Shown here in pieces: positions 1 through 64,000 of a DNA stretch of 64,000 nucleotides. A program made the translations under genes and the position numbers. The notes beneath the pieces are model-generated. The model made no database searches and was not told the DNA's origin. It worked only from the letters and a program-made list of their open reading frames with translations. Position 1 is the first letter of the stretch. Each line of letters opens with the position of its first letter. Source of the stretch: Balanoglossus misakiensis (Eukaryota > Animalia > Hemichordata). Location: assembly GCA_040954595.2 (NCBI GenBank), contig CM082589.2, forward strand, positions 6,011,186-6,075,185, given 5' to 3'.

Positions 1-132
1 AAATTCCACTTAATACATTATGTCATGTTATTGGCTACTTGCAAAGTTAGCTTATCACCCATCTGATTACTTATGTATAATTGTCACATTTCTTGATCTA
101 ATGCATTACTGTTTTGATTTTTGAAATAACAG

Positions 133-520
133 GAACTGGAAGCCGAGAACAGTCTACGGCCAGCTGAATATCACTTCACTGAGGCTGGTGATTGGAAGGC
201 AGCTGTCAATATGTACCGTGCACACGACATGTGGGATGAATCGTACAGAGTAAGTCCACCATTTTGTAGTGCTTGTGGTGTGATATTGCACAGTGTGTTT
301 GCACGTGACACTCTATCCTGCTTATTACTGTGTCATCAGATGGTTGTCCAATGATTCAGATACCCGCACAGAGCAGAAAAAAATCAAATGAATAAATTGT
401 CAGCTCACTTTATACCTACTGGTATATTTAGATCCCACTTGCTATGTGTATATCTACCATTAGGAACTTAAGGGATTAGTTGTGTCTGTCTGTCTGTCTG
501 TCTGTCTGTGTGTGTGTATG

Positions 521-551
<31 letters not shown>

Positions 552-3500
552 CTATGTCTGTTTCTATATCTGTACTGTGTGTGTTAGCATCACTCTGGGA
601 CTTCGACCCTTTAGCCTTGCAATCAATTCATGGCATATGTCTGTGTATGTACACCACACAGGTTGCCAAGGCCCATGGCGGAGTGACTGCAGCCAAGCAA
701 GTGGCGTATCTCTGGGCCAAGAGTCTGGGCGGCGACTCGGCAGTGAAGTTACTCAACAGGTTCGGATTGCTGGAAGCAGCCATTGATTACGCTGCAGAAA
801 ACTGGTGAGTATTCAGTGCAATACAGAAAAAAAACCTGGGTATTATCAGTTGTAAATTCCTACTCTTAAAAAAATCACTTTAATTTATACTGTTTGTTTT
901 TCCCTGTCCAGTGCCTTTGAGTTTGCCTTCGACCTGGCAAAGAGTGGCATGAAAAACAAGATGAATGACATTTACTTGAAGCATGCCATGTACTTGGAAG
1001 ATGAAGGCAAGTTTAAAGAAGCTGAGGCGGAATTCATCAAAGCTGGTAAACCGAAAGAAGCCGTTCTCATGTAAGTACAGTGTGTTGTTCAGTGTGGAAC
1101 TACATTTGCCTAAACCCGTCATCCGATGAGATATAGATGGTACAATCAGATAAATGCAGGTAGATACAGTAGATGGACTGGGAAACCAGAACAGGGAAAA
1201 GGTCTTGTGTTTCTGGTCAGCTTGACTTGAGTGCTGGAAACTCATTAATATTCATACTCATTAATATGCATATGTATTAATATTCATATCTGTTGCAAGT
1301 CATACCAATTCATCAATGTCTCAGAATGAGACTATAGACTGGATTGAGTACACACTAGTTTCTGCTGGCAGCCTTTGTTTGCTAGCTTTTTCACTTGAGT
1401 ACCGGCGGCATGTGGGCAGAACCCCGGTCTTACTAGCCTGAAATGCAACCTTGATGTCACTGTTTAATATCTCTCTTGCCCTCTCTCTCCAGGTACGTCC
1501 ACAACCAAGATTGGGATTCGGCTCAGCTCGTAGCCGAGGAGCACGACCCAGACAGCGTGGCGGACGTGTTAGTCGGACAGGCCAGGTTTGCGTTCGAACA
1601 GAAAGACTTCCAGAAAGCGGAGGCCTTCTTGCTTCGAGCGCAGCGTCCAGAGCTGGCTGTCAAATACTACAAGGTCAGTAATCGCGGCAGGTTACGGTTT
1701 GGGAAAATGTTTTGGACCTCTTTGATAGAATTCAATAGACAGACCGACCGACAGACAGAAGACAGACATAGATACATTTGACACCAGATTACATGTGAGA
1801 ATTTTGAGTTCATAGTTTATATATACATGTATATTACATTGATAGAATGCTGAGATGTGGCAGGACGCACTCAGAGTCTGCAAAGAATACATTCCACATA
1901 AACTGCAACAGTTACAAGATGAATATGACAGAGAGGTCTTATCGAGGGGAACCAGGTAAGTGTATTTCCAATGAAGAGATGTGCTTGCAACTTTTGTGCT
2001 ACACAGAAAGACCACATCTGATAAACATCACTTCAAACAGAAATTACCAAAATGAAGTAGGGAACTAGAAATTTTTGCCCATAAGGAATTACTTGTGTAA
2101 GCACTATATTTGCAAAGAATAATACCGGTAGAACTGAATTTCAACTCTTACTTTGGACAGTTTGATAACAAATATCATTGATAACATGTCTTGTCGTTGT
2201 TTGCTCATTCAGAGGAGCTGATGCCCTGATCGGCCAGGCCAAAGAATGGGAAGCATCCGGTGAATACGGCCGAGCTATTGAGTGTTATCTCAAAGTGACA
2301 TCAAAACTGACAAGCGACGCCAGTGTGTTGGAACAGTGCTGGAAGAAGGTAAGTAGCCCATGCCACAGGAACTCATATTATTTTTAGAAGCAAGACAATT
2401 GACAGTGTTTGAAAATGCCGCACATAAGAGATTTGGATTGAGAAAATTGTCAATTGGTCACTTTAAGGTTGTTTTTGAAAAATATAAAAAATATTGATTT
2501 GTCAATTGAAATAAGCTGGGTCATGAACCACTCGAGGCAACAATAGGCCTACAGGTTTAGTATGGTCATAGTGCCAAATTGAGAGTCCCAGATCCTGTCT
2601 CATTTCCATGTGGTTGGGGTCGTAATACCTCAAGGTATAACAGACAGGTAAACAGACTAACAAAGACAAATTCTGAAACAATTTTGTCCATCTCAGGCAA
2701 CAGAGTTAGCAACCAAATTTATGGGAGTCGACAAAGCCATGGAGATCACAACAATCGTGTGTCCCAGACTGGTGGAAGTCGGAAGATTCAATGCTGTAAG
2801 TGGTCAATCTCTCAAACACTTTTCTCCTGCTGAGCTGGTACTCATAGTTTTATGCCAAACGTTTTGTATATTTGCACTCTAGTACATGTTTTAATAACAT
2901 GGACATGCAAACACTTATATATGAACTCAATACAGAGATGATAATTAAATCAAATGATCCTTTACATACCTGTTAGTGTGTGCAGAAGTATATGCACGTT
3001 CAGTAGTGTTCTGTACACTGTTATTCCGGAGTGCCATAAAAAAAGCATGAGATTGCACATCCACAGAAAGAATTCACCAGGAAGAGTTCATATGCGCCGC
3101 ACAAATTAGAATGTAACCCCTCTTTTCCACCATACTTTGGCCCAACCGTACTGTCTCCGGTGGTATAGAAGAAGCATGCAGTACACAGGAATGGAGGTGG
3201 TCCAAGACTATCCGCTACTCTGACCCCATGACCTGTGACCTCTTGACCTCTTTTCAGGCCGGCGAGCTGTACCTGAGTGCCGACATGATCAAGGAGGCCA
3301 TCGAGACGTTCATGGAAGGCGAGGAGTGGGACAAGGCCAAGAGGGTTGCCAAGGAGATCGAACCCCGCTATGAACGATACGTGGACGAGAAATATAAGGA
3401 GTACTTGAAGACCCGAGGCAAGGCGGAATCTGTGAGTGAAAATTCCGTCATTGCAGACTGTGCTGGTTGTTGGTATAAATTAAAACACCTGCTTGTTTTT

Positions 3501-6500
3501 TTGCCATGAATCAACATTTTCCAAATAAAATATTAGTCTAAGACAGACAGCCGCAGGTCAGAAATGGGAACTGGCAACCCACTCCAAACATGTTTGTGGC
3601 TTTTATATTCGAAAACAGATGTAGGTATAGTTAACATGCAAATTGCAAAAGGGCCTACACAATGAGGTATGTTAATTAGCAGTCTTACAATAGCGTTTTC
3701 TGTCAGCAAAGTTTGAAACTGGGGCTTATATAGTTAAAGCATATTCCATATTTCAAACGAGATTCTACACTCTATACCCAGTAAATATTATTCCATGAAA
3801 ATTTATGAAGAAAAGCTATATTCAAATTTAGCCTGATCACGAATCTTTTCCCACTTCTCTGTGTACCTGGCTAATTCTGTTTTTTCCCTGATTTTCGATT
3901 TTATAGTTGATAGGTGTGGATGTGATAGCAGCTCTAGACATGTACGTGGACAGAGGACAGTGGGAGAAATGCATAGAGACAGCGGAGAAGCAAGGCTACA
4001 AAGTGCTACATAAATACGTAGCGTTGTACGCCACCCATCTAATCAAAGAAAACAACATCCAGAAAGCCTTGGATCTCTACGTCAGACACGGGGCACCAGC
4101 AAACCAACAGGTGAGAAATTTACCATGAATTGTCAGTTTCAAGGTATGAATTTACCTACAGTTACCATGGAAAGTTGAGATCTAGCCAGTCATAGATTTT
4201 TGCAGAGTGGCCACGCAAAAATAAGCACACCTCCAAATGGTCATTTGAAGACAAGACATGCCCTTTTAACCATATATGGATTCATGTAAACTAAGGGTAA
4301 TTATATACATTTACAAGTGTATCAGTCCTTATCTAAACCATCGCTTCTGTTTTCATTCGTCACAGAATTACAACATCTACAAGCGAATATGTATGGAGTT
4401 GTTTTCAGGCGAGGACACTGACAAAGCAGAGGCCTACAGAAGTTGGGCTGATCTCAGAGATATGCTTCTAGACTTGGTAAGGTTATGATTTACGGAAAGT
4501 GCATTTTAGTCCATTCACTATAAGAACACCGTCCCCAAGTTCCTCATATCAGAAATATATTAACTGGTCTATTTTTCCTGTGTCGCTTACAGAATGAGAA
4601 TTTGTCCAAGTCCCCAGAGGCTAACTCACCCCAGCACCAAGAGTTTGAGACTTTGCTGCTAATTGCTCATTACTATGCGTGTAGATCAGCGTGCATGGGC
4701 TCATCATCATTGGTAAGTCAGAAACCACTGGTGGATTGCTAGAATTCTTTTCTGGAAATCTGGGCAGAAAGTGTTGTTGTTTTTTGGTAAAATGACATAA
4801 ATTAATAAAACACTCTTAACTTTGTTTTGTAATGTACAGTAGTTTGTGCACATGGTTATTAGAATCTCCAGAAATTCAAAATGGTGGCGTTAAGGATATA
4901 AGATTGATGTACATTATTGATTAAAAATACGCTAAAAGTTGCAGCTATTGGGGCTTTAAAATGGGTTAATTTTAAACAATGACCCCTCATCAAGAGCAGA
5001 AACCCCACCACCACCCATGTTATCATTTCCCTCTTTACTCACAGGAAATACTGGCAGCCAAACTGTCCATCTCGTTACTGCGCCACACGGACATCATCCC
5101 TGCAGACAAAGCCTTCTACGAGGCCGGGGTCGCAGCCAAGAATGAAGGCTGGGAAAACATGGCTTTTGTGTTCCTCAATAGGTTCCTCGATCTGACTGAG
5201 GTGAGGTTGTCCGGTGGGATTTTAGGTCTTTCAGTGTTTTTGTTGAGGGTGGTACCTAGGTAAAGGTTACAAGGGGGTTCCCCAGACATTTAACCCCTTG
5301 ATATATCAATGCGTTTATATGAATAGGCAGCAAAAATTTCACTGAGTCACTAGCCATGTCCAGGTCTAGACTCCACAAGTCACGAATACCAAATTTGATA
5401 TACCCCCCAATAAACGTCATGCAGTCATTGGCATCTAGCTCACATTATTTTCTGTCGCATTTATGATTCACAGGCCATAGAGGAAGGTTCCCTGGATATG
5501 TTAGACAACAGTGACTTCCAGGACACAGATATCCCATTCGAAATTCCGCTTCCGGATAGACAACTTGTCACTGTAAGTGTGATATTGTCTCCTCAATTCA
5601 CTGAATTTTGTTCCAGCAATTAATAGTACATGTACATGTACTTCAGTGCCCAGACAAACATTTCACATTTAGAACGTGTACATCCCTAATTGAAAAATGA
5701 CCACTTCCGTCATTGAAATCCATTTCTTTCCCGATGCAGGAGGATAAGAAGGAAGAGATCAAGGACTGGGTGTTGGCCGTCTCCATGGACCAGAAAGTTG
5801 AACAGATACTGGATTTCGACGAGAGGGATACTTATGTGGGATCCCTGTCAGCAGTCAATACGGGCATCAAATCATTGCCCTGTGTTATAAGTGGTATGTA
5901 CACTCATCAGAGGGGTATACAGAGTGTATGCCTCAGATTTTATGGCTATAGCAGGGCCTGGATGTGATGTATTTTCACACTGTTGCACACATATATACCT
6001 GCGATGTGCAGTTTCATATTGTAATGATGGGGCATGCATACTATGTGAACAAACACTATGAACTCCACGAGACCCTGCTCGATCTTGTGTGGCTAAGCAG
6101 TTTATATGACAGGACATTCTCATGCGACACAGGACAAACAACACATGGTCGATCGTGTTAAACAGCGCAACATTTACTCTGCACCTATTCCAGTTTCATA
6201 CTATAGCCAGACAACACATGTCTTATATTGTACATTTTCATCTGAATTCTCAGGTTATCCGGTATTGCGGAACAAGTTGGAATTCAAGAGGCCAGGCAGG
6301 GCGGCCAACAAAGAGGACTGGAATAAATTTCTCATGGTCACCAAGGTATGATTTCATTAGTATGTTTCAGTTGAATTTCAGAGATTTTCAGAGAATATTA
6401 AAGCAACTTTGAAGTCCAGGTTTGGAATGATCTGTTCCCCCCCCCTAATTTTTCTCGATGTTGTAAAGTGTATTTTTTTCCTTTTCAGATGTCACACAGT

Positions 6501-6578
6501 TCTGAGTGTCAGGACGTTTTGAAGTTCGTCGGCCAGTGGTGTGGAGCCACCCCCAACCCCAGCTATTCATTCCAATAA
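133..6578 (+). CDS. IFT172: Intraflagellar transport protein 172, 3' part (16 exons; 5' end lies outside the window)
   Basis: GT-AG exons 133-249, 662-804, 912-1070, 1493-1673, 1846-1955, 2213-2348, 2697-2795, 3258-3431, 3907-4110, 4366-4476, 4593-4712, 5045-5200, 5474-5572, 5740-5893, 6254-6345, 6489-6578 splice in frame. Peptides [63 protein letters not shown] and the end [13 protein letters not shown]...YSFQ* match the IFT172 C-terminal region. Confidence 0.96.
482..551. repeat. Compound microsatellite (TCTG)n(TG)n(TATG)n in an IFT172 intron
   Basis: Directly visible tandem units. Confidence 0.95.
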
Positions 6579-7135
6579 AAACACTCAACACTTAATACCA
6601 AAACACCGATTCAAAACTATATTCCGTCCTTCACTGTAGTGTACTCACACCCAATATTGCATCTGTGAGATTTAATTTCAGCAAGTTTTTGTCTGTGTGT
6701 GAAGTATTGAAAATGTAGATAATGTGACAGTTAGTGAATTTTGCATCTTTTTTTTTTACAAAGTTAGTGAATTTTGCATCTTTTTTTCACAACGGAGCTT
6801 AGCAGTCTGTGCATTCCTAACTGCAGCCTGTCTTTGCTCAATTTTCTCATTAGTAGTTGTCAAAACATCTGCTGATATTCAATGTGATCATATTGTGAAT
6901 CTCATTGTAATGTTATTTCACCACCCATGGACACTTTTTTTACACGCAAGATCAACTTGTGTACTTGCCATTTTTTGAATAGGCAATTTTTGTGACCAGC
7001 TACAGGGAAAGAAATTGCCGAGTGTTCAACATGTCGGCCAAGTTGTAAATCATCAATTTCTGTGGTGTCCCATGATCTGTAATGTTATCAAGAGATGACA
7101 GGCCACTTTAGATATATTGTTCTCTTATTTGTGCA

Positions 7136-7141
7136 AATAAA
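7136..7141 (+). terminator. Likely IFT172 polyadenylation signal
   Basis: AATAAA about 560 nt after the stop, followed by a GT/T-rich tract; a second AATAAA near 7210. Confidence 0.5.
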
Positions 7142-10100
7142 CTACTTACGTCTAAGTAAAGCTGTTGTCATGGTTTTCTTCCCGGAGAATGTATTGTGTA
7201 TTAAACATCAATAAACAGAAAATCAAGTCCACCTAAAATGAAGCAAACGACAAATGCAGATTATCGGAATTCTTCTTTAATAATTTAAAAGCATCGCTCA
7301 AATTATCCATTCTCTGCAAAACACCATCAATGTCCCAAAATGGAAAGAACTGGAACCCTTGAAACCACTCAAAATGTTTGCCAGCGTCAAAAACTTCATA
7401 ACATCAAAAATAAAGAATCAAGAACTTTCAAAATCAACTTCTCCAATCAGTTTAAAAGACTATCTTAAACATGACACTGCCCTGTGCAGAGGATCCATAC
7501 ATGCAAAAATAGAGTCACTGCTCTATCTCTACCTCCCAACAAAACACCAATGTTTAGTTTTTAGCAAAACTTTATAGACATGTTGTGGTTTTCTGTTTAT
7601 ACACCATTCCGTAAAAACATACACGTTGCCAAAACTACAACCTGGGTATTTCACAAACAGTTAAAATTATTCAAGACATAAACGTCAATTTAACATGAGA
7701 AAAATAGACCAGAGAAAATACTAGTACAAGGAGTCTTCCCTAGAATGGCAATTATAATGGCCACAGTTCACCCCTGACCTTTCACCCCAAGGTCACTACA
7801 ATCACAGCAAGGGTCATGAAAGTGGCCAGTTGCAGAGTGTTTTGAACCGTAACAAGCCAGAAGTTTGTTGGAATCTAATGATGCATATTGATGACATCAG
7901 AACACACACATCAGTGCTATCAAATGCCAAATATTGACAGCATCAGCAGAGAAGAACTTCCTCCTACACCCCCACCTCATTTCAAGTTGCTGCCACAAAC
8001 ATTGCCAAATTCCAGTTGAATGACTACCTGTCCTCTTTCGTCATCTTGCCCGGTTGTCTAACTGTAATTCTGAAATTCTTTCCATTCTGGGAAATAGATG
8101 TAATATTACACTGAAGAATGTTGGGAGGCCAAAAAACCATCAAAAATGCCTCATGACTCATTGTATAATTCATCAAAAAAAAAAAATTTCCAGGGGAAAA
8201 AAATCACTTAAAAAAATAATGAGACAGCCACAATGAATATACAAAATTCATAACACTGGCAAGAATGGATATCAGGTGAAAACCAAGATAAGATTTCGAC
8301 AAAGATTGTCAATTCATTGCACTAATTTATTCATATCTTGACAAAAAAATTCAGCAATCACTGGCAGTTAGAATGATTTTTCTTCCTCAAAAAGCTAGAA
8401 CACCAAGAGTTAAGATTAAAGAAACTGAAACCACATCAAAATCACATTTGTAGTCCTTAAAATACTCCCCAAAGTTATCCACTAAAATATGAAGTAAATT
8501 CACTGGATATGGAAACAGTCAAACGAGGAAAAACTTGTTCATTATGTAGTAGTGCAACTTTAAAGCATTCTTGGAGGTCCATAACAGTAACCTATTCAAT
8601 TTTTCAATCTGTTGGGGTTAATACAGAAACTGATAGCAGCTATACCTTAGCAAACAATAAATTCAGGTATAAGTAGTAACATTTCAATTTTCTGCATACA
8701 ATTCCATTTAAAAGTTTTTGTTTTTCAATATCACGTTTTATTTTTACAATTTGACTGCAGCCATAGCCTTGTGTTGTGTCTCCCTCCCACGTTCTCTTGT
8801 GGTATGGACCGGCAGACACGGTAAACACAGGAACATTCCACTCCACAGGAACTCTGGGGGGAGATGCCACTGAAAAAGCTTTCTGTAATAATAGATATGT
8901 TTTAGTTTTCCACACTGGAAGACATCATTCGCGGTATTCATATAAGCACAATCAGACATAAAGCTTGAAATTAATCTGTCAATCAAACCACTGATTTGAA
9001 TGTAATTTGAATATTACATCAAAATGACCCTCACAAAATATACGTTTCAAACTGTCATCTGTAAATAGGTGTCCCTTTACTCATATTTCAGAAGACTCAA
9101 CATTCTGATAAAGTACATTTAAATTTTATAAACTCATTTTTCTGCACTAAATTTCTCATCATTGAGGAAACCAAAGTTCCCACCAATATTAGCTACACCT
9201 TTGCCTTATTTTCTTCAAAATATACTTCTGTATGTCTCGTAATTTATACAGAAAATTAAAACTTCAGTGAGTACAGGTGGACATGCAAAGTGCCGTGGTG
9301 AAAAAAACACCACTCAAATCAGAAATGAAACATCTGGATATCAATTTAAATGACGCAGAGGAAAGGTACACCAAATTTTGAAACACATACTAATCTTATA
9401 ATAGGTAACTATCACAAATCTTTCCACGAAAATTTATCTCTCAGCCATCCACACGGACGCACAGATTGTCAGGAAAAGCAAGGGTTTTGGGAAGCACACC
9501 ATCTTGATTTCATTATTCTAAAAAAAATTTCTAACCTGTCATATGGTCAAACCCTCACTTGCAATTTTACTGAATAAAGACTTAAAATGCAGCTATCTCT
9601 AAGTTGTGTCAACAGAGTTTGTCAAGAAAGCAGGGATGTACAGGGATCAAAAACTGGATCACATCTGATTTAGATCTAAAGCGATACTTAAGTTTGTGGT
9701 CCGTGATGTGGAGTTCCCAGATACACCACTGGATGTGGTGTACATGTATATATCAGCAAGACTGAATGAAACTCTTGTGGATGCAGAACTACCAGTGACT
9801 GAAGTCACTGCAGAAGAATTATTCCAAAAAATACAGCCATGTATGGAGAACCTCAATTCAACAACTGATCCGGTACATGGTTTCAAAATGATGGTCACAA
9901 AACGCTCTAATAAAGTGGATTTGATTAAGTGGTCTCTTCCTCACCGAAAAGCACAAAATCACAACTTTAAAGATAAGTGGGTGAGGAATCAGACAATGTT
10001 TACTTGCAACAGCCGAGACACACAAGCACTTCCTAATAAATTGTTAACTGAAATGCACACATACATACATGTAGGTTGAGACGCACACACACACAAAAAT

Positions 10101-12238
10101 GTTATATCACTCGGCCATTAATAATCTCAAGTACTGCCTATCATTGTATGTTTAAGCACGAGTGATAGAATATAGAAAATCTGAACAAAATAAATACTGT
10201 ATTGTCTGATTTTGTAATATCTTAATTCATGCTTGAATCCAAGTGGTACATCTCATGGGTCCATCTGTTTTCCCGAAATATACCACGGTCGATAGTCGGT
10301 ATGACAAGCAGCTTGTGAAGGAAAAGCTCCACTGGAAAATTTTTGCTTGCAAAGGTTTTTGTAAAATCTCAAAAAAACTTTTGAAAATGAAATAAAGCTG
10401 GTAAGTTATATATCCAGTGAAATGGGTGAGCTGTCGCACTGACTATTAAAAACACTTGATTTTGAAATAAGGATTCCAACGAACACTGGATAAAAACACA
10501 AAATCCAGACCTCGGATTATAGAGGCCTGCACCCAAAATTAAAAGTGTGTAGTACATCTTGTTTTATTTCATTTTGTCATCACCAATTGCTACCTTGAAT
10601 AGCTTGAGATGTTTGTGAACGTTGACAAGGCTTGCTCTCGGGGTTTGAGCCAAGACGTTCTGCCGCGTGGTACCCTTGTAAATCACAAACAAGGTACATT
10701 TGTAGTTTCTTCAAAGACAGCACCTCTGCCCTCCCAGCGATTAAATGGTTCGACCACACGGGATGCAAGTCAGTGCAATGCAGTTATTTAATAGACATAC
10801 CTCTGAGATAAATCTTACTGCCATAATCATCATCATCATCAACGTCATCTTCACTTATGTTGTGAATGGTAATTATTTACAATACTTAATCTCAATAAAG
10901 TTATATATTATATTTATTTATACTCTAACATTTTTGTGCTGGTCACAGCATTGTATAATATTATTTTCTCATTGATTCATACAGTGAACATTGTTTTGGT
11001 CAATAGGTTTATAGTGATATGTTTTTTGATAATTTGGTATCCAGAGATTGCATATTACTCTCTTCTGACATGCTAATGATTAAATCACTATCATTCACTC
11101 TGGATAAAAACAAAACAAAAATTTGTTATCATATTGCTGTCAAAGACATGACCTTAATTATTGACTCACAACTGCATTGTTTTTTTACCAAGCTATGGAG
11201 CCTGGTATGCAGATTAGCAGCTTGATTGACAGGCACCTGGCCAATAGGACTGTGGCAACTGAGACACAACCCTTTAACTACGCCAATATAATCCAAGTTT
11301 ACAAAATATAGATGTAACATGCTTTACAAATACCGTAAGTCACCTGCGCAAGAGTTTCCCCAGCTTTTCTTAGAGAAAAATAGAAACTACTTGCTCAAAT
11401 ATCTTCTGTGAATATCACAGACTCAATCTCAATATTTTCATCTGTTCATCGCCAGTATTACTGATTAAAATAGCTTTGCTAAAAACTTGCGATTTGGCTC
11501 AAAGTAATTTCTGTCTAGTGTCAATATGTGTAAAGAAGACATATTTAAATCTTATTTTTGGTTCTTTTTTCTATTATAATTTTTCTCATTTTTGGTCTCT
11601 TTTTTCTTTTCTAATTTTTTTTTATTTATCTAGCGCGAACTTATTTTCCATACAAACTGCTCTGTCCACCTGCCATTTGATACACCAGCAAATATATTTT
11701 CATCCTTAAAAAAATTCTTTGTTCGGTCAAATGGAGTGGCATTATAAAACATGCACACAACAGCACTTTTAGTGCGTGACACTACATCACAAAAAAATAC
11801 ATTATATCACTCCGACTGACAGCAATCCCAATGGGACGGCCACCTGCTCACTCAATAAAGCAACCACCAATACGAACTGAAAACGTTTCTCTACGAAATG
11901 GGTTGGGCCCTTTATGTCAGATATGACCCTCCGACTCCATCAACCAAAATGTATCAGACACCATCACAAAATACGGCACGTTCAACATTTTCCAATCGTC
12001 ATCATTTAGCGATCCTCAACCCAAACATTCGCTCACTCACACAAATGTATATATAATATTCATCTCTATATATATATCTCTGTTTTCAGGAATGCTTATG
12101 AGCTCATAAAAGCGGAGTTTGTTTTGTATAATTTTCAAAAAAATATAACTTTCTGGAGAATATTGTTGGCAGCAACTTCCACACAGACAAATTGAGTTGT
12201 TTCCCCTTTTTTACTATCTCTCTGTAATATCAGCTGCT

Positions 12239-15200
12239 CTATACATCCTTTCTAACTTTCTTCTTTCTCTTCTGTGGTTTGGCTTCTATCCAATCATCTG
12301 AAAGATCAAGAAAAAAGATGGTTACCTATTTCACTGACATGTAGTTTGAAGGTTGAAAGCCATCTTGTATGTTACCTTCAGGTATTATTCAAAACTGTGC
12401 CATTCTTATTCTGTTATTACTTTTCATCCCACAAGTTCAACACCACCAATTTCACTTTTACCAACAAGTGGTTTGTCAGTCAAGGAAAATCACGTTAATT
12501 TCACAGCATGTTAATAATACAAAATCTATAACATTTTACAGATAATTAAGAAAATAATGCAAACATTGAAAAGTTTCGCATCAATTTCAAACTAAATCAA
12601 TGACGCTGAGGGCTTAACTTGGAATTCTGTGCGAAAGAGCACCCTCTTGATTTCACTGACCTTCTTCTGGAGCTGCCTGTGATTGGTCGTCATCTTTCGA
12701 CACACTCTCCGTCACTTTCTCTTCTGATATGTTTTCTGCCTCTTTAGCATCTTTGGTTTCCGTGGTTACGGCACTCACAGGTTCCTCAACTGTGATTTAA
12801 AAGAGTAGGCAGTCAAACAAACAGAAAAGAGCAAACAACTTTCAAGAATTAATGGGATAACCTTGGCCCAAGTCGTGACAAACGCTCAATTACAGACCCT
12901 CATCATAATCAGCTGATTTATGCTACATTTACCAATTAATCCTTAATGTTTGACAGTTGAATAAACACAGAAGTTACAAGACAACTTGAGTAGGAATCAG
13001 CAGAGAAGTAGTAAAATATCACAAAATCAAACAAACTGAGACAGTTAGACGTTAAGATGTTATAAAGGAAATGATCACAGTTGAATCAGTACTTAATTGG
13101 ATGTATTCAAGACATGCACTAGTTAGCAAATAAAAAAAGTCTCAAAAATGAATTCTCACCTTTTGAGTCTGTGGTTTCTTCTGTTTCTTTAGACTTAGCA
13201 CTCGGCACCTCCTTTTTGGGACTGCTAGGGGGCTTCTTCTTGGGACTTGATTTGGCCTTTTTCTCCGGGCTAGGTGGGCTTGGTGGTGCCCTCACAGGGC
13301 TGGCTGGTTTTGTTTCTTTCTTGGGCGATGCCTTTGTCTTTTTTGGTGAGCCTGTAGTCTTCACGTCTTTCTTTTCTTCTGTAGGAGCATCTTCTTTTTT
13401 ATCGTCGGCCAGTTTCTCATCTTTGGCGTCTGCCTTCACATCCTTGACTTCTTCCTTTTTGGCATCCTGTAAGCAATGATAAATTTACGCTCATTAGCAA
13501 ATTAGCAAGTCTGAGCATCTTCAGGATTTGAAAAAAAAATCTGCATCTTCTTGTGCATTTGTATAGAGAATATTTTCTATTTATTTTGAAGTAAAAATTA
13601 AAACAAATTTAAAATGTGAACAACAGAACCATGGGGAAAATATTCTCAATACTGTATTATGGTTTGGCTTGAAAAGATTTCACCTCAGAGCGTGTAGTTT
13701 TTGGATTTATAAACTCTGATAATAAACACACTTGCCTTCTTTTTCTTGCTTTTGGATGGCGACTCCTTGGGTTCAGCAACCTCACTTTCAGGCTGGGCGT
13801 CTTTCTTCACATCAGCAACTGGTACTTCAATTTCTTTAGTCACCTCTTCTTCCTGCAGAACAGGAACAATGGTTTTGTGAGACTTTAACCCTTTCACCAC
13901 TATGGTTCAGTCCAAACCCATTGTTTTCTATGGTAAGGTTGGACTGCTAAACAGGGAACTGGGGGTGAAAGGGTCAATGTCTGGCTCATGCAGATCTTAG
14001 AAAATGAAATGAAATTTCAGTCATTTTTCTTTTGCCCACTGCAGTAAATTTTAACTGTTTTCGGCCAGGATTATCACCATTCTGCCCTTTCTTTAACCTT
14101 TCCACCTCACTTCACTTTATAGGTATGGACCAAGCCCTGACGATAAAAGGGTTAAGGCCTTTCTCTCACAATTCTTTTCTACCTCCTCCTCCTGACCACC
14201 CCTCCCCTCCCATCTCTGTCACAACACACGTCCATCTCTCTTCCTCTCCCTCCCCTATCTGACCTCCTTTTCCCTACTATACAACTATCCATCAGTCTTC
14301 TCAAATGCAAACAATATCTCCTCGTCTCTGAAATCTTACCTTCACGTCTTTCTTAGCCTTCTTCTCCCGCTTCTTCTTGGGCGACTTGTTCTCCTCCATG
14401 GACACATCCACATTCTCCTTGTCCTCCTCATCAGCTTCCTTCTTCACCACTTTCTTCACAGTCTCCTCCGTCACCGTTTCCTCCTTGCTGATCTCTCGGT
14501 TCCTCTCGCTCACGGGTTTGGGAGATGATTTAGGAGGCGCTCTCTCAAACACCTTCTTCTCCTCCACGCTGATCTTTCTGGCTGCCTCCTCTTCCTCCTT
14601 CTGTTGCTGACGACTTAATTTCTTCTCTTTGCGCGTCATTGGGGTTATCCACTCCCCTGTCAAAAATTTAAAAAAATAATCCATTCATTGTTTCTCGAGA
14701 TCACCTGATAACATATTGTTTGTTTTTATAGACTTTCGCAAACAAGACCATATTGTGGTGAGATGTACATGATCACTTTACAGAAATGCCATCCTCTTGT
14801 TTCATGACCCCTATGTGACCTTTACATCCTGGCATTTTGTTGGTGTGATTTCACCATGTTGAGTTTTTAAACTCTGGAACAGTCAATCATATAATTGAAT
14901 TTGTGCACCATAACTCACCCTACATCAAGACCATATTTCATGACCCCTATGTGACCTTTACATCCTGGCATTTTGTTGGTGTGATTTCACCATGTTGAGT
15001 TTTTAAACTCTGGAACAGTCAATCATATAATTGAATTTGTGCACCATAACTCACCCTACATCAGGAAATTGATTTTTTTATGTTACAAAAAAGATTGAAT
15101 ATTGCAAACAATACTGAATGATGTATGATGTCATACCAACAAAACATCAGGATGTAAGGTCACTCAGGGGTCATGAAAATGGCCTACTGGGAGCTAATAT

Positions 15201-16398
15201 TCAGTAACTCAGCTAGTCGACTCATCAGTACTCTGCTATGCACGGAAATGTATATACACTAGACACAACCACGTAAGAAAATACACGAGTGACTACACTT
15301 TAGAAAGATTTGTACAAGTTCTCTTCTAAATTTGAACGATTCCTTTACATTTCTAAACTTGCAAAATTAATGAGTACCAGCATTATAAACAAGGCACACG
15401 CACATACAAGATGAATAATATGACGAAAAGCAGAATCCTAATTAGTAATTATACAACACTCATGAACATGTTTTTGATTTTTGAATCTTTAACAACGTCA
15501 ATAATTTAACCAATTACTGTCGGATGTGGTATTTTTTCATGATACATCAATTTTTTAAAATCCCCTCAATGGAAAATGACAATCATTAATGATGTGATAT
15601 CATCAATAATCAACTAAACGCAGCAATGAGAGCGATAAATTGCCTGAGATTGTTTCGTATTCAGGACACGTGTGGCACAAACGGTAATGATATTTTATGT
15701 AAGTAGTGGTTGCTAAGCAAACAGTCTTTACCAAAATGTCAAATGTCACATTTCCTGTTTTTTTTTTTTCAAAATAAACATCCGTGCTGAAAGATAGGAT
15801 AGTTTCAAACCAAAATACAACAATCTATTTTTTTAACCCTTTCACCCCCATTTCCTTTTAAAGAGGTCCAACCTCACCATGGGAAACAGTGGGTTTGGAC
15901 TGAACCACGGTGGTGAAAGGGTTATATTGACAAGTGTGGTAACTTTTCACCGTTAATTTAAGTTTTAAACCAGACTGTACCTTCGTCTTCTGCAGAGGGC
16001 GCTTCCTCAGTGGAGGACTGTTTGACTTTCTGCGGTGACTTGGGTCCCTGTCGTTGGGGAGACGCGGTTTGTTGAGGGACCGTCTCCTGCATCACTTTCT
16101 TCTTTTTCTCTTCGTCCACGCTCTTCTTCTTCTCCTTGCCGACCTGTTTCTTGCTCCTGTCCTTCGGGGACGACTGCGGAGATGAGTCCTCGGCCCTCTC
16201 CTTGTCCCGGGAGGTCGGCGACGGCGACGGCTTTCGCTTGCCGTTCTCTTCGGAGCTGATGTCGCCGTTGCTCAGGGGCTTCTGGTCCTTTTCTCGCTGT
16301 CAAGAGAAGCACAATTTAAATACAATTTAGTATAGTTGGCACCTCTAGAGATTAAATTCAAAATTTTAATTGATAGTACAAGAATCGTATGGTGGTAG

Positions 16399-16455
<57 letters not shown>

Positions 16456-19400
16456 CGACGACGACAATGGCGACAATGATGATGATTATAAACGACAATG
16501 ATGACGACGATGTTGGCAACTATGAAATAAAAAATGGTAGCCATAGCCCCTAACACTATGAGACAGTCTGGCTACAATATGGCAGTATAAGCAGGGACTG
16601 AACAAACAAGAGAAATGTGGCAAATATCAGAACGTTGACGTTTGGCACCCACGCTTTGTACAACGACTAAATAAACTCTCAACAAGTGGTTTCCCTATTG
16701 AATTCAATCCAATCTCAGCTATAAAGCCTTTTCAAAGCAGACGACTGGCACCTTACCATGTATACATTTCAATTGATGTAATGATCTACAGTTTTTATCA
16801 GGCAACGGTTTTCGAAGCCACGAGGGACTAATCAGCAATTTGTATTCTAAATGCCGACTGAGACGTCTGACTTCACTGCTGAATGACTTCTGCATTGGTT
16901 GGGGTTGTACGACTGTCGCCCCGAGTGATATGAGGTGACTGCAGTAGACACACACAGCCCACTTGCATATATGCATGCACCAACGCTGTTCCACCACAGG
17001 CTGTATTTCACAACCATGTAATCTTATTAGCTTAAGTGGAAATCACATCCCAACAATCTTTTTACATCACCTACTTAGTTTCTCAGGTGATGATCGACGA
17101 TAGCTGTTGTTGAATAGTCTTTGGATATTAGACTGTGACTTACAAGTTGCATGCTGTACACAATCGTCCCGGGAAGAAGCTATTTCAAGTCTAGACATAC
17201 ATGTATGCGATTATATTGACAGGAAATTTACTTTTGGAAGAGGCTGTCTAATCATATAACACAAACAAGACTACATCCAAAGTTAGACGTACATGATTGT
17301 CCTTGGAAGTGGTACCCTTCTGTGAGAGAAAAATGTCGTGGGAAGAGGCTACTAGCCTTGCATGGTAGTAATCCTACTGCCCTGCCCCTGGAAAGGGTGT
17401 GTAACCGGTAGAATCTCGAAGGTCTTCTCATAGATTACATTCAACTGCTCTGCACATGTTCAGAGATTGGGTTGACAGAGAAATCAATCTATCGTAATAC
17501 GAGGCCACTGCTGGTCACAAAGCAGTTAGACCCTTGCCAACCAGGCAAGCTTAGAAACAGCCACCACTATTGCCCCGGGTAGAAACCTGTTGCCTTCAAA
17601 ATCATGCAGATATTAATTGGATTGGGAAGCCTGACTACTTCCCTTGAAAACTAAGCACACATCCCTGGGAAGAAACTGCACTTTTGCAAGCTTAGACAAC
17701 AATTGCCCTCGGAAGAGGTTGCTACCCTAGAAAGTCGAGACCGCTACCCTGGGAAACCCTGGGAAGAGACAGCTTAATTCCGTAATACTTCCCAAGAAAG
17801 AGAAACTGTAGGAAAGACAGTACTCCATGATTGTCATGAGGAAACAGTCACACAGTATTACTGCTAGATACTCTATGTGTACAGTCGAATCTCTCAAAGT
17901 AAATTCATCATACGACAGATTTTAACTCAGGAATCTTTTATGCCCAACTAGTGTGCACAGTATACATGTACAGTTTGTGAGAGTGACAGCGATACATGTT
18001 ATTCTTAAAATAATTTGCATTCACTGTGATAAAATTGATTTGTGATTTGTTCCAGGATCATGACATTAATTAATTCACCTCTGCTGTGAGTGCTCGGCTG
18101 CTGTGAATTGTAAAAGCCTCTTAGTTTATGGGATTCAATTCAACTATAATTTTGATAAATATCTGTCATGGGAACACCCCCGGTTCCCAATAGCGTGATC
18201 TGTCAGACAATCATGAAATATTTAATGGGACCGCTGCATTTCCAGCAAATAGGCAAGGAGGCTCAATGCGCACGAGATAAATCAGAATCATTTGAAGTGA
18301 ATTTTTTCTCTGTTGAATTTTGAAAACCACCTGCTACTGAAGGAAGATGCAGCCTTTAACATTGGTCCAGACTGCCTGGGAATCTACCCTCCCTTGTTTG
18401 AACAGAAGACAGCCCCCGCAGTATTTAGCTGCTCTAGTTTCATCCACCACAGCAAACAGGAACAAGGGTTAATGCATGTATCTCTGAAACACCCACTTAC
18501 GGTTAATAATCCCTGCAGACTAATAGAGCTACTAAAAGTCTACTTCCAAGTTCCAGGCAGACGACCAAATAAAATGAATCATGGCAACTGATGACTCCAT
18601 GGTGATTTTTTTTTCTGTACTCTAGTATATATTACATGATTTTAATATCAAGCTTGAACTTGACAGGCATTGGTACCATTTGCATATTAGAACCACCTGA
18701 TTTTTGGTACTTTTAATACCAAATTGAGCAAGTCGGTATCAATTTTTCCTTGTGTTCGAAATCAAATCTAATCAGCAATTTCAGTTTGATAATCCAATCT
18801 ATTCCTGAAAACTACAGAGTAATCACACAGCACTTGGCACTGAATCTAATTTTGCCAGATCCTGTCAAAACGAGTACGTGTTTGAAAACCGGAACGCAAG
18901 TTGATGACTCATTCACGTTCACAGCACACTAACCTAGATTACACAGTCGTGAACCCGTCAACTTTTCACCTGTTGCCTGCGGTGGTTTTTGCCGTGCACG
19001 TACAGTGCCTGAGTGAAATAACGAGGTTTCAGTCCTCAAGTCACTCGTAATACAGCTTCGCAAGCAAATTTTTTGTGCTTCACACACATTTTGAAATGCT
19101 AGCCCAACATATAGTGCCTTAAGTATACATGTATGTCAGCCAATGCATGTCCCAGGTAATAATTCATAGGAAACTGCACTGATGTAAAATTCACTGTCTC
19201 AGACAGAACTGCACAATGACAGACAGATTTTGTCGTAAATCGATCGATAAATCACAGCAACAGATGAATAAACTACTGAATTAACGTCACACTCAACACA
19301 TCCATTTATTAATGCTTTTAATATTTCATGCGGCCGATTGAGTATAATCCTCTCCCCGCGCAGCTGCCTGTCTGAGCCGGGCTAAATCTGTGTGACACTG

Positions 19401-22400
19401 TCAACAGCGCAGGGGTCATTTGAGGACGCAGAGTTCAAAGGTCACTGAACTGTTCGGGAGCGGTGGTTTGTTGGTTGACTCAGGTGTCAGGGATCATACA
19501 TATACCAAGACATATTACAAATACTGGAAATTTGACCAGTCCACTCCATAAACGCACAAGCGCGAGCAAAAGCAAGTGCATAGATGACGTCATGAATGGT
19601 CAAAATGTCATGGTACATCATTACCCGGGGGTGGTTTATTGCTTACATGCTGAACAGCAAACAGGATTTCTATGGATAACAATAAAACCAATTTAGAACA
19701 GTCAGCAATGCACACCTACACACAGGCACTGTGCTTGAGTAACCTGCCAGACCTTTAGAATTAAAGCAGTTATCATACGAACGACTCCTTGCACACATCA
19801 AGAAATGATGAAGCCATATAAAGTATATAATGCGCTTCTGGGGATAGATTTTCAGAAAAATGGTAGTTCCCAACTTTAGTATTCTTTTCTATATTAAAGT
19901 ATGTGAGGATTCTTTTCGAAAACAAAGAAAGAAATTTGGTTACTTTTCTCCATAGAGTTGACACACAGATAGATTTGGCGGCCATTTTGAATTTCAAATT
20001 TGTTGAGCTATATACAAGACTACAGCCCATCTGTGGATAAAGCAACATGGCCTTCTTGATAAATTATAGACATTTTTAAAGAATTGAGTTTAAAATGTCA
20101 TTTTAGCACTTACATGTAGTTGCCATTTACATCTCTCTTTTTAACACAGAATTTATTTTACGCACGGAATTAAAAATTCAACAAGAAACTTGTTTCAAGC
20201 CTGATTTCCCACTTTCCTTCCAGTCTGCCTCAACCAATCCACTTTGATGACGCACATTTTGAGTCTTAAAATGCCATGGAGTGCAAAACGTGGCTGAAAC
20301 AAAATGTCAATGCAAACATTGATGTGCTCACGGTGCAATTGATGACATTTCAAAAACTTGCCTCTGACAAGTAACATTCAAAATATCTTCAATCTTGCCT
20401 GAAACCTTATGGCATTTGCCTGATTTTGCTTCAATTAGGCTCCACTTTGCAATAGTTTCACGTTTTTATGGCGCCTAAAATTGGGTAATGCGTTGCCAAA
20501 TCAATTACAGTCTATGGATCATTAACCCTTTCACCCCCAGTTGCCTCTATAGAGGTCCAAATTTACCATATAAAAACAATGGATTTGGACCAAACCATAG
20601 TGGTAAAAGGGTTAAACTTTCTCTGACAGTATGCTGCCACGCACTAGATAACAAATTTTACAATTTACACTCTGGTAAGAATTGAAGATTTGTGAAAATG
20701 TTTGATTCCACATGTACTAGGAAACTGGTCTGTTACTCTAAAGGGTTCATCACACCATAAAATTATCTGAAAGTTCTATTAAAAACAATGCATGTAAAAC
20801 CTCAGATGCATGTTATAAATACACACACGATTCTTACACAACAGTGATGCACCATATGGCCCTTGAATAGACGATGTCCTGTACAATTGCTCATCTGAAA
20901 GATTTGACGATTGACAAAAGAAGTACAATATTCTACGAGAAAAAATGCCAAACTGGTTGATTATAAGCACTGTGGTACACAAACACACACAAGTCTCAGT
21001 TAACACTCCGCAGGTAATTTTAATACTAGTAACAAGCCCTTCCATATGGAATGTTTTATGCAAACATATAAGTACAATACTGCAAAATAGGTCAGGCATG
21101 TACTGCAACGTGTCAAAGAAATATTGGTCTCATAACATGTGACAAAACTTTCAAAATACAGAAATAGAACATGTACAATCTCACATCATTTAAGTTTGTA
21201 ACATGCTGAGTCTGGGCCTTGTTACTATTTGCAGACATGGCTACACCTGTTACCATGGCGCATGTACTATTTTCTTTCAGAGATCGATCAACTGGAAAGA
21301 TTATGGCTGCCGTGGTTTTAATAATTCAGCGACAATAAAAATATTGTAGACACAAAGAATGAGTGTTATCGTAAAAACACTGTGGTGGGCGTTATAAACT
21401 TAGACTGCATGGGACGTTCCAGTGTCCACAGAAATTCAATACACTGGTACGTCCAACCTTTGTAAACGCAGAGCCAAACAGATGTTGCTCGACATGAATA
21501 TACGCAATGTTACACATAAAGGGTGCAGTCAAAAGTACATGGTGGTACACAAAGAGTAATTTCTCTGCCCTTTAGGTCATGTGACATTGAAAAGGTCCAT
21601 CCGCAACTGCTGATCAACGGTATGCAAATTTGTCCTCGGCGGCGGTGTATTGTATGCCAATGCATTGAGTACCCCGGGTGTGTTTAGCATATAAATTTAT
21701 ATATACAAATGTATGCCAAGAGTCTACTGTACAGTGTCATGTTATTGTGAAAAGTCCATCCTGTCTCTCCCCCCCCCCTCCCTCTTTTGCCATGATGGTT
21801 CCAACCATATCCTGGAAAACAATATGGCTGAATGAAGTTCTGGTAATGAAAGGGGTTGTTCGTAATCTCTGAAACTGACAACATCAATGGTACAAACTGC
21901 TCATTTACCTATGTTTTCCACAGAAATCTAACTACTGATCGACTTGTCGGCTAATGAAAACGACTTAAACATGGGCCTTAAAAATGGAGTTGACTATTTT
22001 AATCTTAGAAAGCAATCAAACGAGTGGGATGTTGTGTGTGCTTTTAATACCAGAGGTAAATCAGTCCAACTTTGTCCGCCCACACACCACACACCAAATA
22101 GTTTCACAAATAAGCATTTTCTCTCGATACAACAAATGCGGTTATTCCACTTTCAAAAGACATGTATCTGAAGATCACAGTACAGATATTTGAAAATGTA
22201 AGCTTTTGGAAGCATTTCTATGAAAAATTTAGCAATATTTGCTGTAAAGGAATGCGTTTTGACGAATCAGATTAATATCAGATAAAGAGATGCCTAGGTC
22301 TTTACATTTTTTTGCTGTTTCTGTTCTTCACTTCTACAATCCTCACCATATCCGAAAAACAGAGCAGCAACAAAGCGGCAAATAAAAAGATTGAGCTAAC

Positions 22401-25400
22401 CCTACATATGATTTTAATTCTCCTTTCATGCAAGTGAAACCAGTTTGTACATGTAATGACAACACATTACCTAGGCCTACAACACAAAACATATCATCCA
22501 CACCAAATTACTATTCCTGAGCTGCTAACCTCCATTGATTTTTCAAAGCCTGGCCTCTCAATTCTCATTGATTTCTTCTTTTTCTGTTTCCATAAATGGA
22601 CACGTTCTGGACAGGCATCTTTCAGACACCTTGGCTTACAAGTTATAGTTCTCACCTCACATCAATCTACATGATGATGTTTACTGGCTTACACATTATG
22701 ATGTGTCCACCAGCACCTAATTCCACTGCTTGGTACATTGCCAAAAAACCCCACTAAATTTACATGCTTTAACCCAACTAAAACACTGTCAGCTGAATGA
22801 ACATAATTAACACTCCTAGCCAATCAAAGTAATATTATCAACACTTGCAGCCAATGAAATTTAATCAAACATGCAAGCATACACAAACAAAAATGTTGAA
22901 TATGTTGGTACGTGTGGTGTGAAAAATCGGTCAACAGGCCACCAACCTATACATCAATCCACATAAAAAAACAAGCTTCTGTCATATCACATTAAAATTG
23001 GCTTCTCACCAACTATTAAACAAAATAAAAAAACTATTTCAAACTCTTCCAGGGGTCAAAGGTGAAAGGTCACAACCTTACACAATATTATATTGTATGC
23101 TAATGGCGAAGTAGTGTGTTTACAGCTTGACATATCATATCAGTATAAGACCTTGTCAGGTTTTTACAAAATGAAAAGCATCTGATTTCTTGTGAATGGA
23201 TTTCGTTCCTTAGAATTACTGCACAAAGATAACAAAGTCTGATTCGGGGCTATCCAATACTTGTAAACAAATGATGTACGTTGATACGACACATTGTAAG
23301 TACTTCAGAGGGGTGCGTGCCACCATTACATAGCAACATAAAGGCAGCTACATGAACCTAAAGGAAGTTCAACTGAACCAGGTTTATACGATTAGATCTG
23401 GCAACACGGAAAGAGACGGTCACGAAACGACCACGCTTGCAGTAAATGTTTGCAAATTGCCGCTGCAAAAAAATATCTAGCTAGAAAAGCGTCATTATGC
23501 TTAGTGACGGAATTACCTGAAAGTTTATGTGATACCACAGAATTGCTGTTTAGCCTTGCCTGTTCGAGTGAACATTGAGAGACGAGATATACCGAAGAGA
23601 AACATGACACAGCTGGCAGTGTTTCATCCTATTCAATAGATCTTCGAAAAGCCAGGGAACACGTCAACCTTGGACAGAATTTGACACCCACCAAGCACAA
23701 GGCCTGAATTGAAGTTGTGGATGAAAGTTTCATCAACGATTTGCTGTACGTCTTACAATCTATCATGGAACCCACAGCCAAAAACAAGCTCTCGTCACCA
23801 ATGATAATTATTGCACCACCAATTTAGAGTCCAGAAATTTTGGTAGAATAATAACACATCTTACTAAAAAACATAAGGGAACCAATCAAAAGAAAAAAAA
23901 CATGAAAAAGTCATTCTAGATAACTATATTTAGTCGACTATATTTTTGACATGTTTTACTCAATGAAAAAGGTCATTCAATTAGCGATCCTACGTCATAC
24001 ACACCATTTGCGTAAGTGACAGTGGCTGCAGTGGTACATAAAAATAGCAAAAATAAAAGCTTGTGATTTATTAGGTTTCCACCTGAACTGGCTCAACAAT
24101 TTATTTTTATCATTTTTAAGTTGTTTTGGTGTGACAATTTTCAGCACATATCGGCAGCCCAAAATTGTGAATTTTCAATATGAAGAAGAGTCGTTGTGAG
24201 CTACCAATAGCCATTTTTGTCTAAGCGTGATAAAAAAGATCCTGTGCATTGTATGCAGATGCAATAACGAAACATATAATATAATGGGTTTTTTTCCAAA
24301 TGTAATCTAACATGATACTGATAACACATCCCATAACATGCCACAAGGTGGTAAACCTCTTTCCAGAAGTCAGCTGCTGCAAAAAAATCCTTTTACCTCA
24401 CTTTAATCTTGGCAAAAATCCCTATGGCGATGTTACCGTGGAAACAGCCTTCTTGTAACCATGGGAACAAACTCGTTTACGACAAGCCATGCTTTGACGG
24501 AAGCGAACCGTGCTTTGTGGAATGCCGAGACTCTAAAGATACCACAGATTGAGGGTTTGGGGAACGTACACAGCAATCTCTGCACTGACTGAAAATAAAC
24601 TACGGTAAGTGGAGCTACCTACGGGCATGAACTGCTCTAACCAAACAACAGATATTCAAGAAAAACAAAACATCTCCAAAACATTTCAGTACTTTAAAGT
24701 GTGTGAGAAGCAGGAACTGGCCAGTAATCAATTTAGCAGAACTTTGCGAGCTGATATTTATTGGCCTTTAATACAAGGCTGCTCCTGATTGGCTGACTAC
24801 ATTTTCTCACCTACATGCACTCTTATCTCACATTAGCCTGTACAATGCACAGTTTCGCCAATTTTAGCATCACACTACAGGGATGAAGAAAACAGCAGGC
24901 AGCCAGCAAAAACACCCGGCTGATGGCAAAAACCCTAATGGCTGTGCATTGAGGAATATTTCCTTTTATGAGAATTCAGGGACATCTGCACAAATGTATA
25001 TATCCCCACTTGTAACTGGCAATACTTTTATTTTTTGTCGCCGGTGACGAACATTTTCAACATCCCTACATTGCTACACTACATGGTGAAAGTAAGTTGT
25101 GCTTACATCTGCAGCTTCCATATCTTCTGCTAATAGTTTCTGATTGACACCACACATGTTAGGTACTTTGTCTTTGCATCTGTGGTGAATATTCGCATTG
25201 CAAACTGGAAATGAAGAGTACCATGCCATTCATAATATATTCATAATTTCAGCTCTCTTTAAAGGACCATTAGCTGTAACTTTTGGCTTTATTTTCAGGA
25301 TTTTTGTTGTGTATAAAATGCAATATCTACTCCAAACAGCATGCTGATATACCCAATACTCAAGTTTTCAACATAGCCTGTATGTGTGTAATGGCCATTG

Positions 25401-28400
25401 TTATTGTTGACAAATAAATTCTAGTCTGGACTTGAATTCAAATTTTGCACAATAACAATGCTGACTATACACACATATGTTGTGTTGATAAAGCTAAATG
25501 CTGAGCATTTCATCCTGTACTGAAACTGCAGTAGATACACAAAACAAAAAGTGAAGACATAGCAAAAAGTTACAGCTAATGGAGCTATACATTTGATATC
25601 AATATTATATTAACACGTTGCCCATGAAAAGATTATACAAAGAGCATGAATTTATAGACACAACTGGAAATTGAACAATTGCTAGATTGATATTTTTGGC
25701 AATGTACAAATCAGTTTTAATGATGTACTGATTGTTTTCCACTCAGTGTAAAGATCTCAAGCGTTTTCAGCCATGAATTCAGAGTAAGGCAAGGTTTGTA
25801 CACGTGGGGACTATCTATACAAGGGTGGCTTGAAATCAGCAAGAGTGGAGAGTGTGTCGATGTTGGCGACGTACCTTCACACTTCAGTCCCTGCCTAATT
25901 ATTCCAAACAGCATGCTACCACAATGATCACAGAAAGTCGGAATCTTATACGAGTACACCTTGAAACGGTGGGGTACATCAATCTTGAGTCTCTAAGATC
26001 AAAAAATCACATAAAAGTGTAAAACCGAAGATTGCCACAATGATTAAAGGGGGAGTGTCATCTGATCTGCACATGTGCGACTTAATAAAAACACACCATC
26101 AGCATTCCCCCCCCCCCCCCCCTGTTTAGGGAGACCCTACCATCCAATACATGTTATAACTTGGAAATGTGATAAAGAGTAAGGATGCATTGTCTGGCAT
26201 GATATAAATTTTCCACATCAAACAAAAGTGACCAAATTGTGAATATATATAGGTTATCAAAGACGTCATGATAGTTGTTCTGATAACAAGGCAGACATAC
26301 CTAAACTAAAAGCTGAGACTGCAGCCTTGATATTACTTAGTAATTGAGTTTATTGTACCACCTAGCATACTTGCACAATCATCTCCTCAAATAACATTGT
26401 TGACTTTATCAAATTTCTTCTCAAAATTTCAACTGCTTTATTTGCATGTTTTTGCAATTCGATGCAAATTTCATCCAGTGGATTTCGATTTGCGACAAAT
26501 CATTTTCTTATCACAAGACACACAGCGATACCTCGCCCTGTCTATCCCATGGGAACAACACAGATGTGCCTGTAACAGGTGAACTAGGTGAAGATATGAA
26601 GATATGTAACGCATGTTATGAACAATCTGGCAGAGGTCAAATGTCAGGATGATAAGAGACCGAATATGATAAATGCAGATGCACGCCAAGCCTATACTCT
26701 TAGGTAAAACAGAGCAAATTTTTTTTTTACAGTCACCCCCTCCCCCCCCCCCCCCAACAGGCTCCAAGTGTGAATGATCCACACAGTTCACAAAGCCACA
26801 TCTCGCATGTCACAAATAAGGACAGGAGCATATGGAATAAAGGTACATTCTATGTATCACACTAATAATTCACAAAATCCCCCATAAAATTTTCGACTAC
26901 GGATCAAGGCACATTAATCATCCTGTTTCATATCCTGGATATAGAGACAGGTCAATACTTAAAGGTGTCAAACAAAAGAACAGTCAACATTACTTTATTT
27001 TATTTTCCCCCAAACCTTCCAATCTTCTTTACAGAGGTCTCTCGGAATCATTCTGGACAGACAGACAGACAGACACTGTCAAGGTTGAAGGAATACAATC
27101 ACCTCTAATTTACATCTTCCCATTTATGGAAAATAGGACATGTCTGGCGGCGCACTTTGTTCACGAAGCCACACAGGTAAAAATCTGTCGATAGGTGGAT
27201 CTCCATTTCCATGGTAACTGTGGTTAAATAGGTATATGTGACCGAGGATACCTTTAATTAATTAAACCTGCAGCCTTTTACCCATCAATGATTCCAGTTG
27301 ATTCTTCAGAAAGGCCACAAGGTCAAGAAGCTATCTCTCTCATTCACACTACATGATTTTATGACCCCCTTCAAAGGTTATATTCAGACATTGTCCCTCT
27401 GTGATTCAGACAAGTTTTTTTTAATTTTTACTCTCTTGATGAAGTCTCAAAACAGGTGGTTGCCAAAAATAGTAACCCAGCTACAAGATTGAAAGTTGTG
27501 GGGGGGGGGGGGGGGGAATGCAACCCACAACACTATCTTTGCTGATAGACAGTTTACACACTGAGACCAAGGAAAACAGGACTCACCTTACAAGGCCACA
27601 CCTATCTCAAAAGTTTACAATATTTGATAATCAAATATAGAAAGCCCTAGCACTTGAGTAAATCATTAACCACATGTGTTTAATTACATTAGACACTCCA
27701 GACCTTTACTGTGAATGCACTTCCAAGTCTTGGGCTTTGCTAGATCAACACCACCACCATCATGTGCCCCTGTTCCAAAAGGTCAAAGGTCACACAAGAC
27801 CATTGATCTCATTTCTGAACTCTCACTGATTGGTGTTTGACTTAATAATACTTAACATTACAGCTTAATTAGAGGAAACACTGGAAATTCATTATCATAA
27901 TATCCTGTTAAATATAATTCCTGCATGTCATCAGAATTATTTTGATCATGATTCACAAACTATAGTGCCATAAATTTGATATCAATTTCAGAAATAAAAT
28001 CCAAACAAAACTATCATTATGCATTAATACACATCATGATGATGGTATGAGTATTTCCAAAACTGTTATCAGTAGCAACAAACTGTGAGTCACAGTTTAA
28101 ATCATCTTTTTTTCTACTGTCAAATGAAATGAAAACGGTTAAAATTAATTAAAAGTTACAGCTGCACGTTCAACACAAAACTCAATTTTGGGAAAAAATA
28201 TTGCCAACTTTGCTCAGAAAATATGCTACCATATGGTAAAAATTAAACGGTTTCAAAAAACTACATGGACAATAAAAAGGGCCAATATTTGTGTCGTCTT
28301 TATATAAATATACGGGTAAATCTTGTAACAATGTGATTTTGGCTGACCTCATTTGGTTGTTTGTTCAACTACTTCCACAAGTCTGGGTCACGCTGCATGT

Positions 28401-29243
28401 AGCTGCGTGACACTAAATTTTATTGCCGAGTAGTGGGGGAGTAAACTTCAGCGGTCAGTTTTGAAATGGACAAATTAAACCGCATGTTCATTTCCTGAGC
28501 GCAAGGAGTTCAAAAGCGGGTTGCAAATGGACGAGTATTTCAGTATTCACAGACCGTCCGGCACCGTCAGACTATTTTAAAGCAGAGAAACCTGTAGAAT
28601 GGTTTTCTGTCTCTGCGCGATGCGCGATCGATCGTGGCCTGGTCGCGGTCGGTGCCAACTCCTACCATCCATGTGATGTGCACCGTTCATATACAAGGTC
28701 GAGAACAGGGCAGATATTAATTTATTTTCCACTGACTACATATTCCACGGCGTTTGTGATTGCCTTCGCAAAGGGGCGTTTCAAAAGCAAAAGGGATAGC
28801 TAAACATCATGTACACAAATGCAGGCATGCACTGATGCAGACGAAACACATGAATGAATGGGGGCGATCACTGTGACTGGGAATCAGCTGGCAGACTGCT
28901 TACGTGGACACACAGCGGACGCGTGAGTTTTTCGCCAAATCAAACGATCGCTGACTGTGATCGCCGCTAGTTTTCACACACATCGGAAGGGTACCGTGTA
29001 GGCTACGCGCCAACGCTGCAATTTTGTCGCTAGATCCCCGGGCGACGGGGAATGCACAGAAAATCTGTTAAAGATACTCACACGAGCTCGGCGCCTCCTG
29101 CTCTTCTTGTCGTCACCATCGAAGTCGAAGGACGGGGGAGGACTCGTCGACTTGAAGCCGAAGACGAAGACGAGACCAACCAAGACGATGACGCTCACGA
29201 CGGGCAGCGAAAACTGCAGCGTGGCGATGTCTTTCGTCTCCAT
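12239..29243 (-). CDS. MTDH: Metadherin/LYRIC (AEG-1)-like single-pass membrane protein with a long K/E/S/P-rich tail; 468 aa, or 540 aa with the C1 cassette
   Basis: Exons 29243-29082, 16296-15981, 14656-14340, 13852-13736 (GC donor), 13466-13160, 12789-12661, 12297-12239 join in frame (1407 nt). N-terminal [20 protein letters not shown] then basic [25 protein letters not shown] resembles LYRIC DEGAWETKISHREKR, and the end [17 protein letters not shown] resembles LYRIC WESPKQIKKKKKARRET*. The exon structure is solid; orthology is less certain because most of the protein is low complexity. Confidence 0.75.
13885..13977. mobile_element. About 90-bp MITE, copy 1 (TTAA-CCCTTTCACC ... GGTGAAAGGG)
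   Basis: Terminal inverted repeats; internal sequence shared with copies at 15833-15925 and 20522-20615. Confidence 0.75.
14800..15180. mobile_element. MITE-like element with about 45-bp inverted ends and a 136-bp tandem duplication of its left part
   Basis: TTTCATGACCCCTATGTGACCTTTACATCCTG starts near 14800 and again near 14936; the reverse-complement copy CAGGATGTAAGGTCACTCAGGGGTCATGAAAA lies at about 15148-15179. Confidence 0.7.
15833..15925. mobile_element. About 90-bp MITE, copy 2 (opposite orientation to copy 1)
   Basis: TTAACCCTTTCACC...GGTGAAAGGGTTA; internal GGGTTTGGACTGAACCA is the reverse complement of copy 1. Confidence 0.75.
16399..16510. repeat. (GAT)n microsatellite decaying into GAC/GAT variants
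   Basis: About 18 perfect GAT units followed by degenerate units; intronic. Confidence 0.95.
20522..20615. mobile_element. About 90-bp MITE, copy 3, TTAA at both ends
   Basis: TTAACCCTTTCACC...GGTAAAAGGGTTAA with the same internal core. Confidence 0.75.
25107..25992 (-). CDS. Two exons encoding a novel-PKC (delta/theta-type) C1B zinc finger; probable in-frame cassette of the metadherin-like gene
   Basis: Exon 25992-25875 (ttag|AGA...GAA G|gtacgt, 118 nt) plus exon 25204-25107 (ccag|TT TGC...GAT|gtaagc, 98 nt) give [72 protein letters not shown], with the full H-x12-C-x2-C-x13-C-x2-C-x4-H-x2-C-x7-C pattern. Confidence 0.88.
25259..25585. mobile_element. About 320-bp MITE-like element in the intron between the two C1 exons
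   Basis: CCATTAGCTGTAACTTTT at about 25267 and its exact reverse complement AAAAGTTACAGCTAATGG at about 25565-25582. Confidence 0.65.
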
Positions 29244-29569
29244 ATGGGAAGGATAAAATCTGTCGATTCTGTTTCGAATGCGGAAATCGGGCCGAGAGGA
29301 GTGGACACAGCCAAGCGTCAAGTTGCTACACACGGTAGTTGCAATATGGAAGCAACACGGGTGACGTCACTACCTAATTAGTTATTAACTGTGTACGTCA
29401 CAGAGATGCTCACACAAAACTCCAAACGTCGTAAATAGCACGAAGTCTGTATAGCGACTTCCGTGACCAATTTTATGTGCAATAGTAAGATTTCAGTCTA
29501 CGGAATTTAATGACCATAACAAACGCGCCTACTCGGTCTAAAAATAACACAAAGACGTCACATTCGGCT

Positions 29570-29584
29570 CCGCTAGAGGGCAGT
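29570..29584 (+). promoter_or_regulatory. CTCF-like site upstream of the metadherin-like promoter
   Basis: CCGCTAGAGGGCAG fits the CTCF core consensus; a CRE palindrome GTGACGTCAC lies at 29360-29369. Confidence 0.45.
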
Positions 29585-30081
29585 CTAAATACACGAGTAT
29601 GCATGCAGTAAATACTGCCTCTGCAAAATTACACTGCAAAGCCCGAAAATACAAAACGGTACGACCGTGTTTGTTTGTATAACCAAAAGAATTTGAGGGT
29701 ATTCAACGACGTAGGCCTAGTCGAAATCTTGTCGACAGACTTGTCATGGCTTGGTCAAATATTACCAGTTAAATATATAAGTTTTATTTTGCCATCAACA
29801 ACAAACACATATCTACATTCAATACCATTCCTCGTGGTCGAAATTTGCCACAGATGATTTATAGGATATATGCCTATATTACCAGAACCTGAAATCTGCA
29901 CGGAGACCAGGCTTTTATGAAAACAAGTCGGTGAACACCAAGTTTTCTTATTTGTTTTTAAAAAAGACTTTTCACACACTATAATATAGCAAAGAGCTCA
30001 AAGGCTTTTGGACTATCACTTTTGAATATACTAGTATGTCCAATACACAAGGCAATTATTAGTTTCCACAGAGCTACAGAC

Positions 30082-32185
30082 TTAGTGTCGTTCTTCACTT
30101 GTATTCTGTGCACTTTGAGATATGTCCCACTCAAGACTTCTAGCAAAACCATATATATCGTTAATTGGACGGCAGTTTATCTTCCAAGAATGGGGAATCA
30201 CAGAATTGAGATCATGAATAAAATCACGAAGTTGCAATCCATTGTAATTTGAGATTGCAGAAAGTTTTGGCGTTTCAACGTCCTCGATTTGTCTTCCAGA
30301 CTGTTTGGCACTGTGCTGAAGGAAGTCTGCCCGCAGATACCTGAAGAAGTCCGGAAGAATATTAATATATTCACATCGGGTGGCAGGTAATGAATAATAG
30401 GCATCGTTTCCAAAAATGGGAACGCCTGTATCGTGCATCACACCAATGAAAAAATCTCTAAAACTTTCGGGCGCATAGTCAATGTCTGTCTCTACAAACC
30501 TCCCCGAGTTTAATAATTCTGTAATGATAACTGCTTTGGGATTGATCTCGTTCAGATAAGGTTTGAAGAAATCGAGAATGGCTGGTATCCCGTAATAGTC
30601 GGCCAGATTGGAGGTGGATATACGATCAAACTTTGTCCGCAGTGGGTCGATCATGGTGTCCAGTTTGAAACAATCGCCGAGTAACAGATGACATGACATA
30701 GCACCACTTCTCAGCTTCAGGGAGAACTTCTCAATGGTGTTGGTAAGGTAATCGCAGTACATGCTTTGCAGTGAGGGGACATCGGAGAAGGCCTTAACGT
30801 CGAGGTAATCCCATCCCAAAAAGGGGAAATGGTCAGCGACGGTGTAAATCATGGATGCCCTCTCCATACAGTATGGAAGAACCCACAATCCTTGGTGATG
30901 TGCTGGTAATACAAAGCCTGGGTCGAGCATTGAGTTCCTACGGAGCAAGGTTACATTTTGAAACACTGCTCTTGACTTTTGAGGACTTGAACTTGGCAGC
31001 ATTACACCTTCTTCTGCAAATTCTTTAAGTGACTCGCGATGTTGTTCAGGGATGCGCCTATAGTATTTTTCACACACTGATTTTTGATGAGATTCAGCTG
31101 CCATCCACGCCTGTCGCTGTCGAATGATGTCGGCATCGGACCCCCTTTTAAGAGATAGATCCAACCACTCTTTCCATACTGATTTCAAAGACGTCAAAAT
31201 GTCTTCAGAAATGACTAATTGGTGCCCTGTCTTTGTCAGAAGACTCTCGCTGTCGTGGCCGATGAGCTCACTAAGGTATCTTTCAAGTTCCTCAACCTGT
31301 TCAATCGTTATGGACACAGAATACCACAGTTGGACTATCGTTTGTGCTGCAGTCGACGTGTCATCAGATCTCTGTAACCAGTACAGGAAAAGGGCATTTT
31401 TCGCCATGATGTAATGATTACTATCGTTGAGGTAGAAGTCAACGTGTCCCTTGAATTCATCGTCAAGCGATGCGCCTGTTTTGATGACGTATCTGAGATC
31501 CCCAACACCGGCTAGCAACAGGGACAACTTTTCGGGCCTGAGTCCAGAACGCCATTCGTTTTGTCTCAGCTTCAGCAGGTCGATAGCTGGAGTGTTGCCC
31601 CAGAAATGGGTGGTACAAGTACGATCCATGTCCCCTTTATATCTTCTGTAAAACATCGTCTCGGGTCGGAGAGTTGACGCGATTTTTACAATCTTACTCC
31701 GAACTTTCAAACAGTCGGGTTTGTGGCGTTTCCAGTGTTTGCTCTGACATGCCCGCCCACAGTACCACACTTCCAGGCAAGCAGAACACTGCTTAGCAGT
31801 CGACGTAGTCTTGCAGCAGCAACTGCACTTTCTACTTTTCACGGCATTATTGCACTCTACCTGCAGACATGTAAAGAGGACAAGATCGCGCTATAAGAGG
31901 GGTTCAACAACACGTATGAGTAGGGCAAATCAAGGCTAGTCGCAACCACAACATTTTGTTCACAAAGAACGCCAATCATTTACACGCAGATCTGTCGTTC
32001 GCTAATTCCCTGCTTGCACTGTGTCTAACAATTGAAAACACACTTCGTATCGATAACCTCACCTGATGTCTGAACTTGTCATCCTTTAAACACTTCCGAC
32101 TGCAGTAGAGTCCAAAATTACAACGAGCACACCTGATTCGTCCATATTTACCGCAACGCCAACAAGCACCAATTGCAGAGTCCAT
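30082..32185 (-). CDS. Double MYND-type zinc finger + DUF4470-like (DNAAF3-related, methyltransferase-like fold) protein, copy A, 633 aa
   Basis: Exon 32185-32063 (MDSAIGACWRCGKYGRIRCARCNFGLYCSRKCLKDDKFRHQ) joins exon 31860-30082 at phase 0. Second finger CSACLEVWYCGRACQSKHWKRHKPDC; family motifs FWGNTPAIDLL, LLLAGVGDLRYVIKT, FDRISTSNLADY. Confidence 0.85.
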
Positions 32186-34401
32186 ATCTTGTGTTTGCTA
32201 CGGGGAGAGAAAAGAATTAAATGTACAAACCAGTGCATGGTAGTAGTTTGCGTCCAGCATGGTTTTACCTAGTAAGTGTACAGAGAATGGTTATCTAAAC
32301 AGAGTCTTGTGACGACATTGCAACTGTGCCCTTGCTAACAGCAAAGCACTCAACTTGAAATTCAAAGACGGAGAAATTTAGAGTAAATACTGAAGTAACA
32401 AGTTATGCGGTTAGAATCACAGATGTACTAAGGGTTTACACTGCTGCCAACAGGATTTCACGGGACTGGTGGAGTAACTGTACGTATCACCGCTTACTTG
32501 ATGCTCAATGATCGGACTATATGATTTCCGTGAACGGGCAGTACAGGTGTGGTTGTAACCTTGCTCACCCACACAATGTGTATGACTGAATTATCTTTAG
32601 TCTTACTGTATTTAAGTGTTCTGATACACAATGCAATTGATTGGTACCTGACGCCACCATGTTCCTGGTTCAACTTTGTGTTCGCGGAATCAGTAGAGAT
32701 AATCGCAAATGCACAGTTGCTGGAATATGCGACTGTTTTCTTTCTCTTTCTCTTCACATCGACCGGGTTATAGCAGAAACACCTGCGTGTCATCACAGAT
32801 ACTTTTCGACTGATTTGGTCTTTTAGCCATTCTTCACTGTTTCGTCGTATCTTGTTTTTCTTGTCTTTTTAGACTATGTTTAATGAATTTGTGAACCAAT
32901 ACAGCTGACATGAGACGAGCAATACTAAGAATCAACATGCAATTTGTTTAAATCGTGCACGATGGCAAACAATACTGAGAATTCGTACAGGGTGGACTTT
33001 GATTGGTTTCCGTATAATATCAGCTGATCCCACCTAACATGTACATGACGTCAGACAATGGATTCTTTTCGGACTCGTGAGGGTGTGAAAGTCCACTGAG
33101 AGGTCGAAAATTTCTTGTCGTTATCCCGTACCGTATACAGGGTATGCTTTGAGTTATATAGCAACCGGCCTTTGGCAAATAATACCAATAAGAATAACAC
33201 GATGAACAATCCATCAAAAGAAACAGAAATAACCAAAGTGTCCAAAGTGGGCATTTTCCCTTTAAAGCTCACATGCATCTAAACGAACATTTCCCGGTAA
33301 CCCCTTGTTCGTTCTTGTGTACTGGATCAAAGATAAATTTTGACCTCCACATTCGCCAGGCACCGACAATTGGACATTCGCACCCTCCTCAAAATCCATT
33401 GTCTGACGTCATATACATATCAGGCGGGTCAGCTGATATTATACGGAAACCAATCAAAACCCGACTTGCACGAATTTTTTCGTCACCTTGCACGAATTAA
33501 ACAAATTGCGTTTGTTCTGAATATATAAGCCGTCTCATGCCAGCTGTACTGATTGACAAATTCGTCAAACACGTAACACAAACAAAACAAAAATGCAAAT
33601 TCTCGCGAACCAGAACGCAGTAGCTGTTGTCGTAAAGAGCCCAGTGGTTAACGGCGATGATACCAAGCAACGAAACAACAAAGCGTGACAAAGGCCAAAT
33701 TGTTCATTACCTGGTCGATGTAAAGAGAAAGAGAAAGAAAACAGTCGCATATTCCAGAAACTGTGCATTTGCGATTATCTCCACTGATTCCGCGAACACA
33801 AAGTTGAACCAGGAACATGGTGGCGTCAGGTACCAATCAATTGCATTGTGTATCAGAACACTTAAATACAGTAAGACTAAAGATAATTCAGTCATACACA
33901 TTGTGTGGGTGAGCAAGGTTACAACCACACCTGTACTGCCCGTTCACGGAAATCGTTCAGTCCGATCATTGAGCATCAAGTAAGCGGTATACGTACAGTT
34001 ACTCCACCAGTCCCGTGAACATCTGTTGACAACAGTGAAAACCCTCGGTACGTACAGCAAGTATATCTGACTCTAACCACAGTCGCGTGGGGGTGCATGG
34101 GTGGGCTATACACTGCGATATCACGCCTGGCTTATTTCGGAGTCATAGGCGCGATCGCAGTGTGACAACACCTACGTGACTGTGACTTTATACTACGTCA
34201 TATCTTTTAAGCACAGTATTTACTCTAAATTTCTCCGTCATTGACAAACGGCAGAATTCGAGTGCCGTTTGCAATTATATCATCAACAGACTCTGTTTAA
34301 ATATCATTCTTTGTAGGAAAGCCATTCTGGACGCAAAACTGTCACATGGTTTGTACATTTAATTTAATTTATTTTCTCTCCCCGTAGCAAACACAAGATA
34401 T

Positions 34402-36679
34402 ATGGATTCTGCAATTGGTGCTTGTTGGCGTTGCGGTAAATATGGACGAATCAGATGTGCTCGTTGTAATTTTGGACTCTACTGCAGCCGGAAGTGTTTA
34501 AACGATGACAAATTTAGACACCAGGTGAGATTAACCCTTTATTTGATCAACGGGAAAGAAAGTAATCTCGCTAAATAAAATGCTAGGCCGCTCGAAATTT
34601 TATCATGGAATTGAAATATGTTTATCCTGCCTCTTCAAACGAAAAATAAGAAGATAGTTCATCTGTTCTCGTGGTTTTCGCGGAGTCGTAAAACTTCTCG
34701 CCTACGGCTCGAAGTTGCGCGGCTCCGCGAAAACCACTCGTATACGATGACGTCAAACAAAGAAAAATATCATGGGATTATATATAAATATAATATCTCC
34801 TCAAGAAATATACGGTACCCAAATCTCCTTTGTAGCCACCAGCTCATGCAATAAGCTTACATCCTTTCCGTTTCTGCAGGTAGAATGCAGTAACGCAAAG
34901 AACAAGCGACCGTGCGATGCCTGTGGCGTGCTTTCGTCCACTGCTAAGCTGAAGCAGTGTTCTGCCTGTCTGGAAGTGTGGTACTGTGGGCGGGCATGCC
35001 AGAGAAAACACTGGAAACACCACAAACCCGACTGTTTGAAAGTTCGGAGTAAGATTGTTAAAATCGCGTCAACCCTCCAACCCGGACAGACGCATGCCAG
35101 AAGAGATAAAGATGAATTGTGTTTATATAAAGGTCAAGCCACCTTCTTCTGGGGCAACACAATGGCTGTGGACCTACTGAAGATGAAACAAAACGAGTTG
35201 AGTGTTGGAATCAGTTCCGAAAAATTGTCCCTATTGCTAGCCGGTGTTGGGGATCTCAGATACGTCATCAGAACGGGTGCATCGCTTGAAGACGACTTCA
35301 CGGGGCGCGTTGACTTTTATCTTAACGATAGAAACGACTACATCATGGCGAAACATGCCCTTTTCCTGTACTGGTTACTGAGATCTGATGACACGTCGAG
35401 TGCAGCACAAACGATAGTCCAACTGTGGTATTCTGTGTCCGTAACGATTGAACAGGTTGAGGAACTTGAAAGATACCTTAGCGAGCTCATCGGCCTCGAC
35501 AGCGAGAGTCTTCTGACAAAGACAGGGCACCAATTAGTCATTCCTGAAGACAATTTGACGTCTTTGAAATCAGTTTGGGAAGAGTGGTTGGAGCTATCTC
35601 TCAGAAGGGAACCGAAAACCAACATCATGCGGCAGAGGCAGGCATCTATGGCACTCGATACTGTTCAAGCCTTGTACGTTGAACAGTGCTACTCCCGTCT
35701 ACCTGAACACCACCGTGAATCGTTTCTGCAATTTGTAGAGGAGGGCGTGATGCTGCCAAGTTCAAGTTCTCAAAAGTCAAGAGCGGTCTTCCAAAATGCA
35801 ACGTTGTTCCGCAGGAACCCTTTGCTCGACGACGGCGGTTTCCCGCTTCCGTCACACCAGAGAAGTTTCTATAAGTGTCTCCCCAGTTGGATGCAGGCAG
35901 AGAGTATGGTTTACGTCGCTATGGATCATTTGCCCTTTAGGGGATGGGATTACCTCGACGTTAAGGCCTTCTCCGATGTCCCTTCACTGCAAAGCATGTA
36001 CTGCGATTACCTTACCAACACCATTGAGAAGTTCTCCCTGAAGCTGAGAAGTGGTGCTATGTCATGTCATCTGTTACTCGGCGATTGTTTCAAACTCGAC
36101 ACCATGATCGACCCACAGCGGACAAAGTTTGATCGCATATCCACCTCCAATCTGGCCGACTATTATGGGATACCAGCCATTCTCGATTTCTTCAAACCTT
36201 ACCTGAACGAGACCAATCCCAAAGCAGCTATAATCACTGAATTACTTAATTGGGTGTACCCTGCCGAAGTGAATAACGATTTCGCGGGCATTAACATAAC
36301 GGACGTGGTAACTGATGATATGGGCGTTTCTGTTGACGATGAAACAGCTCACAAGTCACCCGTCATCCTGGAGGAACACATCAACGTCCTTCCAAATTTC
36401 CTCAGGTTTCTGCGGGCCGATTTCCATCAGTACCTCGCCAAGCGTGCCGGCAAAGAAGTCAAAGACGTCGAAATACCATCCTTCTCTACAATTTCACGGT
36501 ACAATGGGTTGAAACTTCGCGATTTTATCCACGACCTCAACTCCATCATTCCCCATTGCTGGAAGATAAGTTGTCGAGTTGATACCGTATTTCCTTTAGC
36601 CAGAAATCTGGAATGGGGCCTAGATCAAGATGCGACGAATCCACCCCAAATGGGCATGAAACCATTCACGTCCCAATGA
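34402..36679 (+). CDS. Double MYND-type zinc finger + DUF4470-like protein, copy B, 640 aa
   Basis: Exon 34402-34524 joins exon 34880-36679 at phase 0 (ctgcag|GTA GAA TGC); same motifs and intron position as copy A. Confidence 0.85.
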
Positions 36680-37639
36680 ACGGATTGTTCAGTGAACACT
36701 CAGATCCTTCAAAAAGGTTTTTTCGTCCATTCGGTTGCTTGTTCTAAAACAATGTCCCGGTAGTTTTGTGCATTAACTGAATGTTTCGCTGCCTGAAATG
36801 CTCAGAACATACATGTGTAATACCCTGCAACAGGGCCTAGGCTAGCTCCCTTTTCCTATTTGACGTGTGTGGTAGGCAGTTGACCATATAATACATGTAG
36901 TTATCCGGACATGAAGTACTATAGTATATTGTAGTTTGTATAGTTAAACACTGTACCTCAGTACACAGAATAGATCGGATCGATTCCAGCGGGGGGAAAA
37001 AACGATAGCATGAAGCCTTTAATTACTGAGGAACTTTGGATGAAAACTTTAACGTTATAAGCTTATGTAGTACACATGTTTTAAATCTTCTTTCTAATTA
37101 TCGATTTGATATGTATTGGAAAACCCGGAAAGTTGATAACTATGACTGTGGGGCAACTTGATTAGAATGTACTATTGAATAAGCCTCTGTATGAGTTTGT
37201 CGCTCAATGTGATTTGCCATCATTGTAACACACATAATCATTATAAAGTTTGGAACGGCAACGCGATTAACACTTTTGCAGATATGAATGTTATCACTTG
37301 GTTATGGACAACAAACAATTCTGATTAAAATACATTATTAAATTGTGATCTGTCGAGCCCTCGTCTTTTTTTTAAGGTGGGGTCCCTTTAATAGAGAGAC
37401 TTAGAATGATAATCTCGTGAAAGTGAACATTTCTGCGGCAATCAAACTCATAGAAGACGTCGACAACTCCGAAACTTCGAACCGCGTACGCACAATACTT
37501 GCCAAGTTGCAGTGGACTGGTGATGTTCATGAAATGGGTTTGTTTCCTTTCATACGTTGATTTTTATTGGAAGATGGTCGTCATTTTGAGAACGTACATC
37601 TGATGTCAAGTTTCGTTTGCACAAGACATGTACATGTCA

Positions 37640-37780
37640 CGTGCTGGTGCGGAAGCGGAAGCGATCGTAAGTACGCCCTCAACGACCCACAGCGTTTAAA
37701 TGCATTGCGTCATTGTTTTCCCACAATGCTTTTAAATTCCTAGGGAAAATGGCGTCCACGCGGTACGCGGAAGTTGGAAT
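37640..37780 (+). promoter_or_regulatory. Probable OSER1 promoter
   Basis: CpG-rich patch with E-box CACGTG, tandem ETS-like GCGGAAGCGGAAG and YY1-like AAAATGGCG just upstream of the ATG|gtaggt donor. Confidence 0.5.
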
Positions 37781-37807
37781 TTTTGAATAATCGTACCCAG
37801 TTTAGAC

Positions 37808-40367
37808 ATGGTAGGTCAACGTTATAACTTCTGATGCGTTCATTGATTTCATTGACATGTGTGAATTCCCTGTGGAAAATTTCAACCAATAATTTCTGTA
37901 ATATTTGAAGATGGAGGCTTTGTTATTTTTTGTTTACGCGTCCGTCGTTGGGACGGATACATGCATCGAGTCACGGCGGGCTATTTATGTCAGTGACTCA
38001 GAATTACGCGTCAGTCATTCCCAAAGTGAGTATTCTTCAGTGGAAAACGGACATATGCGATATTATCGAGCTGGATTCGTCTTTGCCTGTGAATCGAGTT
38101 CAGTGGCTACGCTTGTTTGGTACATAATGGTACTTTCCAGGCTGTGTTGTTGTCCTCACCTTTACATAAGTCATACCCATGAGTCATAGAGGTCAAGTCA
38201 GAATCTGGTGATAAACATACTCTTTTACGTGTGAAACGTTAATCTAGGACCCACACCGTGAACGTGATTTGGTGTACATGTATGTGCCACTTCAATTTGG
38301 ACAATGTAAACACTGCGTTTCTTGATCACAAAGCAGATTGTGCTATTGTTGTATACATTTGCCTAAGTTTCAACTGTGTCAGCTCAGGGCTAAGCCAAGG
38401 GCAGCATGAGTTAGCAACTTTAACACCTCAATGCCACATCCCATTTGAACACAAATACATAAACAGTAGCACATGCTTAGCAGAGCACTGTTTGGTTACC
38501 AGCTGCGCCTCCAAGCGCATAGCTCGGTCACAAGTTAGTAGCTCTGCGTGGCAGGGCTGTGTGTCTTACGGTGATACATGTACCTCTGCATCACAGGAAT
38601 CACCGTCAAACACACAGCCCCTCAACATAGAGCCTGTAACAACACAGCCCTGCCATGCAGAGCTACCACCTGGCTGTTTATATATAATACTAATAGGCTA
38701 AGTGGAAATTAATGATGCATATTACTTGGCCAACCTTCTGGTATATGAGAAAAGATGTGAACCGTATTGTAGCAGTAAAAATAACCGACTCTCATGCTAA
38801 AGTTTCAGGTGACCACTGTGAGTGTGACACTAGTATAATTAAACCCCACATTTTTTGTTCATCTTTTTTTTCAAGAAAGATGAAAACATGGCAACGGTAC
38901 AAGACGGTACTAGTAAAGACTCAGAATTACACTCACTTTTCAAGCGACTTAAAGTCGATGTAGATTGGTACGTATACTAGTCTTTAAACATATTTCTATA
39001 ATTCAATTGTCAACTACATGTATGTGAACAAAGATCATTCTACAGATTGTCCAAGTCTTATCTTCTTTTTATACTCCACTGATGGCTTCATCACACTTCT
39101 ACATGTTACAATCATCGCAAATGCTTTGCTCTGATACACTTTAATGATTGCTCCTATGATCACCAGGAATGGTAGATGTAACAGTAGGCGAAATAGAAAG
39201 AATTTCAACTGTCAAGAACATTGGCATCGGTATGTACCACTCCGCTCTCTTTGTCAAGTGTTCATGGTTCATTGATAAATACCTGTATGTTTTCCACTAT
39301 CTGTTGACTCTCTGAAAAGGGCTTACAAAAACCACCCCTGGAAAACGACACTTTTGACTATAAATATTCCTGGAAGAACACTGGAAAAAAATACATCCAA
39401 ACGCTGAAATTTGGATGTTTTACAATTTGTGCTTGGATAATTCCAGGAACGACAGTTCACTCTTGAATTTCTTCATGTCTTGTTTTTGTTTTCTCTTTGC
39501 AGGAGTAGTTTTCTGAAGTCTGGGAAATTCTCAAGGACACTGCCGCGGAAGGTTCCCAGTGAGAGACCGTTGATATCAAAGAAAGGAGGCAACTGGAAAC
39601 TGCTAGCGTGGCAGCGGTTCCACAAATCTGTGCCCAATCCGTACCACGGCTGTGATCTGGTCGACATCACAAAGTTGGGCATCTCATCCGACAACTGCAG
39701 CAAGGAAAATGGCTCCACGTCGCCGCCCAAGGCAAATGTCACCGCCAAGTTTTCCAAATCCAGTGCGAACAAAGATTTCCGCGGCGGCAGGACTCAGCCG
39801 AGGTGCTCGGTGATCTGGGAGCCGAGGCTGCGTCCCGGCGAGACGCTGCGACGCCACCACCACCACCACCACCGCAGGAGCCACGACGAACGATTCCGCC
39901 AGCTGCCGACGATCGAGGAGGACCGCAGCAAAGAGGAGGCGGCCCTGTGTGACCACCACAATCAAGAGAAAAAAAAACCCAGCGAGGAGAACTTTGGCGA
40001 CCTGCAGATCAAGGGCTTCGACTCGTTCTCCAATCTTGCCAAGTGCAAAGAGAAATGCGACAATCTGAGGACAAAGAAACGGTGCTCGGAAGGGAGCGAC
40101 TTGGCCTCCAAGGAGAGAACTTGCACCAAAATGCCTAAGTATAATTTCACGGGACACCGGGGAATGGAGGCGCCTGACAACAGCTCAGTCCAGCCGGCCG
40201 GTAGCAAGAGCGCAGGGAGACACCTGGAGGCGTGGAGCAGTGGCAGTTGTTCCCAGGAGGCGAGATATGTGGACGACACTAGCATGGAGGACCTGGCAGG
40301 GTACTTTGAAAATCTTGTGTACATCCCCAAGAAAATGTCGCCTATGGCCGAGATGATGTATACATAG
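37808..40367 (+). CDS. OSER1: Oxidative stress-responsive serine-rich protein 1 (C20orf111 family), about 315-319 aa
   Basis: Exons 37808-37810 (ATG only; alternative start 38888), 38876-38967 (ELHSLFKRLKVD, like OSER1 SLQTAFKKLRVD) and 39503-40367. The end SCSQEARYVDDTSMEDLAGYFENLVYIPKKMSPMAEMMYT* is the OSER1 signature. Confidence 0.9.
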
Positions 40368-40410
40368 GAGAGGCAATTGTGTCTTGCAATCAGGGGGCCA
40401 CTTACAGTAA

Positions 40411-40450
40411 CACACATATACACACACGCACACACACACACACACACACA
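40411..40450. repeat. (CA)n microsatellite in the OSER1 3' UTR
   Basis: Directly visible. Confidence 0.9.
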
Positions 40451-42572
40451 GTGACATTATGCTGCTTGCAATCAAGATATTACAAAACTCTCAAGATTTT
40501 TGTGTTCGATTACTTTGAGGTTTAACTGCTGTATTCCTGAAGATCAAGATAAAGTATCGATGTACTCAGAACCGATTGTCAATTTAGTTTTAAGATTATT
40601 ATTTTGTTACTAACAACTTTTGTAGCTAGCTATAAATTAGAGATTGTAAATTGGGCAGCTGGGCATGAAAATGAAAAAAAAAATCTTTTGTATCTTTGCA
40701 AATGATGGTGTGCTGACATCAAAATTGATGTTAAAATCACTAAATTGCTTCCCATCGCTATCATTGATTAGGGTACGCGTAGTTGCATTCCACAAAAATT
40801 AAGGCTTGTTTGTTGGGACAGTTGTCTCAACACAGGTAATTTACACATAGTTATGTAGGGTGTGTTCAATTCTACAACTGTTTAGCTGCCATTGTATGCG
40901 GTTTCCGTTGTATCCTTGTTATTAAAAAAATATTTATTTTACATTCTAACCCACTTGGATTTAGCTTTGTTATTTCTTGCTGTATGAAAATGATTTTGTT
41001 GTTGGACAGTTTGGTTTATACGATGATATAAATGGGCTAATGATTTTCTTATGAAAAACTCAGTAATTGTCATTGTGGATAAACTATGATCGGGCGTTCA
41101 TTTGTGAATACTTGGCTTACAGTTTTGCTGAACTGCCAATAGAGCCTGTGTGATTATTGAGGCACTTCTGGTTGACGCCAGTATGGCATTCAGCGACAAC
41201 TCTGTCTCACCTTTGTGCTTTATCATTGCCAGCAAAGCAGTGATTTTTTGTACCTCTTTGGCACAGTCCCTCATATAAAGAGGGATTCTGCTGTGAATAC
41301 TGGAATGGATCATGTATGTATGGGTTTTGGTTTTGCCTCCTCCCTGCCTGTTTCTTTCGAGAGGTGTCCTGTTTTGCCAGGGAAAACAATGGATCTGGAC
41401 CAAACCGTAGTGGGCAAAGGGTTAAAATGCCACGAAATGACTTGGTGGTATGTGCGCAGTCATTTCTAAGTGCCAACAACAGTCTCCAGGCATTGGGACC
41501 AGAGGATATTCTGGCAGAATAGAAGTAATATAACGGAAAAGTGTAACTTGATCACAGCTCTATGATTTAGCTCTTACATGTAATTCCATGTCACAGCCTG
41601 TGTCATACATCATTTGTTCTATAATATAAAATTTGTATTTGAACGGTGTAAGATATTTTTGCAAAGAAGGATTGCCATATGTAGTTATTTATGATAGTAG
41701 AAATATATATGAAAATTTGATATTAAAAAATTCAAAAAATATTTTCGTGTTTGTTGGTGTGTGTTTGTTAGCTCTTATGTATGTATACGGTATATACCAG
41801 TTGGAGATAGTACACTATGAAATAAATATGTGTGTCAATTTATTTTGAGGGGTGATCGAAGGTTGACAGTCTTTAATTAAATGAAACTGTCCCACCCCCA
41901 AACAACAAACAAGCAGTTAGCTGAATTTGTGCATGGTCCTTATTAGCCACTGGCCATATTATGTCAAAAAGACATGTTTTTCCTTTGTGTATAATCGAAA
42001 CAATTATGCTTCCGAATATTTAAATGTTCGATGATTCCAGATTTCTTCATTTCCTGAAGGAAAATACAGCCACTCTTAGAAAGCGAAACATCAGAAGCGA
42101 AAAGTTTGTACATGCACAAGACATTAGAAATAGAATTGGTCACCTGACCTCTACGTGAAATAGAAGTGGTCACCTGACCTTTACGTCCCTACGTCATTTT
42201 GTACAGACATTTTATATCCTTGCGCGATATTAAACATAATTTGCATGTAGGTCAAGAAACAAAAAACAAACACTGCAAATTTAATTTATATCATCAATTT
42301 AAATCTTATTTTGATTACAAGATAATGTGATAAGGTAGAGTGTGAAAAGCTGTTTTCGGGAATGGGGAATTGCCCAAAGTAGTTCGCAGCTCATGTATAC
42401 ATTTATTTTGATTGTGGAAGGCGTGCGTCGTCTAACATTGATATCAACAGTAAAGTGTACAGCATACAGGAGTGCGAGTGTGCAGTGATCGAGCATATAC
42501 ACGTCGTTGTTGGTGCATTGAAACATAACGAAGATACCCAGAGCTGACTTTTGAGATAATAACCCGTTCAAA

Positions 42573-45500
42573 ATGGGTGTTTTACACCAAAGGAGACAGA
42601 ACGATCCGACATGCTGTCTATGCTGCCATGTCCGCACTGGAACCATATTTATCGGGATGCTCTATTTGGTAGGCATTTTCATGTGTTTGCCTTTCATATT
42701 GTGTTAACTATATCAGACAAAATGCTTCTACATCATCTATTTCTGTTCCCAAACTTTCTCTTAGTTGCCGTTTGTGCTTTGTTTGTCCGCGGGATGCCGT
42801 CGAACAACCGTGCTCTTCATTCGTGAAACTCGACAAAAAATCCAATATGGCGGACAATGTCTGTTTCAGCATTTCAACTCTGGTTGTTCAGCTGAGCTTG
42901 AATGCGAAGGCGTGTACAACACGTATCGCAAAGTGCCGGACAAATGAAAATTGCACTTAAGCAGTTCGGTAGTCGCATAGTTGCATCGCTAATTGCATCA
43001 ATTATGGACAGATTTAATGCAGAGTTCAGAAAATGTATGTATTCTCGCAAAGGCACAAAGGAAATCATGGGGGGAGGGGCACATATGACTATCAATGAAA
43101 TCAGAAAGTACTTCCACTAAATAAGTCTGTAGATAAGCCATTGTATGACACTGAAACCGGACCCAGATATGTCAAGTTGAAGTTGACTGCAAAAATACCG
43201 ATTTTACACAGTATGTCACATTGTCACTGATTACATGTACATGTAGTTTACTTCCTAATGTCGCAATCTTATACAAGAACAAGGTTAGACTGAGTTTCAT
43301 AATCCACTTCATGTAGGCATGTGTGTGCTTGAAATCTCACTTGACAAAAAGAAATAAAAAGGACCCCACAAGATGAATAGAAAAGGATAGAGTAATCTTG
43401 ATAGATATGTATATGTATAAGCATTCAAATTCACATTTCCATGAGTACAGAAAAATGTAACCAAAAATGTAATGTTTTTGTCACAAATCATTGTTTACTA
43501 CATTACAGCTGTTGCCTTCATGCCAGCTGTTGCTAGAATTGACTGTCGTCATACTTGTTCATACATGGTGTGTGTGCCACAGGGGAAGACAGCACTGTAA
43601 AATAAGCTTCTTGTTGTTGTGAAAGCTGTCTATGTACAGCATACATGTATTCGAAATGAGCACTTCACTCCTACTGTACCAACTAAAAACAACACCAAAT
43701 CGATGGAGATAAAATATTAGATTATATTGTCATTATTTTTGCTGCAAGCCAGTTGTTTTTGCCGACTTCCTGCTATGTTCTACATCCCTGACAAGTGTTG
43801 AAAACTCTGATTTCCGCTGCTAATATTAATAAATCCACCTTCTTAACTCTAGGTCGCGCAAGTGACGGCTATGATGTACCTTGGATATTTCTTTGTCTAT
43901 GGGTCACCCGAGTACTCCATTTACCCGAAACCTGAGATGGAAATTCTGGATGATGAAGAACAGCGCAGAACTTGTAAGTGGAATGGATGTTACGTTAGCT
44001 GTGGATAGTTCAAATCATTTTTTGTTGGTGGGTGTCCTTCGGTGTGTGTTCCAATTACCACAATGTTTGACAATGTAAATTGTTAAATGATCTGAAATTT
44101 GTTTTCTTTTCTTTTTGATTTCAACAGCTGACTTGTCAGTAGCACTGGTGATTACATTCTGTATGTTCCTAGTCACTTGTATGCTTCTCTCTGGCGCAAT
44201 CACGGTAAGTTGGATGCTAATCCTTGAAGTGTCTTTTATCGTCTGAATTGCTCGAAGCGTGTAACTCCAGGTATTGTGATTCGAAAGTCGTGGCAAGGTC
44301 GCAGAGTTCAACGACCCGCAAAACAAGTGAAGGGAAAGCAGTGGTTTGGCTGAATGTTGATAAATGGTTTTGGAAACCCTATTGGCACATCTTCTGCCTG
44401 CCCACTGGTGTGACTGCATTTAGGGGATGATTGTTGCTGATCTATTTTTGTGTTTCTTTTTCCCACAGCACCGAGCTGGATACCTGTTACCGTTCTTCTG
44501 TCTTCAACTTTTCGATTTTGTCCTCTCCTGTCTGACGGCCATTGGCTGGTTTACTTACTACCCTGACGATGAACAAACAGTAAGTTTCTCTCTGAACAGT
44601 CAATTGGCAAGAGAACTGATTTTAATGGACAAACAAAACTGTCTGCATAAAGCAAAGATAGAAATATGTGATGAATAAAGATCCCTTCTTTCTTGAAATT
44701 TTCAGATGTAGAGCGCAAACAATTTTCTCTTCACACATTTGAACAACTTGTGTATTCTTTCTGCAGCAGAATTTCCCGTACAACCAAGACTGGTTGAAGT
44801 ATATCTTGCAGCAATGGGGTATTGAAGACTCTCAGATCAGCAACCAATGGCTTGTTCTGCTCTGTATCTTGTCTTTCCTGACTATCATGACCGTCAAGGT
44901 AAGAACACTCGCATACATTCAAAAAACATATAAAATTATTGCAAAAACTGGTTACTGTAATCATGCTACAAGTTTTTAAAAAGAAGTTTGGCTCTTCGGA
45001 TTTTTTCTGTTCGTACACCAGAGAGTAGTCAGTGCTGGAAAACATCCAGTCCATAAAAGGAAAGTTAGAATTGTAGAGGTCACTGGGAAGTGTGTGATGA
45101 CTTACATTTTTCATTTCTTGTCATCCTTTGCAGGCCTATTTCATTGCATGTGTCTGGGCCTGCTACAAGTACATCCTGAGCCGTGAGAACGAACAACAGA
45201 TCACCCGCACAGACGATACTGAGGTGAGTCTCAATGCCCGTCATAGACAGTTTTCTGCTCATTGCAAGATCTCGCGAGACTTGGTTAAGTTACCGATGCA
45301 AAGGGTGTTGGTAGCCAAGCAATGCACTCAACAAGCTTGGTATAAAACTAGAATAGATGCAGAATGATGGGCCATGTGTTGCGTGTCCTGTTTCGTCGCG
45401 AGTCACAGGACACAATTATTTGGCCTTGACACTGAACCCTGGGGCGAAATTGTGTGGATTGACTTGCGCGTGTGCTCACAAGATACATATCTCTTCCCCC

Positions 45501-45595
45501 CCCCCCCCTCACAGGCACTGCTTGGACCCCCAGCCTACAGCACTGTGATCAAGACTCCACCAGATGTCCCAACACCACCTCCATACCAGCCATGA
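42573..45595 (+). CDS. LAPTM4: Lysosomal-associated transmembrane protein 4 (LAPTM4A/B-like), 235 aa
   Basis: Exons 42573-42668, 43853-43973, 44128-44204, 44469-44579, 44767-44898, 45134-45223, 45515-45595 join in frame (708 nt). [38 protein letters not shown], four hydrophobic segments and C-terminal PPAY/PPPY motifs. Confidence 0.93.
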
Positions 45596-46857
45596 TGTGT
45601 GACACAAAACGTGGAGAGACCGATGGCATCCTCAACATTACAAAACACAAGACATGATTATTTACACATGATTCACAGGACATAGTATAAAATGGCTATC
45701 CACATGCGGTGCGGGATAACATAGCGGTTTGAACATTAAGTTATTTATAATAACCAAACTTGATGGGTAATAAACAACACAATATTTTCTTTAATGGTAT
45801 TTGTATGCTATAATAATTTAGATTCAAAGTGTCGTCCGTTGGTGTTTTTTTGCTGCTTTGGAGTGATTCAGGCACCGATGTAATACAAGAATGCTTAACA
45901 TGTATAAAAGGGCTAGTAGCAAAACATTGCAAGATGGCTAGTTCGGTTAATTCTTCATATTGTCTGTTGAAGTTTGTCAATTCATGAGTTTATATGGAGT
46001 GGTGTGTGTTTTCATTTGCATTTCCAAACAATCATATGCCGAGTTCAGTTGGGCATCTGCATCACCAAAGTTTCTGCTTGTTACGTGGAACATTATCAAA
46101 CTTTTTTCAATACGTAGAACATTTCTTTCTCTCACAAAAAAAACTTGCAGGTATTTGACGGGGGTTAAAAAATACAGTTATTTTATAAGGTGAATTTTTA
46201 CCAGTGATTTGTGGAAGTCTTCTGGTTTACTTTCTAGCATCATTGTGAAATCAGAACTTTAAAAGATCATCATGTCATCACTATTTCATCAGATATGAGG
46301 TTTTACCGATACTTGTATTTGTCTTTTCAGATTTCTAGCATTTAAAGGATTCTCAAACTAGTCAGTTTTTGTCAAATCAAGTTTATCCATTTGACGGTCT
46401 GGGTGGGGGGATATTGATTGAAGTATGCAAAACTGTTAAAGTAAATTTTTTGCCCTGTGAAGTTGAAACGTCTATCAATTGGTACACATTACATTAGTCC
46501 TTCAAAAATCAAGCCATGATGTATTTATAATCTAAACCATTTGTGAGGGATCAAGTTGAACTTTCATCGTACATTTTGACAAATCTTTCTTGCATGACTG
46601 TCTTTAGTGAAACAGGTGGCTTGTGTAGATAATTATTTCTACTGATCCAGATGTTGTGTATGGTAACCTAGGAAACAAAAACCAAGGGTGACATCAGTAA
46701 TAGCTTATACACCTATTGTGCTTTGTAAAATTTGCAGAGATTTGTTGTTCAAAAAAATGTTTCGGGGTTCAGATGGTCTTGTAAGTTACTCCACCTGTGA
46801 ATTCTGTACCAGTGTCTAGAGCAAGTCAATGTATTTTCTTTCTTTCTCTTTCTTTCC

Positions 46858-46863
46858 AATAAA
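46858..46863 (+). terminator. Likely LAPTM4 polyadenylation signal
   Basis: AATAAA about 1.26 kb after the stop, close to the 3' end of the convergent OARD1. Confidence 0.4.
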
Positions 46864-47312
46864 ATTCTTCAATTTTAGCTGTACCCGGCATTTCTTGTTT
46901 ATATTAGCACCACATAAAGTACCCCAACACCTATTCTGTCCTGGATTGGAATCGCGACACAAGTCCCAGAATGCCATCCAAATTTTTACATCCAAGTAAA
47001 ACTGCTCTATGTTAGTCTATAACTAATTTAAATTTGATTTGGACCCCCCAAAAAAGAACTGTCATGGAAGTCCAAACTGAGAAATTATTCTACATACAAG
47101 TAAGACGATAAGTTATTGAAAATTATATGAATATATCTCTGGTTTAAATCTAGTGTAAATATGTAACAGCGTAGGAATGACAGTAAATGCAGTACACTAC
47201 TCAGCTATGCATGGGTCACCATGACTCAGCTATGCCAACTTGCCAAGTTGAAGGCACACACAATCTAGCGAGAGGGTCCAACATAACATCCCCCCTCGGG
47301 GTGCGTGACGTT

Positions 47313-48756
47313 TCAGAGTGTGAACACAGATATACTGATATCACAATGTTTGAATGTATCGCGTACCATCAGAGATACTTTCTTCCACTGCAGCCCGTCC
47401 AGTCCACAGCCGATTCTAGGCATGGCGATGGCACTGACGTCGTGTTTAGTGCAGTGACTTCTCAGCGCGTCAAGGCTGGACTGCAAATCTTGGTACGTCG
47501 GTTGATTCGAGTACTTTTCCTTGGTGACCTGCAGAAATGAAGTAACGACGACATGAAATTCTGTCGGCCTTTATATGCTGCTCATGGTCCAATCAAGCCC
47601 AGAGCTTCAGTAATAAAGTAAAACACCAAAGATATGCTAGTGATTCTATTGGTCATAGCCTACAGGTCATTGTCCAATCGGATGCTGTGTTTCAATAGTG
47701 GAAGAATTGCTATGAGATAAACAAGAGTGTTGATTGGATAGCTATGTGGGTACCGAATTACACAGACTTTTGATCTTTCAATAAGGAAAGCAATGTCACT
47801 GTGTATGTATTACATCCATATGTCAGCCATAATGGAAGAAATCTACCACAGACATAAATCTACCTACCAAATAATAAATGAAGCGTTTGTCTCTCTGCAA
47901 TACTGCGACACCCCCAGGCCTCACACCTGAAAACATATGGGACACTTCACTTCAGTATATAGTCATGATGCAGGGAAGATATAAACAGTCTACAGGAAGG
48001 GAAAGGGGAGGCAGAGCCATAGATACAGATAGATATCGATAGATGAATGAATGAATGAATGCATGTAATACAATTCTGCCTACCTTGAGCAAGTAATTCT
48101 CGAACACCGCCAAATTTCTCCTTGAAGATCTTAGCAATACCTTTGCCCATCCTACAGTCTGCACTTATGCAGTGGACCAAACAGGTTGTGTCTGGACTGC
48201 CAAATAAATCACCCTTTATTTCCTTGAAAACCATACCCTGTACAGTTTTTAAAGGTAAAGGGGGTTCATGAGCCATTTCACATGCATAGCTGCAGCATTA
48301 TTCTCTGTTCATATAATAGAAATGCCATTTCTTGTTCATGGAAAACCTCAAGCTATGGTACTTCGACTACAGAGTACATGTATGGAAACCACGGAGGTAG
48401 CTGGAATATACATTGTACTTGTGAAATGTACTATACGGTGTCCATGGATGCAAGTAAACATGACCTCTGACCTTTGCACTCGCCTGAGAGCTTTGCGCTC
48501 TCTGTCCATCGCCGCTTGAGAAACCCTTTCCCCCTTCGGAAGCAACCCCACTACATTCTCCTCCAGTAACTTCCTTTGCTTCCTGAGAGGTGTTCATCTT
48601 GTTCTGCGTCTTTGTATCACGGTTTTCCGCAGAGGACTTGGAACTTTGATCTCCAAAAAGTTCACTGGGGCCCCCTTCTTCTTCTGAAGTCGCCGCTGCT
48701 TTAAACCTCTTCGCGCCCTTGCGTTTCGTCACAGTGACGAACCGGAGCATAGACAT
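47313..48756 (-). CDS. OARD1: ADP-ribose glycohydrolase OARD1/TARG1 macrodomain with a 95-aa N-terminal extension, 237 aa
   Basis: Exons 48756-48472, 48237-48084, 47926-47868, 47528-47313 join in frame (714 nt). KGDLF, HCISADCRMGKGIA, RFIYYLVTK and MPRIGCGLDGLQW match TARG1, including the catalytic Lys (VTK) and Asp (GLD). Confidence 0.92.
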
Positions 48757-49273
48757 TGTTGCCTCAGTGGGTGTGAGTTCTTTACAAACCTGGCTTGCAA
48801 ATTTTCTCGCCACTTCAAAGCAACGATTGCTTTCGCTTTCGACTGCAGCAGTCGTCTAATTTCCTATCCGCCATCTTGCTCATTTACCGCATGATGGCGC
48901 TACACCTTGCTTTAGCGCCACGTGTGGTGAAAACTCGCTTAGCTGTAGTGCTGTGCATGATGGGGGCCTGTTCTCGTCAAAATTATTTTTTTTATTAATT
49001 TAATGTGTTAGAATTAATTCAACTAGTATCTCGAATAATATGTTTCTTTGAATAAATGTTTATTTGATTTGATTACTTTTGAGTAGTCATGCCGAATTAA
49101 TTTTGTGTTCTAATTCATTATTTTAGCCCAGCCTATCTTTACTGGAGTTAATTTTATGTAGTTAAGAATTTATTTTGTCTTCTTTTTCAATTAATTTTGT
49201 TTTCAAACTATTTTCACGTGCTGCAAGTAAATTTTATGAAAAAAATAATAATTTTTCGCGAATTAATTTTGGC

Positions 49274-51713
49274 CGATCCCACAGTCCTTTGCGCACGCTT
49301 TCCGAAACAAACATGGCGGCGGTGGTTGTTGATTTCGTCCTCGCTAAAAGTTCAAAAAGGGGTCGTTGTACAAGTTGTGGGACGTTTTGGGACTGTTCTT
49401 CGTCCCGTATGTATGAGGTGTGGTCGGTAACGGCGTTAAGTACGCGAGTTTGGCCCACTGACGGAAATTTGTAGAAATTAGCCAGCTTTGTAGTTGTACG
49501 GTAGTGAGCAGGGCTATGGTGTGGAGGCATCACCGTATGGCTGTTCTCAGTGGCCAAACATTTGTTGCCTAACTCAATACATAGAGTGATATTAAAATAC
49601 TAACGGTCAATATGATTTTGCCTAACCCTTAACCAATGGGCATGGCCTGGGTGGCTGTTCACGGTGTGTACAGCTGTTACCTCAGTACATAGAGTGATAT
49701 TAATATTAACGGTCGATATGCTTTTGCCTAACTGTTTGCCAGTGGGCATTGGTGACTGTTCACGGTGTCTAGACATTGTTGCCTAACTTAGTACATAGAG
49801 TGATATTATTTTTAAAGAGAAAGGTAGAACCTTGAGTTGTTTTGACTTTGTAGCTTGTTAAACGTAAGAACCTCGATTTTTTTTATAAGAACCTCAGCTA
49901 GGCGTGAAAATAGGTAAGAACCACGGCCACGTAAATAAATTCGTATCTGAGAACCTTAATGATGTCGGAGAAATAATTACGATAACTGTTAATTATTAGT
50001 GGGAAATTATCATCGCATCGACAAAATATATGACTTTTAAAGCTAGAACCTCCAGTATTTTTTATTTTTTAGGCTTTACTACGTAAGAACCACGATTTTT
50101 GGTAAGAACCACGGCCATGTGTATAAAATCCTATTTAAGAACATTGATGATATTGGCCATGTATAAAATCCTATCTAAGAACCTTGATGATGTCGGAAAA
50201 ATAATTACGATAACTGTTAATTAATAATGAGAAATTATTATCGGATCGACTAAAATTTTTATCAAGTTAAACCAACTCAAGGTTCTCATTAAAAATCATA
50301 TCACCTGTTAAAATTAATATCACTCTATGTACTAAGTTAGGCAACAACTGTCTACACACTGTGAACAGCCATCCATACCCAATGGTAAACAGTTAGGCTA
50401 AATCATATTGACCATTAATATTAATATCACTGTATGTACCGAGTTAGGTAAGATATATGTAGCCACCGTAAACAGCCACCCATGCCCATTGGTTAACAGT
50501 TAGGCAAAATCATATTGACCATTAATATTAATATCACTGTATGTACCGAGTTAGGTAAGATATATGTAGCCACCGTGAACAGCCACCCATGCCCATTGGT
50601 TAACAGTTAGGCAAAATCATATTGACCATTAATATTAATATCACTGTATGTACCGAGTTAGGTAAGATATATGTAGCCACCGTAAACAGCCACCCATGCC
50701 CATTGGTTAACAGTTAGGCAAAATCATATTGACCATTAATATTAATATCACTGTATGTACCGAGTTAGGTAAGATATATGTAGCCACCGTGAACAGCCAC
50801 CCATGCCCATTGGTTAACAGTTAGGCAAAATCATATTGACCATTAATATTAATATCACTGTATGTACCGAGTTAGGTAAGATATATGTAGCCACCGTAAA
50901 CAGCCACCCATGCCCATTGGTTAACGGTTAGGCAAAATCATATTGACCGTTAGTATTTTAATATCTCTCTATGTATTTGAGTTAGGTAACAACTGTACAC
51001 ACTGTGAACTGTCATGCCCATTGGTTAACAGATAGGCAAAATTATATCGCCTGTTAATATTTTAATATCACTCTATACTGACTTAGGTAACAAATGTCTA
51101 TCCTCCAAGAACAACCATTTTTATTTATTACTTAAAGTTAAGTGTTGTATTGACCCCGCAGTTGATGAATCATTTAAAAACTAGGGCTAATATCACCATG
51201 GATGGAAAAAAAATCATGCTGTGGCATCGGTCAGCACAACTTCTTTGAAGAGGACCGAGGTTTTGTATACACTGCAGTGGTGTGGATGAATCACCATAAG
51301 ACACACAGCCCTCCACGCAGAGCTATCTCACTGACACTACTATCGCTTTACCCACGGTCACAGTCCCTTACCGTACTGACGTTTTGTGTCGTACAAGTAC
51401 ACTGTCGTCCCTTGCTCTGCGTGTCAGCGCCGTGTGTCTTACCTTACGGCGATGCCTCCACACCGTAGCATAGCCCTGCTCACTACCGTACAACTACAAA
51501 GCTGGCTAATTTCTACAAATTTCCGTCTGTGGGCCAAACTCGCGCACCTATCGCCGTTACCGACCACGCCTCATACATACGGGACGAAGAACCGTCCCAA
51601 AACGTCCCACAACTTGTACAACGGCCCCTTTTTGAACTTTTAGCGAGGACGAAATCAACAACCACCTCCGCCATGTTTGTTTCGGAAAGCGTGCGCAAAG
51701 GACTGTGGGATCG
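49274..51713. mobile_element. Non-autonomous foldback-type element with about 265-bp terminal inverted repeats
   Basis: 49274-~49540 (CGATCCCACAGTCCTTTGCGCACGCTTTCCGAAACAAACATGGCGG...) is the reverse complement of ~51446-51713 with scattered mismatches; no transposase ORF inside. Confidence 0.85.
50297..51090. repeat. 107-bp tandem satellite array (5 near-perfect units plus degenerate flanks)
   Basis: CATATTGACC recurs at 50404, 50511, 50618, 50725, 50832 and 50939; reverse-complement degenerate copies lie at about 49555-49810. Confidence 0.95.
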
Positions 51714-51740
51714 TGCAGGGGGGAGGGGCGACTCACGAAC

Positions 51741-51756
51741 GCTGCCCTCTAGTGGC
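51741..51756 (-). promoter_or_regulatory. Strong CTCF consensus site
   Basis: The minus strand reads GCCACTAGAGGGCAGC. Confidence 0.55.
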
Positions 51757-54700
51757 TACTAAATTGACCAATCAGAGTGCAGCATTCTGGCTCACTCATA
51801 TGCGCGTCCTGTCGACAGTAAAGGCTCGAAAAAACCCGTTTTTGAGCAGAATGTGATCACAGAAATAAATCACGATCACAAATTTAGAAAGTTACATTGT
51901 GTGTGAAACACCAGACATTTTTTCCCGTATGATACTACATCTGTGTTTATTTTACGGAGAGTTGAAATTGAAAACCCCGACACACGTGCACACTCTATGC
52001 ATGCTATGTATATGTACTGTACTGGGTTAGGCAAAAAATGTCTAGCCACTGAGATAACAGGCACCCAAAGCCCAGTTAACAGTTAGGCATCGCAGTAAGA
52101 CACATTCACTGGGTATATTTTATGCAGTGCTTGTACTGTTCACATATTCTAATGAACGCAGTATAAGAACTCTAATTTTAAGATTGTGCAACAAATCAGA
52201 GTACATATAATACCCTGTTCAACCGATCAAACTTCATATTTTTGTTAATGACAGCTCCCCTTGCATGCCGGAAAAAAACTAGCGACCAGCCAAGAATGAA
52301 CACAACAAAAGTCGAGCTGTAAACTGGAAAATAAATGTATTTTATTTGTATTTATCACTACTCTACACAAGGAAACAAATACTGAATTTTTAGAATTTTT
52401 TAGTAAAACATCACCAGTAAACACAGATGGTGACGGAACATGTAAGAAAAAACACCTCCATACAACTGAGGTAAAATTGTACAAAAACCACTTGTCTTTC
52501 ATGGGTTGTGTCCTTTGATGGAGATTGTGAAAGATAGAATGAACGGCTAGATTTTGCGTCTGAGACTTGACACAAGCCATGTCAAAGTTCCTGGAAGCAA
52601 CTTCCCTTCACACTCAACTTTGACCTTTCAGCTAATTTTCATGACAGCATATGCCGACGCTTTCTATTCTAAAAGCGCTGCTCAAATTTGAATTTGGATC
52701 TGTATCACAGCCACAGGCCAAACAGAAGCTGGTTTTAATAAAGTGGCCAGAAATAAAGCATAGCACACTTTCTCAAAAAGCGTCAGTGAAGTTTGGACAA
52801 CACGCATCTGTTTTATCTATGCATATTACAACAATAAGGGGGTACTGACCCTCGCAACTTATACACAGTTCAAAAGCCATCAGAGGAAAATGCTGAAAGT
52901 TGAAAGGTCATGGGTCAATGTTGCTTTCACGGAAAACAAAAAAATGGAGAAGGTTACCGTATGAATCAATATATACATGTTTCTCCATCAGGACAGGCAT
53001 CACTGGGATATGGCAAATTACATGGAACTAGTCAAAAGTCATATATTAACAAGTGCTAAATTTTTGGCAAATGAAAAGAGCACATTACGTGTTCTTGCAC
53101 ACAGAACTTACTGAATACCCTGAGAGCCACAATATAACAGAATCTACAATAATTGCACCAATGAATGGGTGTGAATAAAAACTGTGTTGTCCTCAATTCT
53201 TGGCTGTCCTTATCTCTCTCTAACCTACATCTCATTGTTATTGTCTCTGGTTGAAAACAAGCAGTCCATCTATGTACAAAATATACACTTGCAATTAATG
53301 ACATCTCCTTTTTTCCCTTTCTTTTGTAATTTTGGATTAAGTGTCTGTGAATGATGGAAGCGCTAAATGTCTGTGGGTCTGTGCCAGTCAAGAGCGAACG
53401 ATAACGTACAGGCTGAACGAAATGCAACTTTAGAACAAAGTTTGGCAATCAAATTCATTTATATCTCAACACACGGGCTTTTGGTTCATACTTGACACCA
53501 CAGAAAATACTAATAAAGCTTGCAAATAATACTACGTACATTTGGCAGATGGTGGATTGAGATTCAATTTAAGAAAGAAATTCTGGATAAAATTATTGCA
53601 AATACACATTTTTGTGCGAAGAGAAACGATGACAAAACTGATAGAAAAGACAAAATAGTGAAAAGTGCTCATAATTTTTAGTATCACAACTACAGTGCAG
53701 CAACAATAAAGCTAATATTACAGTGAAATTATTGAAAGCTGTTTAAAAAATAATTCTGTTTGACCAGCACTTGTGACTGCTATGATTGGATGTTAGATCC
53801 ATGAGCTTAGGGGGATCTACCAATCAAAACACTGACATGCCTCTAAGAATAAGTGCACTTTCACAATAGAGGGCACCATCAATTACATAAACTGCAATCG
53901 TCAACTAAATGATATTCTAATAAACTTGGCCTGTTCTGGTCTTCCCTTCAGTGGCAAATACTTTCCTTGGGGATGATACTTTAGAGTAATTTTAAAGTTG
54001 CGTCGTTTGATAACCACAAATGCATTTATGCTGACAAAAACCCACGGCACACACGTATTGTACGGTGCCTGTCTTTGTATAAAAAAATAGATATCAATTT
54101 CTCCAGGTCATTTCTATTAAGCAGTGATCAGGGAACGCCCTTTTTAACAGACTGGGTTGATGATAGTCAAATCCGCATCAATCAGAACTGCATGGGTTTT
54201 CCTGATCACGTCCATGACACATATTTATCTGAACAGACACAATGACATGCACAACTCTAAAAAACATGTCTATATAACAGACAAGACCTCCATTTGATGC
54301 ACTTTCGGACACTGCTGTGTCTAAACCTATGCCAGTATATGGGACGACATGCCTACACTTTAATACAGCACTGACCTCGCACAAGCAAATCCCAAATTCT
54401 GGCCGTTTCTTTTTTTGTATTACATGCCTCTCGACTTGAAAAATATTCAGATACTTTTCTAAGTCACCTCATGAAAATCACACTCAACTTTCAGGCTAGA
54501 AATGCTGTAGTCTTTTGGCAATTTTTTGCAGATTGAGCATATTTTTCTTTAATTTGTTGCACAAGACATGATTTGCTGGTGGCTGAACTTTTGGTCATGG
54601 CCGATGCGTGCTGCTGTTGTTAAGGAAAGCAACCACAGCCTGTCAAAGGTTGCAAAACTGCAGAGTTTGGACACTGGATACATCTGAAAACTTGACCCGA

Positions 54701-57700
54701 ATCTCCATATTATAACTGACCACCTGTCGTTTGACTGCCATATTTCTGACACTAGACCAATCATTGAGTTCTTCACAGCACACCACATGAGACATGCAAT
54801 TTACTCGTTTTTTTTCATTCTTTCATGATTTATATTAATTCTATAATACTGTTGGTCGCTAAAAATCAGCTTCGTGTATACACCTATGGTAATAACATTC
54901 TACTCTCTATTCCCATACATTTAACTTGAAGTATGACCAATGTACGATTTCCCTGAAGAAAATAATTAAAACGTCAAAACAATCTTGTAATTCCTGAGAA
55001 GTTACTGTATATAACAATGGACAACAGTGAACACTACCAGAATGTAGCAATGTATATGAAATCCCATACAACTGAGATAATAGTAATATATGTGGGTAAG
55101 ACTATGAGTTACATTTCACAGTTACAAAATATATCTCTGATCTGGAGACTCAGTTCTCAAAGCTCTTTAAGTTGATCCCCTTCATCACCGTATCCCCAAT
55201 CCAATGGTTTAGCCCTACAGCTTAATATAACAGGGCTGGACTTGTGTATTATAGCGAAAGGGGTAGACTGGTTGTATCTGTCTGGTTAAAAATGAAAATG
55301 TCATGAAGCTGTGCCTCCCCTGGTCTACACAGTGGTGACACCCTATAATACAAGCCAATGAATACGGCTAAGTGAGCAATGTTACTTTAAGGGCATTCAG
55401 CAATTTGGAGAAAGGGGGGGGGGGGGTCCAAACCTTTCAGCATTTGAGAAGTGGCTCCAGCAATGAGAGGGACAATATAACTGAATTTAAAAAGTGACAA
55501 AAAGCAACTTTTGAAACTCTGATTTCCTTCAGACAACATCTCTGGGTAAAGAAATCCTGCACGGACTCAAAAGCAAAAACATAAAATAGTAAACGTGCGA
55601 CATAACTAAGTGCAAAAAGTGCAAACAAAATTTATATTATATAAGCTTCAAACTTCAAATGATTTTTTCCCTTTTCTCATTTCAACCACAGTTTGGAAGG
55701 ACCCAACTATTCTGTTTGTGAATCACTTCCCCCAAACTGCTCTTTCTCCCTCTCCCTGACTGTTCACACAAGCAAACCTGGAATATCTCTCGTTCTTTCT
55801 TTCCCTGGTGAGGGAAAATGCTCAGTTAATATGTTTTCCATCTGATAAATGACTATTCGTGATAAGCCAAATACGATAAAGTATTTCGAAGATTTGACAA
55901 AAATCTCCTGGGAATCCCTTATACTAGTTTTCTGTTGAAATTATGCAATATCTTTTTATCATAAGCATCAGTTTCAATCAGACCGTTCCATTACCAAGAA
56001 TGGGTAACTAACTGTGAACAAGAGGTAATGTTTGGAGTGGAGGGAGGTAATACACTGTATACAGCAATTAAATTCATCACACATTTGTCATGTTATAAAA
56101 ATTAGCACACAGTGTTCTCCATATTATGTCAAGACTTGGAAACATTTTCACCAACACTCACAGGCAGCTAAGCCTCAGGTGTCCATTGTTAAAAACTTAG
56201 CCTTTTCAGTTAAAAAATATGACAAAGTTAGATATATTTCTGCATCATAAGAATGTTGGCACATTGTTAGTGTTCATGCTATATAAGCTGTATTCTTTAT
56301 ATTTTAGAAGTATTTTTTTTTTAATTTTTTAAATGCACACCTGTTCTTATTGGATAGTTGGTGTCATGTGAATATCACATGACAAGACTAACCCAATCAG
56401 GGATGGGCGAGTGACATGATCACGGGATCTCCAGAATGATTTATTTTTTAAAAAGATTAGGATTTGCTGCAGGAGACTTCCTCTACGTTGAACTACAGCA
56501 CTGGCACAGTGGAAGCAATGCAAAATCGACACCCTCAACCCTCCCCCAAATTCTTCATTTTCCTAGTGAGTAGAACTCCCACTGCGAACAAAACAAGATG
56601 CATTTTATGGAACATTGAATGTCATTTAACCGTTTGGGGTGGAGGAGGATCGATGGAGGGGAAGGGGTAAAAGTTACAGCCGCAAGGGGGGAAGCAGGCA
56701 GTTTCAACAGATTCAGAGGGGCACTGGTTTGACATTTTCAGCCGCACAAAACACTGACGAGGAAAATAAATTATCGCAGTCTCAACTAGCTCCTCTGATC
56801 TGATAGGCAGTTCACCGTAATCTTGCATATATATGTTACCTCCGTGACAGAGGAACCTGTTACCATGGCAGCAGAGTGAGTAACCATGTCTGCCATCACT
56901 TCCTGTCGAGTTGTGGGGTGTCGAACATGACGTCAATTCATCACGGTTTCCGACTGCATGAATGGATATTACTCGGTGATCCGTGGAAAATTTCCTTTTC
57001 AAATCCCGATTTCACAGTTCGGCTTACTGAGCGTGGCTCCACATACTTGGGATTAATCTACCTGGCAATTTCTGTAATCATTTCTCTTTTTTTTTCGCGA
57101 CTTTCAATTATTTTTTCTTCCTTCTGCACCTCAGTTTATCCACACTTTTGGTTTGACGATGTGTTGAGAAAGTGTCGTACAAAACCTTTGTGAAAGATAC
57201 TTCCTGAAAGACTTTTTTTTTTCCTGAAGGCAGATAAGATGTGTCTTTCTCTCGAAATTTGCCAGGGCAGAACCCAGCAGGTTTATGCTATGCTCACAAA
57301 TTCTTAGTTAACCTATGATCTTGATTTTTTTCTTTTGGAGGAGTGACATTCTTTCGGAGACTAGGTTTCTAAAAGGGTGCTTTTTTTCCTGAGAACACTG
57401 GACTAATAATAATAACTGTTTAAAAAGGGAACAGGGTATTTTATCACCCGTGTTGGGCCTGTTTTCATTATGGACACTTGCTGCAGATTATATACCCTAT
57501 CATCCCTGTTCATCGCGAGTGGAACATCCCTAGGTGCAAACAACCTTGTGGGACTGTTCAACATGGTTTAAACAGGGGGAGGGGTGGTGGGACTCAAGCA
57601 GGCAGCGCAAGAGGGATCTGTTTGGTTTGTTTATCATCAAAGCGACAAAATGTGAATTTTAAAGATCGTTCACTCATAGCACCACTTTGTTGTCCAAAAT

Positions 57701-57805
57701 ACACAATATATGGGTAATAATATCATAACTAGAAGAAGCCCTGCTCCAAAGGATCTTTGGGCGGGCCTACGAAATATAGAATTAATGGCTAGTGTGTCTC
57801 TCTGT

Positions 57806-58807
57806 TTATGGCCACTCAAATTTCTTCCCTGTCATGTCTTCAAACTTTTCATTAAAAGGCTGGTAGAATTCTTGGAGTTTTTGCATAACTCGGTGTTCCA
57901 CGTCGGGGTGCTTCCGCCCTTTGCTGTCCGACAGACACTTGTTAGTTCTCTCGTCTTTCATACAGTAAAATCCACGGGTCTCGTTGAAGTAAAAGTTACT
58001 GTACGATATTTTGTGCTCCAGCCCCAGGAAGTTCTCCACCTCGTGCAGTTGCGGTACGGGGTCCTTGATGAGTTTGTCGCCGTCCACCACGTGGATCTGC
58101 TGCTTGGGGAAAACGTCGAACCATTTCTCTAGGTGTTTGGAGTACATGGACGTTCGCACCGCCTTGTATTTGGTGTTGATGCGACTGCCGTCGAGAACGA
58201 GCTCCTCGAAGGTCTCGTGGGGCTTGTTCCTCTCCACTTTGTTCGAGTGCGTCTGCGTGTAGTCCGACACCACCCGGGTGGCCGGGTCCCGCACGATGAC
58301 CAGCAGCTTCACCGACGGGTCCATCTTGTAAATTCTCTCCGGCACGTCGTCCGTGATGAAGTAGGCGGGGCTCTTCTCCATGCTGATCTGGTCCGGGTAC
58401 GAGTACGGCATGTGGCGCCGGTACCAGTCCAGCCCCCGGCTGTAGTTCTCGTCGCGGTCAAAGAAGTGCAGTTCGGCCGAGGCCGCCTCGATCTTCGGGT
58501 GCAGCTTCAGCATCGCGAGGAGCGCCCGGGTGCCACACTTCCGCACGCCCACGATGATGGCTTTCGGCAGCCGCCTCTTCATCCCCTTGGCGTGGAAGAA
58601 ATCCATGGAGTCGTCGTCGTCCAGGTCCACCACGCCGTTGAGCTCCTCGCGCGTCTGGTACGCCGAGAGCGGCTTGGGCCTCATGAAACACAGTATGTCC
58701 TGCTTGGTGTGGTACAACACATTGCCCACCAGGATCAGTCCAAAAACGCTTGCCACCAGGCACACCACAAAACACTTCGTTTTAACCGTCATATCTTTCA
58801 TTCCCAT
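57806..58807 (-). CDS. HS3ST5: Heparan sulfate glucosamine 3-O-sulfotransferase, HS3ST1/HS3ST5 subgroup, 333 aa, single coding exon
   Basis: Type II signal-anchor, 5'-PSB LPKAIIVGVRKCGTRALL, ELHFFD, EKSPAYF, 3'-PB IVRDPATRVVSDY, and YFNETRGFYC...CLSDSKGRKHP. Splice acceptor at about 58907 upstream. HS3ST1 and HS3ST5 cannot be cleanly separated. Confidence 0.92.
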   Translation of the reverse strand: MGMKDMTVKTKCFVVCLVASVFGLILVGNVLYHTKQDILCFMRPKPLSAYQTREELNGVVDLDDDDSMDFFHAKGMKRRLPKAIIVGVRKCGTRALLAMLKLHPKIEAASAELHFFDRDENYSRGLDWYRRHMPYSYPDQISMEKSPAYFITDDVPERIYKMDPSVKLLVIVRDPATRVVSDYTQTHSNKVERNKPHETFEELVLDGSRINTKYKAVRTSMYSKHLEKWFDVFPKQQIHVVDGDKLIKDPVPQLHEVENFLGLEHKISYSNFYFNETRGFYCMKDERTNKCLSDSKGRKHPDVEHRVMQKLQEFYQPFNEKFEDMTGKKFEWP

Positions 58808-61800
58808 GGCGACCAGCAGGGCATCATGGGATACATGTCAACGACGCCAGCCTGGAGACATGGACTGGAGGTGGCACCACCAGTGAGCCCTCTATATGAA
58901 TTCCAACCTGAAAATGAACAGAATAATATTCAGTACTTCATTCACTCATCCAAATAAATCTCAAGATTGAAAATACTGCAGGCTTTATTCTCCACACCAA
59001 AAATGTAATTTTATACACAGAAAAAGCTTGGCCTTGATTCGAATGAAACATGCTTATCATTAAACCAAAAGATCACTTTTCAGTATCGCTTTTGTTTATA
59101 ATCAGCATGTAGGAGTGATTTCTGTGAAACTTGAGAATGTCAGAGTTTTTATGAATATTCTGTTTCCAACGAATATCCAGAATTACACCTAAAATGTGGC
59201 GATTTTATCAATAACACACTGCTGCATGCTGCGTAAATGTTGAAAAGAAAAATTAGAATTCATGTTTGAAATCGTACTGCTGTACATCACTAATGAAGTC
59301 CGTAGTACATGTACACCCAAACCGTAATGCACTGACGTTTACAATATGAACTGTGTCCAGGGTTATACCACTAAGTATGCATTGTGTGTGCACTAGGCCT
59401 ATGGGTGGTGTGCTCTGCATTGTGGAATGGGCAACAGGACTGCTGGAGAAACTCTCCAAGATGCGTACATGCAAACAGATACAGCCCCTTGTACCGAGGT
59501 CACACAAATTCACGAAGCCAACGATAACCTCCCTTAAATGTCACTATCACTCGCACAAAACAGCACTCATTTGATGATTTGCCTGCCCATTTATTTGTTC
59601 AGGGGGCTCAAGTCTTGCCAATCCCACAGATAAATGACCTGTCAAAAGACAACATAAAGTGAAGTGCAGCCCCAGGGAATGTTCTGTGGGTGACCGCGTA
59701 TTCTCCTTCCATTTTGTATGCAGCTTACACTCCGCTGTATGCCAACAGGGGTTAAAAAATGCCCACTGAAGTCAATCCCTCCCGGGCATGGACACTTAAA
59801 CACGGCATTGTCGTTCGCGAATAGCCAAGTCTACGCGCTGAATGCGAAAGAAGGGTCACGTTTGCTGTCTGTAAAATGAATGCATGTACACGGAGAAGAG
59901 TTTCCTCTCTACCACATAAAATGCGACTTGACAAAAGTGAATTTATTATTATTTAAAAGGGGGGAGGGGATATTAAAGCGCCCTCAACTGCCAATCTGCA
60001 GTGAGGGGCGCGCAACTTCGAAGTGACAAAACAGAGCAGTGACTTCGATGAATGAAAAATGAACAAGTACTACAACAGCTAGGCTACACACAAATCCAAA
60101 TCAGAGCCAACAATATGACCGATTTCCTGGTATACATGTTCTGCCAACTTGATCGATTTGGGGTCGTCAGATTCAGTTAAATTACAACGGTTTAATACGT
60201 AGCAGAGACAAAGCCAGTCCATAATGATTAAGTTGTACGAGCACCAGCACATAGCAAACCACGGGAAAAATTAGTGTATAATGAAATCTCAATTACAACC
60301 AAACCCTGTCTAATCTGGACATCTGTCTATACTGAACACCTGTACCACTGTGTTGCATACATAAGTCACCATGTACGTTCAAAGACTTCTATAGACCAGA
60401 GACCTCTGCAGACCAAACAGTTTTCTTGGTCCGAGAAAGGACAAGACCTCTCAATAGAGAAATACGACCAGGGTTGTTGATCACACAGGGGGAGAGTGCA
60501 GTCACCATGCATACAGAAGCCAATCCTCACCAATACTCACAATCAACCAGTCAGAAAGGTCTGGTCTGAATCCTCAATGATTGCGACGTACAATCGTGAA
60601 AATCCACCTGTGATGCACACAGTGTCTCATGCATGCAGAATGATGTCAGTTCCTCGGCACCGCTGTGCGGGACGTGACGCTGCTGATAATGTCGTCGCGG
60701 CAACTGAACCTGTCAGCCGAGCTGAAACGTGCCGGCGACCGGCGCAATCAGATTTTCCAGAACAATTACACTCTCACTGGATTCAGTTCCTTCAACCACT
60801 GGCCCATCAATAATAGCGGGGATAGATATTATTCATTGAATTTACTATCCTATCAGGATGAAGTTCTTAAATCAAAACGTGGTATGCAGTCGATCAAATC
60901 TTTTTCAACACAACTGGCAGTGCAAACAGCCACATTTCAGATACATGAATTCCTGCGAGTTCTGCACACACCCAACCACAATGAATCCAATAGCTCGTCA
61001 TGTCTGCCAAACACGCCAGTTCAAACACAACTTAATTATATTTGGTGGTATCCCTCGAGCGACTTTATTTTTCTGTTAATTTGTACCCGGCCAACTGGAG
61101 ATCTTCTATCTGTCTCAGATGTACTATTACACAGCAGATTAAATAAAACTTCCTTTTCAGATGCAACAAAAAAGGTCAGAACATCGCACAATTGCAGTTC
61201 GACTTGATTCAGTAATCCAGTTGTGTCGTCTTTTTATGTTGCAGTTTTCCGCGATACATCGCGTGTCGGATGAAATCCAAGCAAAGTTTGCCATTTTTTA
61301 TTGAATTATGCTTCAGAACAGTATTCAATTCATCAGATGAAGACACCCTCTCTGTCTTCATTGCCTCTCGTTTATTGCATTAGCGTCTTTTAAGGACTTC
61401 ATTTTCCCTCTCGAAACTGTGACTACCGAGTGTCATCTTCTCGGGAGGTGATGACATCAATTATACAATTATCACTTTCACGACTGCCTCGCGGTCGCAC
61501 GCACTACGCGATCATTGGGCTCTGTGTTAATTCACACTGACCCATTCTCTTCCTCAAGTTCTAGGATCGAAACTTCCATCTAATGAATTTTTCCGGCTTT
61601 CAACAGTAACAGAATGATACATACACCTCAAAGACTTCAGAAAACATTCAGAACAGCTAAAGATTTGAAGACCATGTGACAAAATGCTTGAGATTAAACG
61701 GAACGAAGAAGAATGCAGATTTCAACAATACCCATACGTAACGGAAACATACACTTTCCAGTGGCACATTTCAATCCATGAACAGTGGAACCGAGGAATA

Positions 61801-64000
61801 GATTTGCTTCAAAAGTCATGATATTAGCATGTTTGCAAATTGCATATAACGTTTATACTGTACTGTATTTCATAACTTGATCTTTAAGTACACTTAAAGA
61901 TTTAGCAGTAGGCCACTCAGCATACACACACAGAGCGGAGACCGATAACGTAGATCTCGCTTGGGAAATAAACCCTCTCTTGGGTTATATAAAAAAAATC
62001 TCAAATTATATTAGAACGAAAAGAGGAAGTAATTTAATTTCCCTAGCAAGCTTTTAACTCATTGCTCAATCCGATACACTGCATGTTAAACAGGGGCAGC
62101 TACAGACCTGGGGCGTACTTGCTTACCAGGGTACATGCTTTTGTTCCTTGCAAACGCAACACCCAAAGGACGTACGCATCGCTGGCAGGATACAAGATCT
62201 TGTTGCGGGGAATATCTCCCTTTAGATTTGGGTTTATAGCGACATTTTTTCCATTACAAAGATGCTTGGATAAGATCCTGTGTATTGATCGTTATTAACC
62301 TCAGTTGATCTGTGGGTGGCGTTCCTGAAAAGGGAGCCTACTGTATCTCTGTGATAGTCTCAACAAAGCTATCGGGCACAACATTCAGACTTGCCTTTAT
62401 CACATTGTGTTGATAATTTGCGTTTTTAATAATGTACCACCTGCTACAGAAACGCTCAAATTTTTCATATATTCTTGAAAAGAACTTGGCCTTGGGCGAT
62501 TTTAAAGTAAAATGTCAATTCTATGTTTTGCGAGAGTTTCCAGAAGAACACAAAGATGAGAAATACAAAACTGCCTAAAGTACTTCAACGTTTTCAATCC
62601 ACAAACCGAATGTACTACAGCAGTCAACGTGAAAAAAAGATGAGCTCTCTGCAGCTTTGACATTTCAGCGCATCTATTCTGCATGTGTTAATCTTTTCAA
62701 GTACAGAGTCCTAACAAATTATTCATCCCTCGCTCGGCATTTAGGATATCACGTTTTCAGGGCAGTGGCTGTATCTGGTGGGGTTTACATGTACAATGAC
62801 TGACATTACAGAGACACAAACTCAGACATCAAGATCTGTTTCTTGTTTCACAAGAGGGGATAGGACTGTTCTGTTTTCATCAACAGGTGTGTGAATTGCT
62901 TTATTTCTTTCTCGTATTGAGAAACTTAACAGTGAAACTTCACTTGATGGGGTATAACTGGAACATGGTCAACTGCTGGCCTAAATAAAAAAAGCCTGAC
63001 CTAAATTTGCAAGTCATATGACAGCACCAAGCATTTTCTTTAAGAGCCGAATAAAAAAATTGAGCGCACAAATATGACTGCATATAAAGAGTTAGTGTAG
63101 CCATATTGAACATTGGCCCCATAGTGACGTAATTATTGGCACGTCGGCAAATGAAACACAGCCGCCTGCGCTCACCCCTTGCGCTTGCATCAATGTCGAG
63201 TGGTCTCACAGGACCCAATTTCTCTTTATTGGCAAAATTACTCCGCAAATGGCTCAGTTGGGTATAAACTTTCCTGCGCAATTTGTTTGCCTTGCCCGTC
63301 GTTCGCAGGTCTGCCGAGCTGCCTCAGGACCGACTGATGGGCGTTTTCCCTCGTCTTTCGCGGTCTCCTAGCAACCGCGAGTAGTTGCATCACCGGTGTA
63401 ATACTCGGCTCCGCCAACTAAAGCTGATAAGAGCGCACTTCTCTCATTAGGACGGAAAAAGGGGACGTTTTGAGCGAGCACTTAATGCACACGCGATAGG
63501 GGAAAGTAAAGGCCGCTACTTTAAAACGCAAAAACACACACACGATCTGATATCAGGAACACTTTATACATGCCTCAGTCAATATTAACCGGTTTGGATA
63601 AAACCCAATATCTAGTCTTACACAGGTCTTCTATTGATTTGTCCACAATATAACAGTTGATAACTCGAGTAATCAAACCCCCTGTCACTTTTAAATCTCA
63701 TTCTACTCTACTTAGGAACCGGGGTACAGTGTGGCGTGGCTTGCACACATGATTAAAAAAGTTAAGGTTTCTTCCCAGAGGTTTTGACACTGATGAATGA
63801 AGGGGCAGACACTCTCTCAGTCCATGGCTAGTGCATATACATTCTACATCAGATATGTAGCAAATTTTCTATAGGCACATCGATTCTCTTCCCCCCCCCC
63901 CCCCCCCTTCCCATGTGTTGCAGGCAGAGAGAGTTATGGGAGGGTGGGACATGAAAATGAACATACCGTTTCCATAGTCTGCAAAATGACACTCACCATA

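Follow-up and report, generated by a model that had tools for sequence, protein, structure and literature searches.

The window analyzed here is a 64-kb stretch of DNA from the hemichordate Balanoglossus misakiensis, and all coordinates refer to it. It harbors a seven-exon gene on the minus strand, hereafter the host gene, whose first intron of 12,785 nt contains two further exons (A and B) constituting a candidate C1 cassette. The following features were assigned:

29082..29243, minus strand: host exon 1 with the ATG, a transmembrane (TM) segment (approximately residues 11–30), a basic cluster and a phase-0 end; 94% identity to Glandiceps talaboti XP_077991352
25875..25992, minus strand: cassette exon A, 118 nt, phase 0 to 1, encoding seven upstream residues and the first 32 of C1B (Pfam, comparison of PKC loci)
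25205..25874, minus strand: inner intron in phase 1, 670 nt, at the site where novel PKC genes have a conserved intron (comparison of PKC loci)
25107..25204, minus strand: cassette exon B, 98 nt, phase 1 to 0, encoding the remainder of C1B and a delta-type tail (Pfam, tail comparison)
25027..25106, minus strand: exon B read-through of ten codons, with TAG at 25076–25074 and AATAAA at 25032–25027; possible, weakly indicated use as a terminal exon
15981..16296, minus strand: host exon 2, phase-0 start
14340..14656, minus strand: host exon 3, conserved Trp motif
13736..13852, minus strand: host exon 4, GC donor, placed by frame and alignment
13160..13466, minus strand: host exon 5
12661..12789, minus strand: host exon 6
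12239..12297, minus strand: host exon 7 up to the stop codon, with a Trp and basic C-terminal motif

Exons A and B are bordered by canonical AG/GT splice sites, as the original prediction had described, with the acceptor ...TTAG and donor GTACGT for exon A and the acceptor ...CCAG and donor GTAAGC for exon B. Together they comprise 72 stop-free codons encoding one complete novel-PKC C1B domain, exon A covering positions 1–32 of the 53 in the Pfam C1_1 profile (E-value 1.2e-9) and exon B positions 34–52 (E-value 6e-4). All eight zinc ligands were found in C1 spacing in the translation (His1, Cys14, Cys17, Cys31, Cys34, His39, Cys42 and Cys50, numbered from the first His), and the predicted diacylglycerol (DAG) contact residues Pro11, Gly23 and Gln27 were confirmed, accompanied by Gly28. 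These four residues and an aromatic residue at position 13 are strictly conserved in typical C1 domains (PMC9110374); the cassette carries all five, the aromatic one being Phe13. Residues 20, 22 and 24 are Met, Phe and Ile, all hydrophobic, versus Leu, Trp and Leu in the vertebrate delta cage; the published comparison sets Trp against Tyr and not Phe. The AlphaFold model of exon A by itself was uninformative (pLDDT 46.5).

Host exon 1 ends in phase 0 and host exon 2 starts in phase 0, so the frame is kept with or without the cassette, in agreement with the earlier reading. The predicted products comprise 540 aa with the cassette (without an internal stop) and 468 aa when it is skipped; inclusion of a single exon breaks the frame, with a stop after 189 codons for A alone and after 78 for B alone. 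On a crude score for the AG/GT sites of host intron 1, the four sites of the cassette fall within the top 10%, 0.2%, 3% and 2% (the last being the exon B donor), compared with 0.1–7% for host sites; among eight scored acceptors, that of exon A came out weakest. The GC3 values of the cassette exons (0.49 and 0.34) are similar to those of host exons 4–7 (0.40–0.45) and hence uninformative. A two-exon C1 unit of this kind is far beyond chance, and it has the properties of a symmetric shuffled exon, namely a 0-0 unit, a phase-0 host intron and a retained inner intron of the donor gene.

Further PKC exons were searched for by tblastn with seven PKC/PKD proteins across the window and by a 684-position novel-PKC profile in six frames, with stops read as X. 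Just the two C1B exons were recovered, and the reported lack of C2, C1A and kinase exons within the 64 kb was thereby corroborated. They represent the best profile matches (iE 4e-23 and 1e-9), the best match elsewhere having an iE of 0.1. Among the 74 minus-strand ORFs of at least 40 aa in intron 1, exons A and B alone matched C1_1; one further ORF showed a sub-threshold KH match (E 0.0085). A DUF4796_N match (19 bits, cut-off 27) was dismissed because it overlaps the Cys motif, and Rfam returned no match over positions 10000–30000. Further local duplications are present in the window, and a decayed palindrome lies inside the inner cassette intron at 25267–25582.

In order to trace the origin of the cassette, 47 distinct genomic PKC loci were compared, 40 of which are intron-bearing. 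The phase-1 intron after the KCE motif, for which a check in PKC delta had been proposed, is common to 40 of the 47 loci and occurs in both delta and epsilon genes. The shared inner intron indicates a copy made at the DNA level, and its retention rules out a retrocopy. The exon B donor lies within one codon of that of locus L002 (98 vs. 101 nt). At the 5′ end, all 40 intron-bearing loci possess an in-frame AG 11–13 codons before His1, and none occurs there in the window, which instead shows stops in frame at −8 and −10 and takes its acceptor at −7, where the codon ends in AG in 13 of the 47 loci. The acceptor of exon A is thus a new site, located four codons inside the ancestral PKC-delta exon, and fits neither delta nor epsilon genes.

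Regarding the donor family, the cassette grouped with delta C1B domains (support 96/75), and a second tree gave a support of 74, with an epsilon grouping at p-AU 0.2. The tail is identical to delta rows at 7–9 of nine positions and to epsilon rows at 3–6 of nine. The former assignment to a delta-type C1B stands for novel PKC, with delta favored on account of the C-terminal tail and the donor site of exon B; an epsilon origin is nevertheless not rejected by the tree, and several loop positions resemble epsilon. The donor gene was likely a novel PKC gene of the delta type. The cassette shares with novel PKC C1B domains (delta/theta, epsilon/eta; PF00130; PDB 7KND/7L92, 2ENZ) the zinc ligands, Pro11/Gly23/Gln27/Gly28, Phe13, a hydrophobic beta34 loop, the inner phase-1 intron and the delta-type tail. 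It differs from novel PKCs in having no C2, C1A or kinase part, in an exon A four codons shorter at the 5′ end, in Phe at the Trp/Tyr toggle position 22 (likewise in 13 of 31 delta rows), in Lys at position 9 and in an altered tail end. In the database search with exon A, all 73 sampled candidates carry C1_1 and none is named as a hemichordate protein; none of the 43 short candidates checked starts like host exon 1. The search with exon B plus its read-through yielded no candidate and is weak, since PKC-delta proteins with similar tails were likewise missed.

In an alignment with 83 other C1 rows, the cassette differs from each of them in at least 24 of 72 residues, and its end branch (0.42) is the longest of the delta-side clade. 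Delta-invariant columns are kept in 27 of 30 cases, with 22 changes in the 42 other columns (Fisher p 1.7e-4). Of 25 differences from the delta consensus, 20 occur naturally in delta or epsilon C1B, and four of the five unseen changes fall within the last six cassette residues. Neutral evolution was simulated with 9000 runs per change level, requiring an open frame and 12 key residues; a stricter 20-column criterion was set aside, since 19 of those 20 columns are retained by the cassette itself. Intact copies amounted to 21% of runs at six amino-acid changes, 6.6% at ten, 2.0% at 14 and 0.2% at 22. Third codon positions appear saturated relative to distant PKCs (identity 0.28–0.53). The divergence, combined with the conservation of delta-invariant columns, favors selection on the C1 core. 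The feature was chosen partly for being intact, a caveat for any inference of selection.

The host protein (468 aa) contains 94 Lys and 68 Glu residues, with a hydropathy peak of 2.6 at residues 11–30. Its description as a metadherin/LYRIC-like protein agrees with the N-terminal TM segment and the basic low-complexity tail, features common to metadherin/AEG-1/LYRIC and RRBP1/p180-type ER proteins, but the Pfam cut-off for PF15686 was not reached and the likeness to LYRIC is weak. Among 16 host-family members one matched LYRIC, at 29.7 bits versus a cut-off of 30, and the closest relative (P0001, G. talaboti) had no such match. Atlas scores were higher for an RRBP1 cluster (0.88) than for a LYRIC cluster (0.80), both being mere leads; the Atlas search with host exon 1 returned nothing related, and the host-family profile had no match in the PDB. 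The AEG-1 cytoplasmic domain is described in PMC5900566 as almost entirely disordered and RNA-binding.

The G. talaboti protein (XP_077991352, RefSeq, LOC144445613; 481 aa) is identical to the host in 259 of 496 aligned columns, and its start, Trp motifs and C-terminus are alike. In contrast to the cassette form, its exon 1 sequence runs directly into exon 2 without a C1 insert; the entry forms a single-member cluster and bears no isoform suffix. Moreover, a C1 domain was present in none of the 59 host-family matches, a sample in which only 19 reach at least 300 aa and 50% clustering hides isoforms. Both findings count against use of the cassette in the host.

Based on these comparisons, we give about even chances to a lineage-restricted, in-frame C1 cassette that was acquired through exon shuffling and is predicted to be spliced between host exons 1 and 2. 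Its location on the host strand, the exact 0-0 fit and the presence of just the two exons of one whole C1 domain support this reading. A rather unlikely alternative is an unused orphan PKC fragment, intact because young, that is skipped or degraded in the mRNA. The cassette-free G. talaboti protein and the family matches devoid of C1 would agree with it, as would the loss of the ancestral acceptor, the other local duplications in the window and the frequent exon rearrangement reported in PMC4284660 for lancelets, which are marine deuterostomes as well. Furthermore, novel PKCs mixing delta- and epsilon-like features exist naturally (locus L021), making a divergent parent possible; the copy could then be young and the apparent selection the parent's own. 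However, an orphan fragment requires either a breakpoint no more than about 12 nt from an AG that is in frame and usable, or flanks that decayed while the exons were spared. No flanking C1A or kinase remnant was found, even though the previous exon of locus L002 ends only about 370 nt upstream, and the changes are concentrated in variable columns and the tail.

Use of the exons in a different transcript of this locus appears improbable. The exons would then either form a terminal unit (exon 1-A-B-stop, a 136-aa TM-C1 protein) or follow an alternative first exon, with C1 replacing the TM segment for membrane targeting. Exon B reads through ten codons to a stop followed by AATAAA 42 nt later, the 3 kb of intron sequence upstream have room for another first exon, and selection on the C1 core is equally compatible with such products. 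Against this, the intron of 12,785 nt contains 13 AATAAA motifs, giving approximately a 10% chance of one within 100 nt; exon B has a good donor whose phase matches exon 2, and no alternative upstream exon was identified among the intron-1 ORFs. Least probable is a real PKC gene extending beyond the window, or misassembled into the contig: the best peptide matches are all PKC/PKD proteins or C1-only fragments, but such a gene would require introns exceeding 38 kb and 25 kb that interleave with a gene on the same strand, and it would have lost the acceptor conserved in 40 of 40 intron-bearing loci and altered a residue of the tail that does not vary among 41 delta and epsilon rows.

For the shuffled cassette, DNA-level duplication would have carried the C1B exon pair out of a novel PKC gene and into the phase-0 intron 1. 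The copy presumably lost its ancestral 5′ acceptor and adopted the AG four codons further in, and selection may have kept the C1 core while the PKC-specific tail drifted. Exons A and B are probably joined between exons 1 and 2 in some transcripts, yielding a 540-aa form with TM segment, C1 and disordered tail beside the 468-aa form; this optional use is assumed. The finger is predicted to be positioned about 30 residues from the TM segment on the cytosolic side, where it would bind DAG either in that same membrane or in an apposed one; its binding would probably be weaker than that of Trp-type C1B domains, and clustering or membrane contacts of the basic tail would become lipid-sensitive. More tentatively, an acorn-worm lineage may have recruited PKC's DAG-sensing finger into an MTDH/p180-like ER membrane protein as a module switchable by splicing, so that the handling of ER-bound mRNA or ribosomes, or membrane contacts, would come under direct control by diacylglycerol with no kinase involved.

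If spliced, the cassette would represent a clear example of exon shuffling in which both the history of the splice sites and the family of the donor can be read from the sequence, and would provide a structured lipid sensor for a family among whose members no C1 domain was detected in this analysis. Isoforms with and without it, if real, would form a natural pair for asking whether ER DAG regulates basic membrane-anchored proteins; without splicing, the cassette is no more than a common duplicated piece of a gene. A literature search, largely confined to the main texts of non-subscription papers, found neither metadherin together with a C1 domain nor a prior description of the arrangement. The novelty originally ascribed to the architecture narrows to the pairing with this host family: PMC9692390 names two human ER proteins combining an N-terminal TM helix with C1, DGK-epsilon and PDZD8, which, unlike the host, also possess catalytic or SMP/PDZ domains. 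In DGK-epsilon, the C1 pair follows the TM helix.

The C1 exon pair located in the window is a real feature. In agreement with the original prediction, it consists of two minus-strand exons with canonical AG/GT ends and phases 0-1-0:

25992-25875, minus strand, cassette exon A (118 nt)
25204-25107, minus strand, cassette exon B (98 nt)

Both exons matched Pfam C1_1 and jointly covered the profile. Best matches of exon A were invertebrate novel PKCs with at most 80% identity, and its top three PDB rows were PKC beta, followed by theta and delta, while the PDB entries nearest to exon B were the C1B domains of PKC theta and delta. Further PKC exons were detected neither in the window (tblastn with seven PKC/PKD proteins; six-frame search with a profile from 22 full-length PKCs) nor in host intron 1 (Pfam scan of 74 ORFs), and the noted lack of C2, C1A and kinase exons in the window was thereby confirmed. 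Within the inner intron of the cassette, a decayed 316-nt palindrome (25267-25582, 68% self-complementary) was observed, possibly an old fold-back element.

The surrounding gene was reconstructed as follows:

29243 to 12239, minus strand, host gene of seven exons encoding a 468-aa protein

Its intron 4 requires a GC donor (13736, minus strand), as deduced from frame and alignment. The protein features a single hydrophobic segment near the N-terminus and is otherwise rich in Lys, Glu, Ser and Pro. Searching with exon 1 returned a sole match among 36 candidates, namely XP_077991352 of the enteropneust hemichordate Glandiceps talaboti, which aligned over the full length (259 identities in 496 columns). 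Judged by this match, the window probably derives from an acorn worm. A wider search yielded 59 relatives. The named ones among 20 looked up, which we take to represent an echinoderm, amphioxus, molluscs, a brachiopod, a nemertean, an annelid, a myriapod and a nematomorph, include none called metadherin. Members of this mostly unnamed invertebrate family (P0001, i.e., the G. talaboti protein, and the further matches P0075-P0132) share the conserved start TM-FGF-K-S-PP-F, a Trp motif further inside and a C-terminus combining Trp with basic residues. The proposed metadherin/LYRIC-like character of the host holds for architecture, at which level it resembles MTDH/p180, whereas its family membership is putative; the only match to Pfam LYRIC, by one family member, was slightly below the cut-off, and the Atlas scores, which are leads only, were higher for RRBP1 (0.88) than for LYRIC (0.80). 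The family may be the equivalent of MTDH or RRBP1 in invertebrates. Host introns also contain a near-perfect 136-nt tandem duplication (14800-15063) and an interspersed repeat of approx. 95 nt (13884-13979, 15833-15924, 20520-20616).

In-frame use of the cassette in the host gene is given an even chance. Because host intron 1 is of phase 0, the 216-nt unit preserves the frame, as had been predicted, and its inclusion results in 540 aa without a stop; exon A or exon B alone shifts the host frame. On a crude score against the 702 AG and 917 GT sites of host intron 1, the four cassette splice sites rank within the top 0.2-10%, and the host's own sites within 0.1-7%. That the cassette represents a PKC fragment which is present but unused is considered doubtful; it is favored by the annotated G. 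talaboti protein, which joins exon 1 directly to exon 2 (a one-member cluster record without isoform suffix), and by the finding that none of the 59 host-family matches, 19 of which comprise at least 300 aa and the others mostly exon-1 fragments, showed a C1 motif or Pfam C1 match. Use as terminal exons or behind an alternative first exon is unlikely, and that the exons belong to a distant PKC gene or were misassembled is very improbable.

Regarding the origin of the cassette, 80 metagenome PKC loci were compared, 77 of which fitted the motif and gave 47 distinct rows. The phase-1 intron that the original prediction had named as a check was present in PKC genes: a phase-1 GT occurs at the inner-intron position in 40 of 47 rows, the remaining seven continuing without an intron. 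Judged by this shared position, the cassette is therefore copied from genomic DNA. In L002, a PKC locus with a C1B like that of vertebrate PKC delta, the second C1B exon (101 nt) ends in a phase-0 donor and its 3' end is comparable with that of exon B (98 nt); such a donor was not seen in most other loci showing the second exon. All 40 intron-bearing rows carry an in-frame AG 11-13 codons upstream of His1, the first Zn-ligand His (at -11 in 31). The cassette has no AG at -11 to -13, stops at -8 and -10, and its acceptor at -7, where 13 of 47 PKC rows possess a GAG or CAG codon. After copying, a cryptic AG at -7 probably took over as acceptor. The assignment as PKC-delta-type was favored by the delta-like tail and by an 84-row tree placing the cassette basally on the delta side (support 96/75), whereas a 22-row tree agreed weakly with delta without rejecting epsilon (p-AU 0.2) and the 50-residue core is roughly as close to delta as to epsilon (28-36 and 30-35 identities, respectively). 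A natural nPKC C1B exon in another PKC locus (L021, near 1727) couples a start resembling delta with loop residues of epsilon type.

In at least 24 of its 72 residues, the cassette departs from each of the other rows of the 84-row tree; from the consensus of 11 delta representatives it differs in 25 (representatives themselves: 5-19). Three of these changes fall within the 30 delta-invariant columns and 22 within the remaining 42 (p 1.7e-4), a pattern that favors selection. Of the changed residues, 20 also occur naturally in domains of delta or epsilon; four of the five others are located at the extreme tail end. In neutral simulations (random substitution without indels, six natural starting sequences, 9000 runs each), the open frame and 12 key residues were retained in 21%, 6.6%, 2.0%, 0.6% and 0.2% at 6, 10, 14, 18 and 22 amino-acid changes, respectively. 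If the PKC of this species were already divergent, the pattern would mirror the parent, to which the conservation may then belong, and the copy could be recent. Its replaced acceptor, absent neighboring PKC exons and altered tail argue for some age, without proving use.

According to PMC9110374, Pro241, Gly253, Gln257 and Gly258 are strictly conserved, and Leu250, Trp252, Leu254 and Phe243 form the hydrophobic cage. The cassette contains equivalents of the four conserved residues and of Phe243, and Met, Phe and Ile in place of Leu250, Trp252 and Leu254. From these residues it is predicted to be a phorbol/DAG-binding finger, with DAG binding probably weaker than that of Trp-type C1B domains. 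Since basic residues follow the TM, which generally imply the cytosolic side, the finger would be placed on that side of the membrane. Approx. 30 residues from the TM, it could sense DAG either within its own membrane or at contact sites; such sensing by a tethered finger might shift the basic tail of the host. AEG-1 is described as an RNA-binding ER protein with a disordered tail (PMC5900566), a parallel that suggests a possible host role.

The architecture had been regarded as undescribed; however, TM and C1 are already combined in DGK-epsilon and PDZD8, both of them human proteins (PMC9692390), which the predicted cassette form would resemble in this respect, and it is the pairing with the host family that would stand. 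Within the library searched, no paper combined metadherin with a C1 domain. Symmetric phases are favored in exon shuffling, which is frequent in lancelets (PMC4284660). The mechanism would be of a known kind and the TM-C1 architecture new for the host family.

The remaining window harbors the following features:

1-5800, plus strand, exons of a gene encoding TPR repeats (TPR_IFT122 matched weakly), convergent with the host gene
30085-31890 (minus strand) and 34751-36676 (plus strand), divergent long ORFs with zf-MYND and DUF4470 (Pfam)
57809-58837, minus strand, single-exon sulfotransferase ORF (Pfam Sulfotransfer_1)

The TPR-repeat gene is presumably IFT172-like, and the sulfotransferase is taken to resemble heparan sulfate 3-O-sulfotransferase. 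ORFs at 39441-40364 (plus) and 47950-48855 (minus) had no Pfam match; we assume putative resemblance to OSER1 and an OARD1-type macrodomain gene, respectively. The two zf-MYND/DUF4470 ORFs represent an inverted duplicate (78% DNA identity) with likewise duplicated flanks (32054-34533). Moreover, region 49274-51713 contains a 107-nt tandem array (7.5 copies at 50292-51090; related copies at 49538-49815) flanked by inverted 270-nt repeats of 94% identity.
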